NCBI GenBank assembly: GCA_964639215.1 | Contig: CAZXCV010000006.1 | Coordinates: 410 to 64,409, forward strand | DNA from: an uncultured Staphylococcaceae bacterium | GTDB lineage: Bacteria; Bacillota_I; Bacilli_A; RFN20; CAG-826 | Length of the DNA stretch: 64,000 nucleotides | Direction of reading: 5' to 3' | Shown: one piece after another, positions 1 to 64,000 of the stretch | How the letters are laid out: each line of letters starts with the position of its first letter | Position numbering within the stretch: position 1 is the first letter of the stretch | Notes under the pieces: generated by a model | Told to the model about the DNA's origin: nothing | Databases searched by the model: none | The model's input: the letters and a program-made list of their open reading frames with translations, nothing else | Position numbers and translations under genes: made by a program

Positions 1-648
1 GTCGATCAAATAATTGAAGTCGAAACATCTGGAGAAGTATACCAAACAAGAACCGTTATAGTTGCTACGGGTCTCGGTGTTTATATGCCGCGCTTACTAG
101 AATGTCGTGGCGTTGAAGGTTGCCATAATATCATTTACGCTTTACATCGCCTCGATTTTCTCCGTGATAAACGCGTGGTCATTATGGGTGGTGGTGATGC
201 TGCGCTTGATTGGGCGCGAGACATCAGCAAAGTAACGCCATTTGTAACTTTAGTTCATCGCCGCCATGAATTTCGCGGAGATGTTGCCGTCATTAACAAG
301 CTAAAAAATTTAACAGTCAAGAAACCATTTTTACCAATTCAAATATTTAAAGATGGGGCTAACGCTCAATCAATTACGATTCAAAACGTCGAAACTCTTG
401 CTCTAGAGAAACTGACTTGCGATTATATATTCGTCAATTATGGTCATATTCCCATTAGTGCTTCGTTTGGTCTAGAAAAAATAGGACCTGGTCTTGCAGT
501 TAATAGTGTCATGCAGACGAGCCAACAACATGTTTATGCTGTTGGTGACGTTGTTAACTATCAAAATAAAAAACGGCGTATTGATGCCGGAATTTATGAA
601 ACCGAACTTGTTTTTGCACAACTAGAATCAGTATTATCCACGCGTTAG
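1..648 (+). CDS. Thioredoxin reductase / ferredoxin-NADP reductase-like flavoprotein, 3' portion (5' end lies outside the window)
   Basis: Frame is open from position 1 (VDQIIEVETSGEVYQTRTVIVATGLG...). Second NAD(P)-binding motif VVIMGGGDAALDWA and the typical C-terminal YAVGDV motif. The listed ORF at 85-648 is just the internal Met. Confidence 0.6.
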   Translation, partial: VDQIIEVETSGEVYQTRTVIVATGLGVYMPRLLECRGVEGCHNIIYALHRLDFLRDKRVVIMGGGDAALDWARDISKVTPFVTLVHRRHEFRGDVAVINKLKNLTVKKPFLPIQIFKDGANAQSITIQNVETLALEKLTCDYIFVNYGHIPISASFGLEKIGPGLAVNSVMQTSQQHVYAVGDVVNYQNKKRRIDAGIYETELVFAQLESVLSTR

Positions 649-1152
649 CGCAAGAAATTTAGCATAATAATCATCGACTAGTTGTGTATCAAATGGATAA
701 GTATGGTTTTTTAGCATCGATAAAACGCGTGTTTTGGCTTTTTGAATCACAAGTTGCAATTCGGGTGAGTATTGATATCGTTTGGTATAGCGCGCATGCT
801 CACCCTCATCGAGTGTGATGACGCGACCATCAGGAAAAAGTTTAAAATCCAAATCATAATCGATATAACGTAGCATTTCTTCTGCCATTAATGTTGGCGA
901 CGCTAAATTTACATAAAAAATAACCCCATCATCTTTGAGCATTGCAATGACGTTAAACCAATATTTTTTACTAAAAAAAGCGACTGCTGGTTCTTTGGAG
1001 TACCAGCGTCTTCCATCATATTCAATGACGCGTGTACGTTTGCTCGCTGTGATGAAATATTCCTCATTGTCTTCAAGTAAAAAATTACGTTCCCAACATC
1101 GGTGTAACGATCCATCATGCTTATAACTTTGAATCTTAATCCAAGGTGTCAA
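634..1152 (-). CDS. DUF402 family protein (nucleoside tri/diphosphatase Ntdp-like)
   Basis: 172 aa, size and composition typical of DUF402; convergent with the upstream reductase with a 15 nt overlap. Confidence 0.45.
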   Translation of the reverse strand: MTPWIKIQSYKHDGSLHRCWERNFLLEDNEEYFITASKRTRVIEYDGRRWYSKEPAVAFFSKKYWFNVIAMLKDDGVIFYVNLASPTLMAEEMLRYIDYDLDFKLFPDGRVITLDEGEHARYTKRYQYSPELQLVIQKAKTRVLSMLKNHTYPFDTQLVDDYYAKFLALTRG

Positions 1153-1243
1153 ATAAAAACTCGATTCTAGCGAAATGCTGCCGTATTTAGGTGGTGGCTA
1201 TCATCGTTATTTTAACAAATATTCCAAGCATGAAACTATTTAT

Positions 1244-2122
1244 TTAGTGTAATGTTTTAACCAGTTTCTCAATTAATCGTAAGTCATGGTCAAATCGCTC
1301 AAGGGCTGATGCAATCACGGCGTGTTCATAGGCCACATTCATAATGGCGTCATTGTAAGACAAAAGCAGGTATAAATAATCGTCTTTAATGACAGCGGTA
1401 ACGTCCATGAGTTCGTTACCTAGTTCAAATGAATCAAGTATTTTCAATAATTCATGTGATAGTAATTTCGGCATCGTTTTATCTTGTCCATAGATGAAGC
1501 GTTTGCCCGATACCTCAAGTGGCTCAAAATCATTGAAACCATCAGGAAGGATCGCATCATCCCGATACTGTCGATGAACGATATAATGACCTGGACATGA
1601 AGAAGGTAATTTGAAGCGAAAAATGCGTCCAAAGAAAGCAACAGCAATCCGTTTTTCAATCCCAATTCGCACTCCAGCATCGCATACTTGAAATTGTGTA
1701 TCGATGATTTCACCAGAAATACAGTTGCGACTGATGAGACTAATGACGTTTTTTAGTAGTCCGAGATTGCGAAATTCTTCAACATTCATCCCTTCGCGTT
1801 CTTTAATCTCAATCTGACTGAATGGTGATTGCTGATAATAAAAGTTTGCAACTTCATGATAATAGTCAAAAATATAGCGATAGACTCGTTGATTAAGCCA
1901 AGTTTTAGCGGACCTCGAATAGACAAACATCGCGATTAGTAATGCCCCAATTACAAGTAATCCCAAATTGCTATTAGCAGGCAATAAAAAAATGAATACC
2001 GGTATCATCGCGATGACAAAAATGCCCAGTATGATTAAATTCGTCGTTTTTGTCCGTTTAAATAGTGTTAAAAAACTTTGACGTTTAGCTTCAAGTACTT
2101 TAATTATTTGATCCATTACCAT
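1244..2122 (-). CDS. Membrane protein, DUF3137-like (two N-terminal TM helices plus a soluble domain)
   Basis: ORF 1244-2167. The internal Met at 2122 or 2116 is preferred because the longer start overlaps thiT by about 68 nt. N-terminal hydrophobic hairpin IILGIFVIAMIPVFIFLL and LLVIGALLIAMFVY. Confidence 0.35.
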   Translation of the reverse strand: MVMDQIIKVLEAKRQSFLTLFKRTKTTNLIILGIFVIAMIPVFIFLLPANSNLGLLVIGALLIAMFVYSRSAKTWLNQRVYRYIFDYYHEVANFYYQQSPFSQIEIKEREGMNVEEFRNLGLLKNVISLISRNCISGEIIDTQFQVCDAGVRIGIEKRIAVAFFGRIFRFKLPSSCPGHYIVHRQYRDDAILPDGFNDFEPLEVSGKRFIYGQDKTMPKLLSHELLKILDSFELGNELMDVTAVIKDDYLYLLLSYNDAIMNVAYEHAVIASALERFDHDLRLIEKLVKTLH

Positions 2123-2699
2123 GCTCCTTATCACGAGGCTGGGCTTCACTTGTCGGATAACGGGCATTGATTCGTTGAAGTGGGAGGTAGAGTAAAATCA
2201 TGACCGGAATCGTAATGGCAAGCGAGGGCAATATCACAAAGATGGCATTGTAGGATAAAGAAAATAGCAACGTTGCTTCATAAATAACGATACCTGACAA
2301 AACATGGAAAACATACCTTATAGCCACAACACTAATGATAGAAACTGCTAGCCATATGTAATTGAACACTAAGTGAGGATATTTTTTATTGATTAACGGA
2401 CGGAATAAGGCAATTAATGAAAGTGAGCCATAGGCAAGAAAATAATCAATTGGATATGTGACAAACCCATAACCATCTAGTAAATTTGTCACGAGTCCAT
2501 AGACGATACCAATACCAAAGAAGGCTTTGACAAGCCCTTGGCGTAACGCTAAGACTAGTAACGGCACCATCGTCAATGATAACGAGCCACTTTGTGACCC
2601 AAGACGGATTTTTAATCCATCACGATCAAGCAAAATAGCAATCGATACGAGCATAGCTATTTCAGCAATGTCACGAATGGTTAGATGTTTGATTTTCAT
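2100..2699 (-). CDS. thiT: ECF transporter S component, thiamine-specific (ThiT-like)
   Basis: About 200 aa polytopic membrane protein. ATG at 2699 preceded by AGGAG (minus strand). A TPP riboswitch lies immediately upstream. Confidence 0.6.
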   Translation of the reverse strand: MKIKHLTIRDIAEIAMLVSIAILLDRDGLKIRLGSQSGSLSLTMVPLLVLALRQGLVKAFFGIGIVYGLVTNLLDGYGFVTYPIDYFLAYGSLSLIALFRPLINKKYPHLVFNYIWLAVSIISVVAIRYVFHVLSGIVIYEATLLFSLSYNAIFVILPSLAITIPVMILLYLPLQRINARYPTSEAQPRDKEHGNGSNN

Positions 2700-2711
2700 T
2701 GCGCTACTCCT

Positions 2712-2739
2712 AATAAAAAATCCTTGGTCTAGCAAGGAT
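2712..2739 (-). terminator. Riboswitch expression-platform terminator (7 bp stem ATCCTTG/CAAGGAT followed by a T-run)
   Basis: Minus-strand RNA reads auccuugcuagaccaaggauuuuuua. It sits between the aptamer and the thiT RBS. Confidence 0.5.
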
Positions 2740-2740
2740 A

Positions 2741-2830
2741 CAAACCTACGCTAGCATTATCTAGATCAGGTGTGGTCGATAGTGGCTTAACTATCCTCTC
2801 AGCCATGTGCCCCATAGCTCCCGCTTAGAT
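2741..2830 (-). ncRNA. TPP (thiamine pyrophosphate) riboswitch aptamer, THI element
   Basis: The minus-strand RNA contains GGGGCAC...GCUGAGAGG, a variable P3 stem (GAUAGU/ACUAUC) and ACACCUGAUCUAGAUAAUGCUAGCGUAGG. This matches the conserved THI-box core CUGAGA...ACCUGAUCUGGAUAAUGCCAGCGUAGGGAA. Confidence 0.8.
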
Positions 2831-2844
2831 TATAAGTGAAAATA

Positions 2845-3528
2845 TTATGTATTGGTAGTGTTTTCCCACCTGATGGGCATCACACCTTTGGCTCTAAGAA
2901 AATCATTGGTCTTTGAAAAGTGGCGATTACCAAACCAGCCACCACGATTCGCCGCTAATGGGGAGGGATGGACCGCTTCAAGAATCAGGTGATGTGGATT
3001 CGTTAATAAACGCCGATAACTTCTGGCAAACGATCCCCACAGAAGAAAAACGAAGGGTTGTTCGATTGAATTAAGATAGGTCAATACATGCTCGAAAAAT
3101 TTAATGTAGCCTGCATGTCGATGACTAAGTGGTTGACTTTGCCGAACTGTCAAAAAAGCATTCAATAAGAGCACGCCTTGCTGCGCCCAGTGAGTGAGAT
3201 TTCCAGATGAAAAATTCATTTTTATCCCGATGTCTTGCTCGATTTCTTTATAAATATTGATAAGACTCATCGGTAACGGAATACCATCAGGAACTGAAAA
3301 ACTTAGTCCCATCGCCTGTCCCGGTTCATGATAAGGATCTTGACCAATAATAATCACTTTTACTTTTGTCAGTGGTGTTATTTTGAAAGCATTGAACAGT
3401 AACTCACGCGGTGGGTAGATCTTGTAATTACGATATTCTTCGTCCAAAAAAAGTTGCAAATCCCGTGCGTATTCAAAATTTTTCTCATGTTTTAAGAAAG
3501 TTTCCCAATTCAAAGCACTTTGATTCAT
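2845..3528 (-). CDS. ung: Uracil-DNA glycosylase, family 1
   Basis: 227 aa. GQDPYH water-activating motif, HPSPL, length typical of Ung. Confidence 0.85.
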   Translation of the reverse strand: MNQSALNWETFLKHEKNFEYARDLQLFLDEEYRNYKIYPPRELLFNAFKITPLTKVKVIIIGQDPYHEPGQAMGLSFSVPDGIPLPMSLINIYKEIEQDIGIKMNFSSGNLTHWAQQGVLLLNAFLTVRQSQPLSHRHAGYIKFFEHVLTYLNSIEQPFVFLLWGSFARSYRRLLTNPHHLILEAVHPSPLAANRGGWFGNRHFSKTNDFLRAKGVMPIRWENTTNT

Positions 3529-3588
3529 ACAAATTATTTTACAATGTATTTCTATAATAACCTAATGTATAATGTATTGGCATAAACC

Positions 3589-4686
3589 ATGAAAGTTCTT
3601 TTTGTCTTTGCCCATCCGGCGCCTTATAAAATCGATTTATTCAATGGGCTTGTCCCACACATGGATTTGACTGTTGTTTTCGAACGACATGCCAGTGGCT
3701 TTCGGCATCCGTTTTTTTATGATCGGACCCAATATAACTTCCGCACTATTTTCCTACGCGGTATTAATCTTGGCGCTGAAAATCATTTCTCATGTGAGTT
3801 AATCCGTCACTTGCGAAAAAATGAATATGATTTAATTATCATGAATGGTTACTCCTCATTAACAGAAATCATTACCATCCGCTATTTGCTTCGTATGAAA
3901 CGCCATTACGTTCTTTATGTGAATGGTGGTGTCGTCCATGAGGACCCACCATGGCGTTATAAATTGAAACGGCAACTCGTCAGTGGAGCATCCCACTATT
4001 TTGCACCCACAACCTATGTCGATGATTACTTATGTCACTATGGGGCGCAAAAGGACAAAATCATCCATTACCCATATGCGACGATTTATACTCATGACAT
4101 CTTAAAAAAAGCACGATCCGCGATTGAAAAAAACAACTTTTGGAAAAAATTAAATATCAATAAGGGGCCCGTGTTTATCAGCGCCGGACAATTCGTCGAT
4201 CGAAAAAATAATATCCGCGTTTTGCAAATTTGGGAAAAGCGTCCAAACAACAATCAATTGCTACTTGTGGGATCTGGACCCGATGAAAAGAAATATCGTG
4301 ATTATATTGCAGCACATCACCTTGATAACGTGACGATTATGCCCTATCAAAAACGCGACCAGTTATTAAACATGATGGGTTACGCCACGGGCTTCATCAT
4401 CTTAAGTAAAGAGGATATTTACGGACATGTGATCAATGAATCATTGTCTCAGGGATTACCAGTCATCAGTTCACGACGTGTCATGGCAGCGCTTCATCTC
4501 ATCACTCAAGGAGAAAATGGATTTCTTGTTGACCTCGATGATGAAGATGTCATCCATGGTGCAATTACCTCATTAATCAAAGAAGACCGTTATGAATCAT
4601 GTGTAAATACCGCGAAAAATCAAACGATTGAAGCAATGGTGACTCAGCACCTCGATAGCTTCGAAAAATTATTAACATGCGAATAA
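3589..4686 (+). CDS. Glycosyltransferase, GT-B fold (group 1 / GT4-like)
   Basis: 365 aa. C-terminal GT1 region (GLPVISS...ENGFLVD). Confidence 0.55.
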   Translation: MKVLFVFAHPAPYKIDLFNGLVPHMDLTVVFERHASGFRHPFFYDRTQYNFRTIFLRGINLGAENHFSCELIRHLRKNEYDLIIMNGYSSLTEIITIRYLLRMKRHYVLYVNGGVVHEDPPWRYKLKRQLVSGASHYFAPTTYVDDYLCHYGAQKDKIIHYPYATIYTHDILKKARSAIEKNNFWKKLNINKGPVFISAGQFVDRKNNIRVLQIWEKRPNNNQLLLVGSGPDEKKYRDYIAAHHLDNVTIMPYQKRDQLLNMMGYATGFIILSKEDIYGHVINESLSQGLPVISSRRVMAALHLITQGENGFLVDLDDEDVIHGAITSLIKEDRYESCVNTAKNQTIEAMVTQHLDSFEKLLTCE

Positions 4687-5825
4687 TATATTTAACTAAT
4701 TCAATGCTGACTGACGATTTTGACGAGCTGAATGCCAAAGTTAAAATTAAGGCTAACCCCAGCAATCAAAACTTTCATCGTCGTTTGATTCGTGCGTTTG
4801 GCACGGAGTATCAAGTAAGCGTCATTTCGTATCGAGCATTGGTCGCTTACAACGAACCAGCTTTCTTGCCTCATGAATGGAAACGCCAGCAAAAAATCAC
4901 ATATCATTATTTGCCTGTCTATAACCGTAAATACATCAAACAAAAACGGATTGTTGATGATGGCATGAAACTGATTAATGAGTTTTCGGAGATCAAACGT
5001 CATCCAAACGCCATTCTAGTCGTTGATGCGATTAATGGCACACTCCGTCGACTCGCCCTTAAAGCCAGAAAGAGATTTCACATTAAGACACTGGCAATTG
5101 TGACAGATAACCCATTGCTTCTTAGTGGAGCTAACAAAAAATCAGCGACCAGCGCCATCAAAGAAATGCAACAATTCGACTATTATTTATCCTTGACCGA
5201 AGCACTTGATGTCATGGCTAATCCACACCACCGGCCTCATCTAAACTTTCCTGGTGTGATTGAAGATCGTAAATGTTTTTCCTCATACCCCCGACCTTAT
5301 TTATTTTTTGCGGGGGCGATGCACGAGCGTTATGGCGTCAATAATCTCATCACCGCATTTATGAATACGACTTATGATGTCGATTTGTTAATCGCGGGTC
5401 ATGGGCCGAGTCACTTTGTCGAGCAAAGCACCCTAAAAGACAAACGCATTAAGTTTATCGGACAACTTACTCAAGAAGCTACTTATAAATATGAAGCCGG
5501 ATCATTATTGAACATTAACCCTCGTCCTTACGATCGGAAACTTGATATCTTCTCGGTACCGAGCAAATTTTTTGAATATATGACAAGTGGCGCACCGACA
5601 ATGTCAACTGAACATAGCCTCTTAACACCACAATTTCAAAAATTAGCAATCTGGGCCGGTCAAGGTTCAATTATGGAAATAAGAACGGCATTAATTGAAT
5701 TTATGGAAATGTCACCAGCAAGTCGTGACCGAATGGCTAAAAGAGCCAAAGAAGCCGTATTAACGGAATTTGGGATTGAAGCAATCGCCAAGAAACTTAA
5801 TCAATTTATAAGTTCTCTCAAATAA
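4677..5825 (+). CDS. Glycosyltransferase-like protein (GT-B fold, divergent)
   Basis: 382 aa. Overlaps the upstream GT by 10 nt (co-transcribed). Loose GT-B features; specificity unknown. Confidence 0.35.
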   Translation: MRIIYLTNSMLTDDFDELNAKVKIKANPSNQNFHRRLIRAFGTEYQVSVISYRALVAYNEPAFLPHEWKRQQKITYHYLPVYNRKYIKQKRIVDDGMKLINEFSEIKRHPNAILVVDAINGTLRRLALKARKRFHIKTLAIVTDNPLLLSGANKKSATSAIKEMQQFDYYLSLTEALDVMANPHHRPHLNFPGVIEDRKCFSSYPRPYLFFAGAMHERYGVNNLITAFMNTTYDVDLLIAGHGPSHFVEQSTLKDKRIKFIGQLTQEATYKYEAGSLLNINPRPYDRKLDIFSVPSKFFEYMTSGAPTMSTEHSLLTPQFQKLAIWAGQGSIMEIRTALIEFMEMSPASRDRMAKRAKEAVLTEFGIEAIAKKLNQFISSLK

Positions 5826-6985
5826 TCCTCAAGTTTACGCCCGATTTTTTCGAGTGTGAAATGCTGATTAAAATATGATTGATTACGCGCTCCAAGCGCG
5901 TTTTTTTCTGCATCTGTCAATGAAATTAATGTTTGAACACCTTCGATGAAACCATCAACAGTCGGTGCAACGATTATTCCACCTCCCGCTTCGCGTAAAA
6001 CATTAGCCCCATCACCTGCAATCGCTCCGATAATCGGACGTCCAAAGCCGAGGTACATGATTAGTTTATTAGGAATTGTTTGACCGACATAACCACCATC
6101 CTTAAGAGCAACAACAACTGCGGTCGCCTTAGGAATATATGCCACGGCTTCAGCGCTTTTTAACGTTCCATAATAATGAATTCGTGCGCTTAATTGATGC
6201 GTTTTAATAAATTCTTGAATTCGCGGCCATGCCGTTCCATAACCAATTAAATGAAGATGAACATTATCTGATAATCTTTCCATCGCCGATACAAGTTCAT
6301 CAAGTAACTGTACTTGGCCGATATTACCGATATAAACGAGATTATATGGGGCTTCATAAGTAATTGGTGCAAGTTTAAGTTCACTTGTAAGTGCCGGTTG
6401 CACTAATACATTGAGTTTATTCGCATCGAGGTGATGCTCTTTAATCATGTACTCTTGATAAGAGGGGGAACCGACTAGCAAGCGATCCGCCGCTCGATAT
6501 ATACGCTGTGACCACGATTTAAGAATTTGATACGCCAGGGTGTCGCGTTGAATATAGTTAGTGAATACCGCTGATTCGGGCCAGATGTCAACGCAATATA
6601 ACATTAATGGCAATTTGTGTTTTCTCGCAAAATCAATCGCGGGTACTAATGAGATAACGGGCGATAAACTCATGCCAAAGACGATGTCATAATTACCTTG
6701 ATGTTTTCTGGCGAACTGACGACCACGGAAATAATAAGAAAAATAATTGATGATAAGACCTAAACGGCCTGGACGCCGAGCAACAATCGGTAAACGATGA
6801 ACCTTAACCCCATCGAGTATTTCAAATGAGCAGTTTTTATATTCAGGTAAGATACGACCAAAGCCAGCATTAGGACGTCCCGTGACCACCGTAACTTGAT
6901 GGCCTTGGGCGACTAATTGCCGCATTAATGGTGTAATCGTGAAATTTTCTGGGTAGTAAAATTGACAAAATGTTAGAATGTTCAT
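5801..6985 (-). CDS. Glycosyltransferase family 4 (WbuB/GT1-like)
   Basis: Starts at MNILTFCQFYYPE (internal Met at 6985; the ORF extends to 7042). Typical GT4 N-terminus and C-terminal GT1 domain (GFGRPIIGAIAGDGANVL). Confidence 0.6.
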   Translation of the reverse strand: MNILTFCQFYYPENFTITPLMRQLVAQGHQVTVVTGRPNAGFGRILPEYKNCSFEILDGVKVHRLPIVARRPGRLGLIINYFSYYFRGRQFARKHQGNYDIVFGMSLSPVISLVPAIDFARKHKLPLMLYCVDIWPESAVFTNYIQRDTLAYQILKSWSQRIYRAADRLLVGSPSYQEYMIKEHHLDANKLNVLVQPALTSELKLAPITYEAPYNLVYIGNIGQVQLLDELVSAMERLSDNVHLHLIGYGTAWPRIQEFIKTHQLSARIHYYGTLKSAEAVAYIPKATAVVVALKDGGYVGQTIPNKLIMYLGFGRPIIGAIAGDGANVLREAGGGIIVAPTVDGFIEGVQTLISLTDAEKNALGARNQSYFNQHFTLEKIGRKLEDYLRELIN

Positions 6986-7120
6986 AATCGAATTTATTTT
7001 AACGAACAATTTGTAATTTGGCGATGTAATTCGTATTAACATATAAATATTCTTAAAGATATCGTTAAATTTATAGTCACTTATTAATTACCTATACCAG
7101 TGACGCAATAATTTGCGATA

Positions 7121-8068
7121 ATGATATGGATTAAAAAACTAGGACCAATGAATCGTAAATTTCGCAAACTCAACCCAATCCAACGCTATGTGTTCGCTCC
7201 AATCCGCGCCATGATGCGCCAATTTTTTCCAGTCACCCTTGTCAAGTGGCAGTATCGTTATTTGACACGCCACCGCCTTGATCTTAAACATCCAACCCGC
7301 TATACAGAGAAATTGCAGTATTTACGATTATTCGTTTATCCCAATGACCCGCTTGTAATCCAGTGTTCCGACCGTGTTACCGTCAGGGATTACGTTGCAA
7401 GATTAGGATATTCCGCCTATCTCATCGAAAGTTATGGTAGCCATGAGACGATTGCGAGTGTTGATTTCTCAAATCTTCCCGATCAATTCGTCATGAAATG
7501 TTCTCATGCTTGCGCCTTTAATCTAATTGTGACAAACAAAAATAATCTTGATATCCCGATGATGCATAACCAATTTGGTAAATGGTTAAAAACGGATTAT
7601 GGAAAGCTGACGATTGAACGTCATTATAGTCGCACAAAACCACGCGTTCTCATCGAAAAATACCTCGGAAATGGAAGCGACCTTCCTATCGAGTATAAAA
7701 TTCATGTGTTTAATGGCAAGGCTCGCAATTTATATGTTGTTACAGGACGCGGACAAGACATTCGTTATACCAATTTTTACATCGATTGGACTCCGTTTGA
7801 CGGGAGCCAATTCAATGGATGGCGAAAAGATGAACATCCACTTAGCAAGCCCGACAATTTTAATGATATGGTGGCTTTCGCTGAAGCGCTCGCAGCCCCA
7901 TTTCCATTCGTTCGGGTTGACCTATACTCGATAGATGGTAAAATATTTTTTAGTGAAATGACATTCACGCCCGCTAAAGGAACGTTATTATTAGATGACG
8001 ATCAGGTAGACTTTGAAATGGGTGCGTGGCTTGACATCTCAAACTATCTTGAAGGAGCAAATAAATGA
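7121..8068 (+). CDS. ATP-grasp fold amidoligase, TupA-like (teichuronopeptide-type)
   Basis: 315 aa. The middle region (KCSHACAFNLIV...EYKIHVFNGKARNLYVVTGRG...FYIDWTPFD) resembles the TupA-like ATP-grasp family. Confidence 0.45.
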   Translation: MIWIKKLGPMNRKFRKLNPIQRYVFAPIRAMMRQFFPVTLVKWQYRYLTRHRLDLKHPTRYTEKLQYLRLFVYPNDPLVIQCSDRVTVRDYVARLGYSAYLIESYGSHETIASVDFSNLPDQFVMKCSHACAFNLIVTNKNNLDIPMMHNQFGKWLKTDYGKLTIERHYSRTKPRVLIEKYLGNGSDLPIEYKIHVFNGKARNLYVVTGRGQDIRYTNFYIDWTPFDGSQFNGWRKDEHPLSKPDNFNDMVAFAEALAAPFPFVRVDLYSIDGKIFFSEMTFTPAKGTLLLDDDQVDFEMGAWLDISNYLEGANK

Positions 8069-8859
8069 AGAAACGCTCACTATTAATCGCCCTTGGCATG
8101 ATTGCGTTAACATCATGTGGCCAAGACGTAGCTTTAGCGCTTGAACGCACGACTTACCACACGGCGACATTTGCCGATAATATGTATCAAGACACCGTGC
8201 TATCAACGACGTTAGCACCAGCTCATATTGCTAATAAAATGACATACACTGTCACAAGGGATGATCTAATCACCGGCGTTACGAATGTTAACGAAACTGA
8301 TCGCTACGTCACTGTTAATGGGACACCGACGCTCGTTAACGACGATTTGTTTGCAACCACATATAAACTCTCTAATAGTTTAACTGATGTTAAATACGGT
8401 TTTGAAAGCAAATTATTTGATGGCATTCTCCATTGTAGCGATGCAATCCGCATTAGTAAAAGCCGCTTACAAATTCAGGCGTCTGGATTTGGCTATGTAT
8501 TTAATACTCCGCTACAATCTGCTAACTTGCTTGGTGTATATTTAAAAGCTGGCGCGGATACATTTTCTGGCGGTGTCGCCATCACCGATGTGCGTGTTAA
8601 ACTGTCTTACTATTTACCAACCACTAATCTTGAATTCATCCAACACGAATTCAATCTTGATGTTTTCGGGATTCGGAGACTTGATTTTCCCCAATTCTAC
8701 GGTTTTTATTTAACGGATGTTGCCCCATCATTATCGCTTCAAGGAGCGACTGCTGTCAGCGTTCAATATGAAATACTCGATGCGGCCGCCCAAGCAAGCG
8801 ATCCGCATTATACCGCAATTTTTGTCTATGAAGTAATGTTACCAAAAAGCACTTGGTAA
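8065..8859 (+). CDS. Lipoprotein, unknown function
   Basis: Signal peptide with lipobox LTSCGQ. Start overlaps the ATP-grasp stop (ATGA coupling). Confidence 0.5.
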   Translation: MKKRSLLIALGMIALTSCGQDVALALERTTYHTATFADNMYQDTVLSTTLAPAHIANKMTYTVTRDDLITGVTNVNETDRYVTVNGTPTLVNDDLFATTYKLSNSLTDVKYGFESKLFDGILHCSDAIRISKSRLQIQASGFGYVFNTPLQSANLLGVYLKAGADTFSGGVAITDVRVKLSYYLPTTNLEFIQHEFNLDVFGIRRLDFPQFYGFYLTDVAPSLSLQGATAVSVQYEILDAAAQASDPHYTAIFVYEVMLPKSTW

Positions 8860-8862
8860 TTA

Positions 8863-10272
8863 TTAAGCGAGCGGAACTTCTTCTTCAGGCGAACTAGTAA
8901 CAACGACTGGTTCGCTTTTTGTTTCTAATTGTTTATTGCTCTTAACATAAGCATAGCCAACTAAGAAAACGACTAAGAGACTATACAAATCAGAAAAATG
9001 TGGTAGCTTATAAATTCGTTGCCCTTCGCGAACAAATGGTGCGTACTCATAATGGAAAAGCGATACAACCGCGTATGTCAAAGCAAACAAAATGACAAGC
9101 ATCTTTAAATGGTGGGCATCCTGACTATTTTTGTAGTAGCGAATTAATGTATACCCGCTAAAACCCATAAAGGCAAGATAGCCAAAGGCGGCAAAATAGC
9201 CACCTTGATAGAGCGAATCAAACACAGCGCTCCCTGTTGATTCCATAAATCGATTGCCAATGATGATGGGGTGGAGTCCACCAAATGGGTGATTTATCGA
9301 CGCCTGGATAACTTCGGCATAACTGACGACGATACTATTACCAAAAACACGATTTAAAATCGCATTATTAGTTACGAGATTGACAAAAAACGGAACCTCA
9401 AACGCATAAAGTAACAGTGAAACTGCCGCCAGAGAAAAGATTCCCATAGCAACATAAAGGCCATAATTCAATATTTTGAGCCAGCGTTTATCACGAGGAT
9501 AAAACTTAACCATTAAAGCGACAATGATGGCTGGAATGAGAAATTTGATTGCTGAAAAATATGGTAGAAATATAATCGCGATTAATCCGATGCCGCCAGA
9601 TACGATCCAAAAATAGTCAAACGTTGATATTTTTTTAAACGGTATAAAAAGTAGGCCTAATAGGAGTGGTGCGAGGATGATCGCATTATTCACGAAAAAG
9701 GCCGTCGTCACTTCTTTAAATTCAAATCCGAATAACCATTTCGCTTCATTTGAAATCATGTAGGCTTCGCCATCAAAATAAAGTGCCTGTCCAGTAAATC
9801 GTGTCACATAGAAAAATGTGTAGCGCCACATTGTATAAATTAAGGAAATGGCTAATACCGCGGCAATACCGGCAAATATTGTCGCGAGGGCTTTTTCAAT
9901 TTTAAATTCCTGTTCGTAAGCCATGGCGATGCCGATTAATACGAATGAGAAAAACGATAAAATCATCGCAAGATTATCAATGAACGTTTGTAAGATAAAA
10001 TATAGTGGTGAAAAGGCCATGAAGAGGCTATAAGCCGCTAATGGTAGCAAAAGCACCAATCCGACATTAAGCCAATCTTCCTTTTTGTATTGCAGTAAAA
10101 CAAGCGGAAACAGTGCCAGAGCAAAGATGATTGAAAGATAGCGGAAAAGCATTCCAAAGTTAGCTAAATTGAGACTTGTAAATAAGAGTAATTCAAGGGC
10201 AAGAAACGCAAGGAGCGAGCCATATTTATGACGGTATTTTTCTAAGATTGTTCGATTCATTACCAATAACAT
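8863..10272 (-). CDS. Polytopic membrane protein, O-antigen ligase/Wzy-like oligosaccharide polymerase candidate
   Basis: 469 aa with at least 10 predicted TM helices and a larger loop in the C-terminal half. Last gene of the patatin operon. Ends 3 nt from the convergent lipoprotein gene. Confidence 0.3.
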   Translation of the reverse strand: MLLVMNRTILEKYRHKYGSLLAFLALELLLFTSLNLANFGMLFRYLSIIFALALFPLVLLQYKKEDWLNVGLVLLLPLAAYSLFMAFSPLYFILQTFIDNLAMILSFFSFVLIGIAMAYEQEFKIEKALATIFAGIAAVLAISLIYTMWRYTFFYVTRFTGQALYFDGEAYMISNEAKWLFGFEFKEVTTAFFVNNAIILAPLLLGLLFIPFKKISTFDYFWIVSGGIGLIAIIFLPYFSAIKFLIPAIIVALMVKFYPRDKRWLKILNYGLYVAMGIFSLAAVSLLLYAFEVPFFVNLVTNNAILNRVFGNSIVVSYAEVIQASINHPFGGLHPIIIGNRFMESTGSAVFDSLYQGGYFAAFGYLAFMGFSGYTLIRYYKNSQDAHHLKMLVILFALTYAVVSLFHYEYAPFVREGQRIYKLPHFSDLYSLLVVFLVGYAYVKSNKQLETKSEPVVVTSSPEEEVPLA

Positions 10273-11222
10273 CCTTTTTCCACTTTTTCAGCACCTTGAG
10301 GCTTAGTGACTGGGCGTGTCCAGGAACTCGTGACATAACGCGTCACGTGCTGGCGTTTTTCCCATCTTTTTCCCATTATACCAAATAATAATTGGGTCGC
10401 CCCTCCAGTTTGTATCGCTTGTTTATTTAAACTCTTAATAAACCAACATAAATGCGTTCCATAAGCACCAGCTCCAATGAGGGCAACATCAAATTCATGT
10501 TTGACGATTTCAACCTTCAAATAATCGAGCGCTTCAAACCAATTGTGGAAGCGTTCATCGTACTGGTTACCAATTGTTTGCACAGCTTCAATGGTTATTA
10601 AGGTAAACTCTGGTAACACGGTTTCATTTTGTATAATTGCGCGACGATTCGCGTATTGTTGTTCAATTAATTGTGCAAATGGTGAGATGACAAGGACTCG
10701 TTTCCCCTTTAATGCCGAGGTCCAATCGCCCATTAGTGGCTCAAAGGCATTGTATTGAATGACTTTGGCATGCGGAATATATTTACGATAAAAATAATCT
10801 TCCATATGAATGCCGGAGATACCTAAAATATCGGTTTTTGGTAGTTCTTTGAGATAATGGGAGCAGTAGTAATTTAGATTGGCATCGGTGGTTGGAAAAA
10901 AGCCGGCATTGTTTTTCATTGAATATTTGACGAGTTTCTTATAATCGTGACGCCATCCAAATTGAATCTTCTCATAATTATTGAGACAGCTCATTTCCGT
11001 CGCTCCAAAGCGAATGGCGGCAAAAGGAATGCCGCTTTGGATGGCGTGTTTCAAGATTTCATTGCTATGTTCTTGCGTAATTCCCACGATGCCAACAAAC
11101 CGTTCGACACCTTTTTTTCGATGGAAGAGTTTCCAAAGCAAAACAAACCATGCATTTTTCAAAAAATAAGCAAAATAAGTTATTTTTTTACGATAAGGTA
11201 CTAGCGCTGCCATACTATGCAA
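10260..11222 (-). CDS. Hypothetical protein, possibly a GT-D/DUF1792-like glycosyltransferase
   Basis: 320 aa soluble protein, translationally coupled on both sides (8 nt and 13 nt overlaps). The family assignment is a guess from vague recollection. Confidence 0.25.
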   Translation of the reverse strand: MHSMAALVPYRKKITYFAYFLKNAWFVLLWKLFHRKKGVERFVGIVGITQEHSNEILKHAIQSGIPFAAIRFGATEMSCLNNYEKIQFGWRHDYKKLVKYSMKNNAGFFPTTDANLNYYCSHYLKELPKTDILGISGIHMEDYFYRKYIPHAKVIQYNAFEPLMGDWTSALKGKRVLVISPFAQLIEQQYANRRAIIQNETVLPEFTLITIEAVQTIGNQYDERFHNWFEALDYLKVEIVKHEFDVALIGAGAYGTHLCWFIKSLNKQAIQTGGATQLLFGIMGKRWEKRQHVTRYVTSSWTRPVTKPQGAEKVEKGCYW

Positions 11223-12435
11223 TCAGTCGATAAAAAATTGCCGCAAAATAAAGCTCTGGATAATGCGCGGCTAACATGTCTTTGGTTGCTTCAGGTAATT
11301 CTAATTTTTCTTTAGCGATTTGTTTAATCATCCCAAATCGCATCGCTGTCTTCATTTTTAATAATCGGAATTGTTGCTCACCTGGTCGTTTCGATAACCA
11401 ATTCGTATGATGTTGGTTTCCACTAATCGATTGTTCGATTTCTTGACGCATGCTTGGTATCTCATAAATTTTTAATGGGTCAAGATCAACGGCTTCAGCG
11501 ATAACTTCCAAAAACCGCAAATACTTTGTGCGCTCTGTCATTGTTTCATGAATTTTACTCGTTAAGAAGAAATTAAGATCCTCACTTCCGGTCCGTTCGA
11601 TAATTTTGATCACTCGAGCGGCTTCATTATCAAATGCGTTGCTAATCTTAAACGTGTACTTATAGCCGAGAAATTTCCCGAATTTTTTCATCGTGTCCAA
11701 ATAACCTAAGCGCATGTTACGAGCCATCACATCGCTACGAATCATCAAAAATGGTCCTAGATGATGATAGCTGCGGATATATGTAACGTTTGATTTATCG
11801 AGATGTTCGGGATGACTATATTGGGTGGTATTTAAGTCGACAGCAATCACGTGATCAGCGCCCAAGCGAAAGGCAAAATCGATAGGTAGTCGATCATGAT
11901 AGGCACCATCAATATATTGTTCCTCGCCAATTGTCGTCACAGGGAAAGCCGGATAACAACTAGCGCTTGCCAGCAAATAATCGGCAATTTCTTCTTTTCG
12001 TATTTTTTTAATGTCGATATCTTTTCCAACCATTTTTGGGTATGTGGCGACGGTCACGCCGAATGCGATTGGCGAAGCCAAGAGTTTCTCGACATCGAGA
12101 CATTCAGCAATTAGGGTTTTGAATGGGCTAATATCAATCCCACGGTTTTTTATGTATGAAGTGATGAATTTAAACAATTCTTTCTTATCGCTTCGTAATA
12201 TCTCGTCAAGGTCAAGGTTAATCCCATGCTTCATGACTTTTTTTAGTTCAAGATTGTGCCACAAACGTTCAAGCATCGGTAAATCGCCTGTCGTCATGAT
12301 TGCACCATTCAACGCTCCAATCGAAGCGCCCGTTATGATATGATATGGAATTTTTAATTCCTTAATTGCTTGAAAGAAACCAACCTGATATGCTCCTTTG
12401 GAGCCACCGCTACCAAGTGCTAATCCAAGTTTCAT
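11215..12435 (-). CDS. Patatin-like phospholipase with a roughly 150 aa C-terminal extension
   Basis: Oxyanion motif GSGGSKGAYQVG, nucleophile elbow GASIGA, catalytic Asp in IDGAY. Confidence 0.75.
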   Translation of the reverse strand: MKLGLALGSGGSKGAYQVGFFQAIKELKIPYHIITGASIGALNGAIMTTGDLPMLERLWHNLELKKVMKHGINLDLDEILRSDKKELFKFITSYIKNRGIDISPFKTLIAECLDVEKLLASPIAFGVTVATYPKMVGKDIDIKKIRKEEIADYLLASASCYPAFPVTTIGEEQYIDGAYHDRLPIDFAFRLGADHVIAVDLNTTQYSHPEHLDKSNVTYIRSYHHLGPFLMIRSDVMARNMRLGYLDTMKKFGKFLGYKYTFKISNAFDNEAARVIKIIERTGSEDLNFFLTSKIHETMTERTKYLRFLEVIAEAVDLDPLKIYEIPSMRQEIEQSISGNQHHTNWLSKRPGEQQFRLLKMKTAMRFGMIKQIAKEKLELPEATKDMLAAHYPELYFAAIFYRLIA

Positions 12436-13721
12436 TGCTCTGCCCCCTGCTTTATTAAATTAATAAATTTACTCTGAATCAATAATAACATGACATACGT
12501 AAGGATGTATTTGGATTTATAAGAAATCCAATTCGTGATGTCTCGACCATGGAATTGCGTCTCAAGAACATATTTAAGTGCGTTGATAGCCCCGAGTTCT
12601 TCTTCATCCGTTAATGTTTGTCGTTCTTTAATTTTTCTCAATAGTGAGACAACATCGCGAGTAACGAATGTTGCATCAATCATGTCATAGATTAGTTGCG
12701 TGATTTTCGAGATTTCATAAATTGGTTCTGGACTAATTTTTAATGTTTCGGCAATCACTTCTAACCCACGGAGAAATAAATGTCCATCTGGAATCCTTCC
12801 TTTAGTGTGCCTTTTCAATAATCTGAGGATGCCGCCTAATTGAGATGGATATTTATCCTTAATCATTTGAAGTAATTGGATTTCGAGATCGGCAAGATTA
12901 GGTGTTGGTTTGAACGTGTAGCGATATCCAATCATCGGCCCGATTTTTTTCATCGTGTCGTTATATCCGAGTGAACGGTTTCTGTCAATCATCGCTTGAT
13001 CAAAATTGAACGGAGCCCCGAGATTCCACGAAGGTTCAACGTTAATGACATCCTGGCGACGATTCAATAATGGATGCCATGTGATTTTATAAAATAGATT
13101 AACGGCAATGACTTGCTGTGCCCCCAGTTTAAAAGCAAATCGAATTGGCAAAGTGTCTTTATATCCTCCGTCAATGTACGTTTTCTTTTTGATTGTTCGG
13201 ACAGGAAATAACGGCCAGATTGCACTGCTGGCAAATAGCCAATCATAAACATCTTCATCATCAACATTACGCATCTCAATATTTCGTTGAACGAAAAATG
13301 GTAATTCAACAGCTACGATTCCAAATCGTGGCGTCGTGTTTTTAATTTCTTCAGGGCTGATGCTTGACTTGATTAATTCGATAAATGGTGTGATATCAGC
13401 GCCACGGTTTTTTATATATCTTTTTGTAAAAGTAATGATTTTTTGCCGGTCTTTTTGAAATGTTTTACGCAACTGCACCCAGTCAAAATTCAACCCGTCC
13501 TTCATAACTTTTTCGGGTGAAACATCTTGCCATAACGAGTGCGCAACCTCATATTTGTTTGCCGCCATAAACGCCCCAATCAATGCGCCGATTGAGGTAC
13601 CGGTAATCACATCTGGTTGAATCTTGAGGTCGCGCAAAGCTGTCCATACGCCCATTTCATATGAGCCGAGTGACCCGCCACCACCAAGTGCGATACCGAT
13701 TGTTTTTTTAATATCAACCAT
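12432..13721 (-). CDS. Patatin-like phospholipase (paralog of the downstream gene)
   Basis: GGGGSLGSYEMG, GTSIGA, IDGGY. ATGA overlap with the downstream patatin gene. Confidence 0.75.
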   Translation of the reverse strand: MVDIKKTIGIALGGGGSLGSYEMGVWTALRDLKIQPDVITGTSIGALIGAFMAANKYEVAHSLWQDVSPEKVMKDGLNFDWVQLRKTFQKDRQKIITFTKRYIKNRGADITPFIELIKSSISPEEIKNTTPRFGIVAVELPFFVQRNIEMRNVDDEDVYDWLFASSAIWPLFPVRTIKKKTYIDGGYKDTLPIRFAFKLGAQQVIAVNLFYKITWHPLLNRRQDVINVEPSWNLGAPFNFDQAMIDRNRSLGYNDTMKKIGPMIGYRYTFKPTPNLADLEIQLLQMIKDKYPSQLGGILRLLKRHTKGRIPDGHLFLRGLEVIAETLKISPEPIYEISKITQLIYDMIDATFVTRDVVSLLRKIKERQTLTDEEELGAINALKYVLETQFHGRDITNWISYKSKYILTYVMLLLIQSKFINLIKQGAEQ

Positions 13722-13785
13722 TGATTTATTATATCACCTATCTCCGAAATCTCCTGATGGTATAATGTCATAAAAGGGATAAATT

Positions 13786-15156
13786 ATGGATATTAAAGCA
13801 TTAGTAGCAAACCAACGAACTTACTTCAATCGACATGAGACATTTGACATTGCCTTTCGACGATCAATATTGTTAAGGCTTCGATCTCAAATCAAACTTC
13901 TCGAGGAAGAAATTAAAGATGCCCTTAAAATTGACTTAGGTAAGAGCCCAGAAGAAGCCTACCTCGCGGAAATCGGTATGGTCTATGAAGAAATAAGATT
14001 CATGCTCAAGCATATAAATAGATATGCGCGTGATGTTCGAGTCAAAACACCACTAGTCCATTTCATGGGAAAGAGCTTTCGACGTCCAGTACCTTTTGGT
14101 ACCGTCTTGATTATGAGTCCTTGGAATTATCCTTTTTTACTTGCCATGAGTCCAACCATTGATGCACTTGCAGCAGGAAATACCGTCATCATCAAACCAG
14201 GCTCATATGCCACAGCGACAGGACAAATTATCAAGAAACTGATTGAAACGACTTTTAATTCCGAATATGTCGCCGTCGTTCTCGGTGGTCGTGATGAGAA
14301 TCAAGCGCTTCTTGATCAAAAATTTGATTATATATTCTTTACTGGCTCAACTAGTGTTGGTCAATATGTCATGGAAAAAGCATCGAAACATTTAACCCCA
14401 GTAACCTTAGAGCTTGGCGGCAAATCGCCAGCGATTATCGATGTCAGTGCCAATCTACCTATTGCTGCCCGAAGAATCGTATTCGGCAAATTAATCAACT
14501 GTGGTCAAACGTGCATCGCGCCAGACTATCTCATCGTGCATCATTCGATTAAACAACAGTTGATCGAATTGCTGATCAATGAAATCAAAACTCAATATGG
14601 TGAAGATTCCTTAGAAGAAGGACGCTACGGCAAAATTATTAACCAAAAACATTATGATCGCCTCGTGTCTATCTTTAAAGATGAATCGTTGGCTTTTGGT
14701 GGTGGCACAAATCTTGAAAAATTAAAGATTGAACCAACGATTCTGGCGGAAGCCACGCTGAGCTCACCTGCGATGAATGAAGAACTATTCGGACCAATCA
14801 TCCCAATTCTGACCTTCAACACAACAGCGGATATTTTTGAGATTATCAATGCTCATCCAACACCACTAGCACTATATTTATTTGCAAATAATCGTCAAAT
14901 GGAAAATGAAATCATGACTTACATTCCATTTGGTGGTGGTTGCATTAACGACACAATCGTTCATATTGCCACAGCCCAAATGCCCTTTGGGGGGATTGGC
15001 GCTTCGGGGATGGGATCATATCATGGAAGACAAGGTTTTATGACTTTTAGTCACTATAAAAGCATCCATAAAAAAGCAAATCACCCCGATCTTCCTATTA
15101 GGTATCAACCATATACGAGCTTTAAACAAAAAATCATAAAAAGATTCTTAAAATAA
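13786..15156 (+). CDS. Aldehyde dehydrogenase (class 3-type, NAD(P)+)
   Basis: 456 aa. ELGGKSP and catalytic Cys in NCGQTCIAPDY. Confidence 0.8.
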   Translation: MDIKALVANQRTYFNRHETFDIAFRRSILLRLRSQIKLLEEEIKDALKIDLGKSPEEAYLAEIGMVYEEIRFMLKHINRYARDVRVKTPLVHFMGKSFRRPVPFGTVLIMSPWNYPFLLAMSPTIDALAAGNTVIIKPGSYATATGQIIKKLIETTFNSEYVAVVLGGRDENQALLDQKFDYIFFTGSTSVGQYVMEKASKHLTPVTLELGGKSPAIIDVSANLPIAARRIVFGKLINCGQTCIAPDYLIVHHSIKQQLIELLINEIKTQYGEDSLEEGRYGKIINQKHYDRLVSIFKDESLAFGGGTNLEKLKIEPTILAEATLSSPAMNEELFGPIIPILTFNTTADIFEIINAHPTPLALYLFANNRQMENEIMTYIPFGGGCINDTIVHIATAQMPFGGIGASGMGSYHGRQGFMTFSHYKSIHKKANHPDLPIRYQPYTSFKQKIIKRFLK

Positions 15157-15238
15157 CACACTCAAAAATTAAGTGGCTTTTTGCTATTGTTTTTCAGTCA
15201 CAGTGCTATAATGTTTTTATAAGAAAAGGAGAGCATCA

Positions 15239-15475
15239 ATGAAATCTTTTATTAAAACATTCGACGAACTTCCATTTATTCTCAAAGTTATCTTCGCCTT
15301 GCCCGGTCTTGACTTCCTCTGGGGTATCTATCGTTTACTAAAAGGGCTTGACAAAAAGAATACCGTTCTCATTATCGTCGGTATTTTATGGATCTTGCTC
15401 GGTTGGGGTATTCTCTGGATTATTGACCTCATCACCATCATTCTTAATAAGAAGCCAACCATCCTCGTTGACTAA
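15239..15475 (+). CDS. Small membrane protein (2 TM), unknown
   Basis: 78 aa, strong RBS AAAGGAGAG upstream, followed by a terminator. Confidence 0.4.
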   Translation: MKSFIKTFDELPFILKVIFALPGLDFLWGIYRLLKGLDKKNTVLIIVGILWILLGWGILWIIDLITIILNKKPTILVD

Positions 15476-15489
15476 TCACAAATTGATGA

Positions 15490-15524
15490 CAACAAAAAAC
15501 GCCGTATTGTTACGGCGTTTTTCT
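15490..15524. terminator. Bidirectional rho-independent terminator
   Basis: AAAAAACGCCGTA-TTGT-TACGGCGTTTTTCTT: GC-rich stem with A-run and T-run flanks. Lies between convergent genes. Confidence 0.7.
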
Positions 15525-16747
15525 TATTCAGTTATGACTTTTATTTTCCTAAATTTGGCATGGGCAAGAATTCCATGAGCATCAATGAATTTCACCCTTC
15601 CTTCAATTAAAGGTTCGAGATAAGCACGCATTAATTGACCCTCTCCGTGGACATCCTTCATTAATTCGGCGCTCATCTTCCGTTCGACATTGGCAATATG
15701 TCGGAGATTTTTCATTAAGTAGCGAACTTTATAGTTGGTTCCCGGCACACGAGCGATAATGACCATGCTGTTAGTTTTACCTCGAACAACTTGGCGAACC
15801 GCTGTTTGCGAAACGCGAATCGCTTCGATATGATCGGCACGACTAATAAATGAGGATGCCGCCCGTTGCATTAAACTAAATTCGATTGCGCGAACGGGAA
15901 ATCCTAATTTTTCCTTTATTTGATCACCGAGAATATTAGCGATGCCACCTAACTGCGCGTGATTAAATGAGTCCACAGTGGCGAATGCTGACGAAAGAAA
16001 CGGAGCAACTCCCTCTGAGATGACGATAAATGCCTTCTTTTTGGTCGCATATAATTCCTTGATATCTTCGAGAAATTTATCAAGATGAAAGCTTTCTTCG
16101 GGTAGATAAATTCGGTCCGCTTTTAAATCTGGTGGTAATAGTGCGGCCGAAGCGGTAAGCCAGCCAGCGTTACGACCCATGACTTCAACAATTGCAATTT
16201 TCCCCTTGTTGTAGCACATGTTATCAATCGCGATGTCTTGAAGCGATTGAATAACATATTTTGCGGCACTGGGATAACCGAGGCAGTGATCGGTGTAATT
16301 TAAATCATTGTCGATTGTTTTAGGAATACCGATGACCGCGCAATCATAATCAGCTTTCTTCATGAATTGTGACAATTTATGGCAAGTATCCATGGAATCG
16401 TTGCCACCATTGACGAGTAAGTAGCCAATCGCATGTTTTTTTAATGTTGTGAGTATCTTATAGTAATCGGGATGCCCTAAATCATCGCTTAACTTATAAC
16501 GCGTCGTTCCCAAAATAGCCCCAGGTGTTTGTTTTAACAATTCAACATCTTGCTCATCCTCTTGACGTAAATCAATGAGGTTGTCGTTAATAACGCCTTC
16601 AATGCCAAATAAACTACCATATATTCCGGCAACAGCTGCTTGGCGTTTTGCTTCTTTGATGACGCCATAAAGCGATGTATTGATGACAGGTGTTGGTCCG
16701 CCCGATTGAAAGTACAATAATGACTTCATATCTAACTCTCTTTCCAT
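15524..16747 (-). CDS. 6-phosphofructokinase, 400 aa-class (pyrophosphate-dependent-type family)
   Basis: PFK family N-terminus GGPTPVINTSLYG, GIPKTIDNDL and MGR motifs. Likely start is MKSLLYF at 16729. Confidence 0.7.
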   Translation of the reverse strand: MERELDMKSLLYFQSGGPTPVINTSLYGVIKEAKRQAAVAGIYGSLFGIEGVINDNLIDLRQEDEQDVELLKQTPGAILGTTRYKLSDDLGHPDYYKILTTLKKHAIGYLLVNGGNDSMDTCHKLSQFMKKADYDCAVIGIPKTIDNDLNYTDHCLGYPSAAKYVIQSLQDIAIDNMCYNKGKIAIVEVMGRNAGWLTASAALLPPDLKADRIYLPEESFHLDKFLEDIKELYATKKKAFIVISEGVAPFLSSAFATVDSFNHAQLGGIANILGDQIKEKLGFPVRAIEFSLMQRAASSFISRADHIEAIRVSQTAVRQVVRGKTNSMVIIARVPGTNYKVRYLMKNLRHIANVERKMSAELMKDVHGEGQLMRAYLEPLIEGRVKFIDAHGILAHAKFRKIKVITE

Positions 16748-16805
16748 ACAAAAATCAGGTTAAATTATATACTAAGATGAAGATTTAATAAACAATTTTA
16801 AGGAT

Positions 16806-18443
16806 TTAATCCTTAATAATAAGGGCTCGATATGGTGCAATTTTCTTAATTTCGATGACTTCATCTGTTTTAAAATTGGCGATGAGCACTCGACCTTTCA
16901 CTGCTTTTTTTAATTGATGAGACTGTGCTGAGAGATTAATTAAAATGTGAAGTTTTGTATTTACGTCTTGTCGTGTGAATGCTAATAACTCACGGCCTTG
17001 ATTAGTGAAACTAATCGTACCAAGCTGTAGTGCGTGTTCCTGATTACGAATCGCTATCAATCTTTGATAATAATGGTAAATCGAATCTTGATTATCAAGA
17101 TTGTCTTTCACGTTAATGTCAACATAACGTTCATTTACCTTGAGCCATGGTTTTACTGTGCTAAAACCACCATTGGTTTCACCACTCCAAGGCATTGGCG
17201 TCCTCGCATGGTCACGCGAGAAACTCAACACCATCTTCCAGGCTAAAAAATGTGGTAGATGATATTGATTACGCAATATGTGATAAACATTGTGACTTGA
17301 GACATCATCTATTTCATCTATGGAATTAAATGCGCAGTTGACTTGGCCAATTTCTTGTCCTTGATAGATAAATGGGGTTCCTTTTAATGTAAGGATTATC
17401 GTTGCTAGCATCGTCGCACTTTCATAATGGTATCGGGTTGTATTTCCAAAGCGAGACACGCTTCGGGGAATGTCGTGATTCTCAAAAAACAACGTGTTCC
17501 ACGCTAATTCTTTTTGCCACTTTGCTAATGTTTTGACCATTTTAGCGGGGCGATATTTGATTTTGAAAATCGGTAATAACCACTGATCAACGCTCGTATG
17601 ATCAAACTGAAAAACTGTTTCAAGTTGTCCATTCGTATAAGATTGCGCCAATCGGTTATCAAGTCCCACCGTTTCACCAACCGTGTATGCTCCATATCGT
17701 TCCCATACCTGATCATGAAATTGTTTTAAGAGCAAATGGCTCCCTTCTTGTGATAGATAGTGTTCTTTTCCAATCATGAAGAGACGTTTTTTTCCATCAG
17801 CGAGGCTTGATTTATAAATCATGTTGATGACATCACATCGAAAACCAGCGACACCTAAATCAAGCCAAAACTTCATCAATAGTTTTACTTCTTCAATAAC
17901 GCGATGATTATGGTAATTTAAATCTGGTTGTTTGCTTGTAAATAAATGGAGGTAATATAAACCATTACCTTCATGCTTCGTCCAAGCTGGTCCGGTAAAT
18001 TGACTTTGCCAATTATTAGGTGGATACTCTTTTCCACGTCTAATAATACCTTGACGCCAAATGTAATAGTCGTGATAAGGTGAGTTGATATCGACACCTT
18101 GTTGAAACCAATGGTGTTCATCTGAAGTGTGATTGATGACGAGATCCATAATGATTTTTATGTCGCGCTCTTCAGCTTGTCGAAGCAGTTCCTTCATGTC
18201 ATCGAGCGTCCCATAATCAGGATGAATGTCTTGATAATCGGCAATATCATAGCCATTATCGGCGTTTGGTGATTTATAGACAGGCGAGAGCCAGATTGCT
18301 CCGACTCCAAGTTGCTTTAAATAATCGAGTTTGGAAATAATTCCTCTTAAATCTCCAATTCCATCGTTATTTGAATCACAAAAACTGCGGGGATATATTT
18401 GATAAATTACTCGTTGTCGCCACCATTTATTTGTTTGTGTCAT
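16806..18443 (-). CDS. GH13 alpha-glucosidase (oligo-1,6-glucosidase / trehalose-6-P hydrolase-like)
   Basis: 545 aa. QIYPRSF, GVGAIWLSPVYKSP, DLVINHTSDEH, GFRCDVINMI. Confidence 0.8.
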   Translation of the reverse strand: MTQTNKWWRQRVIYQIYPRSFCDSNNDGIGDLRGIISKLDYLKQLGVGAIWLSPVYKSPNADNGYDIADYQDIHPDYGTLDDMKELLRQAEERDIKIIMDLVINHTSDEHHWFQQGVDINSPYHDYYIWRQGIIRRGKEYPPNNWQSQFTGPAWTKHEGNGLYYLHLFTSKQPDLNYHNHRVIEEVKLLMKFWLDLGVAGFRCDVINMIYKSSLADGKKRLFMIGKEHYLSQEGSHLLLKQFHDQVWERYGAYTVGETVGLDNRLAQSYTNGQLETVFQFDHTSVDQWLLPIFKIKYRPAKMVKTLAKWQKELAWNTLFFENHDIPRSVSRFGNTTRYHYESATMLATIILTLKGTPFIYQGQEIGQVNCAFNSIDEIDDVSSHNVYHILRNQYHLPHFLAWKMVLSFSRDHARTPMPWSGETNGGFSTVKPWLKVNERYVDINVKDNLDNQDSIYHYYQRLIAIRNQEHALQLGTISFTNQGRELLAFTRQDVNTKLHILINLSAQSHQLKKAVKGRVLIANFKTDEVIEIKKIAPYRALIIKD

Positions 18444-18542
18444 ATTGCTACCTTTAATTCTATTATGACTAAAAACCGTAAATAGGATAAGTATTTTTTT
18501 AATAATGTTGTAACTACCATCATTAATTTATAGTATTTCTTT

Positions 18543-19055
18543 ATGGAACAATCAATTCGTCTCGCCTATGAGCATGATTTAAGCGATATCATGGGTTATA
18601 TCCGTGACGCTAAAGTATTATTAGCAACGCAAAACTCGGGACAATGGCAAGATCAGCATCCTCGGGAAGACACCATTAAAAACGATATCATCAATCGACA
18701 TTATTATGTGATTGTTCTCAATCACCAAATCGTTGGTGGCTTTGCGCTTCTTGACTATGAAAAAGATTATGAGGAGCTCCTTGAAGGTGCTTGGTTAACA
18801 AGTGGTTTGTATTATGTGATTCACCGCTTTGCCATCCACTCAAAGTTTCGCCATTTGGGTTTAGCAAGCTTCGCCTTACAGTTTATTGAATCACAAGCGC
18901 GCTCACATGGTATTAATGCAATTCGCCTCGATACCCATGAAAAAAACATCCCGATGATTAAGCTTGTCACAAAGTCTGGATATCAACGTGTGGGTGTCGT
19001 GTTATTAACTAATTTCAAGCGACGGATTGCATTTGAGAAAGTTATCAATAAATAG
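18543..19055 (+). CDS. GNAT family N-acetyltransferase
   Basis: 170 aa. Acetyl-CoA binding region RHLGLASFAL. Confidence 0.6.
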   Translation: MEQSIRLAYEHDLSDIMGYIRDAKVLLATQNSGQWQDQHPREDTIKNDIINRHYYVIVLNHQIVGGFALLDYEKDYEELLEGAWLTSGLYYVIHRFAIHSKFRHLGLASFALQFIESQARSHGINAIRLDTHEKNIPMIKLVTKSGYQRVGVVLLTNFKRRIAFEKVINK

Positions 19056-19128
19056 CAACCATAATTTGCTATTTTGACTACTATAATTGCTCGATGTTAA
19101 TATTTGCAAACCATATAATGGATGTATC

Positions 19129-20418
19129 ATGAAAACCTCACTATTGCACAACCGAAATTTTTTATTGTTATACTTTGGCCGTTTGGTTTCTAACTTCGGC
19201 AATATTTTTTATAACTTTGCGATTGCCTGGTTCATCTTAAGTTTAACCGCTTCACCATCACAAAGTGCTCTTTATATGGCTTTTGGAGCATTGGTTTATT
19301 TCATTTTAGCGCCATTTGGTGGTGTCCTCTCTGATCGTTGGGACCGTGTCAAAATTGTCTACATTACTGACTTCATCCGTGGTGCCTCAATCTCTATGGC
19401 CGGGCTCGTAATCATGTTTAATGGCGTAATCAATCTTGGGGGGTGGCAGCTTGATTTTGGAGCTGATGGATTCAAGATTGCAATTTTATATGTCACTTCA
19501 TTCATCATCTCAGTCAACGGTGCCCTCTTCGCTCCGGCGGTGACCACTTTAACCCCATATATTGTTGGTCCCGACGAACTACAAAAAGCAAATGCCTCAC
19601 TGCATGCGCAAAATGCGCTGATTAATATCGTCGGCACAATTACCGCAGCCGCGTTATATGCTTTGTTAGGCATCGGTTGGATTTTTATCATTAACGGCAT
19701 TGCATATATTGGTTCCGCCATTTCTGAAATATTTATCACGGTCAAAACAAAAGAAAATGTCACTTCACCTTTAACTGTTAAAAATGTGTTTATCGATATG
19801 GGTCATGGTTTTCGCTACCTATTCAGAAATCGTGGTTTATTAGTGTTCACAATCGTCGCGATTATTATCAATTTCTTCATTGCTCCAATCTTTTCAATTG
19901 GACTTCCCTTTTTGTATAATCAAGTTCTCGAAACAGAACCGATTTTTTATTCACTTGTCGGTGTGTTAATGTCGGTTGGAACTATCGTCATGTCGCTTAT
20001 TTATACACTAATTAAGCAGCGCGATAAAATGTATCGCTTCATTATGATTGGCTTTACGTTATGGATTCCACTTCTGATGGCACAAGCATTGTTGGTCTAT
20101 TTAGTAACTCATCAAGTTATCTCATTCGGTCTATTCTTTGGATTAAGTATTTCCATTGCTTTTCTTGATGGAATTATTTCTGTTTTTATCAACACTCCAA
20201 TTGGGGTCACATTTCAAAAATATGTCCCTCGTGAGATGCTCGGACGCGTGATGTCAATGCTAGATACAGTTGTCGCTGGACTGATGCCGCTAGCAACTGC
20301 ACTTGGTGGTTTGTTTTTAGAATATCGTCCTGTCCATGAACTATACATAATAGGCGCTTTGGGCTTTGTGATTGGAGCCAGCATCTTTTTCAGTAGCAAG
20401 AGCGTGCGGGAACTTTAA
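19129..20418 (+). CDS. MFS transporter
   Basis: About 430 aa with 12 predicted TM helices. The listed ORF starts at 19087; MKTSLL at 19129 is the likely start. Confidence 0.65.
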   Translation: MKTSLLHNRNFLLLYFGRLVSNFGNIFYNFAIAWFILSLTASPSQSALYMAFGALVYFILAPFGGVLSDRWDRVKIVYITDFIRGASISMAGLVIMFNGVINLGGWQLDFGADGFKIAILYVTSFIISVNGALFAPAVTTLTPYIVGPDELQKANASLHAQNALINIVGTITAAALYALLGIGWIFIINGIAYIGSAISEIFITVKTKENVTSPLTVKNVFIDMGHGFRYLFRNRGLLVFTIVAIIINFFIAPIFSIGLPFLYNQVLETEPIFYSLVGVLMSVGTIVMSLIYTLIKQRDKMYRFIMIGFTLWIPLLMAQALLVYLVTHQVISFGLFFGLSISIAFLDGIISVFINTPIGVTFQKYVPREMLGRVMSMLDTVVAGLMPLATALGGLFLEYRPVHELYIIGALGFVIGASIFFSSKSVREL

Positions 20419-20443
20419 CCGTGGTTCTTGGTGAGCGTAACCT

Positions 20444-20471
20444 TTGAGAAAATAGCTATTTATGATATAAT
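20444..20471 (+). promoter_or_regulatory. Sigma-A type promoter of dps (TTGAGA-16nt-TGaTATAAT)
   Basis: -35 at 20444-20449. Extended -10 at 20463-20471. RBS AAAGGAG at 20482-20488. Confidence 0.45.
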
Positions 20472-20497
20472 TTAATAAGTAAAAAGGAGAATTTAAC

Positions 20498-20932
20498 ATG
20501 AAAAAACTACACAATTTATTAGATGTCCATGTCGCCAACTTTAGCGTGCTTTTCACGAAATTGCACCACTTCCATTGGTTTGTTGAGGGTCCACAATTTT
20601 TTGCCCTCCACGGCAAATTCGAAGAATTATACGATGAAATTAATGAACTTTACGATGCATTCGCTGAACGGCTGATCACGATTGGTGGACGCCCAGCCAG
20701 CACCTTAAAAGAATACCTCGCGAAAGCAACACTAAAAGAAGCGAGTGGCGAAGTTTCCGCGAAAGAAATGTTAGCATCACTCATTAAAGACATGGAAGCA
20801 TTAGTCGTCTCATTAAAAGAATTAACAAAAGTCGCTCAAGACGAGGGCGATGAAGCAACCGCTGATTTAGCGATCGGAACGATTTCTGAATTTGAGAAAA
20901 CACTCTGGATGTTGCACGTTACTGCCAAGTAA
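20498..20932 (+). CDS. dps: Dps family DNA-binding ferritin-like protein
   Basis: 144 aa. HWFVEGPQFFALH and the ferroxidase-site residue pattern. Confidence 0.8.
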   Translation: MKKLHNLLDVHVANFSVLFTKLHHFHWFVEGPQFFALHGKFEELYDEINELYDAFAERLITIGGRPASTLKEYLAKATLKEASGEVSAKEMLASLIKDMEALVVSLKELTKVAQDEGDEATADLAIGTISEFEKTLWMLHVTAK

Positions 20933-20956
20933 TAATATTTGAAATCTAGGTCAACC

Positions 20957-20983
20957 AAAGGCGCATCATTGCGCCTTTTTCTT
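20957..20983 (+). terminator. Rho-independent terminator after dps
   Basis: AAGGCGCA-TCAT-TGCGCCTT followed by TTTTCTT. Confidence 0.65.
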
Positions 20984-21096
20984 AATTGTCAAACTTAATA
21001 TTGTTTCATCGTATGCACCTATTAACTAATAATCACATTAATTGCATGTGCTCACTCCTTTTTTTATACTGAAATCAGAAAAAGGAGGTACGCCAC

Positions 21097-21423
21097 ATGT
21101 TGCTGACGGGAACTAGTAATATCGACTGGGTACCACTAACTATTTTTGCATTAATCGTTGCCATCATCGTGTTCGTGCTTGGACGCGTTTTGTTTAAGAA
21201 AAAACCAGGTTATATCTTTGCGATTCCTGGATTGTTAACATTAATCGGCGGCGTTTTTATGACGATTGGGATTTTTACTAATTCTGTTGAGATGATTTAC
21301 TTTTTCTTTTGGGGTGTTCTCATTTTATTAGCGGCTGCCGGTAGTGTAATTGGTGCGCTTATTTTTTTCTTTATAGTGCATAAGAAAAATCAAACTAAAA
21401 ACATCGATGAGGTGCCTTTTTGA
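21097..21423 (+). CDS. Small membrane protein (3 TM), unknown
   Basis: 108 aa. RBS AAAGGAGG 7 nt upstream. Confidence 0.4.
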   Translation: MLLTGTSNIDWVPLTIFALIVAIIVFVLGRVLFKKKPGYIFAIPGLLTLIGGVFMTIGIFTNSVEMIYFFFWGVLILLAAAGSVIGALIFFFIVHKKNQTKNIDEVPF

Positions 21424-21425
21424 TT

Positions 21426-22235
21426 TTATAGTGATTTAAAAGCATCCGGCAAACATTCAATGATATCGCTCGCAATCATACTCTCTTCGCCATATTTCTC
21501 TTTGGCATAAGCACCAGCTTTTTGATGAAGATAGACACCGAGTTTACAAGCATCAAGTGGCGTTAAATGTTGTCCGAGTTTCGCTAAGATAATCCCAGAT
21601 AAGACATCACCACTTCCAGCCGTGGCCATGCCTGGATTTCCAGCACTAGCGACATAACCAAGGTGTCGTGAAGTAATATGAACTTCATGGTCTTTAAGAA
21701 CAACCGTGATTTTTTTATGAGTCAGCATCGAAAGATGATCATGTGGACGATCAGTCTCTAGCAGTTGGCTTGCTTCACCAGCGTGGGGGGTGATCACGAT
21801 GTTACAACCATCAATAATTTCACCGAGTAGTTGCTTCAAGGTAACAAGACCAGAAGCATCAACGATGATGGGTTTGCCAAGTTCTAATAATAATTTCAAT
21901 ACTTGGATGTTTAAATCATCATATGGATTCAGTCCCGGGCCAAATAGCGCTGCATCCATATTGTGCAAGAGCGGTTTTAATTCATCAAGTGTTCGGTAAG
22001 GATGAACCATCAGTTCATCGATGTGTTTGGGAACATGATTATATAAATCAGACGGGACAACGAGGTGGACCAGCCCAGCACCACTGCGATAAGATGCCCG
22101 TGCACTTAATAGCGGAGCGCCAAGATAGCCAATGCTACCACCAAAAATAAAGACGTTACCATAGTCGTATTTGTGGCTGACAATCGGTCTTCTTTTAATT
22201 TTTGGCAGACGTTTTCGCGTCAGTTTCAGGTACAT
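21426..22235 (-). CDS. nnrD: ADP/ATP-dependent NAD(P)H-hydrate dehydratase (YjeF C-terminal domain)
   Basis: 269 aa. GGSIGYLGAPLLSARASYRSGAG and the GSGDVLSGII motif. Confidence 0.7.
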   Translation of the reverse strand: MYLKLTRKRLPKIKRRPIVSHKYDYGNVFIFGGSIGYLGAPLLSARASYRSGAGLVHLVVPSDLYNHVPKHIDELMVHPYRTLDELKPLLHNMDAALFGPGLNPYDDLNIQVLKLLLELGKPIIVDASGLVTLKQLLGEIIDGCNIVITPHAGEASQLLETDRPHDHLSMLTHKKITVVLKDHEVHITSRHLGYVASAGNPGMATAGSGDVLSGIILAKLGQHLTPLDACKLGVYLHQKAGAYAKEKYGEESMIASDIIECLPDAFKSL

Positions 22236-23511
22236 GATGTAAACCTTCCAGTACCTTTATTTTATACAATTCTTCAACGGCAAAGTGCAATTTTGTAACA
22301 CTAAATGATTGATCAACACTATAAAGATAATATGTATCATGAAGTGTCGACACACTAAAACCATCACCTTTACCAAAATATTCATATTCAATATGTACAC
22401 TATAATTCTCTAAGGGACCTTTATTTAAAGCAAATGGCGTTCCATTAAACATCCCACTTAAATTGAATCCTGTCAAATCATGATGGAACTTAGCAGTGCC
22501 AAGTCGATAATATCCCGTTTCATTTTGAAGAATATCGACGTGGACATCGCTTTCAATCCGATAACTTCCATCTTTAATTTGCTTGGCTACTTGGGAACGT
22601 TCCCATTCATACCAATCGGGAATATGGGAGAACTCTGTTTTACCATTATTAGAGGCGAGTTGCCCATATTCATCCATGATGTACTCTGCCCCACACGATT
22701 TGCAGGCGAGACTCGATCCCGATGATGACATCTTGCCTTCCGCCTTGCAGCGTGGACATTGATATAGAATCTTATGGATTCCTTCTGCCCGCCACGGTTC
22801 CTTAATCCGTAGCTGCTGTTCTTTTTGATATTGATAATCATCATAAGTAAATGCTTGACGGATTTTTTCATTGAGCTCAGCAACTGAAAAGGTTTGTGTG
22901 TCTTCCTTCGTAAAAATAAGTGAGAAATCCGCACTTGTAGCAACTTTTCGTTTTTTTAAATTCCAGACAGGTTGCTGCAGATGGTGACCATGACATATAA
23001 GTGTGACAACAGGAACTTTTAAGAGTTTCACCATTTTTCCAAGACTTTCAGGTAATATTGCCGTGGTGCCCGTTAATGAATAGCGAGCCTCTGGATATAC
23101 CGCGCAAATGTAATGATTATGCTCAAGACTATGTTTAATCTTTTTGATAAGCGGTGCATCTGGGACAAATTTTCGCTTTAAAACACAGCCGACATTCCGC
23201 AACAACTGTTCGCGATTAATGAAGCCATCAATCGCCACAATATAATTGGCTATATGTGGAAATAATGCGCGCGTTGCGACTTTAAAATCAAAGAAACTGT
23301 TGTGATTGCATAACAATAGATACGGTGGCTTGATGCCATCCATCTTATGTTTACGAATTTTCACATGATATTTCAATGTCTCTGGATACGCTAATAACCA
23401 TGCAAGTGGACGCAAAAACCATTTAGCCCGTCTGGGCATTTCATTCATATCCCAGCTTTTCATTTTTTTAACTTCTTCAAGTGTCGCGTATTTTACTTCA
23501 CTAATTTTCAT
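22195..23511 (-). CDS. PlsC-family (lysophospholipid) acyltransferase with C-terminal extension and Cys4 zinc ribbon
   Basis: HX4D motif CNHNSFFD, second motif VYPEARYS, CPRCK...CKSCG ribbon. Confidence 0.6.
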   Translation of the reverse strand: MKISEVKYATLEEVKKMKSWDMNEMPRRAKWFLRPLAWLLAYPETLKYHVKIRKHKMDGIKPPYLLLCNHNSFFDFKVATRALFPHIANYIVAIDGFINREQLLRNVGCVLKRKFVPDAPLIKKIKHSLEHNHYICAVYPEARYSLTGTTAILPESLGKMVKLLKVPVVTLICHGHHLQQPVWNLKKRKVATSADFSLIFTKEDTQTFSVAELNEKIRQAFTYDDYQYQKEQQLRIKEPWRAEGIHKILYQCPRCKAEGKMSSSGSSLACKSCGAEYIMDEYGQLASNNGKTEFSHIPDWYEWERSQVAKQIKDGSYRIESDVHVDILQNETGYYRLGTAKFHHDLTGFNLSGMFNGTPFALNKGPLENYSVHIEYEYFGKGDGFSVSTLHDTYYLYSVDQSFSVTKLHFAVEELYKIKVLEGLHHVPETDAKTSAKN

Positions 23512-23522
23512 AACTTCTCCCT

Positions 23523-24368
23523 TTACCGGCGATGCCGGAAAATGCCGGCGCCAAGACTAGAGCCGCCACCACCTTTGATTGCGACACCACTCGCTAGTGT
23601 GAATGCAAAGATGAATGTCCCGAATAATAATTTATCGACAATGGACCCATATGATGAGAAAAAGTAATTAAAAACGGAAATTGATGAACTTGTATTGTAG
23701 AAGGAACCGCCAATAGAGTTATCAAAATAATCCTCGTACCATATTTCAAATTCCGCTTGAGGCATCACATATTCCGGCTTGTCATAAATTTCACCATAAG
23801 CGACATTCAGTAACTCATTCATCAATGTGGCGACACCCATACCTAAATCATAATCATAACTAATGACTGGCGTTCCATCGGGAACGTGATGTTGGATTGT
23901 TGCCTCTAACATTTGATAAAGGCGTATTGTGCCCATATATTCAGCAATTTTATCACCAGTTTCAATTTGCACTTCGGTAAGACTATAGTTACCAGCGTCG
24001 AATGGTTCTAACGGCAAAAAGTACAAAATAACGAGGACGCCCATGCCTTTCTTACCGACTTGCCATTCATTGAACCACGCATTTTTATCATAGTTGCCAA
24101 GTTCATCTTCGCTTTCAATCATCACCGTCGTTACGACAATTTGGATGCCACCAATTTCTGGTTCATCTTTGTATGTTTCATAAAGATCTTCACTTTCAGA
24201 AATCAAAAAGTTTTCAAGACGGGGTCCGAACATGTCGGCAAAATCACTGACATAGAAGGCTTCGCTTGGTCGTGGATATTCGGCGCCCGAACAACTGCGT
24301 ACGCCAAAAATAACGAGAAAAACGAGGGCACCAAGTGCTAGTAAGCTTCGAATGATAAATTTAATCAT
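23523..24368 (-). CDS. TPM domain protein (TLP18.3/Psb32/MOLO-1 fold), membrane-anchored, Gly-rich C-terminus
   Basis: N-terminal signal/TM, YVSDFADMF motif typical of TPM, C-terminal TM plus GGGGSSLGAG. Confidence 0.55.
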   Translation of the reverse strand: MIKFIIRSLLALGALVFLVIFGVRSCSGAEYPRPSEAFYVSDFADMFGPRLENFLISESEDLYETYKDEPEIGGIQIVVTTVMIESEDELGNYDKNAWFNEWQVGKKGMGVLVILYFLPLEPFDAGNYSLTEVQIETGDKIAEYMGTIRLYQMLEATIQHHVPDGTPVISYDYDLGMGVATLMNELLNVAYGEIYDKPEYVMPQAEFEIWYEDYFDNSIGGSFYNTSSSISVFNYFFSSYGSIVDKLLFGTFIFAFTLASGVAIKGGGGSSLGAGIFRHRR

Positions 24369-24393
24369 AAAAGGGGGTGCCTACAAGCGTAGA

Positions 24394-24957
24394 TTAGGCA
24401 GCCTCAGTTAATGACCAAAGTGGGTATTCAATTGTATAATCAAACATTTTGGCAAACAAAATCGTCGGGAATTTTTTAATGGTTGTATTAAATGCGGTCG
24501 CTTCGGCGTTATACGCTTCGCGGGCATTTTTTAAAGTTATCTCGCGTTGTTCAATCGTCGCCATGTAACCCATCACGACGTTATCGCCTTGGATTTCAGG
24601 ATTATCTTCAACGACGACGAGGAAGCTCGAATATGCGAGTGAAGTGCTCAAATCAGCTTCAAACAAGTCTTCAAATGTCAAAGAATCAAGCGCATCAGCA
24701 TAATCTGAGCGCGCATCGGTAATTTGTCCATAAATATCCGATTCATGGTCAAGATAGGTGTCAGCAGCGACCCACATCGTCTCGAGAATCGCATTACGCG
24801 CGGTCAATGCGGTGACGATATTTGCTCGTTTTAACTTCACTTGTTGATCAGCGGTGACGAGAGTATTATAGGTCGCCCACGTCATGATGCCAAAGATAAG
24901 GCCGAAGAGTACAATGATTGACGGAATCGCAATGGCAGCAATAGCTTTTATCTTCAT
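24394..24957 (-). CDS. LemA family protein
   Basis: About 187 aa. N-terminal TM then a coiled LemA-like domain. ATG at 24957 with AGGAGA RBS (the ORF extends to 24987). Confidence 0.6.
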   Translation of the reverse strand: MKIKAIAAIAIPSIIVLFGLIFGIMTWATYNTLVTADQQVKLKRANIVTALTARNAILETMWVAADTYLDHESDIYGQITDARSDYADALDSLTFEDLFEADLSTSLAYSSFLVVVEDNPEIQGDNVVMGYMATIEQREITLKNAREAYNAEATAFNTTIKKFPTILFAKMFDYTIEYPLWSLTEAA

Positions 24958-25068
24958 ATTTAATCTCCTAGGAATATGATAATACATTTATATTAAACAA
25001 AAAGAGAAATACTCACTATGAATTATTGAATTTTTTCTTGTTAAGATGATTCAGTTGTTCTCACCACG

Positions 25069-25425
25069 TTAAAACCAAAAGATGATCGAACTAATAATGG
25101 CGATGATAAAACAAAATAACGCTCCAAAATAAAGTGGATAGCGTCGCAAGCGTGTCTCATAGATGGCCGTTTGCGGTAGTGGCTGTTTGAAACTATTATG
25201 CGTATGGCGATAATAAGCGATATAAGCATCGCCAAGGATGTATCCTAATAGCGCTTCAATTATTCCAACGATCATAAAAAACCGCCCCAGTGGTAAAACT
25301 TGAAGCGTTGGAAACCATGGTGTTAATGCAATGACAACAAATTGACCATAGCCAATTAAAAAAGGTCCTAATACGAACATACTAGTTAAAGCGATGATGC
25401 GCGTACGATTAGACCATTTTTTCAT
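25069..25425 (-). CDS. Small membrane protein, unknown, immediately downstream of oppF
   Basis: About 118 aa with 3-4 TM. ATG at 25425 or TTG at 25434, abutting the oppF stop. Confidence 0.35.
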   Translation of the reverse strand: MKKWSNRTRIIALTSMFVLGPFLIGYGQFVVIALTPWFPTLQVLPLGRFFMIVGIIEALLGYILGDAYIAYYRHTHNSFKQPLPQTAIYETRLRRYPLYFGALFCFIIAIISSIIFWF

Positions 25426-25434
25426 ATTCGACAA

Positions 25435-26379
25435 TTACTTTAGGCGTTTTTTATATTCTTCTTGTTCTTGCTTATTCGCGTAAATCCAGTGATGTGGTGC
25501 AATTTCGATAAATTCGGGTTTATCCGTGTGGTAAGCATGTTGCCGTGGATCATAAATGACGTTTTTATGTTTATGTTCAAGCTCGGGATCAGGCAATGGA
25601 ATTGAAGCGAGCAATGACTTTGTGTATGGATGGAGTGGATGCTGGAATAATTCGAGTGAATCAGCAAGTTCGACAATACGGCCTTGGTAAATGACGGCGA
25701 TCCGATCGGCAATATATTTCACAACTGATAAATCGTGGGCAATGAAAAGCATCCCCATGTCAGTTTCTTTTTGATAGTCTTTGAGCAAGTTTAAAACTTG
25801 GGCGCGAATCGAGACATCGAGGGCGCTAATTGGTTCGTCAGCCACAATAAAACGCGGATGCATAATCAGTGCTCGGGCAATTCCGATACGTTGTCGTTGG
25901 CCACCGGAGAATTCATGTGGATAACGTGACAGATGTTCAGGTAGTAATCCGACGTTTAAAATCGAATCAATAATTTTTTGGCGTCGTTCATCTTTATCGC
26001 GATATAACCGATAATTATCAATTCCTTCAGATACGATATAGTCGACCGTTGCCCGTTCATTCAAACTTGAGGCGGGATCTTGGAAAATCATCTGGATATT
26101 TTCGTGAACGAATTGAAGTTCCTGCTTCGAAATTTTTCCTGAAATTCGTTTTCCTTCAAATAAAATCTTTCCTTTACGACATGGATTAATTCTAATAATC
26201 GCGCGACCGATTGTTGTTTTTCCAGAGCCGGATTCACCAACAAGTCCCAGGGTTTCGCCTGGAAATATTTTAAGATTACAGTCCATAACAACGGCTTTAT
26301 ATTGACCGCGATATAAAAAGCCAATCTCAACGTTTTGGAGTTCTAAAATGGGCTGTAGATCAAGATTATTTTTGCTCAT
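25435..26379 (-). CDS. oppF: Oligopeptide ABC transporter ATP-binding protein OppF
   Basis: Walker A GESGSGKTT, signature LSGGQRQR, C-terminal Opp-type extension. Confidence 0.8.
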   Translation of the reverse strand: MSKNNLDLQPILELQNVEIGFLYRGQYKAVVMDCNLKIFPGETLGLVGESGSGKTTIGRAIIRINPCRKGKILFEGKRISGKISKQELQFVHENIQMIFQDPASSLNERATVDYIVSEGIDNYRLYRDKDERRQKIIDSILNVGLLPEHLSRYPHEFSGGQRQRIGIARALIMHPRFIVADEPISALDVSIRAQVLNLLKDYQKETDMGMLFIAHDLSVVKYIADRIAVIYQGRIVELADSLELFQHPLHPYTKSLLASIPLPDPELEHKHKNVIYDPRQHAYHTDKPEFIEIAPHHWIYANKQEQEEYKKRLK

Positions 26380-27445
26380 TTTGGTCTAACTCCTTTGAAA
26401 TTTGTGAATATGAATACATTTTTTCATGTAGGTTTTGAATGGCCGAGGGTTTTTCTACTTGAGGGGCACGCTCATCAAGTAACCAAGTAGCGGCGTAATG
26501 TGTATCTGTGATTTTGACCATCGGCGGTTCTTCAAGAAAATCAATTTTCAAAGCGTAAGGGTTTCTCTGGGCAAAGGCATCACCAACGATAGTTTTAAAT
26601 AGTGATGGTGGCGCTCCAACGATTGAATAAAGTTTCGTGCCTTTTTCTCCTAGTTGCGGGAGTGACGATAATAGAGCCCAGGTATACGGGTGTGCTGGTT
26701 CATAAAAGATGTCGCGATTAGTCCCATATTCAATAATTTTGCCAGAATACATGACAGCGATGCGATCGGCCATTTTCGCAACAACACCTAAATCGTGCGT
26801 GATAAAAATGACTGAAAATTTATATTGTTTTTGCAGACTCTTAATTAAGTCGAGAATTTGCATTTGAATCGTCACGTCAAGCGCCGTTGTCGGTTCGTCG
26901 CAAATAAGAATCTCAGGACGACAAGCGAGGGCAATGGCGATGACGACGCGTTGCCGCATACCACCTGAATATTGGAAGGGATAATCGCGATACCGTTTGT
27001 CAGCATCTTGAATCCCAACTTCTTTTAATAGTTTAATTGCTTCTTGTTTCGCTTCAGCCCATGGCAAGTGACGGTATAAATGTAAAACCTCAGCGATTTG
27101 ATGGCCAATGCTAAGAAGCGGATTCAGCGAAGTCATTGGATCTTGGAAGATCATGGCGATTCGTTTGCCACGAATCGTTTGCCATTGGCGATTTGATTTA
27201 TAGCGGGTTAGTTCCGTCCCCATGAAATTAATCGATCCTGATGAAACTTTACCATTACTATCGAGCATGCCCGTCAATGTTTTGGTCAAGACAGATTTAC
27301 CAGAACCAGATTCACCGACAATCGCCAGTGTTTCATTTTCAAAAACTTCGAACGATACATCGCGAATCGCCGTTAAGATTTTTCCACGCACAGTAAATTG
27401 AACGTAAACATTGTTAACTGCTAAGATTGGTGTTTTTGTGCTCAT
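26366..27445 (-). CDS. oppD: Oligopeptide ABC transporter ATP-binding protein OppD
   Basis: [17 protein letters not shown]-terminal extension. 14 nt overlap with oppF. Confidence 0.8.
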
Positions 27446-27456
27446 GTATTTACCTC

Positions 27457-28494
27457 CTACCGATGGTTCTTGGGATCAGTCGCATCTGCTAGGTTGATAC
27501 CGAGCAAGAAAAACGCTAACGATAATAATGCGGCGACAATGGCCGGGAAAAACAATGTATGTGGGAAGTCCATGAACGTGGAATATCCCATCGTCATAAT
27601 CGAGCCAAGCGTAATATCAACTGTCGTATTGAAACCAAGGCCAAAATATGATAAACCGACTTCAGCCGTAATTACTCCAGGAATTGTATAAGAAATAACA
27701 GTGACGATGACGGAAACCAAATAGGGAAGCAAGTTATGAGTAATCATCTTAATCGGCCGTGATCCGAGTGATTTTGAGGCAAGATTATATTCACGGTTGG
27801 TAATGATGATGATTTGGTTACGAATAAAGCTAGCTAAGCCCATCCAACCAAATAGACACATAACGAAGACGAGGACGCCGAATGATGGGCGTAATACATA
27901 GATTAAAAGCATGTATAGGAGCATCTGTGGCACGTTATTGACGAAGTTACGTAATTCAACCATGATTGGGTCAATCCGGCGGAAATAACCCCAAAGCGAA
28001 CCAATAAGAATACCTAAGGCCACGTTAATGAAGGAAACGACAACCGCGAGACGAAGTGATAGATTGGTACCCCACCAGACTAACCGCCACAAATCGCCAC
28101 CCCAAGCATTAAATCCGAATGGATGTTGGAGAAAGAACGAAAATCTCGTCCAAAAATCGGCACCATCAAATAATAATCGGGCTTCAGCATAGCGTGTAGC
28201 TGGCGTATAATTCCATGGCACAAATGGTTCCCAGAGTCGATATTTTAACTGTAAATCGAAGAAATGTGATTTATAACTTAAATCCGATAGAGGAACAATA
28301 ACAGCAAAGCCAACGATTAATCCGATAATAATCAGTGCTGCAATTGCTGATGGTTTCTTAAAGAAAAGTCGGAAGACAGATCGCCAATAAGAGTATGGCT
28401 TCGCATCAAGTTTTTCAGATTCTTGTTGTTGCACCTCGACGCGTGCGAATAAATCAGCGATGGAATGTTGGTTATCTTTAATTGGAAATTTCAT
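27457..28494 (-). CDS. oppC: Oligopeptide ABC transporter permease OppC
   Basis: BPD-transporter fold. ATG at 28494 (the ORF's GTG at 28503 would overlap the oppB stop). Confidence 0.7.
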   Translation of the reverse strand: MKFPIKDNQHSIADLFARVEVQQQESEKLDAKPYSYWRSVFRLFFKKPSAIAALIIIGLIVGFAVIVPLSDLSYKSHFFDLQLKYRLWEPFVPWNYTPATRYAEARLLFDGADFWTRFSFFLQHPFGFNAWGGDLWRLVWWGTNLSLRLAVVVSFINVALGILIGSLWGYFRRIDPIMVELRNFVNNVPQMLLYMLLIYVLRPSFGVLVFVMCLFGWMGLASFIRNQIIIITNREYNLASKSLGSRPIKMITHNLLPYLVSVIVTVISYTIPGVITAEVGLSYFGLGFNTTVDITLGSIMTMGYSTFMDFPHTLFFPAIVAALLSLAFFLLGINLADATDPKNHR

Positions 28495-28499
28495 AACTA

Positions 28500-29696
28500 T
28501 CACTCTGCTTTCTTCGCAATAAGCGCGACGCGTGGATCAAATAAAACAGTCGTTAAGTCGCCAACTAAATAAGCGGCGGTCGAGATAAACGCAAAGATAA
28601 TGACGAGTGCTTGAACAAATGTATTATCTTGTCGTTGAATGGCTGTGATTAACATATCACCGATACCGGGAATTAGGAACACCCGTTCAACGAAGTAACT
28701 GCCCATCATTGCGAATAAGAAGGCGGTTGGAATTGTTCTAACAAATGGAACGAGCGCATTTCGAAATACGTGTTTAAACAAAATCGTATTTTCCGATAGT
28801 CCTTTGGCACGTGCAAATTTGACATAATCGGCATTAAGTTCATCGACCATGAAGCGGCGAACCCAAAGCGATATTTCAGCGGCACCAGCGATACCGACGA
28901 TAATCATCGGTGGCACAAGCGACCATTCATTACTTGGTTGATATTGGAACGGAATTGCCCATTCTGGGTAATTTTTTAATAAAATGACATAAATCGTGTA
29001 GTAATAAACGATTGGTGGAATTGAGTTCATGATGACGATGAAGACGTTCCCGAGACGATCGGCGAGGCGATCGTGATATTTTGCCATAATAATGCCAAGC
29101 GGATAGCCGAGCGCGATTTCAACAATGACAGCGCCGACGCCAACCGTGAATGATTTGGGCATTTGTTCAAGAATAATCGGGAGCACGTTCGCGCCAGGAT
29201 AAATATTGAAGGAATTACCGAAGTTGACAAGAATAATTCTTGTTTCAGTACAAACGAAGACATTTAAGGCCGTATCCCATTGCTCAGCGGCACAAACCGT
29301 TTTGGGGATAAAGGGTAAGATTTGATAGAAATAATTAAACAATTGTTCAAGGACTGGTTTATCAAGTCCTAATTTAGCGAGAACCGCATTAATGATGAGG
29401 GGGCGCATATTGATGGGAAACTTACTAATGAATGCGACGAAGTATGTTTCTACCGGCAGCATTCTTAATAATAAGAATGTCGCGATGATCACGAGGAATA
29501 TCGTCAGTAAGGCACTACCGATACGCCGCAAAGAATAAGCAATCAATGGATGATTGCGCATGAACTCTTTAATCTTTCGAGATGGTTTTTTTATGACTTC
29601 AAGTACTTTTTTAAAGCCATCGCGAAAGCTTCCTTTTTTCGGAGTTTCGTTCTTGTTTTCAAGGATTTCACTCATATGCATATGCCCCTTTAGCAT
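28500..29696 (-). CDS. oppB: Oligopeptide ABC transporter permease OppB (long N-terminal region)
   Basis: 398 aa. C-terminal EAA-like loop region. Start codon choice uncertain. Confidence 0.7.
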   Translation of the reverse strand: MLKGHMHMSEILENKNETPKKGSFRDGFKKVLEVIKKPSRKIKEFMRNHPLIAYSLRRIGSALLTIFLVIIATFLLLRMLPVETYFVAFISKFPINMRPLIINAVLAKLGLDKPVLEQLFNYFYQILPFIPKTVCAAEQWDTALNVFVCTETRIILVNFGNSFNIYPGANVLPIILEQMPKSFTVGVGAVIVEIALGYPLGIIMAKYHDRLADRLGNVFIVIMNSIPPIVYYYTIYVILLKNYPEWAIPFQYQPSNEWSLVPPMIIVGIAGAAEISLWVRRFMVDELNADYVKFARAKGLSENTILFKHVFRNALVPFVRTIPTAFLFAMMGSYFVERVFLIPGIGDMLITAIQRQDNTFVQALVIIFAFISTAAYLVGDLTTVLFDPRVALIAKKAE

Positions 29697-29716
29697 CGGA
29701 TTTTATTTTGAAAGAA

Positions 29717-29747
29717 GGGGCAAAATGAACCATTTTCATTTTGCCCC
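29717..29747 (-). terminator. Perfect 13 bp hairpin between oppA and oppB (partial terminator / mRNA stabiliser)
   Basis: GGGGCAAAATGAA-ccatt-TTCATTTTGCCCC. On the operon strand it is followed by a moderately U-rich uucuuucaaaauaaaau. Confidence 0.55.
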
Positions 29748-29808
29748 ATTGGTAATCTAGTATCGTCTGACAGTGTGAACGAAATCAGCCCAACTGTCAA
29801 TGAACATT

Positions 29809-31887
29809 TTAGTCTTCGACTTCAGCAGCGAATTTATCGCGGAAGTATGCGACTTGGTCACTTGTTAACACCGTGGTGTAAACAACGACGAATTTGAATT
29901 TGTCAGCACTATTTCCATAAAGTGTATTTGGAATCGTGCGTGGTTGAATCTTCGAGACGGAGACCGATGTTCCAGCGGAGTACGGTTTCATGAACGGGAT
30001 AATGACCGCGTCTTCAAAGATTAACTGATACTCAGCGGCGGCATAAGCTTCAAACCGATCTTCAAGATCGACGATAGCATCAGCAGCAGCGAGTAAGGCA
30101 TCGTATTCGCCAAGAACTGTTTGGGCAAGTGTCGGATCAGTTAAACCTAAGTTCGGCGTTAAGTCGCCACCAATCTTGAATGTATTTAAGAAGGTGGAAG
30201 GATCACCGTAGTCTGGTCCCCAACCGAAGTTGCCAATTTGCATTGAATAGTGATAGTTGTAGAAAGCGTTAGTTGATGTAGCAGTAGTACGAATCCTATT
30301 ATCGAGCACTTGGAACGGAGCACTATTATAAGTGACGGTACCAATTGAGTTGGTAATCGAATTCACAACGGCCGTGTAGTAAGGCGTCAAGTTGGCATTT
30401 TGTAAGAACCAGTATTCAGCCTTAATTGGGAAGGTAACGCCAGCAGCTTGAAGTTGTGGAATCGCGAGGACCATTTCGGCTTGTGCCGCTGTTACATTGC
30501 GGTATCCCGCTGTTCCAGGAGCGATTAAAGCACGAGCTGCTTCGACGGTAATCGATTTTTCTTCAGCATACTTTTCGTACATGTATTCAACATAGTCTTT
30601 ACCATTACTATCAACGACTAAGCCGTTAATCGTATAGAGGTGGGTTGTCCAATCGTTTGGTGAACTTGGAGTCCGACGAGCATTGAGTGCTCCTTTGTCA
30701 ATACCAAGCATGTAGGCGCGACGGAAGTGTTTGTTTGCCATTGCTTTTTCAAGGTTAGTGACTTCGGCTTCAGTCAAATCGGTATCCACGAGTGGACGCG
30801 GACGTTTGTAGTTGAAACTCATATAGTAGGAAGCATAGTAGTTCGTTCCAACTGTGGTATAGGCGTTTGGATGAGCTGGATTTTCTTTCGTTCCAGTACC
30901 AGCGGCACCTTCAACGTATTTTTCCCAGCCGGCGGTATCGTTTTGACTAACGGTGAAACCGTCAATAACGCCAGATTCAAATTGCATACGTGCCCAGTTG
31001 AAGTCAGCATCTTCAGGGACATAAGTGTGAAGAACTTGATCAACTTTAACATTGTGAGCTTCCCAGTATTTGGGGTTCTTTAAGTAAATCATAGCGTTGC
31101 TTTCAACGTATGATTGCAGTAAGAATGCTCCGTTATAAGCGATTTTGTGTTGCGCTTGGCTTGGAGTCGTAATGACACCATAGCTATCCCAACCACCAAT
31201 GTCTTGAACGAATTGACGGCTAATTGGGAAGAAGACGGAGTAAGTAAGAACTGTTGGGAAGTAGCTCATAGCTTTTGGTAAGGTGAATTGAAGCGTATCG
31301 TCATCAACCGCTTTAACACCGACCGTTGCAAAATCTGGTTTTGCATTACTTGAATCTTCTTGATGTGCAGCCATGGCTGTGTAATAGTCTTCGGCGCCAT
31401 CAATGAACATGAAGTAGAGGTAGACAACTTCTGAAGCGTTGATTGGATCAAGCGCTTGTTCGGCGGCATAAACCCAGTCATCAGCTTTCACTGGTAATAG
31501 TGTTTGACCATAAGCATTAACCCAATTGGTGTCACGGATTTCAAACGTCCATTTTTGTTTGCCGCTTGCTAGGTCTTCAAATGACCAGGATTCCGCGAGT
31601 GATGGAACGATTCGCCCATGGACATCGTTCTCAACAAGCCCATCAATAAAGTTAGCGATGTGCTGCGAGTTGGGTTGTTCGTTAGTCTTGACACTATTGA
31701 ACGTCGTCGGATTGGTTCCAAATGTCGTCCTGTATGTCAATGAGAGTGCCAAACCTTCTGGTATCTCACTTGATGCCGGTACTTGTGATGACGATGATGG
31801 TACCGATGACACTGGGGACGATCCGCATCCAGCCATTAAAATAACAGCGAGGGGTGCGATTAAGAGCCCGAAATAGTGCTTTCTCAT
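29809..31887 (-). CDS. oppA: Oligopeptide-binding lipoprotein OppA (family 5 SBP)
   Basis: 692 aa. Lipobox LMAGCGSS, Ser-rich linker, SBP_bac_5-like body. Confidence 0.75.
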   Translation of the reverse strand: MRKHYFGLLIAPLAVILMAGCGSSPVSSVPSSSSQVPASSEIPEGLALSLTYRTTFGTNPTTFNSVKTNEQPNSQHIANFIDGLVENDVHGRIVPSLAESWSFEDLASGKQKWTFEIRDTNWVNAYGQTLLPVKADDWVYAAEQALDPINASEVVYLYFMFIDGAEDYYTAMAAHQEDSSNAKPDFATVGVKAVDDDTLQFTLPKAMSYFPTVLTYSVFFPISRQFVQDIGGWDSYGVITTPSQAQHKIAYNGAFLLQSYVESNAMIYLKNPKYWEAHNVKVDQVLHTYVPEDADFNWARMQFESGVIDGFTVSQNDTAGWEKYVEGAAGTGTKENPAHPNAYTTVGTNYYASYYMSFNYKRPRPLVDTDLTEAEVTNLEKAMANKHFRRAYMLGIDKGALNARRTPSSPNDWTTHLYTINGLVVDSNGKDYVEYMYEKYAEEKSITVEAARALIAPGTAGYRNVTAAQAEMVLAIPQLQAAGVTFPIKAEYWFLQNANLTPYYTAVVNSITNSIGTVTYNSAPFQVLDNRIRTTATSTNAFYNYHYSMQIGNFGWGPDYGDPSTFLNTFKIGGDLTPNLGLTDPTLAQTVLGEYDALLAAADAIVDLEDRFEAYAAAEYQLIFEDAVIIPFMKPYSAGTSVSVSKIQPRTIPNTLYGNSADKFKFVVVYTTVLTSDQVAYFRDKFAAEVED

Positions 31888-32153
31888 AGTTTTACCTCCT
31901 TATGAATATAGAAAACTAATTTATTCCCGCACTACCGGAGAATAAGATAGCGTTATTTTACGATAGGGATGTATGATTGTCAATAAAACGAAGTAATAAA
32001 TAAATATGACATAATCGGTATTTTTTAATAAAAAAAAGACTTTTTTGTTATTTATTTCTCATTTTTTATCGATAATGAATACTAATATTTGTTTTTTTGT
32101 TGTGTATGTTTCCGCTTTCATATATATTATTTTTCGTCCGAGGAGGCGAAAAA

Positions 32154-32561
32154 TTGTTTTATTGGAAGAACATATTATATGGATTTATCGCTGCAGTGGT
32201 CATAACTTTGATTACTTTTTTAGCGTTTGTGATCGTCTTCCCCGACCTTTATGGCGTTAATCGCTATTTCTATTGGGGAAATTCCATTGTTTTATTTACC
32301 TTTTTTGGTGTCATCGGCGCTGCATTTGTCAATTGGTCAACCACGCGTCGGATCCAAAAAGTCACAAAAAATCGCTATCAAAAAATCACTTGGGAACATC
32401 CAGATAAAATCAAGTATTACAATACCAATCGCGCCATGTATTGGATTGGGATTTGGGGTGCTCTAATATATTCGCTTCTTTATGCACTAGACATCATTCG
32501 CCTTGACTTAGACCAATTTGGGACTGTTATTCGGATTTTATTGATTCTATTAAATTATTAA
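32154..32561 (+). CDS. Small membrane protein (4 TM), unknown
   Basis: TTG at 32154 preceded by GAGGAGG. The ORF is listed from 32097. Confidence 0.3.
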   Translation: MFYWKNILYGFIAAVVITLITFLAFVIVFPDLYGVNRYFYWGNSIVLFTFFGVIGAAFVNWSTTRRIQKVTKNRYQKITWEHPDKIKYYNTNRAMYWIGIWGALIYSLLYALDIIRLDLDQFGTVIRILLILLNY

Positions 32562-32593
32562 TGCGCGCACGTGAAGGCGCTTATACTGATCAT

Positions 32594-32624
32594 TAAAAAA
32601 GAGACACGGGCGTGTCTCTTTTAT
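32594..32624. terminator. Bidirectional rho-independent terminator (htpG / small ORF)
   Basis: AAAAAAGAGACACG-GGC-GTGTCTCTTTT. Confidence 0.7.
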
Positions 32625-32625
32625 C

Positions 32626-34548
32626 TTATTCTTTTGGTGATGTTTCAATCATGAGTTCAATCATAGTGTTTGAAAATTCAAGGGGATTTTCTAACGGGAA
32701 ACCCTCGATTAATAATGCCTGTGAATATAATAGATCAGCGTATTTAGCGAGGCGCATTGGGTCTTTGAGATACAATCGCTCTAACGCTTTGAAAAGTTCG
32801 TGATGGGGATTAATCTCAAGAATGCGTTCTGCTTTGGGTTTTTGTTCTTGATTCGTTTGTTGTAAAACTTTTTCCATCTCAAACGAAACGCCCTCACCAC
32901 TCACGAGACATACGGGTGAATCAGCAAGGCGTTTGGAGATAACGACATCACTGACCTTACCAGCTAATAACTCTTTGATTTTGTCTAGGAGCGATTTTTT
33001 CTGTTCTTTGAGTTCGTTATATGTCTTTTGTTCGTCTTTACTTAAATCATCAAATGCGCCTTGATTAATCGATTTAAATTTTTTGCCATCGTATTCATCA
33101 AGGATTGATAGTGCAAATTCATCGATATCATCGCTTAAAACGAGCACGTCATAACCTTCTTTTTTAATGCGGTCCATCTGCGGCATTGCCTTGACGGCAT
33201 CCTTGGTTTTCGCCGAAGCAAAATAAATGGCTTTTTGGTCCTTTTTCATCGCCTCGACATATTTCTTAAGTGTAATTGGTTTTTCTTCGTTGAGCGTTGC
33301 GTAAACAAGCAAATCTTTTAATGAATCTTTTTTAATCCCAAATAGTTCGTACAAACCATATTTTAAGTTGATGCCATATAATTTAAAAAATTCGAGGTAT
33401 TTATCGTAATCACTCGTTTTAAGTTTTTCAAGCTCGTTGAGGATTTTCTTTTCAAGTGCTTCGGCAATCTTAGCAATTTGTTTATTTTGTTGCACCATTT
33501 CTCGGGAAATATTGAGTGAAATATCGGGCGAGTCAACGAGCCCTTTCATAAATCGTAAATAGTTAGGCACTAAATCTTTGCAGGCATCCATGATGAAGAC
33601 GCCTTTCGCGTAGAGTTTTAATCCACGTTCATAAGATTCATCATATAAGTTGTAAGGTGGATGACTGGGAATAAAGAGTAAGGCACTATAAGAAATGAGA
33701 CCTTCGACATTGACAAAGAAACTCTTTAATGGTCCCTCATAATCCGAAAATTTATTTTTGTAGAAATCAGTCAAAGCTTCATCAGTGACTTCGCTTCTAG
33801 TTTTTCGCCACAAAGGAATCATCGAATTTAGTGTTTCGAGAACAACTTTTTTTACATATTTGCCTTCGATTGGCTTGCCCTCTTTATCGAGTTTTGCCAC
33901 TTCTTGTTCGTTTTCCATGTTGATGGGATAGCGAATGTAGTCAGAATATTTTTTAACGAGATTTCTAATGGTATGCGCTTCGAGAAATTCATCGTATTTA
34001 TCTTCATCTTGATTGTCGCGCAAATATAGCGTAATCACGGTACCAACGCCATCTTTTTCAATTTCTTCAATCGTATAGCTTTCAGTGCCGTCGCTACTAA
34101 AGCGATAGGCTTTGTCACTCATGGGCGATTTTGTTTCGACAATGACTTTCTTTGCTACCATGAACGCGCTATAGAAACCGACCCCAAATTGACCGATGAG
34201 TTCCGCTTCGGTTTTAATTTTTTCGTCCGAAACTTTTTTTAAAAACTCGCGCGATCCACTCGCGGCAATCGTACCAAGATTATCGTTAAGTTCATCATAG
34301 GTCATACCAATGCCATTATCGGCGATCTTTAACCACCGTTTCTTTTTGTTTGATTCAAGGCGAATTTCATAATCGCTACGTTTGGGTAATTTTTCATCAG
34401 TTAACGATAAGACGTGATACTTATCAATCGCATCCGAACCATTGGAAATAAGCTCACGTAAAAATATTTCGCGATTCGTATAGATAGAATGAACCATTAA
34501 TTCGAGTAATCGTTTCGATTCCGTTTTAAAAAGTCGTGTTTCTGCCAT
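32626..34548 (-). CDS. htpG: Molecular chaperone HtpG (Hsp90)
   Basis: 640 aa. N-terminal GHKL ATPase motifs LISNGSDAIDK, IGQFGVGFYSAFMVA. Confidence 0.9.
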   Translation of the reverse strand: MAETRLFKTESKRLLELMVHSIYTNREIFLRELISNGSDAIDKYHVLSLTDEKLPKRSDYEIRLESNKKKRWLKIADNGIGMTYDELNDNLGTIAASGSREFLKKVSDEKIKTEAELIGQFGVGFYSAFMVAKKVIVETKSPMSDKAYRFSSDGTESYTIEEIEKDGVGTVITLYLRDNQDEDKYDEFLEAHTIRNLVKKYSDYIRYPINMENEQEVAKLDKEGKPIEGKYVKKVVLETLNSMIPLWRKTRSEVTDEALTDFYKNKFSDYEGPLKSFFVNVEGLISYSALLFIPSHPPYNLYDESYERGLKLYAKGVFIMDACKDLVPNYLRFMKGLVDSPDISLNISREMVQQNKQIAKIAEALEKKILNELEKLKTSDYDKYLEFFKLYGINLKYGLYELFGIKKDSLKDLLVYATLNEEKPITLKKYVEAMKKDQKAIYFASAKTKDAVKAMPQMDRIKKEGYDVLVLSDDIDEFALSILDEYDGKKFKSINQGAFDDLSKDEQKTYNELKEQKKSLLDKIKELLAGKVSDVVISKRLADSPVCLVSGEGVSFEMEKVLQQTNQEQKPKAERILEINPHHELFKALERLYLKDPMRLAKYADLLYSQALLIEGFPLENPLEFSNTMIELMIETSPKE

Positions 34549-34564
34549 AATAAACTCCTGTTCA

Positions 34565-34612
34565 GTCGCTATTTTACCATATTTACTAGCACTGTCAAGT
34601 AATGAGTGCTAA
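34565..34612 (-). promoter_or_regulatory. htpG promoter (TTGACA-16-TGgTAAAAT) with CIRCE-like inverted repeat overlapping the -35
   Basis: CTAGCACTG-TCAAGTAAT-GAGTGCTAA at 34586-34612, compared with the CIRCE consensus TTAGCACTC-N9-GAGTGCTAA. On the minus strand the -35 (plus 34593-34598) and -10 (plus 34571-34576) lie in and next to the repeat. Confidence 0.6.
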
Positions 34613-35799
34613 CGTTTGAACATAACGCGTTCGCTGCTAAACATTCTTATGAGTAACAAGGCGAATAAACCCGCATATGCAATTGAAGATAAACCAGCAA
34701 TCGCAACATTAAGCCACGATGTATTAAACGAGAAAATGCCCACCAACGCCTGTGTTGGCCCATAAATTGGAATTAGATATAATAAAGCGCTCATTGCTGC
34801 TCCATTTCCAAACATCGTCGTAATACCAATGAGCAATGTCACAATCATAAACGGCATCGCTAATGCACTAGCTTCCTTAACTGATTTTGAATAGGCTGAT
34901 AAAATCGCCAAAAATGAAACAATCAATAAGACGATTGAGACGATCAAAAAGATAATCCCCAAATAATCGATCACAAATAAATAATCAAATGCTCCTTGCG
35001 TTGCTTCACCTTGCATCCCCATAATTTTCGGAAGCGATAAAATCGTCCCAAGAAAACTTGATACGGCTGCCAGTGACGCCAATAACGATAAAGCAACAAT
35101 TTTGCCGATGGCCAATTCGTGACGTTTTATCGGTGTTACAAGCAGTGTCGCAATCGTGCCCCGTTCTTTCTCTCCAGCAATTGATTCTGGGGTGACTGCA
35201 AGACATCCAGAAAATAGGAACGACAAAATCAAGAACGGCAAAATCATTGATAACATCATGCCAAGTGTGTCTGCTTCACTGGCTAAATCATAATCTAAAT
35301 CACTGTCGTGATTGAAATTAATGACATTGCTAAGACTGACTTCATAAGCATCGATTAAACCACCAATTAGATAGTAGGCCTTTTGTGATTCTGGCTTCGT
35401 TGAGTTATAGAACACGCTAATGTCTGGTGCTAAAGCTCCCGAGGTTATCGCATCATCAACTAATTGATCAAAATCAGTAGGAAAGACCATCAAGATATCA
35501 ATATCTTTATTTTCGATTTCAGTTTTAATATCGTTGATGTCTGCTTCAGTTACTTCGGTAATTTCTAGTGACATTTCGCTCGTGGTTAATAATGTATCAA
35601 TGCTTACAGGTAGATTCACAACTTTCACGATTGGCACATAGGTTGGATCGCCATCAAATCGTCCAATCAGTGCGTCGCCCATAATCGAATAAATGCCATA
35701 AATCATAAGACCTGGAAGTATTAGAGTGGTCAAAACAAGGCGCATATCCTTAAAAAAGCGATGGAGTTCTTTTTTAATAATTGTCATGATGTTTTTCAT
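34609..35799 (-). CDS. ABC-2 family transporter permease
   Basis: 396 aa. N-terminal TM, large extracytoplasmic region, C-terminal 5-TM bundle. Confidence 0.6.
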   Translation of the reverse strand: MKNIMTIIKKELHRFFKDMRLVLTTLILPGLMIYGIYSIMGDALIGRFDGDPTYVPIVKVVNLPVSIDTLLTTSEMSLEITEVTEADINDIKTEIENKDIDILMVFPTDFDQLVDDAITSGALAPDISVFYNSTKPESQKAYYLIGGLIDAYEVSLSNVINFNHDSDLDYDLASEADTLGMMLSMILPFLILSFLFSGCLAVTPESIAGEKERGTIATLLVTPIKRHELAIGKIVALSLLASLAAVSSFLGTILSLPKIMGMQGEATQGAFDYLFVIDYLGIIFLIVSIVLLIVSFLAILSAYSKSVKEASALAMPFMIVTLLIGITTMFGNGAAMSALLYLIPIYGPTQALVGIFSFNTSWLNVAIAGLSSIAYAGLFALLLIRMFSSERVMFKR

Positions 35800-36608
35800 A
35801 ATGTGCGCCCCATTTGTTCTTCATACAACTCAAAGAAAACATCTTCAAGCGGCCGACCATCGCATACATCACCCAATGTTCCTTCTTTAATTAAGCGCCC
35901 ATCGATAATGATGCCGACATCCGTGCAAATTCGTTCGACTAAACTAAAAATGTGCGTCGAAACAATAATCGTCTTGCCACGACTTTTTAATTCAAGGAGA
36001 AAATCAGTCACTATCTTCGCTGTCAAAACATCGAGACCATTCGTCGGTTCATCAAAAATAATAAAATCCGGATCGTGAACAAGTGAGATTGCCAGCGAAG
36101 CTTTCTGTTTCATACCTGTTGATAGATTAGCAACTTTAACCTCGCTGAAGGCATCGATGCCAAAGCGATTGAATAATTCCTTCTGACGCTTTTTGGCAAG
36201 ATCTTCAGGAACTTGATGTAACTTTGCAAAAAATCTAAACAAATAACTTGGACTAAAGAAATCTTCAAGTTTTAGTTCGCTTGTCAAAAATCCAATCTTC
36301 CCACGAACTAAATCGGGTTCCAATTTAACTGAATGACCAAAGACAGTTGCATCGCCCTGATCAGCTTTTATTAGTGTTGCGATAATGCGTAGGGCTGTCG
36401 TTTTACCCGCTCCATTAGGACCGAGTAAGCCATATATTTGCCCAGGAAAAATCTGAAATGAGACACCACTTAGAGCTTTTACGAGTGGGGTGTGCAGATT
36501 TAGTAATTTTTGCTGTTTTCGATTGAGACTGAATGATTTATAAAGGTTATTAACTTCAAGAACCGGTTTCATGATACTTACCTCACTCTTTAGTGTTAAC
36601 TTATTCAT
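35796..36608 (-). CDS. ABC transporter ATP-binding protein (partner of the ABC-2 permease)
   Basis: Walker A GPNGAGKTT, signature LSTGMKQK, Walker B IIFDEPT. An alternative start is MKPVLEV at 36572. Confidence 0.75.
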   Translation of the reverse strand: MNKLTLKSEVSIMKPVLEVNNLYKSFSLNRKQQKLLNLHTPLVKALSGVSFQIFPGQIYGLLGPNGAGKTTALRIIATLIKADQGDATVFGHSVKLEPDLVRGKIGFLTSELKLEDFFSPSYLFRFFAKLHQVPEDLAKKRQKELFNRFGIDAFSEVKVANLSTGMKQKASLAISLVHDPDFIIFDEPTNGLDVLTAKIVTDFLLELKSRGKTIIVSTHIFSLVERICTDVGIIIDGRLIKEGTLGDVCDGRPLEDVFFELYEEQMGRTL

Positions 36609-37143
36609 CGTTTGCTTCTCGTTTAATCGTGTTCATGCCTACGCGTGTGATGACATATTTAATGATTGGAAATTGAATTATGAAAGAAAGTGTCATATTG
36701 AGGTTTTTAATAATTAAATCCGCCCATTGGCCACCGATTAGTTGCGCTAGTGGGATGCGCACGAGTGTTGGAACATATAATTGTAGGAAGAAAACGGTGA
36801 TGACCATGACAATATATAATAGTCCACTTAACCATATATTATTCGTTGCCCTGAATGTCACCTTACGTTGCATAAAAAAATTGAATGTTTGGGAAATGGC
36901 AAACGACAAGGCAAACGAGAGAAAGGCGGTAAGTCCTCCATTTGCAATCGAATAATCGAGTAACCACCAATTGAAGACAATCTGCCGGAAAGATGTAAAC
37001 ACCAAATAATTGAACAAAGCGAAAGTGCCCAAATCGACCAATGTGGTCAGCATGCTCATTAATGTGAATAGGATGAATTGAACCCAGGTTTTCTTTCTTG
37101 CCTGGTTGAACCTTACACCGAAGTTTTCCTTTTTATTTGTCAT
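36601..37143 (-). CDS. GtrA-like small membrane protein (4 TM)
   Basis: 180 aa. N-terminal KKTWVQFILFTLMSMLTTLVDLGTFALF resembles the GtrA family motif. Confidence 0.35.
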   Translation of the reverse strand: MTNKKENFGVRFNQARKKTWVQFILFTLMSMLTTLVDLGTFALFNYLVFTSFRQIVFNWWLLDYSIANGGLTAFLSFALSFAISQTFNFFMQRKVTFRATNNIWLSGLLYIVMVITVFFLQLYVPTLVRIPLAQLIGGQWADLIIKNLNMTLSFIIQFPIIKYVITRVGMNTIKREANDE

Positions 37144-37146
37144 CGG

Positions 37147-38655
37147 TCACTCAGTGGCTACCACAGGCTCAGGTTTACGTTTAAACTCCCGTGATGTCTG
37201 TTTGGTAATATCTTTCTGCCAATCGGCGCGATGATAGACAATAAACGCAATGATTGCCCGAATAATCTCGATAAATCGATCGATGATAAAAACAAAAATC
37301 ATCAGGTTAATCTGGAGGCCAAACGCTTTAAACATTGACTGTAGAAATTGGCTATTCGTCATAATGTTTGGAAACACGAACACGAATAAGGTAATAATCG
37401 GAGCTTTAATCAATAAGTAAGGAATGTTTGTAATAAAGATCGGAGATTTCGTATATCCACCAGCACGAGTAATAAAAATAACGTTAATTGAATAAAATAA
37501 GAATGGTAAGGCCAGCGCTTGTAAGATCATCGTCACCGCTAATAACTGATTGGCCGCAGCGTCAAATGAAAACATTACTTGAATAAGCGGAATAAGACTG
37601 ACCATGATGATTACCGTCACAAAACTCATCATCAAAATGTAACCAATCTGCCACCTGGCATTTCGTTTTGCCTCTTCAATTTTGCCGGCGCCAAGTCGCG
37701 ATCCAACCATAATTGCGGCAGCTGTGCCCATGCCGCCAATAAAAGCAAAAATGAGATCAACAACACGCGTTGACAAATTGATCGCCGCAATGTTTGAGGC
37801 ATTGCCAAGCTCGACACGCGAATAAACAAAAAACATATAAACTGCCAACCCTTCGGTCAATGCCTGAGCGAGTACCATTGGCCAGCCTTTTCTAAGAATA
37901 TTTGTTGAAAATGAGCGTGGGATTGTAAATAGCTCCGTAAAACTGCCATAAAATTCAGGTTTGTATCTGAAATAGAAAATCAAGAGGACGGCTAGTTCAA
38001 CGCTTCGAGATATCAGTGTGGCGACGGCCGCACCAATAACACCCATACCGAGTGGGTAGATAAAAATATAATTTAAAATCAAGTTACATAGCGCCGCAAA
38101 GCCACTTGAAATGAGCGGAATCGTCGTCTTTTTAATGGCGCGGAGACAGAATGAGATAGCAACGCTCAGCGAGTAAGGAATAAATGTCCAGGCAACGATT
38201 GCTAAATATTTAGTACCAAGATCAAGCATTTCTTGACCCGAACCAACACCGGTCGAGAAGAAATAAATTATTTCTTGGCGAAAAAAGAAACCTAGAATAA
38301 GTGAACCAAGTCCAAAACCAATTGTTAACTTAAGACATAGTCCAAACACTTTTTTCATGGCTTCTTTATTATTAGCACCAAAATATTGAGCAATAAAAAT
38401 CGTGCAAGAAATTGCTAGTAAGATCATCACGTTTTCAAATGTCGTCATATACCGCCCGGCAATCATGACTGCCGCTGCCGATATTTCACTACCGCCACTA
38501 CCAAACATTTCATTGCCCCAGCGTCCAATCATTGCCGAATCCATCAGGTTGACACTCGCTGAAATCAATTGTTGCAGGGCAATCGGAAAAGCAACGAAAA
38601 ACATCTCTTTGTAAAATTCTTTGTTACCAATATAACGTTTGAAAAAAGCTTTCAT
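37147..38655 (-). CDS. MATE family efflux transporter
   Basis: 502 aa, 12 TM, typical MATE N-terminus FPIALQQLISASVNLMDSAMIG. Confidence 0.75.
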   Translation of the reverse strand: MKAFFKRYIGNKEFYKEMFFVAFPIALQQLISASVNLMDSAMIGRWGNEMFGSGGSEISAAAVMIAGRYMTTFENVMILLAISCTIFIAQYFGANNKEAMKKVFGLCLKLTIGFGLGSLILGFFFRQEIIYFFSTGVGSGQEMLDLGTKYLAIVAWTFIPYSLSVAISFCLRAIKKTTIPLISSGFAALCNLILNYIFIYPLGMGVIGAAVATLISRSVELAVLLIFYFRYKPEFYGSFTELFTIPRSFSTNILRKGWPMVLAQALTEGLAVYMFFVYSRVELGNASNIAAINLSTRVVDLIFAFIGGMGTAAAIMVGSRLGAGKIEEAKRNARWQIGYILMMSFVTVIIMVSLIPLIQVMFSFDAAANQLLAVTMILQALALPFLFYSINVIFITRAGGYTKSPIFITNIPYLLIKAPIITLFVFVFPNIMTNSQFLQSMFKAFGLQINLMIFVFIIDRFIEIIRAIIAFIVYHRADWQKDITKQTSREFKRKPEPVVATE

Positions 38656-38728
38656 GATAGTTCCGAATTATTGTATGTTAAAATCATTGTTTTTTAAATA
38701 CTCGGACCATTAAATCGCTTTATTAAAT

Positions 38729-38757
38729 AAAAAAAGCGCTCGTGTTGAGCGCTTTTG
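38729..38757 (-). terminator. Rho-independent terminator downstream of hsp20
   Basis: Minus-strand aagcgctcaacacgagcgcuuuuuuuauuu. Confidence 0.6.
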
Positions 38758-38768
38758 CTTCCCAGTGG

Positions 38769-39200
38769 CTATTCAATCGCAATTTTGTGCTTTGTTTCTT
38801 CCTTTTCAGGTACTGTCTTTGGGACTGATAAGGTTAGGACCCCGTCTTCTAATTTTGCTTTAATATCCGGTTGTTTTATATCCTCGCCGACATAGAATGA
38901 GCGACAAGCTGAGCGGTAGTAGCGTTCGCGACGCACGTAATTAACGGTTTGATCATCGTGCTCATCTTTTTGCTCAGCTGTAATCGTTAAATATCCATTT
39001 TCAAGAGCGATATCGACATTTTCTTTAGGAATACCCGGAACATTAATGACTAATTCAAATGTCTTTTCAGTTTCTTTGATGTCCGTTTGTAATCCTTGTG
39101 TCATCCAATTACCACTGCGACGATTACGAAATGGATCGAGCGGGAAGAGATCTTCAAAGATCGAGCCAGGGGTTAAAAGATTGAATTTTTTGTCTAACAT
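38769..39200 (-). CDS. Small heat-shock protein, Hsp20/alpha-crystallin family
   Basis: 143 aa. Alpha-crystallin domain (FELVINVPGIPKENVDIALENGYLTITAEQ) and IXI-like C-terminal KIAIE. Confidence 0.85.
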   Translation of the reverse strand: MLDKKFNLLTPGSIFEDLFPLDPFRNRRSGNWMTQGLQTDIKETEKTFELVINVPGIPKENVDIALENGYLTITAEQKDEHDDQTVNYVRRERYYRSACRSFYVGEDIKQPDIKAKLEDGVLTLSVPKTVPEKEETKHKIAIE

Positions 39201-39224
39201 ATATTTGTTCCTCCTTAGTTATTC

Positions 39225-39293
39225 TACGGCGCTTTCTTTAAGCGCAACATTATTGTAGCACACATTTTGGCACTGTCAAGTAATGAGTGCTAA
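39225..39293 (-). promoter_or_regulatory. hsp20 promoter (TTGACA-16-TGcTACAAT) with second copy of the CIRCE-like repeat
   Basis: TTGGCACTG-TCAAGTAAT-GAGTGCTAA at 39267-39293. 24 of its nt are identical to the htpG copy. -35 at plus 39274-39279, -10 at plus 39252-39257, RBS AAGGAGG. Confidence 0.6.
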
Positions 39294-39421
39294 TTTTAGA
39301 ACTATTGCGTTCATGTCGTTGTTTTTCCTTGTAAAAATTTTTTTAAAGTTCGATTTCCAATAAATTAGCACGGCATTTTGTTTATTCGGTAGAGCCATAA
39401 ACGCTCGAAAGGAGAAATATC

Positions 39422-40321
39422 ATGAAACACAAACTATTAGGGAAAATCATCGTCGCGATGTCTGCGACTTTATTGTTGGCTTCTTGCACATTTTCAAGTG
39501 CGGTACCGATTGAGGAAGATCTCGCATACATCACCGTTGAGATTAATCCTGGTTTTGGAATAATGGTCAACGAACAATATCATGTCACTTATGCCCACGC
39601 CTTGAACGCTGATGGTGAAATGATAATGCTTCAAAAGCAATTAGAGGGTAAAACACTTGAAGATGCGATTGAAGAAATTGTCAATGAAACAATTGCTTTG
39701 GAATTTGTCACGACCACAAGTGAAAATGTGACCGTTGACATCGATGTCATCAGCAATCAGACAACACTGCAAAATCAAGTACGAAGTCAAGTCATAGAAA
39801 GAATAGGTAATGAATTTTCAGGCAACATGATTCAAGTTCAAACACGTACACGAACCTACACAGAAAACGAACTTGAAGCAGCCGAAGCCAAAGGAACGAC
39901 ACCCTTAAAATTAAAATTAGTTCAACAAGCAATGTTAGGAAATAATGATTTATTGGAAGAAGAAGCGCTAGCATTATCTGAAAAAGCTTTATTAAATAAA
40001 GCAAGAAATGGTGCGATCAACATGAAGAAAATCGCCTCATCATTAGGAGCCGAATTTATTGAAGCTCGCCAAGCAATTCAAGACGAGTATCTTCCACAAA
40101 TTCATGAATTACAAACAGCGATTGCTGCCGCCATTACTAATAGTGAAGATCCGCAGGATTTACAGACCGAACTCATTGCCTTGCGTCAAGAGATGGTAGC
40201 TGAAATTCAAACACTAGTCACCGAATATCGCCAGCAATCCGTCCAAGCCCGTGAGAATTGGCAAATCGAAGCTAACAATCGTAAAGGTGGGTCGCAATCT
40301 AGCCAAGGTAGCAATCGTTAA
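39422..40321 (+). CDS. Lipoprotein with a long alpha-helical / coiled-coil C-terminal half
   Basis: Lipobox LLASCTF. Downstream QAIQDEY...ELQTAIAAAITN heptad-like repeats and a Ser/Gly-rich tail. Confidence 0.5.
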   Translation: MKHKLLGKIIVAMSATLLLASCTFSSAVPIEEDLAYITVEINPGFGIMVNEQYHVTYAHALNADGEMIMLQKQLEGKTLEDAIEEIVNETIALEFVTTTSENVTVDIDVISNQTTLQNQVRSQVIERIGNEFSGNMIQVQTRTRTYTENELEAAEAKGTTPLKLKLVQQAMLGNNDLLEEEALALSEKALLNKARNGAINMKKIASSLGAEFIEARQAIQDEYLPQIHELQTAIAAAITNSEDPQDLQTELIALRQEMVAEIQTLVTEYRQQSVQARENWQIEANNRKGGSQSSQGSNR

Positions 40322-40342
40322 TAATTATTTGTTTGATAAAGT

Positions 40343-40369
40343 TAAGCCTCTCATCTGAGAGGTTTTTCT
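40343..40369 (+). terminator. Rho-independent terminator
   Basis: AAGCCTCTCA-TC-TGAGAGGTTTTTCTT. Confidence 0.65.
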
Positions 40370-40445
40370 TATGATTGTCATACCCTTGTTCAGTGTATCT
40401 TTTGCTTGATTCACAATGTTCGGGTAAAATAACTTTAATTGGGGC

Positions 40446-41444
40446 ATGTATATGAAAACAATTATCAACAATTTGTTAAATCCACGTTACAACCTGGCAC
40501 TTGAAGAGTACGTTTTAAAATATCTCGATACGAACGAAGACTTCGTGTTACTTTGGCAAAATGCAAATAGCGTCATCATCGGCCGTAATCAAAACACGAT
40601 TGAGGAAGTGAACGCCACCTATGTTCAAAGTCATCAAGTCAATGTCGTTCGGCGCATTACTGGTGGTGGCGCCGTATATCACGATTTAGGTAATTTGAAC
40701 TTTTCATTTATCACAACCTCAGAACGTAACAGCGTCAATAACTATCGCAAATTTATTGATCCCGTTGTTGCCGCGTTAAATTCTTTTGGTGTACCGGCAA
40801 TGTTTTCAGGTCGCAATGACATCGTTGTCGATGGTATGAAAATATCAGGCAATGCCCAAGCCTATCATAAAAAACGAATGCTTCATCATGGTACGATTTT
40901 ATTTGATGCGGACTTATCAATGATTTTCAATGTCCTCGATGTCAAGCCTGATAAGATCGCCTCGAAAGGGATAAAGAGTAATCGCGCTCGCGTCACCAAT
41001 ATCAAACCCTATCTCAAAGAATCAATCACAATAGAGCAATTTAAAAATCGCTTGCTTAGTTACTTATTGGGAAGTGAGGACATTTCTCGCCACATATATA
41101 TGCTGACGGCAACCGACCAACAAAAGATTAACGAATTAATGGATGCTCGTTATAACACTTGGGAATGGAACTATGGTGAGTCACCAGCATTTACGATTGA
41201 ACGTCATGGTCGTTATGAAGGTGGTGGTATTTCTGTTAAGTTAAATGTCATCGATGGTCATATTGACGCCATTAAAATATATGGTGATTTTTTGGGTGTT
41301 GAAGACATCACAAAACTCGAACAATACCTCATCGGCAAGCGTTTTGAAAAACTTGAATTAGCCAATGTTTTATCGAACATCAACCTCGATGATTATTTGT
41401 TAAAGATTTCTAAAGATGACTTGCTTAATTGTCTCTTTAAGTAA
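40446..41444 (+). CDS. lplA: Lipoate-protein ligase
   Basis: 332 aa. N-terminal NPRYNLALEEY, GGGAVYHDLGNLNFS, catalytic region and C-terminal accessory domain. Confidence 0.8.
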   Translation: MYMKTIINNLLNPRYNLALEEYVLKYLDTNEDFVLLWQNANSVIIGRNQNTIEEVNATYVQSHQVNVVRRITGGGAVYHDLGNLNFSFITTSERNSVNNYRKFIDPVVAALNSFGVPAMFSGRNDIVVDGMKISGNAQAYHKKRMLHHGTILFDADLSMIFNVLDVKPDKIASKGIKSNRARVTNIKPYLKESITIEQFKNRLLSYLLGSEDISRHIYMLTATDQQKINELMDARYNTWEWNYGESPAFTIERHGRYEGGGISVKLNVIDGHIDAIKIYGDFLGVEDITKLEQYLIGKRFEKLELANVLSNINLDDYLLKISKDDLLNCLFK

Positions 41445-41473
41445 AAAAACCGGCAAATCCGGTTTCTTTTTTT
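41444..41473. terminator. Bidirectional terminator shared by lplA and the pdh operon
   Basis: AAAAAAACCGG-CAAAT-CCGGTTTCTTTTTTT. Confidence 0.7.
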
Positions 41474-42845
41474 AAATATGAATTGGTTTATTTACGATTC
41501 CGTGCGTGACTTCGTGGATCATTTCCGATAATGATGGGTGTGGATGAATCGTCGCCACAATTTCTTCGGCGGTCGCTTCCATCACCATCGCTAGTGATGC
41601 CTCAGTAATCATTTCCGTCGCTGAAGCTGCAAAAATGTGCACGCCAAGTATCTCACCATATTTGCGATCGACGATGATTTTTACAAGACCGTCTTTTTCA
41701 TTTTCCGCCAGCGCTTTGCCATTAGCGACCAAGGGAAAGGTCGAAACTTTATAGTCCAGTTCTTGGGCCTTGGCATCTTGTTCTGTCATTCCTACCTGGG
41801 CGATTTCTGGGAAGGTATATATACCTGCGGGAATAATTTTAAAATCGAGCGGATGTTCAATCCCGTGAATATGTTCAACCGCGACAATTCCTTCACGCGA
41901 AGCAACATGAGCGAGCATGTGAAATCCAAGGACATCACCAATCGCATAAACATCAGCAACCGATGTCCGCATCAAGTTATCAACCTTAATCCCAGTTTTC
42001 GACATTGCTAAATTGAGCTTTTCATAACCCTTAGTGTTTGGGCGCATGCCTGTCGCTAGTAAGATTAGATCAGCTTCAAGTCTTGTTTCGACACCGCCTT
42101 TATTGCAGACAATGCCAGTATCCGTAATTTCCACAATATTGGCGCCGGTGATTAAGGCAACACCATCTTGAACAATTTTTTTGAGGAAGAGATTTCGGAT
42201 TTCATCGTCGACCGTCACTAATGGTGTTGCCTCTCGTTCTAAGACTTTAACGTGGACACCTAACGTATTGAAGATTGTCGCAAACTCCATACCGATAACG
42301 CCACCACCAATAACAATTAGCGATTTTGGTAATGTTGTTTTGGTAAGAATCTCTTTGCTTGTAACAACAAACCCTTTTTCATAGGCATCTTTTAAACCTT
42401 TGATTGGGGGAAAGGCCGGGCTCGCCCCTGTCGCAATAATGAGTTTATTCGTTTCAAGCTGTTCATTATTAACGAGTACATGATGGGCATCAATTGCTTC
42501 AGCATAACCTTCATAAACAGTCACACCATTTTTCTTTAATAAACCACGAACGCCACCAGTAAGTTTTTTGACAATTCCATCTTTTCTTTGCACCATCTTC
42601 GGGTAATCGATGTTAACTTGGTCAAAATCAAGATTAATTCCATAATCATCACTATGTTTTAAGGTGTCATAAACCTTCGCGCTTTTAAGCATCGCTTTGG
42701 TCGGGATGCAACCCCAATTAAGGCAAACCCCACCAACAGCTTCTCTTTCAATTAGGGCGACCGACATTCCTAACTGTGCCGCTTTAATTGCCGCCACATA
42801 ACCGCCGGGTCCACCCCCAATAATTGTTACATCATATTTTTTCAT
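41472..42845 (-). CDS. pdhD: Dihydrolipoyl dehydrogenase (E3)
   Basis: GGGPGGYVAA FAD motif, redox-active CLNWGCIPTK, HPHPSLSE C-terminal motif. Confidence 0.85.
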   Translation of the reverse strand: MKKYDVTIIGGGPGGYVAAIKAAQLGMSVALIEREAVGGVCLNWGCIPTKAMLKSAKVYDTLKHSDDYGINLDFDQVNIDYPKMVQRKDGIVKKLTGGVRGLLKKNGVTVYEGYAEAIDAHHVLVNNEQLETNKLIIATGASPAFPPIKGLKDAYEKGFVVTSKEILTKTTLPKSLIVIGGGVIGMEFATIFNTLGVHVKVLEREATPLVTVDDEIRNLFLKKIVQDGVALITGANIVEITDTGIVCNKGGVETRLEADLILLATGMRPNTKGYEKLNLAMSKTGIKVDNLMRTSVADVYAIGDVLGFHMLAHVASREGIVAVEHIHGIEHPLDFKIIPAGIYTFPEIAQVGMTEQDAKAQELDYKVSTFPLVANGKALAENEKDGLVKIIVDRKYGEILGVHIFAASATEMITEASLAMVMEATAEEIVATIHPHPSLSEMIHEVTHGIVNKPIHI

Positions 42846-42852
42846 CGCTAAC

Positions 42853-44172
42853 CTACTTCATCTGGAGCATCATGCTCGCTGGATCTTTTAAGTATTGTCG
42901 TAAGCGTAATAAGAAACGTCCGCCATCCGCTCCATCGATAATGCGATGGTCAATCGTTAAAGATAACGGTAAGACTTCACTAATAGCAATCACACCTTGT
43001 TCGTTAACAATTGGCTTTTTATAAATCGAACCAACACCTAAGATGGCAACCTCGGGATGTTTAATGACTGGTGTTCCAAATTTTGTTCCAAAGGCGCCAT
43101 AATTAGTAATCGTAAATGTGCCTTCTTGTAAATCGACTAATTTTATTTTCCGTTCGCGTGCTTCATCTGCTAACCGTTCAATTGCTTTTGCCAAATCAAT
43201 GATTGATTTACCATCAGCATCTTTAATGTTTGGCACAATTAAACCATCAGAGGTATCAACAGCAAAACCTAAATTAACACGGTTTTTGAAAATGATTTCT
43301 TCAGTTTCGTGGTCATAACTGCTGTTAAAAATTGGGTATTCTCGTAATGCTAAAGTGATGGCTTTAGAAATATACGCCAAATATGTAAGCTTAACCCCCT
43401 GTGCTTTCATATGTTCTTTTTGTGACTCTCGTAATGAAACAAGGGCACTCACGTCGAACTCATCCATTAAAGTCGTCATCGGGATAATGCTATTAGCAAC
43501 GCTCATGGCATTAACTATTGTTTTTCGTAGTTTCGAAATCTTGACACGAGTGACTTCTTGATCATTGAATGTTGGCATTTTCACAGAAATAGAACTTGTC
43601 GATCCGACCGTCGTTTTTGTTTCTAATGCCTTTCGAATATCTTCCTTCATAATTCGGCCAGCTTCACCACTGCCGATAATCGTCGTGATGTCTACCCCTA
43701 AATCGGCCGCCATCTTGCGGGCAACTGGTGTAGCGAGTACTTTACTGCTTATTATCTTATCTTCGCTTGTGGACGGCATCTCATTTGAAGCGGCAATCAC
43801 TTCATCAGAAACTTCAATCATGCCAACGACACCGGCAGGATTATCTTCTTTCCCTTCGCTTAGAGCCATCGCAATGGGCTTTGGAGTTGATTTTTGAGTT
43901 TCCACATGATCAATTTGTGACGGACTGGTTCCATTTTCATCAATCCACACCAATGTATCTCCAACGTGAATCGTTTCGCCGACTTTGGCGCCAAGTTTAT
44001 GGATCACGCCACTGACTGGCGATGGGAGATCAGCATTTACTTTATCGGTTTCGACAACGACTAGAGGTTTTCCATCTTTAACAGACTCTCCAACCTTCAC
44101 GAGCCATTTTAAAATTTGGCCTTCATGAATGCCTTCGCCAATGTCGGCAAATTTAAATTCATACATACTCAT
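42853..44172 (-). CDS. pdhC: Dihydrolipoamide acyltransferase (E2)
   Basis: N-terminal lipoyl domain (ETDKVNADLPSP), E3-binding domain, catalytic DHRIIDGA. Confidence 0.85.
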   Translation of the reverse strand: MSMYEFKFADIGEGIHEGQILKWLVKVGESVKDGKPLVVVETDKVNADLPSPVSGVIHKLGAKVGETIHVGDTLVWIDENGTSPSQIDHVETQKSTPKPIAMALSEGKEDNPAGVVGMIEVSDEVIAASNEMPSTSEDKIISSKVLATPVARKMAADLGVDITTIIGSGEAGRIMKEDIRKALETKTTVGSTSSISVKMPTFNDQEVTRVKISKLRKTIVNAMSVANSIIPMTTLMDEFDVSALVSLRESQKEHMKAQGVKLTYLAYISKAITLALREYPIFNSSYDHETEEIIFKNRVNLGFAVDTSDGLIVPNIKDADGKSIIDLAKAIERLADEARERKIKLVDLQEGTFTITNYGAFGTKFGTPVIKHPEVAILGVGSIYKKPIVNEQGVIAISEVLPLSLTIDHRIIDGADGGRFLLRLRQYLKDPASMMLQMK

Positions 44173-44177
44173 TCCTC

Positions 44178-45161
44178 CTAAACCTTATAATTGACTAAGG
44201 TTTTTATCTCATGGGCAATCCGTTTCGAATCAATCATGAAATGGTGTTCACCTCGTGGTAATGGGACGGCGATATCAAAACCAGTCAGTCGTGTGGGTGG
44301 GGCTTCCAAATTAAGAAATGCCTGTTCAATCACTCGTGTAATAATTTCAGTCGCAAATCCAAGCGTTCTGACGGCTTCGTGCACTACAAGGATGCGTCCT
44401 GTCTTTTTGACTGAATTAATAATTGTTTCGGTATCCATCGGTACGATTGTCCGTAAATCAATTAACTCAACTGATACCTGATCTTTTTCAAGGCTTTTAA
44501 TCGCGGTTTGTACTTCACGAACCATCGATCCCCAAGCGACAACCGTGATATCTTTTCCTTCTTCAACCACACGCGCTTTACCGATGGGAACGATATATTC
44601 TGTTTCTGGCACTTCCTGTTTAAACGCCCGATAGATTTTCTTCGGTTCAAAATATACGACTGGATCAGGATCTTGGATTGCAGCTGCCATGAGACCTTTA
44701 GCATCATACGGCGTTGATGGTATCACGATTTTTATTCCTGGAATATGAGCGATAAATGACTCGACGGCTTCTGAGTGATGCTCGAGTGCACGAATACCAC
44801 CACCCCATGGCATTCTGAGTACCATCGGAACAGTATATTTACCACGAGAACGATTTCGCATTCTGCCCATGTGAACCGCGATTTGGTTGAAGCCATTAAA
44901 CATGAATCCTTCAAATTGCATTTCAGCAATTGGTTTAAGCCCGTTGATTGCCATGCCGATTGCCGATCCGATAATTCCGGCTTCGGAGATTGGCGTGTCA
45001 AATACTCGGTCAACACCGAATTCTTGTTGCAAGCCTTTGGTGACGCGAAATACACCACCTTCAAAGCCCGCATCCTCACCGAACACAACAACCGTGTTGT
45101 CTTTTCTCATTTGCTCAAAAAGTGCTGCATTAATTGCTTGTAATAATGTCATTTCTGCCAT
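44178..45161 (-). CDS. pdhB: 2-oxoacid (pyruvate) dehydrogenase E1 beta subunit
   Basis: 327 aa, transketolase-like Pyr and C-terminal domains. Confidence 0.85.
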   Translation of the reverse strand: MAEMTLLQAINAALFEQMRKDNTVVVFGEDAGFEGGVFRVTKGLQQEFGVDRVFDTPISEAGIIGSAIGMAINGLKPIAEMQFEGFMFNGFNQIAVHMGRMRNRSRGKYTVPMVLRMPWGGGIRALEHHSEAVESFIAHIPGIKIVIPSTPYDAKGLMAAAIQDPDPVVYFEPKKIYRAFKQEVPETEYIVPIGKARVVEEGKDITVVAWGSMVREVQTAIKSLEKDQVSVELIDLRTIVPMDTETIINSVKKTGRILVVHEAVRTLGFATEIITRVIEQAFLNLEAPPTRLTGFDIAVPLPRGEHHFMIDSKRIAHEIKTLVNYKV

Positions 45162-45165
45162 AGTG

Positions 45166-46317
45166 TTATTCCTCCGACAAATTCTTATTAGACTTTGAGG
45201 CTTCTTTTAGATTCTGAAAGAAAGTCGTTTTCAAATATTTCATGTATTTTTCCTTTTGACTAATCAAGTCTTGGGGATTACTGCTAAATGTATAATCGAA
45301 CACATCGTCAATCGTCGGATTATCAGAGTTTTCAACTTTTTTGAAAGTTTCAGTCACATATTCTTCTAATTCCGTTTGGAGTTTCACTTCTTGTTCATCA
45401 GACCATATTTTTTTGTTAATTAGATATAGACGGAAGCGTTTAAGTGGGTCCTTCTGCCGCCATGAGACAACTTCTTCATCGGTGCGATAAATTGATGGGT
45501 CATCACTCGTCGTGTGAGGTCCTAAGCGATAGGTATATGCTTCAATGAGTGTCGGGCCTTCACCATTTCGCGCTCGAGTTGCCGCTTCAAGTGTCACAGC
45601 GTACATCGCCAAAACGTCATTACCGTCAACTTGGATGCCCGGAATTCCAAAAGCAATAGCTTTTTGGGCTAGTGTTACCGCTTTGGTCGCCTTAGCCCGC
45701 GGAGTTGAAATGGCATATTGGTTATTTTGAATAATCGTGATCAGCGGTACATCAAAGACCGCGGCAAAATTCATCGCTTCATAAAATTCACCATGACTTG
45801 TGCCACCATCGCCAATATAGCTGACCGCGACTTGATTTTTCTTTAACACCTTACTAGCATAAGCTAATCCAGAAGCGTGACCAACTTGGGAACCAATCGG
45901 TATGTTTACTGGCAAGACGTTGACATCATCGGCAAATTTTGAACCGATTTCGTTTCCGTACCAATATAAATAAAGTTGCTCAAGAGTGACGCCACGATAG
46001 AGCATCGCGGCGAATTCTCTAAAAGCCGGTGAGAGCCAATCTTGTGGGGCCAAAGCAGCCATCGCACCAACTTGGGCCGCTTCTTGCCCTTGAACTGGTG
46101 CATAAGTGAGCATTCGTCCTTGTCGTTGATACTGAAGCGCTTTAATATCAGCAATGCGCGCTAATGACATCGTGCGATACATATGTAATAAAGTCTTTTC
46201 ATCGATGTTTGGCTCATATTTAGGATTAACGACATTTCCTTCACTATCGATAATTTGGAATTGTTGCTTTTTCATTGGGTCATATTTTGAAATAATCATA
46301 CGGGTAACTCCTTTCAA
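45166..46317 (-). CDS. pdhA: 2-oxoacid (pyruvate) dehydrogenase E1 alpha subunit
   Basis: TPP-binding GDGGTSHGEFYEAMNFA. Start may be the internal MIISKYD at 46299. Confidence 0.8.
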   Translation of the reverse strand: MKGVTRMIISKYDPMKKQQFQIIDSEGNVVNPKYEPNIDEKTLLHMYRTMSLARIADIKALQYQRQGRMLTYAPVQGQEAAQVGAMAALAPQDWLSPAFREFAAMLYRGVTLEQLYLYWYGNEIGSKFADDVNVLPVNIPIGSQVGHASGLAYASKVLKKNQVAVSYIGDGGTSHGEFYEAMNFAAVFDVPLITIIQNNQYAISTPRAKATKAVTLAQKAIAFGIPGIQVDGNDVLAMYAVTLEAATRARNGEGPTLIEAYTYRLGPHTTSDDPSIYRTDEEVVSWRQKDPLKRFRLYLINKKIWSDEQEVKLQTELEEYVTETFKKVENSDNPTIDDVFDYTFSSNPQDLISQKEKYMKYLKTTFFQNLKEASKSNKNLSEE

Positions 46318-46397
46318 TCGTTGGATATAAGCATGATGTATGTTCTGTTAACGATATTATTTTAGGTGATATTTACCACTTCGTCATCCAATATGCT

Positions 46398-46427
46398 TAA
46401 AATGAAAAACGCCCCATAAGGGCGTTA
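46398..46427 (-). terminator. Rho-independent terminator after the zinc-ribbon membrane gene
   Basis: Minus-strand aacgcccuuauggggcguuuuucauuuu. Confidence 0.55.
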
Positions 46428-46449
46428 GTAAAGCCAATCATCAAATTAA

Positions 46450-47136
46450 TTAAATATGAAACTTACGGCTCAGTTCCGACATGACAATTCGCCGTCCGAG
46501 AATGAAGAGACCGATAATCGTCGCAAACGAAAGACCACCCGCACCGATTGCCATGTATGTCGGGTTGACAAGATTGAAAAACACGAGAATCAATGGCACA
46601 AATCCAATAATTGATAGTGATAATTGGGAAATCAAAAAATCACGAAGATGTTGTCGTTTTACAAGCATTAAAATATTGATGATAATAATAAAACCTATGA
46701 AAGTTGATGGCATCGCAAACGATAAAGTCCAGTTTAGGTGAGAAATCATTTGATTTGATGTCGTAAAAGCCTCAATTACTAAAAGAAGCCCAGTAATTGT
46801 TATCGCATGAATCATGAGTTTAAGACTGATGTGGACATTACGTTTAAATGAGAGCCAACCCACGATAATCCAGCCGTATAAAATTGCTGTGATGACAACG
46901 ATGCTCCACAAGCGACCAGCAAACGTTAAATAATTAACTAAAGCCACACTGAAGATGCCTGTTAATGAAAGAGTGGCTAAAATTCTTAAAAACAACCGTC
47001 TACGACTTGAGCGATAATCAAAGTCGGGATACGAAACAATACCTGGCGCCCCATCATCTGGTAAAAGACGATGGCAAAGCGGACACCGTGTTGTCTTCGT
47101 AGCAATGTTGACATTGCAATCAGGACATTGTTTCAT
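46450..47136 (-). CDS. Membrane protein with N-terminal Cys4 zinc ribbon (5-6 TM), unknown
   Basis: CPDCNVNIATKTTRCPLCH then hydrophobic helices. ATG at 47136 is 1 nt after the upstream stop and has a GGAGG RBS (the ORF is listed to 47181). Confidence 0.4.
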   Translation of the reverse strand: MKQCPDCNVNIATKTTRCPLCHRLLPDDGAPGIVSYPDFDYRSSRRRLFLRILATLSLTGIFSVALVNYLTFAGRLWSIVVITAILYGWIIVGWLSFKRNVHISLKLMIHAITITGLLLVIEAFTTSNQMISHLNWTLSFAMPSTFIGFIIIINILMLVKRQHLRDFLISQLSLSIIGFVPLILVFFNLVNPTYMAIGAGGLSFATIIGLFILGRRIVMSELSRKFHI

Positions 47137-47137
47137 C

Positions 47138-48439
47138 TTAAGCTTTTTCCTCCCAAAAATTACTCTCAATCGTGACATCAATACCTTGTTCGGTTAGGTA
47201 TTTAAAAAAGCGGCGTTCGACACTTGTGTCATAAATCGAACGGAGGAAACTAATTGTCGTAATCCCATTGAAAGAACCGACTCCAACACCATAGACGGCA
47301 GAAGCGGCGGTTGTTAAGTTAAATTCAAATGAGTCAATCAGCGGCATTATCGATGGGGGCATTTTAATGACACCGACATTCGAAATAGTCCCGGTTTCTA
47401 ATCTTTCACCGAGGCGCGTTCCGACGATGGCAAGCGTAATCTTTTTAATGAAAAGAGGCATCATGCGGACAAAGACATTTTTTTCAGCCGAAACATTAGC
47501 GTTAATGCTTCCTTGGAATTTTTCAATTTTAATCTCTTCAAGGAAGTCACGCTTTACTTTAGTGAGTACTTCATCAAACGTCAATTTGTGGTCTGCTTTG
47601 ATTGAAGTATGAATATAATGAGTAAAATTTCTCAGTGTTTTTGATGGATGAAAGCGTCTTAAGTTGACCGGGACAGAAATTCTTATCGGCTTTTTCTCAG
47701 GTATTTGTCCTTCATATGTTTCATAAATGGCGTAAGTGAGTAACGCCACTAGATATTGAGTTACCGTCGCTTCGTGTTTTTTAGATAGTGTTGCAAGCGC
47801 ATCTGCTGTCAATCTTCCAGTGATGACACCACGACTTTCACTATAAACAAAACGTTTCGATTTTATGTGAAAAGCGGGAATAATCTCCTCACGTTTTGCT
47901 CCTGATTTATCAGCATATTTGGCAAAACTATCTTCCATTTCTTCGGGAAAGGGATATTGGTCAACGGTAAAGACACTTCCGTCATTTTCGAGCTCATGAC
48001 CACGCAATTCGAAATAGCGAAACACGACTGCCTTGGTAAACTCAGTGGCTGAACTGCCATCGCATAAACTATGAAACATTTCTAAGCTGATCCGATTTTG
48101 ATAATAGAACACCGAAAAGAAAAAGTGGTTATTGATTGCTGTATCAATTTTTTGATTGACAAGCGGAGGTTCGGGGCGCACTTTTGGCTTTTTCGGATTA
48201 GCTTCAAGATAATACCAAAATAGTCCGTGTTTAATTCTCACAAACATCGAAGGAAACCGGGGTGCTAAATCAATTAAAGCTTGCTGGAGAACATCCGGGC
48301 GCACAGTTTCTTTTATTCGTATAGAAATTCTAAAAACAAAACTATCCCGACTGCTTTTCAAGGCTGGATATATTTTAGCGGCGTTATCTAATTTGAACCA
48401 GGTAGTATCTTTTACGACGCGACGAGGCATGGCAATCAC
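47138..48439 (-). CDS. HxxxDG-motif acyltransferase (condensation / alcohol-acetyltransferase / WS-DGAT-like fold)
   Basis: 433 aa. FHSLCDGSS (HxxxDG) roughly 115 residues from the N-terminus, as in CAT/condensation-type acyltransferases. Confidence 0.4.
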   Translation of the reverse strand: MIAMPRRVVKDTTWFKLDNAAKIYPALKSSRDSFVFRISIRIKETVRPDVLQQALIDLAPRFPSMFVRIKHGLFWYYLEANPKKPKVRPEPPLVNQKIDTAINNHFFFSVFYYQNRISLEMFHSLCDGSSATEFTKAVVFRYFELRGHELENDGSVFTVDQYPFPEEMEDSFAKYADKSGAKREEIIPAFHIKSKRFVYSESRGVITGRLTADALATLSKKHEATVTQYLVALLTYAIYETYEGQIPEKKPIRISVPVNLRRFHPSKTLRNFTHYIHTSIKADHKLTFDEVLTKVKRDFLEEIKIEKFQGSINANVSAEKNVFVRMMPLFIKKITLAIVGTRLGERLETGTISNVGVIKMPPSIMPLIDSFEFNLTTAASAVYGVGVGSFNGITTISFLRSIYDTSVERRFFKYLTEQGIDVTIESNFWEEKA

Positions 48440-48610
48440 TTTCTTTCATAAACATCATCATAAGTTAGAATATTAACATTTATATAACTGAAATTATAAC
48501 TGTTTTCAAGCCTGATGGCTGATTAGACTTTCAAATGGTTTAAAAGTTTGCCTATCAGCCATTATTATCATGTAAAATTGTTTTATTACGGAATAACAAG
48601 GTGGAACTTG

Positions 48611-49555
48611 ATGAAGACGACGGATCAAAAACGACGACCACTTGTAACGCGTTTGATCAACATTTTGCTGTGGCTTAATGGCGCGCGAAAAATATATGAT
48701 AGCGCCCGCTTATCTAATTGGTTAATTGATTCGCTTGGTGTGATTAACTCCCTACCATTTAAAACGCCACGCCTCTTGTCGAGCGGATGGGATCGGACTA
48801 AAGTTGCCGATACCATTTGCTTTATTAAAGCGGGTACAAGTCCGCATACGATTATTTTTCTGCATGGTGGCGGCTATACCCAACGCCCAACGCTTTTTCA
48901 TTTTAAATTAATGGATAATATCCACGAACAAACGCAAGCGAATATTATCTTTCCGCTATATCCACTCGCCCCGAACGATAATTATCGGACCGCTTACGAA
49001 AAAGTAACATCGATTTATCGTGAAGTATTATTATTTTCAAAAGGTCACTGCCTCACATTAATGGGCGATTCTGCGGGTGGCGGACTGGCACTAGGCCATT
49101 ACCTTCATTTTGCCGAACAAGGAATTGCTTTGCCTGATAAGCTCATTCTCATTGCTCCGTTTCTTGACATTACTATGTCAAACGAGGATATCCCCGCGAT
49201 TGAAAAGAAAGACCGGATGCTTGGTTCAACCGGACTCATTGAGTTTGGAAAACGTTGGGCGGCTGGTGATAATCCGCGCGATTATCATCTCAGTCCCATC
49301 TATGGAGATTTAGCGGTCGTTGATAAATTATTATTAGTCGCTGGCACGAATGACATCCTTTTTCCTGATGCGAAATTGCTATATGAGAAATTAAAAATAC
49401 TAGGAAAACAAGTGGAATTTACAATTGGTCTTGATATGCCCCACGATTATCCATTAATGCCAACGCCAGAAGCGCGTCAAGTAATTAACGACATTAGTAA
49501 CTATATTATTCATAGCTCGTGTCGAATTCATCACGATAGCGAAGAAAGTTTATAA
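48611..49555 (+). CDS. Alpha/beta hydrolase (HSL-like esterase/lipase)
   Basis: FLHGGGY oxyanion motif, GDSAGG nucleophile, DxxF...H near the C-terminus. ATG at 48611 with AAGGTGG RBS. Confidence 0.6.
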   Translation: MKTTDQKRRPLVTRLINILLWLNGARKIYDSARLSNWLIDSLGVINSLPFKTPRLLSSGWDRTKVADTICFIKAGTSPHTIIFLHGGGYTQRPTLFHFKLMDNIHEQTQANIIFPLYPLAPNDNYRTAYEKVTSIYREVLLFSKGHCLTLMGDSAGGGLALGHYLHFAEQGIALPDKLILIAPFLDITMSNEDIPAIEKKDRMLGSTGLIEFGKRWAAGDNPRDYHLSPIYGDLAVVDKLLLVAGTNDILFPDAKLLYEKLKILGKQVEFTIGLDMPHDYPLMPTPEARQVINDISNYIIHSSCRIHHDSEESL

Positions 49556-50782
49556 ACCTAGCTGTAATTTTCCTAGACGCTTATCAATAAATACTAATGT
49601 GATGATTGACAGTAATTCAAACGTTATGGTGACAATGACAAGGGCAACTAAATTTACTTGATAGAGCCAACCGATTAAAAGCGAGCCTAAAAACCAACAT
49701 ATCCCAAACAATGCATTAAAGATGCCATAAGCGCGACCGCGGCTCTCTTTTGGCACGAGCGTAGCAATGACCGCTTTTAACACGGATTCCTGGGCGCCCA
49801 TACCAATACCCCAAGCAAACATGCCAATAATGAGCGACCAAAGTGTCGGAACTAAGAATATAAAAGCTGATGTGGCTCCTGCAAGTACAAGCGCGATTAT
49901 TAATGATTTAATTCCAATCTTGTCATATAACACTCCAAACACAAGAGCCGACAGCGCATCAATGCCCATCGCAAATGCATAAATTAAGGGAATGTAAATG
50001 ACAGATACGATGGCCTTATCTTCGATAAAGAAGGCAATTAATGGATAATCAATAAAGCCAAATGCTAAAAAACCAATGGCTAGCATATAAAACCAAAAAT
50101 CTCGGGTAGCAATATGGGCCATTTCTTTTTTGGTATTTTCAAGTTTTTCTGGCTGTGGGTATCGCCAACGAGCAATGGTCAGAATTACTAATGTTAAAAT
50201 CGCAAAAATACCAAGATAAGCAAAAGCGATTTGATAACTTGTCAGTGATCCGACACCGCCATATGATAGGATTCCAAATACAAATAAGGGACCAAGGAAT
50301 GCCCCGATTTGATCCATGACTTCTTGAATAGCAAATGTTTTGCCTGGTCCTAACTCTAGGGAAGCAAATGAAGTTAAAACGCTTTTAGCAGGAGCACGAA
50401 TTGATTTGCCAAGTCGCTCAAGCAATATCAAAACAAGGGCAACACCCCAAATACTTGGTCCAACAAGTGCTAGTAATGGAATCGCTAATAGATTAATACT
50501 ATAACCGATGAACATCGCCAGCCAGTATTTGCGGGTTTTATCAATGATGATGCCCGTGACAATTCTCAGACCATAGCCAATCATCTCTCCAAGTCCGGCA
50601 ATCGTCGCCACCCAAAAAGCGGTGACGCCCAATTCACTAAGATAAGGACCATAAATACTTCGGGCACCTTCGTGCGTAAAGTCTGAAAAGAGACTAATAA
50701 CACTAATAAATGCTAAAAATATTAAAGCTGATCTTGATTTAATTTTTGCTGATTGTGACTTTGGTTCTTCTGAAGAGTTCAT
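49550..50782 (-). CDS. MFS transporter
   Basis: 410 aa, 12 TM. Confidence 0.65.
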   Translation of the reverse strand: MNSSEEPKSQSAKIKSRSALIFLAFISVISLFSDFTHEGARSIYGPYLSELGVTAFWVATIAGLGEMIGYGLRIVTGIIIDKTRKYWLAMFIGYSINLLAIPLLALVGPSIWGVALVLILLERLGKSIRAPAKSVLTSFASLELGPGKTFAIQEVMDQIGAFLGPLFVFGILSYGGVGSLTSYQIAFAYLGIFAILTLVILTIARWRYPQPEKLENTKKEMAHIATRDFWFYMLAIGFLAFGFIDYPLIAFFIEDKAIVSVIYIPLIYAFAMGIDALSALVFGVLYDKIGIKSLIIALVLAGATSAFIFLVPTLWSLIIGMFAWGIGMGAQESVLKAVIATLVPKESRGRAYGIFNALFGICWFLGSLLIGWLYQVNLVALVIVTITFELLSIITLVFIDKRLGKLQLGL

Positions 50783-50787
50783 GGTTA

Positions 50788-51129
50788 TTATCGTGGTTGA
50801 CGATAAATGGGATTACTCGGATTGGGAGCGATGTTCACGAGGAGTGATAAATCGCTACTGACCAAAGGGACTTCGAGCAAATCAGTCCCCGATAAGAAAT
50901 ACAATTGACCTGCGTGTATTGCTGCTTGGGCATCATTAATCGCGATTGTGCCCGTTCCCTTGATAATTTGAATTGTCAATGTGCCACCTTCATGGCCGTG
51001 ACGTGGTAACTTTTGCCCGGGCTTTAAGTTAAGAACGAATGTCAAGATGTCTTGATCTTGATAAATGATTTTTTTAGTTAAATGCTCATCGTTAAACGAT
51101 AAATACTGTTCAAGCAATTTGATATCCAT
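50788..51129 (-). CDS. Cupin domain protein
   Basis: About 113 aa. RHGHEGGTLTIQIIKGTG is a cupin motif-1 like GX5HXH...E. Confidence 0.45.
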   Translation of the reverse strand: MDIKLLEQYLSFNDEHLTKKIIYQDQDILTFVLNLKPGQKLPRHGHEGGTLTIQIIKGTGTIAINDAQAAIHAGQLYFLSGTDLLEVPLVSSDLSLLVNIAPNPSNPIYRQPR

Positions 51130-51284
51130 AAGTGACCTCCGTTTAAACAATACGATATCACAAATAAAGTTATGGGACTTACTGGAGTGATGAAAATGAG
51201 TGGATTAATAATCAAACTACCACGATTAATATGTTACTAGTAAAAATCGATGAAATTATTTAAAATTAGGCAAGAGGTGGTCAT

Positions 51285-51743
51285 ATGGATAATTTCATGG
51301 ATTTAGCAATAAAAGAAGCCGAGCACGGCATTCGTCATGGGCATGGCGGTCCGTTTGGTTCTGTCATCGTAAAAGAAGGTCATGTCGTGGGTCGTGGTCA
51401 TAATGAAGTCGTTAAAAATCAAGATCCAACGTGCCATGGTGAAATGATGGCTATTCATGATGCGTGTAAAACGTTAAAAACATTCGATTTAAGCGGTTGC
51501 GAACTATACACGACGGCTGAACCATGTCCGATGTGTCTAGGCGCAATTTTGTGGTCGAACATTCGTAAAGTATACTTTGGGTGTAACATCGTCGACACCG
51601 AAAAAATCGGTTTTCGTGACAAGGTATTTTATGAAATGAATGCCTCGGGTCAAAAAGACCAATTGCTCCATGAATTAGATCGCGAGGCGTGCCTAAAACT
51701 GTTCGCTGAATATCAAAACATCAGTAACAAAACGAATTACTAA
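51285..51743 (+). CDS. guaD: Guanine deaminase, CDA-fold (GuaD-like)
   Basis: 152 aa. GGPFGSVIVKEG, H(G)E and PCPMCLGAI zinc motifs, FRDKVFYE C-terminus. Closely resembles B. subtilis GuaD as recalled. Confidence 0.6.
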   Translation: MDNFMDLAIKEAEHGIRHGHGGPFGSVIVKEGHVVGRGHNEVVKNQDPTCHGEMMAIHDACKTLKTFDLSGCELYTTAEPCPMCLGAILWSNIRKVYFGCNIVDTEKIGFRDKVFYEMNASGQKDQLLHELDREACLKLFAEYQNISNKTNY

Positions 51744-51745
51744 AT

Positions 51746-51777
51746 AAAAAAGACGCTACCTCGGTAGCGCCTTTTAA
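51746..51777. terminator. Bidirectional terminator between guaD and the purine-catabolic operon
   Basis: AAAAAAGACGCTACC-TCG-GTAGCGCCTTTT. Confidence 0.7.
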
Positions 51778-51792
51778 TTGCTGGGTCTAAAT

Positions 51793-52776
51793 TTATTTAT
51801 CGCCCATCGTCATTGCCATCACCGCTTTAGCGGTGTGGAGACGATTTTCAGCTTCTTGATACACGATGGAATGCGGTCCGTCAATTACCGAATCTTCGAC
51901 TTCATTACCACGGTCCGCTGGTAATGCATGCATGTATTTAACATCCGGACTCGCTAGCGCCATCATCACTTCGGTACATTTCCAGCTCTTGTATGATTCT
52001 AGAAGGTCATCAACGACTTGCGTTGATTGATTGGTGACCCAGCTACCCCAGTTTTTGGGGATGACAATGTCAGCGCCATGATAAGCTTCTTCCATATCAT
52101 GCGTGATGCGGAACGACCCGCCATGTTCAAGGGCATTCTTTTTCGCTTTTTCAATCGCCCAATCGGGTAAATCATAACCCTTGGGGTAAGCGAGTGTCAC
52201 ATCCATCGCATATCGTGGAAATAACAATATTTGTGATAAGGGGACACTGATAGGTTTTTTATGACTTTTGGCATAAGCCCAGATAATCGAAATTTTAATG
52301 TGCTTCTTGTTCGGAAAAACTTCTTGAATCGTCATCAAATCAGCCAGTGCTTGCATCGGGTGATAAATATCACATTGTAAGTTCATAATTGGTACGGTTG
52401 AGTGGGCAGCCATCTCGCGAATATACTTGTTACCAACGCCCCAAAAACAATTGCGACAGGCGATTCCATGACCATAAGAACTGAGAATGGTAGCGGTATC
52501 TTTGGCGCTTTCTCCATGTGAGATTTGCATCATTGAGGTATCAAGGAACGTCGCATGACCTCCAAGTTGTGCCAATCCGGATTCCATCGAATTACGCGTC
52601 CTCGTTGATTGTTCAAAGAACATGAGAAAAGCGGTTTTATTTGTGAGATAAGGTGTCGGTACATTCGTGCGGAATTTTTGCTTGAGATCAAATGAAACTT
52701 CCAGTAATTTGTCAATCTCTGGTTTTGCCCATTCTTCGAGCGTGATAAAGTGGCGTCCTTTAAAAAGTGGCTTCAT
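51793..52776 (-). CDS. Carbamoyltransferase, YgeW-like (ATCase/OTCase superfamily)
   Basis: STRTR carbamoyl-phosphate motif, HPMQALAD. Not a canonical OTC SxGDxxNxxxS pattern. Confidence 0.65.
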   Translation of the reverse strand: MKPLFKGRHFITLEEWAKPEIDKLLEVSFDLKQKFRTNVPTPYLTNKTAFLMFFEQSTRTRNSMESGLAQLGGHATFLDTSMMQISHGESAKDTATILSSYGHGIACRNCFWGVGNKYIREMAAHSTVPIMNLQCDIYHPMQALADLMTIQEVFPNKKHIKISIIWAYAKSHKKPISVPLSQILLFPRYAMDVTLAYPKGYDLPDWAIEKAKKNALEHGGSFRITHDMEEAYHGADIVIPKNWGSWVTNQSTQVVDDLLESYKSWKCTEVMMALASPDVKYMHALPADRGNEVEDSVIDGPHSIVYQEAENRLHTAKAVMAMTMGDK

Positions 52777-52779
52777 CGG

Positions 52780-53997
52780 TTACTTTCCTCCCTTTTGTTG
52801 ATGTTGCACATATTGAAGTGGCAAGACAGCATATAATGCGGCACATGTCACTAAATCATTTTTCCTTGTTTTTTCATTTGGCGCGTGAGCTTCCTTTTCA
52901 TCACCTGGTCCAAATCCGACGCAAGGAATACCATAACGTCCCATAATCGTGACACCATTCGTTGAGAATGTCCATTTATCGACGACTGGATTTGTTTTAA
53001 ATAAACCTTTATAAGCGTCAACGGCGCTAACGCACGCTATATGATCTTCAGGAATAACCCAAGTTGGGAAATACGATTCAGTTGGGTAAACAAGACCCGT
53101 ATAAGACGGCCGTTTATAATCATACATTTCAACTTTGGCATTTGCGGCTTTTACCGAGGGTAACGCTCTAATTTCTTCAAGGGCGGATAAATGTGTTTCA
53201 CCAACAGTCAAACGGCGATCAATTGAAATCGCACAACCATCAGCGACAGCACATCGCGATGGTGAGGAATAAAATATCTCACTAATCGTCATTGTGCCCT
53301 TACCTAGAAATGGGTCATAAGCCAAACGTTCATTTAATTTTTGAATATCTGAGATAATTGGTCCCATTTTATAAATAGCATTATCGCCACGCTCAGGGGC
53401 ACTGCCATGACAACTAACACCGTGAGTGCTCACCTTAATTTCCATCCGTCCGCGATGACCACGATAAATTTGACAAGACGTTGGCTCAGTAATCACGACG
53501 AACTCTGGTCGGATCTTATCTTCTTCAATAATGAACTGCCACGGGAGCCCGTCGCAATCTTCCTCCTGGACTGTTGCTGTAATTAGAAGAGTATAATCTC
53601 CTTCAAGCTTCAAATCTTTAATAATTTTTCCGGCATATACCATCGAAGCCATGCCGCCTTCTTGATCACTACCACCACGACCACCGATGTATGTTTCATC
53701 TTCATAGCCTTGATATGGGTCAAATGTCCAATTTTTTAGTTCGCCAATCCCAACCGTATCGATATGCGCGTCCATCGCGATGAGATGTTTTCCATGTCCG
53801 ATATAACCAAGTAGGTTACCCATCTTATCGATCTCGACTTTGTCGAACCCGACATGCTCCATTTCGCGTTTAATCCGTAAGATGACGTCTTTTTCTTGAC
53901 ATGATTCACTTGGAATCGCAATCATGTCGCGTAAAAACGCGGTCATCTCTTTTTGATAACTTTTGGCTTTTGCTAAGATTGTCTCAAATGGAATCAT
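52780..53997 (-). CDS. M20 family metallohydrolase, YgeY-like
   Basis: 405 aa. M20 metal ligands (AHIDTV, GGRGGSD, EE-D), dimerisation insert. Confidence 0.65.
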
Positions 53998-55373
53998 AAT
54001 GCCTTACCTCGTTTTTCTTTAATTAACTTGTCATACGCAAATACTTTTTCGTATTCTTGATGCCAAAATTCACTTTGACGCATCGCATCAAGATATGCTT
54101 GCGAATAACCAAATTTTAACCAGTCTTTTTCTTTTTGATGGAAGAGCCGTTCTTTCACTTCATGGACGCGGGCGTCTTCAACATCGGCATCGGTTATCTT
54201 CAAGAAAATGTCTTGATACCATCGATGCATTACAAAGTCCTCTGTTTCGAGCACGCGCCGTTTAAGGTCGGTCATCACTGAGTCATACCGATCATAGCCA
54301 TCAGTAGCAATGGTCACGACATTATCATCAGGTCCCAGTCGCAAATATTTTGCCATCTTAATCGCACCGATAATATTGCAAATACCGGATACGCCAAATA
54401 AGTCTTTCATTGCGATTGCGACATCTTCAGGCACACCATGAGCTATGAGAATTTGTGGAGCATCATGAATGATCTTTAAACCTCGGACTGAATCCTCATC
54501 TTTGATGAGGGCGATGAAATCTGTCGTTAAAATGTTATGGATTAGCGTGCACATCTTATCGCCGATGCCTTCAATGCGGTGCTGACCACGACCACCATTT
54601 GTCAAGGTTGAGCATTCATAAGGTTCCAGTGCCGTAATCTTGGCTTCAGGAAACACGGTTTTAATATGATCGCCAGCCGCTAATGTGCCAGCACTTCCAG
54701 GTGCTGAGGCAAAACAAGCAATGCGACCATTACCAATACCTTTGACGGCTTCGACTGCGGCTTGTCCTGTTACATGGCGATGAAAGCGATAGTTTGGTAA
54801 TAATTCAAATTGCGCTAAAGCACGATTTTTTGGATCTTTTTTAAGTTCGTATGTCCGTTCTAACGTCAAAATAACATCGGATTCGGTACCTGGAGTTAAA
54901 TCGAGTTTCGCACCATATTTTTGAATGCGATCATAACGTTCTTTACTCATGTTATCGGGCATGATAACGATTGAGTCGTACTTCATTAAATTGCAAATGT
55001 AAGATACGCCAATTCCAAAATTTCCCGTTGATGGTCCCAAAATCGTATGTTCGCCAGGTATGATTTCTTTATCAACACACCCTTCAATCAACGTTGAATA
55101 AGCCGGACCGACTTTGTGAGAACCTGATGGAAAGTATTTACCTAAAAGCACAACAATATTAGCGTTAACGCCAGTGAGTGCTTTGGGTAAGACAATCTTG
55201 TGGACTTCGTTTTTCTCATTTTTCCACGTGATATTAAATAGATTGAGTGGATCAAGTTCGTGATCATAGGCCCGCAGTGCTTCTTGACGCACTTTCGGAT
55301 CGATTCGATCAGGGAACGCCATCTCTTCATAGGTTGGTCCAAATGGTACTTTGCTCATATTAAATAACTCCAT
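53994..55373 (-). CDS. PLP-dependent enzyme, fold type II (TrpB-like / beta-replacement-lyase-like)
   Basis: 459 aa. PLP-Lys motif [10 protein letters not shown], Gly-rich GTGTES-like loop. Confidence 0.5.
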
Positions 55374-56604
55374 TCTTTGTTAAATAAGCATTTACTTCTT
55401 CAATATTTTCGTTAACTAATTGCCGAGAGTGTCCAGTCTTTTGGGCATTGTTCGGATCTTTAAGCCCATTTCCAGTCATAATCATCGTGACTGTTTCATG
55501 CTTTTTAATGACCCCATCATCGATTGCCTTAATGATACCGGCTAAAGCGGTAACTCCTGCTGGTTCACCAAAGATTCCTTCATGCCGCCCTAATAAAGTC
55601 ATCGCTGCTAAGATTGATGCATCAGATACGGCAATAAAGTGGCCATTAGTCAATTTAACAGCGTTAAGTGCTTTAATCGGGTTACGAGGGATTCCAACGG
55701 CAATGCTGTCGGCCAAGGTGTTTTCTTCAGTTTCTTTAAGTGGGGCGTTTTCATTAAAAGCGGTAACAAATGGCGCGCATCCTTCACTTTGCACACCAAG
55801 AATCTTTGGTATCATATCAATCAAACCTATTTGCTTAAAGTCATAAAGTGCTTTGTAGACTCCGGCCATTGAACAACCATCTCCAACTGAAATTGCAATC
55901 CAGTCAGTTGGTGTGAAGTTTAATTGCTCGCATATTTCTAAAGCGACCGTTTTTTTGCCTTCAACTAAAAACGGATTAATAGCAGCATTACGATTATACC
56001 AACCGTATTTATCAATCGCTGTTTTTGATAAGCGATAAGCGGCTTTATAGTCACCATCAACCATGAGGACATGGGCTCCATAAATTGAAAGCTGTGTCAG
56101 TTTTCCAATTGGTGCGCGTTTTGGGACAAAGATGACGCTTTTCAAACCCATATGGGCTGCGTGACAAGCAAGACTAGAAGCAGCATTACCAGTTGAACTA
56201 CAGCTAATTGTCTTGGCGTTTTCTTCCAATGCTTTGATGACGGCAACACCACTGGCGCGATCTTTTGTCGATCCACTGGGGTTGAGACCTTCATCTTTGA
56301 TATAAAGTTTTTGAATACCAAGTAATTCACACAAGTGTCGACTCTCATAAAGTGGCGTCCAGCCGATTCTAAGCATCCGACTGAGATGCGATACATCGAC
56401 GGGTAAAAGATCGTGATAACGCCACATTGTGTAATCATGATTGTTGGCCAAATATTGTTTTGTTAACTTTTGCCTAATCTTATCGTAATCATAAACGATA
56501 TCCAAAATTCCACTTTCACCACATGATGGGCACGTGAAAAGATGATTATTTGTATAAAAATGTTGCTGGCAAATTGTACATCGGTAACCAATCATCGTAT
56601 TCAT
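55360..56604 (-). CDS. Threonine-synthase-like PLP enzyme with N-terminal Cys4 zinc ribbon
   Basis: CTICQ...CPSCG, LYIKDEGLNPSGSTKDRASG (compare ThrC NPTGSFKDRG), GNGLKD. Confidence 0.55.
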   Translation of the reverse strand: MNTMIGYRCTICQQHFYTNNHLFTCPSCGESGILDIVYDYDKIRQKLTKQYLANNHDYTMWRYHDLLPVDVSHLSRMLRIGWTPLYESRHLCELLGIQKLYIKDEGLNPSGSTKDRASGVAVIKALEENAKTISCSSTGNAASSLACHAAHMGLKSVIFVPKRAPIGKLTQLSIYGAHVLMVDGDYKAAYRLSKTAIDKYGWYNRNAAINPFLVEGKKTVALEICEQLNFTPTDWIAISVGDGCSMAGVYKALYDFKQIGLIDMIPKILGVQSEGCAPFVTAFNENAPLKETEENTLADSIAVGIPRNPIKALNAVKLTNGHFIAVSDASILAAMTLLGRHEGIFGEPAGVTALAGIIKAIDDGVIKKHETVTMIMTGNGLKDPNNAQKTGHSRQLVNENIEEVNAYLTKNGVI

Positions 56605-56613
56605 AATTCTACT

Positions 56614-57459
56614 CTATAAAATATTCTTTTCAATCATGTCATGTAAAAGATTAATTGTAACGATGCGGCGGTATTTGGCACTAGAACGTTGATCATCAAT
56701 TGGAGCGATTAATTGCTGATATTTTTCTAAAATAGTGGTCATTTGCAAACGAATTTCATCTCTCGATAATCCAATTAAACTTTCTTCTAAGGCGTGGCTA
56801 CGCACCACGGTCGGTGCGACTGCGCCAAAAGCAATGCGTAAATCCGCTAAGCGATCTTCGCTAAAACGGTACATTCCCATAAACGATACTTTTGAAATCG
56901 CATCGGCCTGACGACCTCCTACCTTATGCCAAAAAACTTTGTCATAAGCAACACGAGGAATTCGAATCTCGACGATGAGTTCGTTATTTTCCTTGATGGT
57001 TTTACGCACATCAGTAATGAATGAAGCAATCGGGACGATTCGCGTCCGGTCTTTGCTTTTTAAAACGATTTGAGCATCAAGGCAGTATAATGCAACGAGA
57101 CTATCACCAGCTGGTGAAGCGTTACCAATATTTCCGGCTAGTGTCGCCATATGACGAATTCCAGGCGAAGCCATTTCTTTAATAATCATTTTCAGTGGTG
57201 CTGGTGTTGTTTGAGACATTAAAATTTCTTCAAGTGGTGTCATCGCTCCAATTTTTACACAGTCGGAACTATCTTGAATATATGTCAGTTCCTTCAAGTT
57301 ATAAACATAGAGTATATCGCCATCAAATTTAGGTAGAACACCGGCACCAGCGCGTTTTTGAATCATCAAGTCGGTACCACCAGCCATAATCTTATAAGTT
57401 CCGATGGCTAAATAATCCAAAGCTTCGGTAAGTGTTTTGGGAATGACGTGCTTTACCAT
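56614..57459 (-). CDS. Molybdenum hydroxylase FAD-binding subunit (XdhB/CoxM-like)
   Basis: 281 aa. AGGTDL motif, CO-dehydrogenase flavoprotein fold. Confidence 0.75.
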   Translation of the reverse strand: MVKHVIPKTLTEALDYLAIGTYKIMAGGTDLMIQKRAGAGVLPKFDGDILYVYNLKELTYIQDSSDCVKIGAMTPLEEILMSQTTPAPLKMIIKEMASPGIRHMATLAGNIGNASPAGDSLVALYCLDAQIVLKSKDRTRIVPIASFITDVRKTIKENNELIVEIRIPRVAYDKVFWHKVGGRQADAISKVSFMGMYRFSEDRLADLRIAFGAVAPTVVRSHALEESLIGLSRDEIRLQMTTILEKYQQLIAPIDDQRSSAKYRRIVTINLLHDMIEKNIL

Positions 57460-57926
57460 AACCCCGCACCATCCTTCATCGCTTGTTGGACTGCTTTGAT
57501 AATCATGTTATAACCTGTGCACCGACAAAGATTACCAGATAGCCCAATGCGTATTTCTTCCTCAGTAGGATTGGGATTTTGATTGAGGAGACTTTCAGTT
57601 GCCATAATCATCCCCGGTGTACAAATACCACATTGTGAGCCCCCTTCATCATGAAAGGCATTCTTAATTACTTGATAGCGGGCTGTCTTAGAAAAACCTT
57701 CAATCGTCATAATTTTATGACCTTGGACATTTGCCAATGGTAAACAACAACTATTGACGACTTTTCCATCTAATAACACCGAACAAGCGCCACATTCACC
57801 CTCACCGCACCCCTCTTTTGGTCCCGTTAAGTGGAAATGTTCACGTAAAACATCGAGTAATCGCATGCTACCAGGCAATGCAACTGCAATTTTTTCGTTA
57901 TTTAATTCAAATTCTATTTTAATCAT
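57453..57926 (-). CDS. Molybdenum hydroxylase [2Fe-2S] subunit (XdhC/CoxS-like)
   Basis: 157 aa. CGEGECGAC plus CGICTPG...C-x-C. Confidence 0.8.
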   Translation of the reverse strand: MIKIEFELNNEKIAVALPGSMRLLDVLREHFHLTGPKEGCGEGECGACSVLLDGKVVNSCCLPLANVQGHKIMTIEGFSKTARYQVIKNAFHDEGGSQCGICTPGMIMATESLLNQNPNPTEEEIRIGLSGNLCRCTGYNMIIKAVQQAMKDGAGLW

Positions 57927-60009
57927 GATGTAATCGCTCCAATAAATATTCAGGTGTTGCGGGAATTCGATTAATTGGTTGCCCTATTGCTTGTTCAATC
58001 GCTAAGGCAACGGCTGGTGCACCACCGACCAATGTTAATTCACCAACACCTTTAGCACCATAAGGACCAAGAGCAAATGGATTTTCGAATAAGACCGTTT
58101 CTGTCCTTGGCATATCAAGTGTTGTCGGAATGATATAATCGGTGAAATTTTTCTGTTTTAATTTCCCGTGAACTTGTTCCATTACTTCCAAGTAACCATA
58201 AGCCACGCCTTGAGCGATGCCACCGTCAGCTTGACCGATGACGATGCGTTCATCAATTGCTTTCCCAACATCATAGACACTCCAAATTCCTTCTAGCTTC
58301 ACTTGATAAGTGATTGGTGAAACACTTACTTCGACGACATTCACACCCCAAGAATAGGCAGGATATGCATCACCTTGAAGTTTCTCTTCGTCCCATTTTA
58401 TATAAGTTGGTTGGACATATTGTTCGATCACATCTTGACTTTCGCCGCTTCTCCACGTGTCTTTTAGCCGCTTGGCAGCGCGTGCTAGTAGGCCACCGAC
58501 AATCATCATTGTTCGTGAAGCGACAGTTGGTCCTGAATCAGGAACATTATCAGTGTCTGGATAGTCATAGATGACGTTATCATCAGGAATGCCAAGCGTC
58601 ATACTGACAACGCGCTTAAGCGCCGTCCGACATCCTTGTCCCATGTCGACCGCGGCTACAAGGACGTAAACCTTATCATTTTCATCTTTATGCAATTTAA
58701 CGCGAGATTTGATCGTCGTGCTTTCACCACTGCCAGTGAATCCACAACCATGCAGGAAAAAACTCATACCAATGCCACGGAATTGTGATTGGTCATAAGC
58801 TCGATGTTTTTCATCGAAATTTGCCATTTGTTTCGCTTTATTGATCATATCTTCCATAATGATGGGGTCCCGGAAAATACCATTGGTTGATGTCTGATCA
58901 TTTTGTTTTGCAAGATGAAAATGGCGGAATGAAAACACATCAATCCCTAATTTTTTAGGAATATGCGTCATCATCATTTCAATTGCAAATATCATCTGCG
59001 GCGCTCCAAAACCACGGAAAGCTCCGGTTGGCACCGTATTTGTTAGATACACATCACCATGAGCAAAAACCGTGGGAATCGTGTATGCACCAGTCATGGC
59101 AATCATCGCTCGTGATAAAACAACACCACTAAGTCCAATGTATGCACCACCATCAATCTTAACGGTGGCTTTCATGCCAATTACATGATTATTATCATCT
59201 AAGGCCGCAATCAAAGTAATGCTTGAAGGATGGCGTTTTGTTGTGACCAGCATATCTTCTTCACGCTCAAAAATCAGTTTTATTGGTCGTTTTATTTTAA
59301 CGATAGCCGTTGCTAATTGGCAGGCGATTGTTGAAGGAAATTCCTCTTTGCCACCAAAAGCACCGCCAACCGCAGGCTGGATAATACGCACCTGATCATC
59401 TTGGTATCCAAGACAATTGAGAACGGCATTTTTTACATAATAAGGGCATTGAATTGATCCGATTAAAGTAATTTTATTATCGCTTTCAGGATAACCGATC
59501 ATCCCTTGGGGTTCGATGTAAGCTTGCTCTTGATAACCGGTTTCAAATGTTTCGGTCACGATGTGCTTGGCACTATTAAAAGCGGTCTCGTAATCACCTT
59601 TTTGAAATTGTTTATGGACAACCGGATTATTAAAACCAAACGTTGGTGTGCTTTCTTCATATGTAATTATTACTTGATCGATGATTTCATCAATCTTGCT
59701 TCGATCTGGTCCAACCACTAGCATGATTGGCTCACCAATATAGTTTACTTCATCAACGGCAAAAACGGGCCAGTCTTTAAAAATCATTTTAACGTAGTTT
59801 TCACCGATAATATCGTGATGATCAACGACATAATAACCCGGTTCAAGTGCGGGAATTTTTATGGATTTGATGAGTCCATGTGCAATTTTTGAGCGAATTG
59901 TTTTGGCATATAACATTCCCTCAATCTGAATATCAGAAACATACTGAGCGGTGCCTGAGCACTTCTCATCATGGTCAATTTTGGGTGTTGATTTTGATTT
60001 ATCGAACAT
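57919..60009 (-). CDS. Molybdopterin-binding subunit of a xanthine-dehydrogenase-family hydroxylase
   Basis: 696 aa. Ald_Xan_dh a/b hammerhead and MoCo domains (GGAFGGKE, AFRGFG). Confidence 0.8.
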   Translation of the reverse strand: MFDKSKSTPKIDHDEKCSGTAQYVSDIQIEGMLYAKTIRSKIAHGLIKSIKIPALEPGYYVVDHHDIIGENYVKMIFKDWPVFAVDEVNYIGEPIMLVVGPDRSKIDEIIDQVIITYEESTPTFGFNNPVVHKQFQKGDYETAFNSAKHIVTETFETGYQEQAYIEPQGMIGYPESDNKITLIGSIQCPYYVKNAVLNCLGYQDDQVRIIQPAVGGAFGGKEEFPSTIACQLATAIVKIKRPIKLIFEREEDMLVTTKRHPSSITLIAALDDNNHVIGMKATVKIDGGAYIGLSGVVLSRAMIAMTGAYTIPTVFAHGDVYLTNTVPTGAFRGFGAPQMIFAIEMMMTHIPKKLGIDVFSFRHFHLAKQNDQTSTNGIFRDPIIMEDMINKAKQMANFDEKHRAYDQSQFRGIGMSFFLHGCGFTGSGESTTIKSRVKLHKDENDKVYVLVAAVDMGQGCRTALKRVVSMTLGIPDDNVIYDYPDTDNVPDSGPTVASRTMMIVGGLLARAAKRLKDTWRSGESQDVIEQYVQPTYIKWDEEKLQGDAYPAYSWGVNVVEVSVSPITYQVKLEGIWSVYDVGKAIDERIVIGQADGGIAQGVAYGYLEVMEQVHGKLKQKNFTDYIIPTTLDMPRTETVLFENPFALGPYGAKGVGELTLVGGAPAVALAIEQAIGQPINRIPATPEYLLERLHHD

Positions 60010-60019
60010 GACTTTCTCC

Positions 60020-61099
60020 TTACGGCATCACAATCGCTTTAGTCGGACACTTGCTAACGCATAGTCCACACTCAAAACATTTATGGGGATCAAACGTGAT
60101 TTGATCTTTCATCTCAATTGCAAAATAAGGACATACTTTGACGCATAACATACAACGAATGCATTTTTCCACGATCAACTCAGGAACATTGGCTTTATAT
60201 TTGACTGGATTGTGGAGCTTTGTATCAATTACTTCTTGGATTGAGCTAAATCCATATTTTGAGAGAGCTTTTGGTAAATCAGCGATGATTTTTGCAAATA
60301 GTTCCTTACCGCGAAGGAGTGCGGCTGATAACATTTGGACCCCACTGGCTCCCGCAAGGAGAAATTCGAGGACATCATCCGCGGAAGCGATACCACCAAC
60401 TCCAATGACTGTCAATGAAGGTTCGGCTTGTTTAATCGTATACACGGCGGCAAGTGCTAAATGCTTAATCACAGGTCCGCTCGTCCAAACAAACCCTTTG
60501 TCATTCCCATACTCGACGGCGCGTTTAGCAAGATTAATTTTCATTGTGGGACCCAGTGAATTAATCGCAACAACGCCATTAGCGCCATGTTCCTTAATCG
60601 TGTGGGCAAATAAATCGGGATGCGGAATGTGGGGACTGATCTTCATGTAAATTGGTTTCTTGGTATGTTTACGAATCGTCGCGACCGTCGCTCCAACTAC
60701 CGTTAAATCCGTACCAACATAATGCGTTGACACCTCAAATGCGTCGGCAAATGGATCGAGTAACGGTATTAATATTTCCATATCTTCTTTGGTATAACCA
60801 ACGCTGATAATTAGTGGACGTCCATCACTTCTAGCGACAAAATCAGGCAAGAAATGCTCTATCCACATTTCTTTTGGAAATTCACTCCATAGTTCACTAT
60901 TCATCACAAAATCACGATCGCCATAAATGCATGGCTTGGGAATATGAGCATCTTTAGTCGAGATTGTCTTCGACACGATCGCGCCACACCCTTGCTCTTT
61001 TAAAAACAACATTTTTTCAGCGTCACCAACCAGTGGTCCGGCAGCGGGCATCAAAGGATTTTTAAGCGTAAGCCCGTCAAATTTTGTCGTTAGATCCAT
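60020..61099 (-). CDS. Dihydroorotate/dihydropyrimidine dehydrogenase-like flavoprotein with C-terminal 2x[4Fe-4S] (PreA-like)
   Basis: DHO_dh TIM-barrel motifs (NSLGP, GIGGI). C-terminal CIRCMLCVKVCP and CFECGLCVSKCP. Confidence 0.7.
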   Translation of the reverse strand: MDLTTKFDGLTLKNPLMPAAGPLVGDAEKMLFLKEQGCGAIVSKTISTKDAHIPKPCIYGDRDFVMNSELWSEFPKEMWIEHFLPDFVARSDGRPLIISVGYTKEDMEILIPLLDPFADAFEVSTHYVGTDLTVVGATVATIRKHTKKPIYMKISPHIPHPDLFAHTIKEHGANGVVAINSLGPTMKINLAKRAVEYGNDKGFVWTSGPVIKHLALAAVYTIKQAEPSLTVIGVGGIASADDVLEFLLAGASGVQMLSAALLRGKELFAKIIADLPKALSKYGFSSIQEVIDTKLHNPVKYKANVPELIVEKCIRCMLCVKVCPYFAIEMKDQITFDPHKCFECGLCVSKCPTKAIVMP

Positions 61100-61103
61100 A
61101 TTT

Positions 61104-62402
61104 TTACTCCTTAGTTAACTTATTCCAAATCGATTGGGCGATTTTTGGTGTAATGGCAAGTGCTTGTTTAAGTTTTGTGTTCGATAGTTCGCCATCTTTG
61201 ACGAGACGTTGACCACCGCGATATACATCGCTTGGTTTTAACGATGGAAAGATTCCAAAAAATAAGTGACCAAAAGCATTGGTCGTATCCATGGGTGTGG
61301 GTGATTGGTATGGGATGAGCATGAAGTCAGCTTGATAACCACTCATTAACCGACCAAGGTGTACATTAAATCGGCGACTCGCATACTCATAGGTTTCATT
61401 AATTAAGGTTAATAAATGGTTTAACGTGAATGCCGTCGGTGATTGATAGCGGTGATGCATCGCATAATATAGCGCGATGTATTCATTTGCCATCGACCAA
61501 GAAATCCCATCGTTGCCGATGATGACTGGTATTTTTAAATCCATGAATTTCAAAATATCTGGTAGTCCAACGCTATTGTTCATATTTGAAGTAACATTAA
61601 CGGCAATCGTGCAAGCGCGATTTTTAATGATGGCTAACTCCTCATCATCAACATGGATGGCGTGTACTAAGAGACTATCTTGTGTTAACAGCTTAAATTT
61701 ATCGAGACGCTTCACAACTCGAGTGTGATGCTTCATCAGACAATCGTCTACATCATCGTGGCTTTCAGCTACGTGAATGTGAATCGGAACATTATTCAAA
61801 GCGGCACTAACTTTGGTAAGTGTCTCATCGGACAAACTCATTGAAGCATGAAGACCAAAGAGCGCTTGTGTTAGCGAATTATTATTTTGTTCGATGAAAG
61901 AAACATTCTCGTCAATCGAAGTGGCAACATCAAATCTATCGCTAACTTCAAATGCATAAGCCGCGCGAATACCAACTTGGTTTATCGCTTCCTTTAACGT
62001 TGCTAAAGAGTTGGTGATTTGCTTCCCGCTTGCGTGGTGATCAATTATCGTGGTCACGCCATTTTTTAGAAATTCGCTACTCGCAAAAAGAGCGCTATAG
62101 TAATTTGCTTTCTCATCGAGCTCGCGGTCAAGTTTCCACCACATTTGATCGAGGATGTCTTGAAAGTTTTTTGGATTAAATGGCAAGATCAACCCACGGG
62201 CAAATGCTGAATACATGTGCGTATGTCCACAAACAAAACCTGGTAACACCAACTGGTCATTACCATCGATAATTGGTCCTTCAAAGTGCGGAAATTCCGC
62301 CATGGATCCAACTTGGTGAATCAACTCATCAAAAATGATAAAACCATGTTCGATATAATTAACAAAATCGTATAGTTGAACGTTGATTAGTGCGCGTCTC
62401 AA
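61104..62402 (-). CDS. Amidohydrolase, SsnA-like (chlorohydrolase/aminohydrolase)
   Basis: 432 aa. GFVCGHTHMYS metal motif, HVAES. Confidence 0.6.
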   Translation of the reverse strand: MRRALINVQLYDFVNYIEHGFIIFDELIHQVGSMAEFPHFEGPIIDGNDQLVLPGFVCGHTHMYSAFARGLILPFNPKNFQDILDQMWWKLDRELDEKANYYSALFASSEFLKNGVTTIIDHHASGKQITNSLATLKEAINQVGIRAAYAFEVSDRFDVATSIDENVSFIEQNNNSLTQALFGLHASMSLSDETLTKVSAALNNVPIHIHVAESHDDVDDCLMKHHTRVVKRLDKFKLLTQDSLLVHAIHVDDEELAIIKNRACTIAVNVTSNMNNSVGLPDILKFMDLKIPVIIGNDGISWSMANEYIALYYAMHHRYQSPTAFTLNHLLTLINETYEYASRRFNVHLGRLMSGYQADFMLIPYQSPTPMDTTNAFGHLFFGIFPSLKPSDVYRGGQRLVKDGELSNTKLKQALAITPKIAQSIWNKLTKE

Positions 62403-63706
62403 ATTGGTTGTCTCCCTTGGATTAAATGTCCTGTTTCCTCATCGTGTGCTCGATTATCAAGCACGATTATTCCTCTTCGCATTACTAAATTAAAAGTCCC
62501 TGCCGTCAATAATCCCTGATAGATCGTGTGGTCAGTTGCCCCGTGGTGTGCGTTAATCACATGGGCTGGGTCATGTTTAAAGAATGCAAAGTCAGCATCA
62601 TATCCAACTTCAATTTTTCCTTTGCCAACGAGACCCATTAACTTGGCAACATTGCTGCTCATCTTATCAATCAGTTTGTCTTGATAAATTCGATACATCA
62701 GCGCAAATGAAAATTCAATTCCAGCAACACCAAGTGGCATTTCCACTAATCGTAGGGTCTTTTTGTCTTGTTCATTAAATGCACAATGATCAGTTCCGAT
62801 TGTCATGACATAATCTTGATATTGATGTAACAATTCTAGTTCAGTTTGGCTACGTAATGGCGGTGCACACGTGTATAAGTGTCCGTTCGGCTTGAGTAAG
62901 ACGTCGTGGTTAAACAAGAAATACTGCGGACAGCTTTCAATGAAGAAACGCTTGTTGATTAAATGGGGATATTCATTAACCAATGCCTCTAATGTCGCCC
63001 CACTACTAAGGTGAACCATGTATAAATATCCGCCATATCTTTCGACGTATCCCGCGAGTTTGAGCGCTTCGTTGAGTTCGCTTTGTGATGGTCGTGAGGT
63101 TGGTAAATCCCGATAAGTATACTGTTTGTCGAGCTTGATTAAGCCATCATCCTCCACGTGCGCCATCAGCAGAAAATGATATTTATTCGATAATTTTAAT
63201 AGCTCGATGATGTCCTGATCAGATGTACGTCTCCCGCTGTCAGAATATGTCGTGAACAGTTTCAGGGTATACATCCCAAGTTCCATCATTTTAAGAACAT
63301 ACGTTTTAAGGTCGCCATCTGGTTTTTTTATTGTCGCATGAAAATGATAGTCAACGAGGCAGTCTTTTGCCTCTAGCAGTCGTCGATAATAACTTGCTTC
63401 AAGATCCTTGGCATTACTCGTAGGTTCGAGAAAATCAATGACTGACGTAATACCACCATGAAGAGCGGCTAGACTGCCATGATAGAAATCATCACGTGAT
63501 TTAATGAAACCCAAATCAAGTGCAAAATGGACATGTGGGTCAATTAATCCTGGCAAGATATCCATCCCATTCGCGTCAATGATTTCTTTCGCGGGATATT
63601 CAGCGGTACTAATCAGTGCCGTTTTGCCTTGTTTTCCATATATAAAAGCTGTGGTCCATTGACCAGCAACATATGCACGTCCATGTTTGATGACAAAATC
63701 GTACAT
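62399..63706 (-). CDS. Cyclic amidohydrolase (dihydropyrimidinase / D-hydantoinase, HyuA-like)
   Basis: 435 aa. DPHVHF, carboxylated-Lys region, overall DHPase length. RBS AAGGAG. Confidence 0.7.
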   Translation of the reverse strand: MYDFVIKHGRAYVAGQWTTAFIYGKQGKTALISTAEYPAKEIIDANGMDILPGLIDPHVHFALDLGFIKSRDDFYHGSLAALHGGITSVIDFLEPTSNAKDLEASYYRRLLEAKDCLVDYHFHATIKKPDGDLKTYVLKMMELGMYTLKLFTTYSDSGRRTSDQDIIELLKLSNKYHFLLMAHVEDDGLIKLDKQYTYRDLPTSRPSQSELNEALKLAGYVERYGGYLYMVHLSSGATLEALVNEYPHLINKRFFIESCPQYFLFNHDVLLKPNGHLYTCAPPLRSQTELELLHQYQDYVMTIGTDHCAFNEQDKKTLRLVEMPLGVAGIEFSFALMYRIYQDKLIDKMSSNVAKLMGLVGKGKIEVGYDADFAFFKHDPAHVINAHHGATDHTIYQGLLTAGTFNLVMRRGIIVLDNRAHDEETGHLIQGRQPI

Positions 63707-63714
63707 TATGCTCC

Positions 63715-64000
63715 TTATAACTCCATTACATCATAATTTGTGAGTTGATATCGCGAAATAATTAAGGGAACTAAATCACTTCGAGCACTTAAAAATACCT
63801 CGTTCGTCGATTCAACGAGTTGCTTAATAATGCCATCAAAGCCACCACCATTAATTTCAAGCATCCCAACTTCATCAAGATAGATTGGACTGACATTATT
63901 GTCGATGAGTCGCTGTAAATATAAAACCGTACGTTTAAAACGATCATCGTCGTAAACATAAGGACCGATTTTTCCAACTTTGGCAAATTCACCAAAGTAA
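63715..64000 (-). CDS. P-loop NTPase (THEP1/NTPCR-like, possibly YqeC-type accessory protein), 3' fragment; 5' end outside the window
   Basis: Manual translation gives ...YLDEVGMLEINGGGFDGIIKQL..., compared with the THEP1 Walker-B-like IDEIGKMEL. Ends TAA at 63715-63717. Confidence 0.35.
   Translation of the reverse strand, partial: YFGEFAKVGKIGPYVYDDDRFKRTVLYLQRLIDNNVSPIYLDEVGMLEINGGGFDGIIKQLVESTNEVFLSARSDLVPLIISRYQLTNYDVMEL

Follow-up and report, generated by a model that had tools for sequence, protein, structure and literature searches.

A putative composite operon of patatin-like lipase genes and the first genes of a glycopolymer-type cluster in an uncultured Mollicutes-related bacterium

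The locus analyzed here lies in a 64,000-nucleotide stretch of DNA (hereafter, the window) from Erysipelotrichales/Mollicutes-like Bacilli, a lineage that the preliminary description had recognized correctly. Its closest described counterparts are the Wzx/Wzy clusters (O-antigen, capsule, and enterobacterial common antigen), with which it has in common a set of Leloir-type glycosyltransferases (three of GT4 and one of GT-D-like type), a TupA-like enzyme for decoration, and one 12-TM protein with two large outer loops; in addition, a Wzx/MOP flippase is found in 16 loci related to that of the window. In contrast to these clusters, the polytopic protein has no detectable Wzy_C, WaaL, or WzyE similarity and no conserved RX10G motif, the 64-kb window contains no Wzx homologue, initiating phosphoglycosyl transferase, or chain-length regulator, a conserved lipoprotein is added, and some members of the host lineage have, by prediction, no peptidoglycan. 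Wzy proteins cross the membrane with 10–14 TM segments, carry large outer loops, and diverge so far that routine sequence methods do not detect them (PMC12004945); they are often missed by sequence searches (PMC12502699).

Individual genes can be compared with other known systems. GT-D (DUF1792, Streptococcus parasanguinis dGT1) belongs to a locus for serine-rich-repeat protein glycosylation and aSec (PMC5063993), whereas the window gene, whose product shares the PF22882 GT-D fold-like domain above the cut-off, is part of a polysaccharide-type cluster. TupA-like ATP-grasp proteins act in glycan amidation (PMC13419641), and the C-terminal domain of Campylobacter jejuni Cj1438, which has the same TupA-like fold, amidates capsular GlcA (PMC11800379). 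The window protein resembles Cj1438 in its strong PF14305 match and its place in a surface-glycan cluster (PMC11800379, PMC13419641), but it stands alone and carries no GT2 fusion. Known bacterial patatins (e.g., the PlpD passenger domain, RssA/YlbK-type COG1752 proteins, CapV/CapE, VipD, and ExoU) share with the two window patatins the alpha/beta core, the GxSxG Ser, the DG[AG] Asp, and the glycine-rich oxyanion loop. The window proteins differ from them in their length (about 420 aa) with a family-specific helical C-terminal domain. They also lack a secretion signal, an autotransporter domain, and a nucleotide-sensing partner, and they score well below the cut-offs of the models for RssA, CBASS, and DS2. 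We consider the chances slightly better than even that the locus is a composite operon: cytoplasmic lipases of a housekeeping type would share a transcript with the genes that open a glycopolymer cluster.

Gene content and packing

All four co-directional ORFs that had been reported on the minus strand (8863–13721) were confirmed (Table 1). With the longest-ORF starts, neighboring genes overlap by 4, 8, and 13 nt, as previously described. Orthologue alignment and junction sequences favored later starts for the GT-D-like and membrane-protein genes; from these, the GT-D-like gene follows the patatin-2 TAG after a 1-nt spacer, and the membrane-protein gene overlaps the GT-D-like gene by 1 nt (TAATG), while the patatin-1/patatin-2 junction reads ATGA. 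The packing is tight whichever set of starts is used (spacer ≤1 nt), and the coupling proposed earlier is kept with the revised starts. Junctions of this kind are as tight as those in dedicated operons, an observation that runs against a composite origin.

The reported 3-nt gap between the membrane-protein gene and the convergent lipoprotein gene is also correct, and the gap itself holds no terminator. The nearby terminator-like hairpin (8887–8917, T-tract to 8927) would serve the plus-strand TupA-lipoprotein pair. Upstream of patatin-1, an extended -10-like element recognized by reading the sequence may be a promoter, and transcripts from it could be leaderless; another -35/-10 pair (13810–13783) provides an alternative.

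Table 1 Features of the locus (window coordinates)
Feature	Position	Strand	Details
Patatin-1	13721..12432	-	429 aa, ORF
Patatin-2	12435..11215	-	406 aa, ORF
GT-D-like gene, longest ORF	11222..10260	-	320 aa; TTG start at 11222
GT-D-like glycosyltransferase, favored start	10260..11213	-	317 aa from ATG 11213, by orthologue alignment
Membrane-protein gene, longest ORF	10272..8863	-	469 aa
Polytopic membrane protein, favored start	8863..10260	-	465 aa from ATG 10260; 12 predicted TM helices
Lipoprotein	8065..8859	+	264 aa; lipobox LTSC
TupA-like ATP-grasp enzyme	7121..8068	+	315 aa; PF14305, E = 4e-34
GT4 glycosyltransferase c	5801..7042	-	Glyco_trans_4_4 + Glycos_transf_1; probable start Met20, position 6985
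GT4-type glycosyltransferase b	4677..5825	+	PF13524 + PF00534
GT4 glycosyltransferase a	3589..4686	+	PF00534, E = 5e-23
Terminator-like hairpin	8887..8927	+	12-bp stem, then T-tract TTTGTTTCTA; inside 3' end of membrane-protein gene
Extended -10-like element TGATATAAT	13728..13736	-	Ends 6 nt before patatin-1 ATG

A conserved glycan-type module and its membrane protein

The third gene of the operon, previously described as encoding an unknown protein of 320 aa, was reassigned to a GT-D-like glycosyltransferase on the basis of PF22882 (32.9 bits, cut-off 27), a domain matched by all family members (25/25; best E = 7e-11). A Bacteroides homologue is located among GT2, GT4, and WbsX glycosyltransferases. 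The protein had no PDB match, either as a single sequence or as a 25-sequence profile, and no match to DUF1792 itself, and its NCBIfam GT-D_rel score was 22 bits compared to a cut-off of 75.

Gene synteny was compared among 47 GT-D-like loci. The module order (GT-D-like, membrane protein, lipoprotein, TupA-like ATP-grasp, and three GT4 genes, all of which are conserved in module loci) holds down to 49% GT-D identity, and the module reaches beyond the four reported genes, to about position 3589. TupA-like orthologues (49–72% identical) are present in almost all module loci; the window protein matches PF14305 with 118.6 bits (cut-off 25) over model positions 2–238 of 241 and, by analogy, is a probable amidoligase decorating the glycan. 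In most loci, homologues of the lipoprotein, which has no Pfam match, adjoin the membrane-protein gene and may lie on either strand. The Wzx flippase (PF01943) is encoded in 16/47 module loci; the window itself has neither Wzx nor an initiating phosphoglycosyl transferase, so that any pathway type proposed for this organism is tentative, and this counts against the composite-operon reading.

The membrane-protein gene comes next after the GT-D-like gene in nearly all 47 loci, and most loci of sufficient length also encode glycosyltransferases beside it. Its family is small: a set of 1.84 billion representative proteins contained 243 clusters of it. Based on the positive-inside rule, both termini are cytoplasmic (N-in, C-in), and hydropathy and the helices of an AF2 model place two outer loops at about residues 147–181 and 287–354, in agreement with the topology described for Wzy proteins (10–14 TM, large extracytoplasmic loops; PMC12004945). 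The AF2 model is poor (pLDDT 60), an observation that weighs against the polymerase role given to this protein in the composite operon. A Pfam scan of 99 family members returned no Wzy_C (PF04932), O-antigen polymerase, or other Wzy-type match at E ≤ 1, and neither PDB profile searches nor Foldseek gave a Wzy/WaaL link. Profile alignment (hhalign) with E. coli proteins yielded probabilities of 0.15% each for WzyE and WbbH, and 7.9% for WaaL. The RX10G loop motif is poorly kept (R146 in 27/120 and G157 in 47/120 sequences), and no His is conserved across the family. The conserved residues are E23 in a TM helix (88%) and, in the loops, R304 (83% basic) and D348 (77% acidic). Thus, the earlier Wzy-like label is backed by topology (12 TM, two large loops) and gene context but by none of the sequence or structure tests. 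These results lower the claim of Wzy membership; because Wzy proteins escape sequence searches, the functional analogy may still hold, by which this protein would be a candidate glycan polymerase or ligase. Membership in the WaaL-type ligase family (Wzy_C, PF04932) was not supported, given the WaaL alignment, the absence of a PF04932 match, and the absence of a conserved His.

The patatins and their linkage to the module

Both patatins match PF01734 (patatin-1: E = 1.7e-28, 100.6 bits; patatin-2: E = 7e-24, 85.5 bits; cut-off 27.7), and they are paralogues, as previously proposed (38% identity over 337 aa, E = 6e-75). The full set of catalytic motifs attributed to them was only partly recovered. 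The GxSxG (GTSIG in patatin-1, GASIG in patatin-2) and the Asp motif (DGG and DGA, respectively) are present in both, and the Ser and Asp of the dyad are invariant in 46 homologues. The G-G-x-K/R oxyanion motif is complete in patatin-2 (GSGGSKG), whereas patatin-1 (GGGGSLG) retains the glycine-rich loop with Leu at the usual K/R site, a replacement common throughout this patatin family. The AF2 model of patatin-1 (pLDDT 93) matched PlpD, CapV, CapE, VipD, and patatin best in Foldseek (probability 1.0), over the N-terminal core only. The remaining C-terminal domain is all-helical (about 170–190 aa), and no Pfam family or PDB fold matched it, in line with the earlier account of C-terminal extensions outside known families. 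The patatin-1 domain begins at residue 11 and therefore leaves no signal peptide. Both proteins are cytoplasmic patatin-fold Ser-Asp lipid acyl hydrolases. Identity with RssA was rejected; the equivalog model NF007623 gave 51 and 54 bits compared to a cut-off of 272, and covered the first 60–70 residues only.

Both patatins belong to a widespread, usually solo-encoded, uncharacterised Firmicutes family of about 420 aa. We sampled 80 loci of this family (Lachnospiraceae, Oscillospiraceae, Erysipelotrichaceae, Acholeplasmatales, and Helicobacter) and found the glycan module in 3/80 and no module in 77/80. Neighbors of solo patatins are heterogeneous, with the commonest neighbor family present in 14/80 loci and none recurrent. 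Conversely, about 30 of the 47 module loci have no adjacent patatin, and the GT-D-like gene in them is bordered by pfk or by unrelated genes. Only the window clade, with two patatin genes, and L006/L023, L012, L017, and L048, with one each, have a patatin upstream of the GT-D-like gene. In two bins, a solo patatin and a patatin-less module occur on separate contigs (L099 and L047; Candidatus Enteromonas L117 and L053, the L053 contig ending inside the GT-D-like gene). These counts weaken the dedicated four-gene lipid or lipoglycan module that had been proposed. The preliminary description had named non-syntenic relatives or housekeeping RssA/YlbK-type patatins as findings that would speak against it, and this was partly borne out: the two patatins are not RssA equivalogs, but their family is widespread and stand-alone.

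Where the patatin and GT-D-like genes are adjacent, the arrangement spans several sublineages (36–41% patatin identity, gaps of 10–92 nt). In L006, it is kept at 36% patatin and 54% GT-D-like identity even though the upstream genes have changed, and such adjacency, outlasting divergence, does not favor a composite operon. A neighbor-joining tree (no bootstrap) placed every GT-D-linked patatin, including patatin-1, in one clade, which would fit a module-specialised subfamily and likewise sits uneasily with a composite operon; patatin-2 fell in another clade of the same tree, beside solo Erysipelotrichaceae patatins.

A proposed composite operon and its alternatives

A functional patatin-glycan link is the principal alternative to a composite operon. 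The module would then make a membrane-anchored lipoglycan, and the patatin-1 clade (with patatin-2 here) would deacylate or remodel its glycerolipid anchor, or supply or clear lyso-/diacyl-lipid acceptors. Such a link, if real, would explain the translational coupling of the genes, and the tight junctions, the adjacency kept across sublineages, and the monophyly of GT-D-linked patatins (in the tree without bootstrap) all point toward it. Candidatus Enteromonas and Alloenteromonas also have the module (L053 and L045); they are members of the RFN20 family CAG-826 (PMC8035907), for which an absence of peptidoglycan is predicted (PMC10868615), so that their polymer would not be wall-linked and is plausibly lipid-anchored. 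However, these RFN20 genomes are themselves among the patatin-less loci, most module loci do without an adjacent patatin, nearly all patatin-family loci do without the module, and patatin-2 clusters with solo patatins. Moreover, the patatins reside in the cytoplasm, but anchoring or ligation would take place outside the membrane. We regard this link as rather unlikely. More doubtful still is the wider proposal that the GT-D-like, 12-TM, lipoprotein, and TupA-like genes form an undescribed lipoglycan assembly system of wall-reduced or wall-less Mollicutes-related Bacilli, with the 12-TM family as a new polymerase/ligase class and the patatin-1 clade remodeling the anchor.

For the membrane protein, it is possible, at the upper end of unlikely, that it is not of Wzy type and instead ligates to a lipid anchor in the manner of WaaL, transfers sugar from a polyprenyl-phosphate donor as a GT-C-type glycosyltransferase, or works as an exporter, in a cluster that is not a classical Wzx/Wzy system. 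The Pfam result for the 99 members, the unconserved RX10G, and the missing Wzx agree with this, and E23, R304, and D348 would suit a GT-C-like enzyme too. On the other hand, the 12-TM protein is the sole other polytopic protein in the 16 Wzx-bearing loci, which is the usual Wzx/Wzy pairing, its 12 TM segments and outer loops fit descriptions of both Wzy and WaaL (PMC12004945), and Wzy proteins routinely evade sequence searches (PMC12004945, PMC12502699). A defense island, with the patatins as anti-phage or toxin effectors (CBASS CapV/CapE-like or similar), has a negligible chance of being correct. CapV and CapE are among the best structural neighbors and defense-lipase models match weakly, but the structural likeness is that of the generic patatin core, the scores are far below the cut-offs (CBASS lipase model: 16.9 vs. 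200; DS2 model: 19.9 vs. 400), and PADLOC E-values reach only about 1e-4. Furthermore, no cyclase, sensor, or other defense gene is adjacent, the neighbors being aldehyde dehydrogenase and glycan genes, and the locus is stably syntenic with pfk, amylase, and aldehyde dehydrogenase in relatives. A defense role was thus effectively refuted, as the preliminary description had argued.

We therefore return to the composite operon, and to the view that the four genes are probably not a dedicated lipase-polymerase machine, because the lipases are of a widespread, stand-alone type and are set before a conserved glycan cluster in one lineage. The GT-D-like and 12-TM genes would be a promoter-distal pair, the first genes of a surface-glycopolymer cluster in uncultured Mollicutes-related Bacilli. 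In the proposed pathway, the GT4 and GT-D-like enzymes would assemble a lipid-linked repeat unit at the cytoplasmic face of the membrane, the ATP-grasp enzyme would amidate a sugar carboxylate, the unit would be flipped across the membrane, and the 12-TM protein, helped by the lipoprotein, would polymerise or ligate it outside. The patatins and a divergent aldehyde dehydrogenase gene would have been placed between pfk and the GT-D-like gene in this lineage, and the promoter-proximal patatins thereby co-transcribed with the GT-D-like gene. Most likely, the patatins would serve to turn over or scavenge membrane glycerolipids in general; it is less likely that they carry out a step particular to the glycan pathway.

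If this plain reading is true, the result is chiefly an annotation correction: the unknown gene would encode a GT-D-like glycosyltransferase, the functional unit would be a nine-gene glycan cluster instead of the four reported genes, and the patatins would come from a Firmicutes family that is widespread and uncharacterised. What deserves attention above all is the conserved trio made up of the GT-D-like enzyme, the un-annotated 12-TM protein, and the lipoprotein, which defines two families without a Pfam model (the membrane protein, with its 243 clusters, and the lipoprotein). The trio occurs in uncultured Bacilli of gut and environmental origin, among them lineages for which a lack of peptidoglycan is predicted, and is a concrete candidate for building a surface glycopolymer in such bacteria.

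Gene order, starts, and candidate signals of the operon

The four minus-strand open reading frames (ORFs) of a preliminary description spanning 8863-13721 were all found at exactly the coordinates claimed, and 3 nt do separate the operon end (membrane-protein gene) from the stop of the convergent lipoprotein gene. The claimed overlaps of 4, 8, and 13 nt hold under longest-ORF starts, but the third and fourth genes likely start later. Based on orthologue alignments and junction sequences, the preferred start of the gene for a GT-D-like glycosyltransferase is ATG 11213, 1 nt past the patatin-2 stop, and that of the membrane-protein gene is ATG 10260, which gives a 1-nt overlap with the GT-D-like gene (TAATG). 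Patatin-1 and patatin-2 meet at ATGA, with a Shine-Dalgarno-like GGGGG run ahead of it, and junctions in close relatives range from a 4-nt overlap up to a 17-nt gap.

Coordinates of genes and candidate signals in the window
Feature	Position	Strand	Remarks
Patatin-1	13721..12432	minus	429 aa, ORF
Patatin-2	12435..11215	minus	406 aa, ORF
GT-D-like gene	11222..10260	minus	320 aa, longest ORF
Membrane-protein gene	10272..8863	minus	469 aa, longest ORF
Lipoprotein	8065-8859	plus	just outside the span 8863-13721
TupA-like ATP-grasp enzyme	7121-8068	plus	just outside the span 8863-13721
Three GT4 glycosyltransferases	3589-7042		glycan neighbours
Extended -10 candidate, TGATATAAT	13728-13736	minus	end 6 nt ahead of patatin-1 ATG
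Second -35/-10 candidate	13783-13810	minus	~55 nt further upstream than the extended -10
Terminator-like hairpin	8887-8917, with T-tract to 8927	plus	12-bp stem; would serve the TupA-lipoprotein pair

Because the extended -10 candidate lies so close to the patatin-1 ATG, the sequence suggests that the patatin-1 mRNA may be leaderless. The terminator-like hairpin overlaps coding sequence: it falls within the 3' end of the membrane-protein gene, where the encoded C-terminal tail is not conserved. Elsewhere in the window (41472-46317 and 52780-63706) lie an operon for the pyruvate dehydrogenase complex and a selenium-linked purine-catabolism cluster (YgeY, SsnA, selenium-dependent xanthine dehydrogenase, and hydantoinase-like genes), which are unrelated to the lipase/glycan operon. 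Within 30001-34000, GC content drops from 0.444 at 30-32 kb to 0.359 at 32-34 kb, the background being ~0.40.

Patatins, GT-D-like protein, and membrane protein

Both patatins match PF01734 strongly, are 38% identical to each other, and lack a signal peptide; all 46 family members compared retain the catalytic Ser and Asp. The full G-G-x-K/R oxyanion motif attributed to both needs qualification, as patatin-1 has Leu for the usual K/R, like many relatives. In a confident AF2 model of patatin-1 (pLDDT 93, pTM 0.92), structure search showed that the N-terminal 280-340 residues resemble PlpD, CapV, CapE, VipD, and potato patatin, and the C-terminal part (~residue 240 to 429) is all-helical. This part had no PDB or Pfam match, and the patatin C-terminal domains matched nothing in Pfam at E <= 1, in agreement with the description of a domain without assigned function. 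Given that it can be aligned over the whole patatin family, it characterises the family and is not peculiar to the locus. The patatins score far under the cut-offs of the RssA, CBASS-lipase, and DS2 models; the CBASS-lipase and DS2 scores led us to reject a defence role, as the preliminary description had also done. In one relative (L100, 8290-9150), a gene for a DegV/FakB-type fatty-acid-binding protein directly follows a patatin of the same family, and another DegV/FakB-type gene lies near a solo patatin, i.e., one without the glycan module described below (L007, 12057-12956). These neighbours hint at a role of the patatin family in scavenging fatty acids or lipids.

The 320 aa protein, previously listed as unknown, is a GT-D-like glycosyltransferase (PF22882: 32.9 bits, cut-off 27), and 25/25 of its homologues match the same family. 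A profile search of the PDB gave no hit to DUF1792, whose structure is solved. Distant Bacteroides homologues sit amid GT2, GT4, and WbsX glycosyltransferases.

The membrane protein has 12 predicted helices (N-in, C-in) and two outer loops (~147-181 and 287-354), and in this it resembles Wzy proteins, a group with 10-14 TM segments and sizeable periplasmic loops that notoriously escapes sequence-based detection (PMC12004945, PMC12502699). The label 'Wzy-like' thus fits the topology but found no backing in homology searches: the window protein had no Pfam match even at E = 10, nor did 98 other family members, profiles found nothing among PDB sequences, and hhalign comparisons with E. coli WaaL, WzyE, and WbbH were insignificant (single-sequence templates, low sensitivity). 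Since Wzy proteins escape sequence detection, these negative searches weaken family membership, while a functional analogy to Wzy could still hold. The AF2 model, built on an alignment of 14 sequences, was poor (pLDDT 60, pTM 0.62), and a Foldseek search with it against the PDB returned only noise (best E = 0.77), uninformative either way. Two word-index homologue searches gave 12-15 sequences each; an exhaustive search recovered 243 clusters among 1.84 billion representative proteins, indicating a small, compact family. Gly, Phe, and Leu make up most of the conserved positions, along with a glutamate in a TM segment (E23) and one basic (R304) and one acidic (D348) loop residue; no conserved His was found across the family. 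An RX10G motif, considered as evidence for Wzy, is present in the window protein (R146 to G157), yet was rejected because it is not conserved family-wide. We found no paper on this family.

The glycan module and its association with patatins

All window genes were mapped onto 47 loci encoding GT-D-like relatives in species-representative genomes. The order GT-D-like, membrane protein, lipoprotein (either strand), TupA-like (convergent), GT4c, GT4b, and GT4a (hereafter, the module) recurs down to 49% GT-D identity. TupA-like enzymes are typical of surface-polysaccharide loci (PMC13419641); lipoprotein homologues had no Pfam match at E <= 1. A Wzx/MOP flippase gene (PF01943) lies between the TupA-like and GT4c genes in 16/47 loci, which belong to gut-type relatives (e.g., L042, 12255-13799); no Wzx homologue was found in the 64-kb window, and it is missing also from close relatives. 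The module is carried by uncultured Bacilli whose labels are Erysipelotrichales, Mollicutes, or Candidatus Enteromonas and Alloenteromonas. Enteromonas and Alloenteromonas are members of RFN20 family CAG-826 (PMC8035907), for which a lack of peptidoglycan has been predicted (PMC10868615). The 3' ends of GT4b and GT4c, which are convergent, share 25 nt (5801-5825), and close relatives keep an overlap of this length (L001, 15828-15852; L003, 15849-15873). In L100, a patatin, the DegV gene, and a 176 aa ORF stand ahead of the membrane-lipoprotein-TupA genes, and no GT-D-like gene was detected in a ~650-nt gap (9677-10322), where it may be lost, degraded, or masked.

Upstream of the GT-D-like gene, two patatins are confined to the window's clade (L001-L003, L008-L011) and a single one to L006/L023, L012, L017, and L048; at ~30 module loci without patatins, pfk or unrelated genes adjoin the GT-D-like gene instead. 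In the window's clade, the genes run amylase, pfk, aldehyde dehydrogenase (on the other strand), patatin(s), GT-D-like, as if the block of aldehyde dehydrogenase and patatin genes had either been inserted between adjacent pfk and GT-D-like genes or been deleted where those two now adjoin. The module is present at only 3/80 patatin-family loci, the others coming from Lachnospiraceae, Oscillospiraceae, Erysipelotrichaceae, Acholeplasmatales, and Helicobacter, and solo-patatin neighbourhoods are heterogeneous (most frequent neighbour family in 14/80 loci). Two bins hold a solo patatin and a patatin-less module on separate contigs (L099 with L047; L117 with L053 in a Candidatus Enteromonas bin, L053 ending within the GT-D-like gene). 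The dedicated four-gene unit proposed earlier is weakened by the module loci without patatins and by the rarity of the module at patatin loci.

Composite operon or lipid-anchor remodelling

We slightly favour the explanation that the region is a composite operon of glycan genes and generic lipases. The glycan genes would follow a Wzx/Wzy-like logic, in which cytoplasmic GT4 and GT-D-like enzymes would assemble a lipid-linked unit, the TupA-like enzyme would next amidate a sugar carboxylate (compare the C-terminal domain of C. jejuni Cj1438, which amidates capsular GlcA; PMC11800379), and the 12-TM protein, with the lipoprotein, would polymerise or ligate outside the membrane. The patatins would belong to a generic Firmicutes family of lipid acyl hydrolases, act in the cytoplasm, and share a transcript with envelope genes.

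The chief alternative, that the patatin-1 clade remodels a lipid anchor, would be plausible if the polymer is a lipoglycan, and the history of the genes lends it some weight. In a neighbour-joining (NJ) tree without support values, all GT-D-linked patatins, including patatin-1, form one clade, so that the patatin/GT-D-like adjacency appears to have arisen once, and it survives to 36% patatin identity despite changed upstream genes (L006), a persistence that leaves room for a real functional link. Patatin-2 groups with solo patatins in the same tree, and a recent tandem duplication of the pair was therefore rejected. However, with so many modules lacking patatins and so few patatins accompanied by a module, we regard anchor remodelling as rather unlikely. 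No paper on a patatin-glycan operon was found. The earlier interpretation, a dedicated lipase/polymerase-like operon for membrane-lipid or lipoglycan remodelling, is partly supported, the four-gene observation itself being confirmed. Read as a composite operon, the locus is a kind of surface-glycan gene cluster in which one membrane protein belongs to a family without annotation, and to which lipases have been added in a particular lineage.
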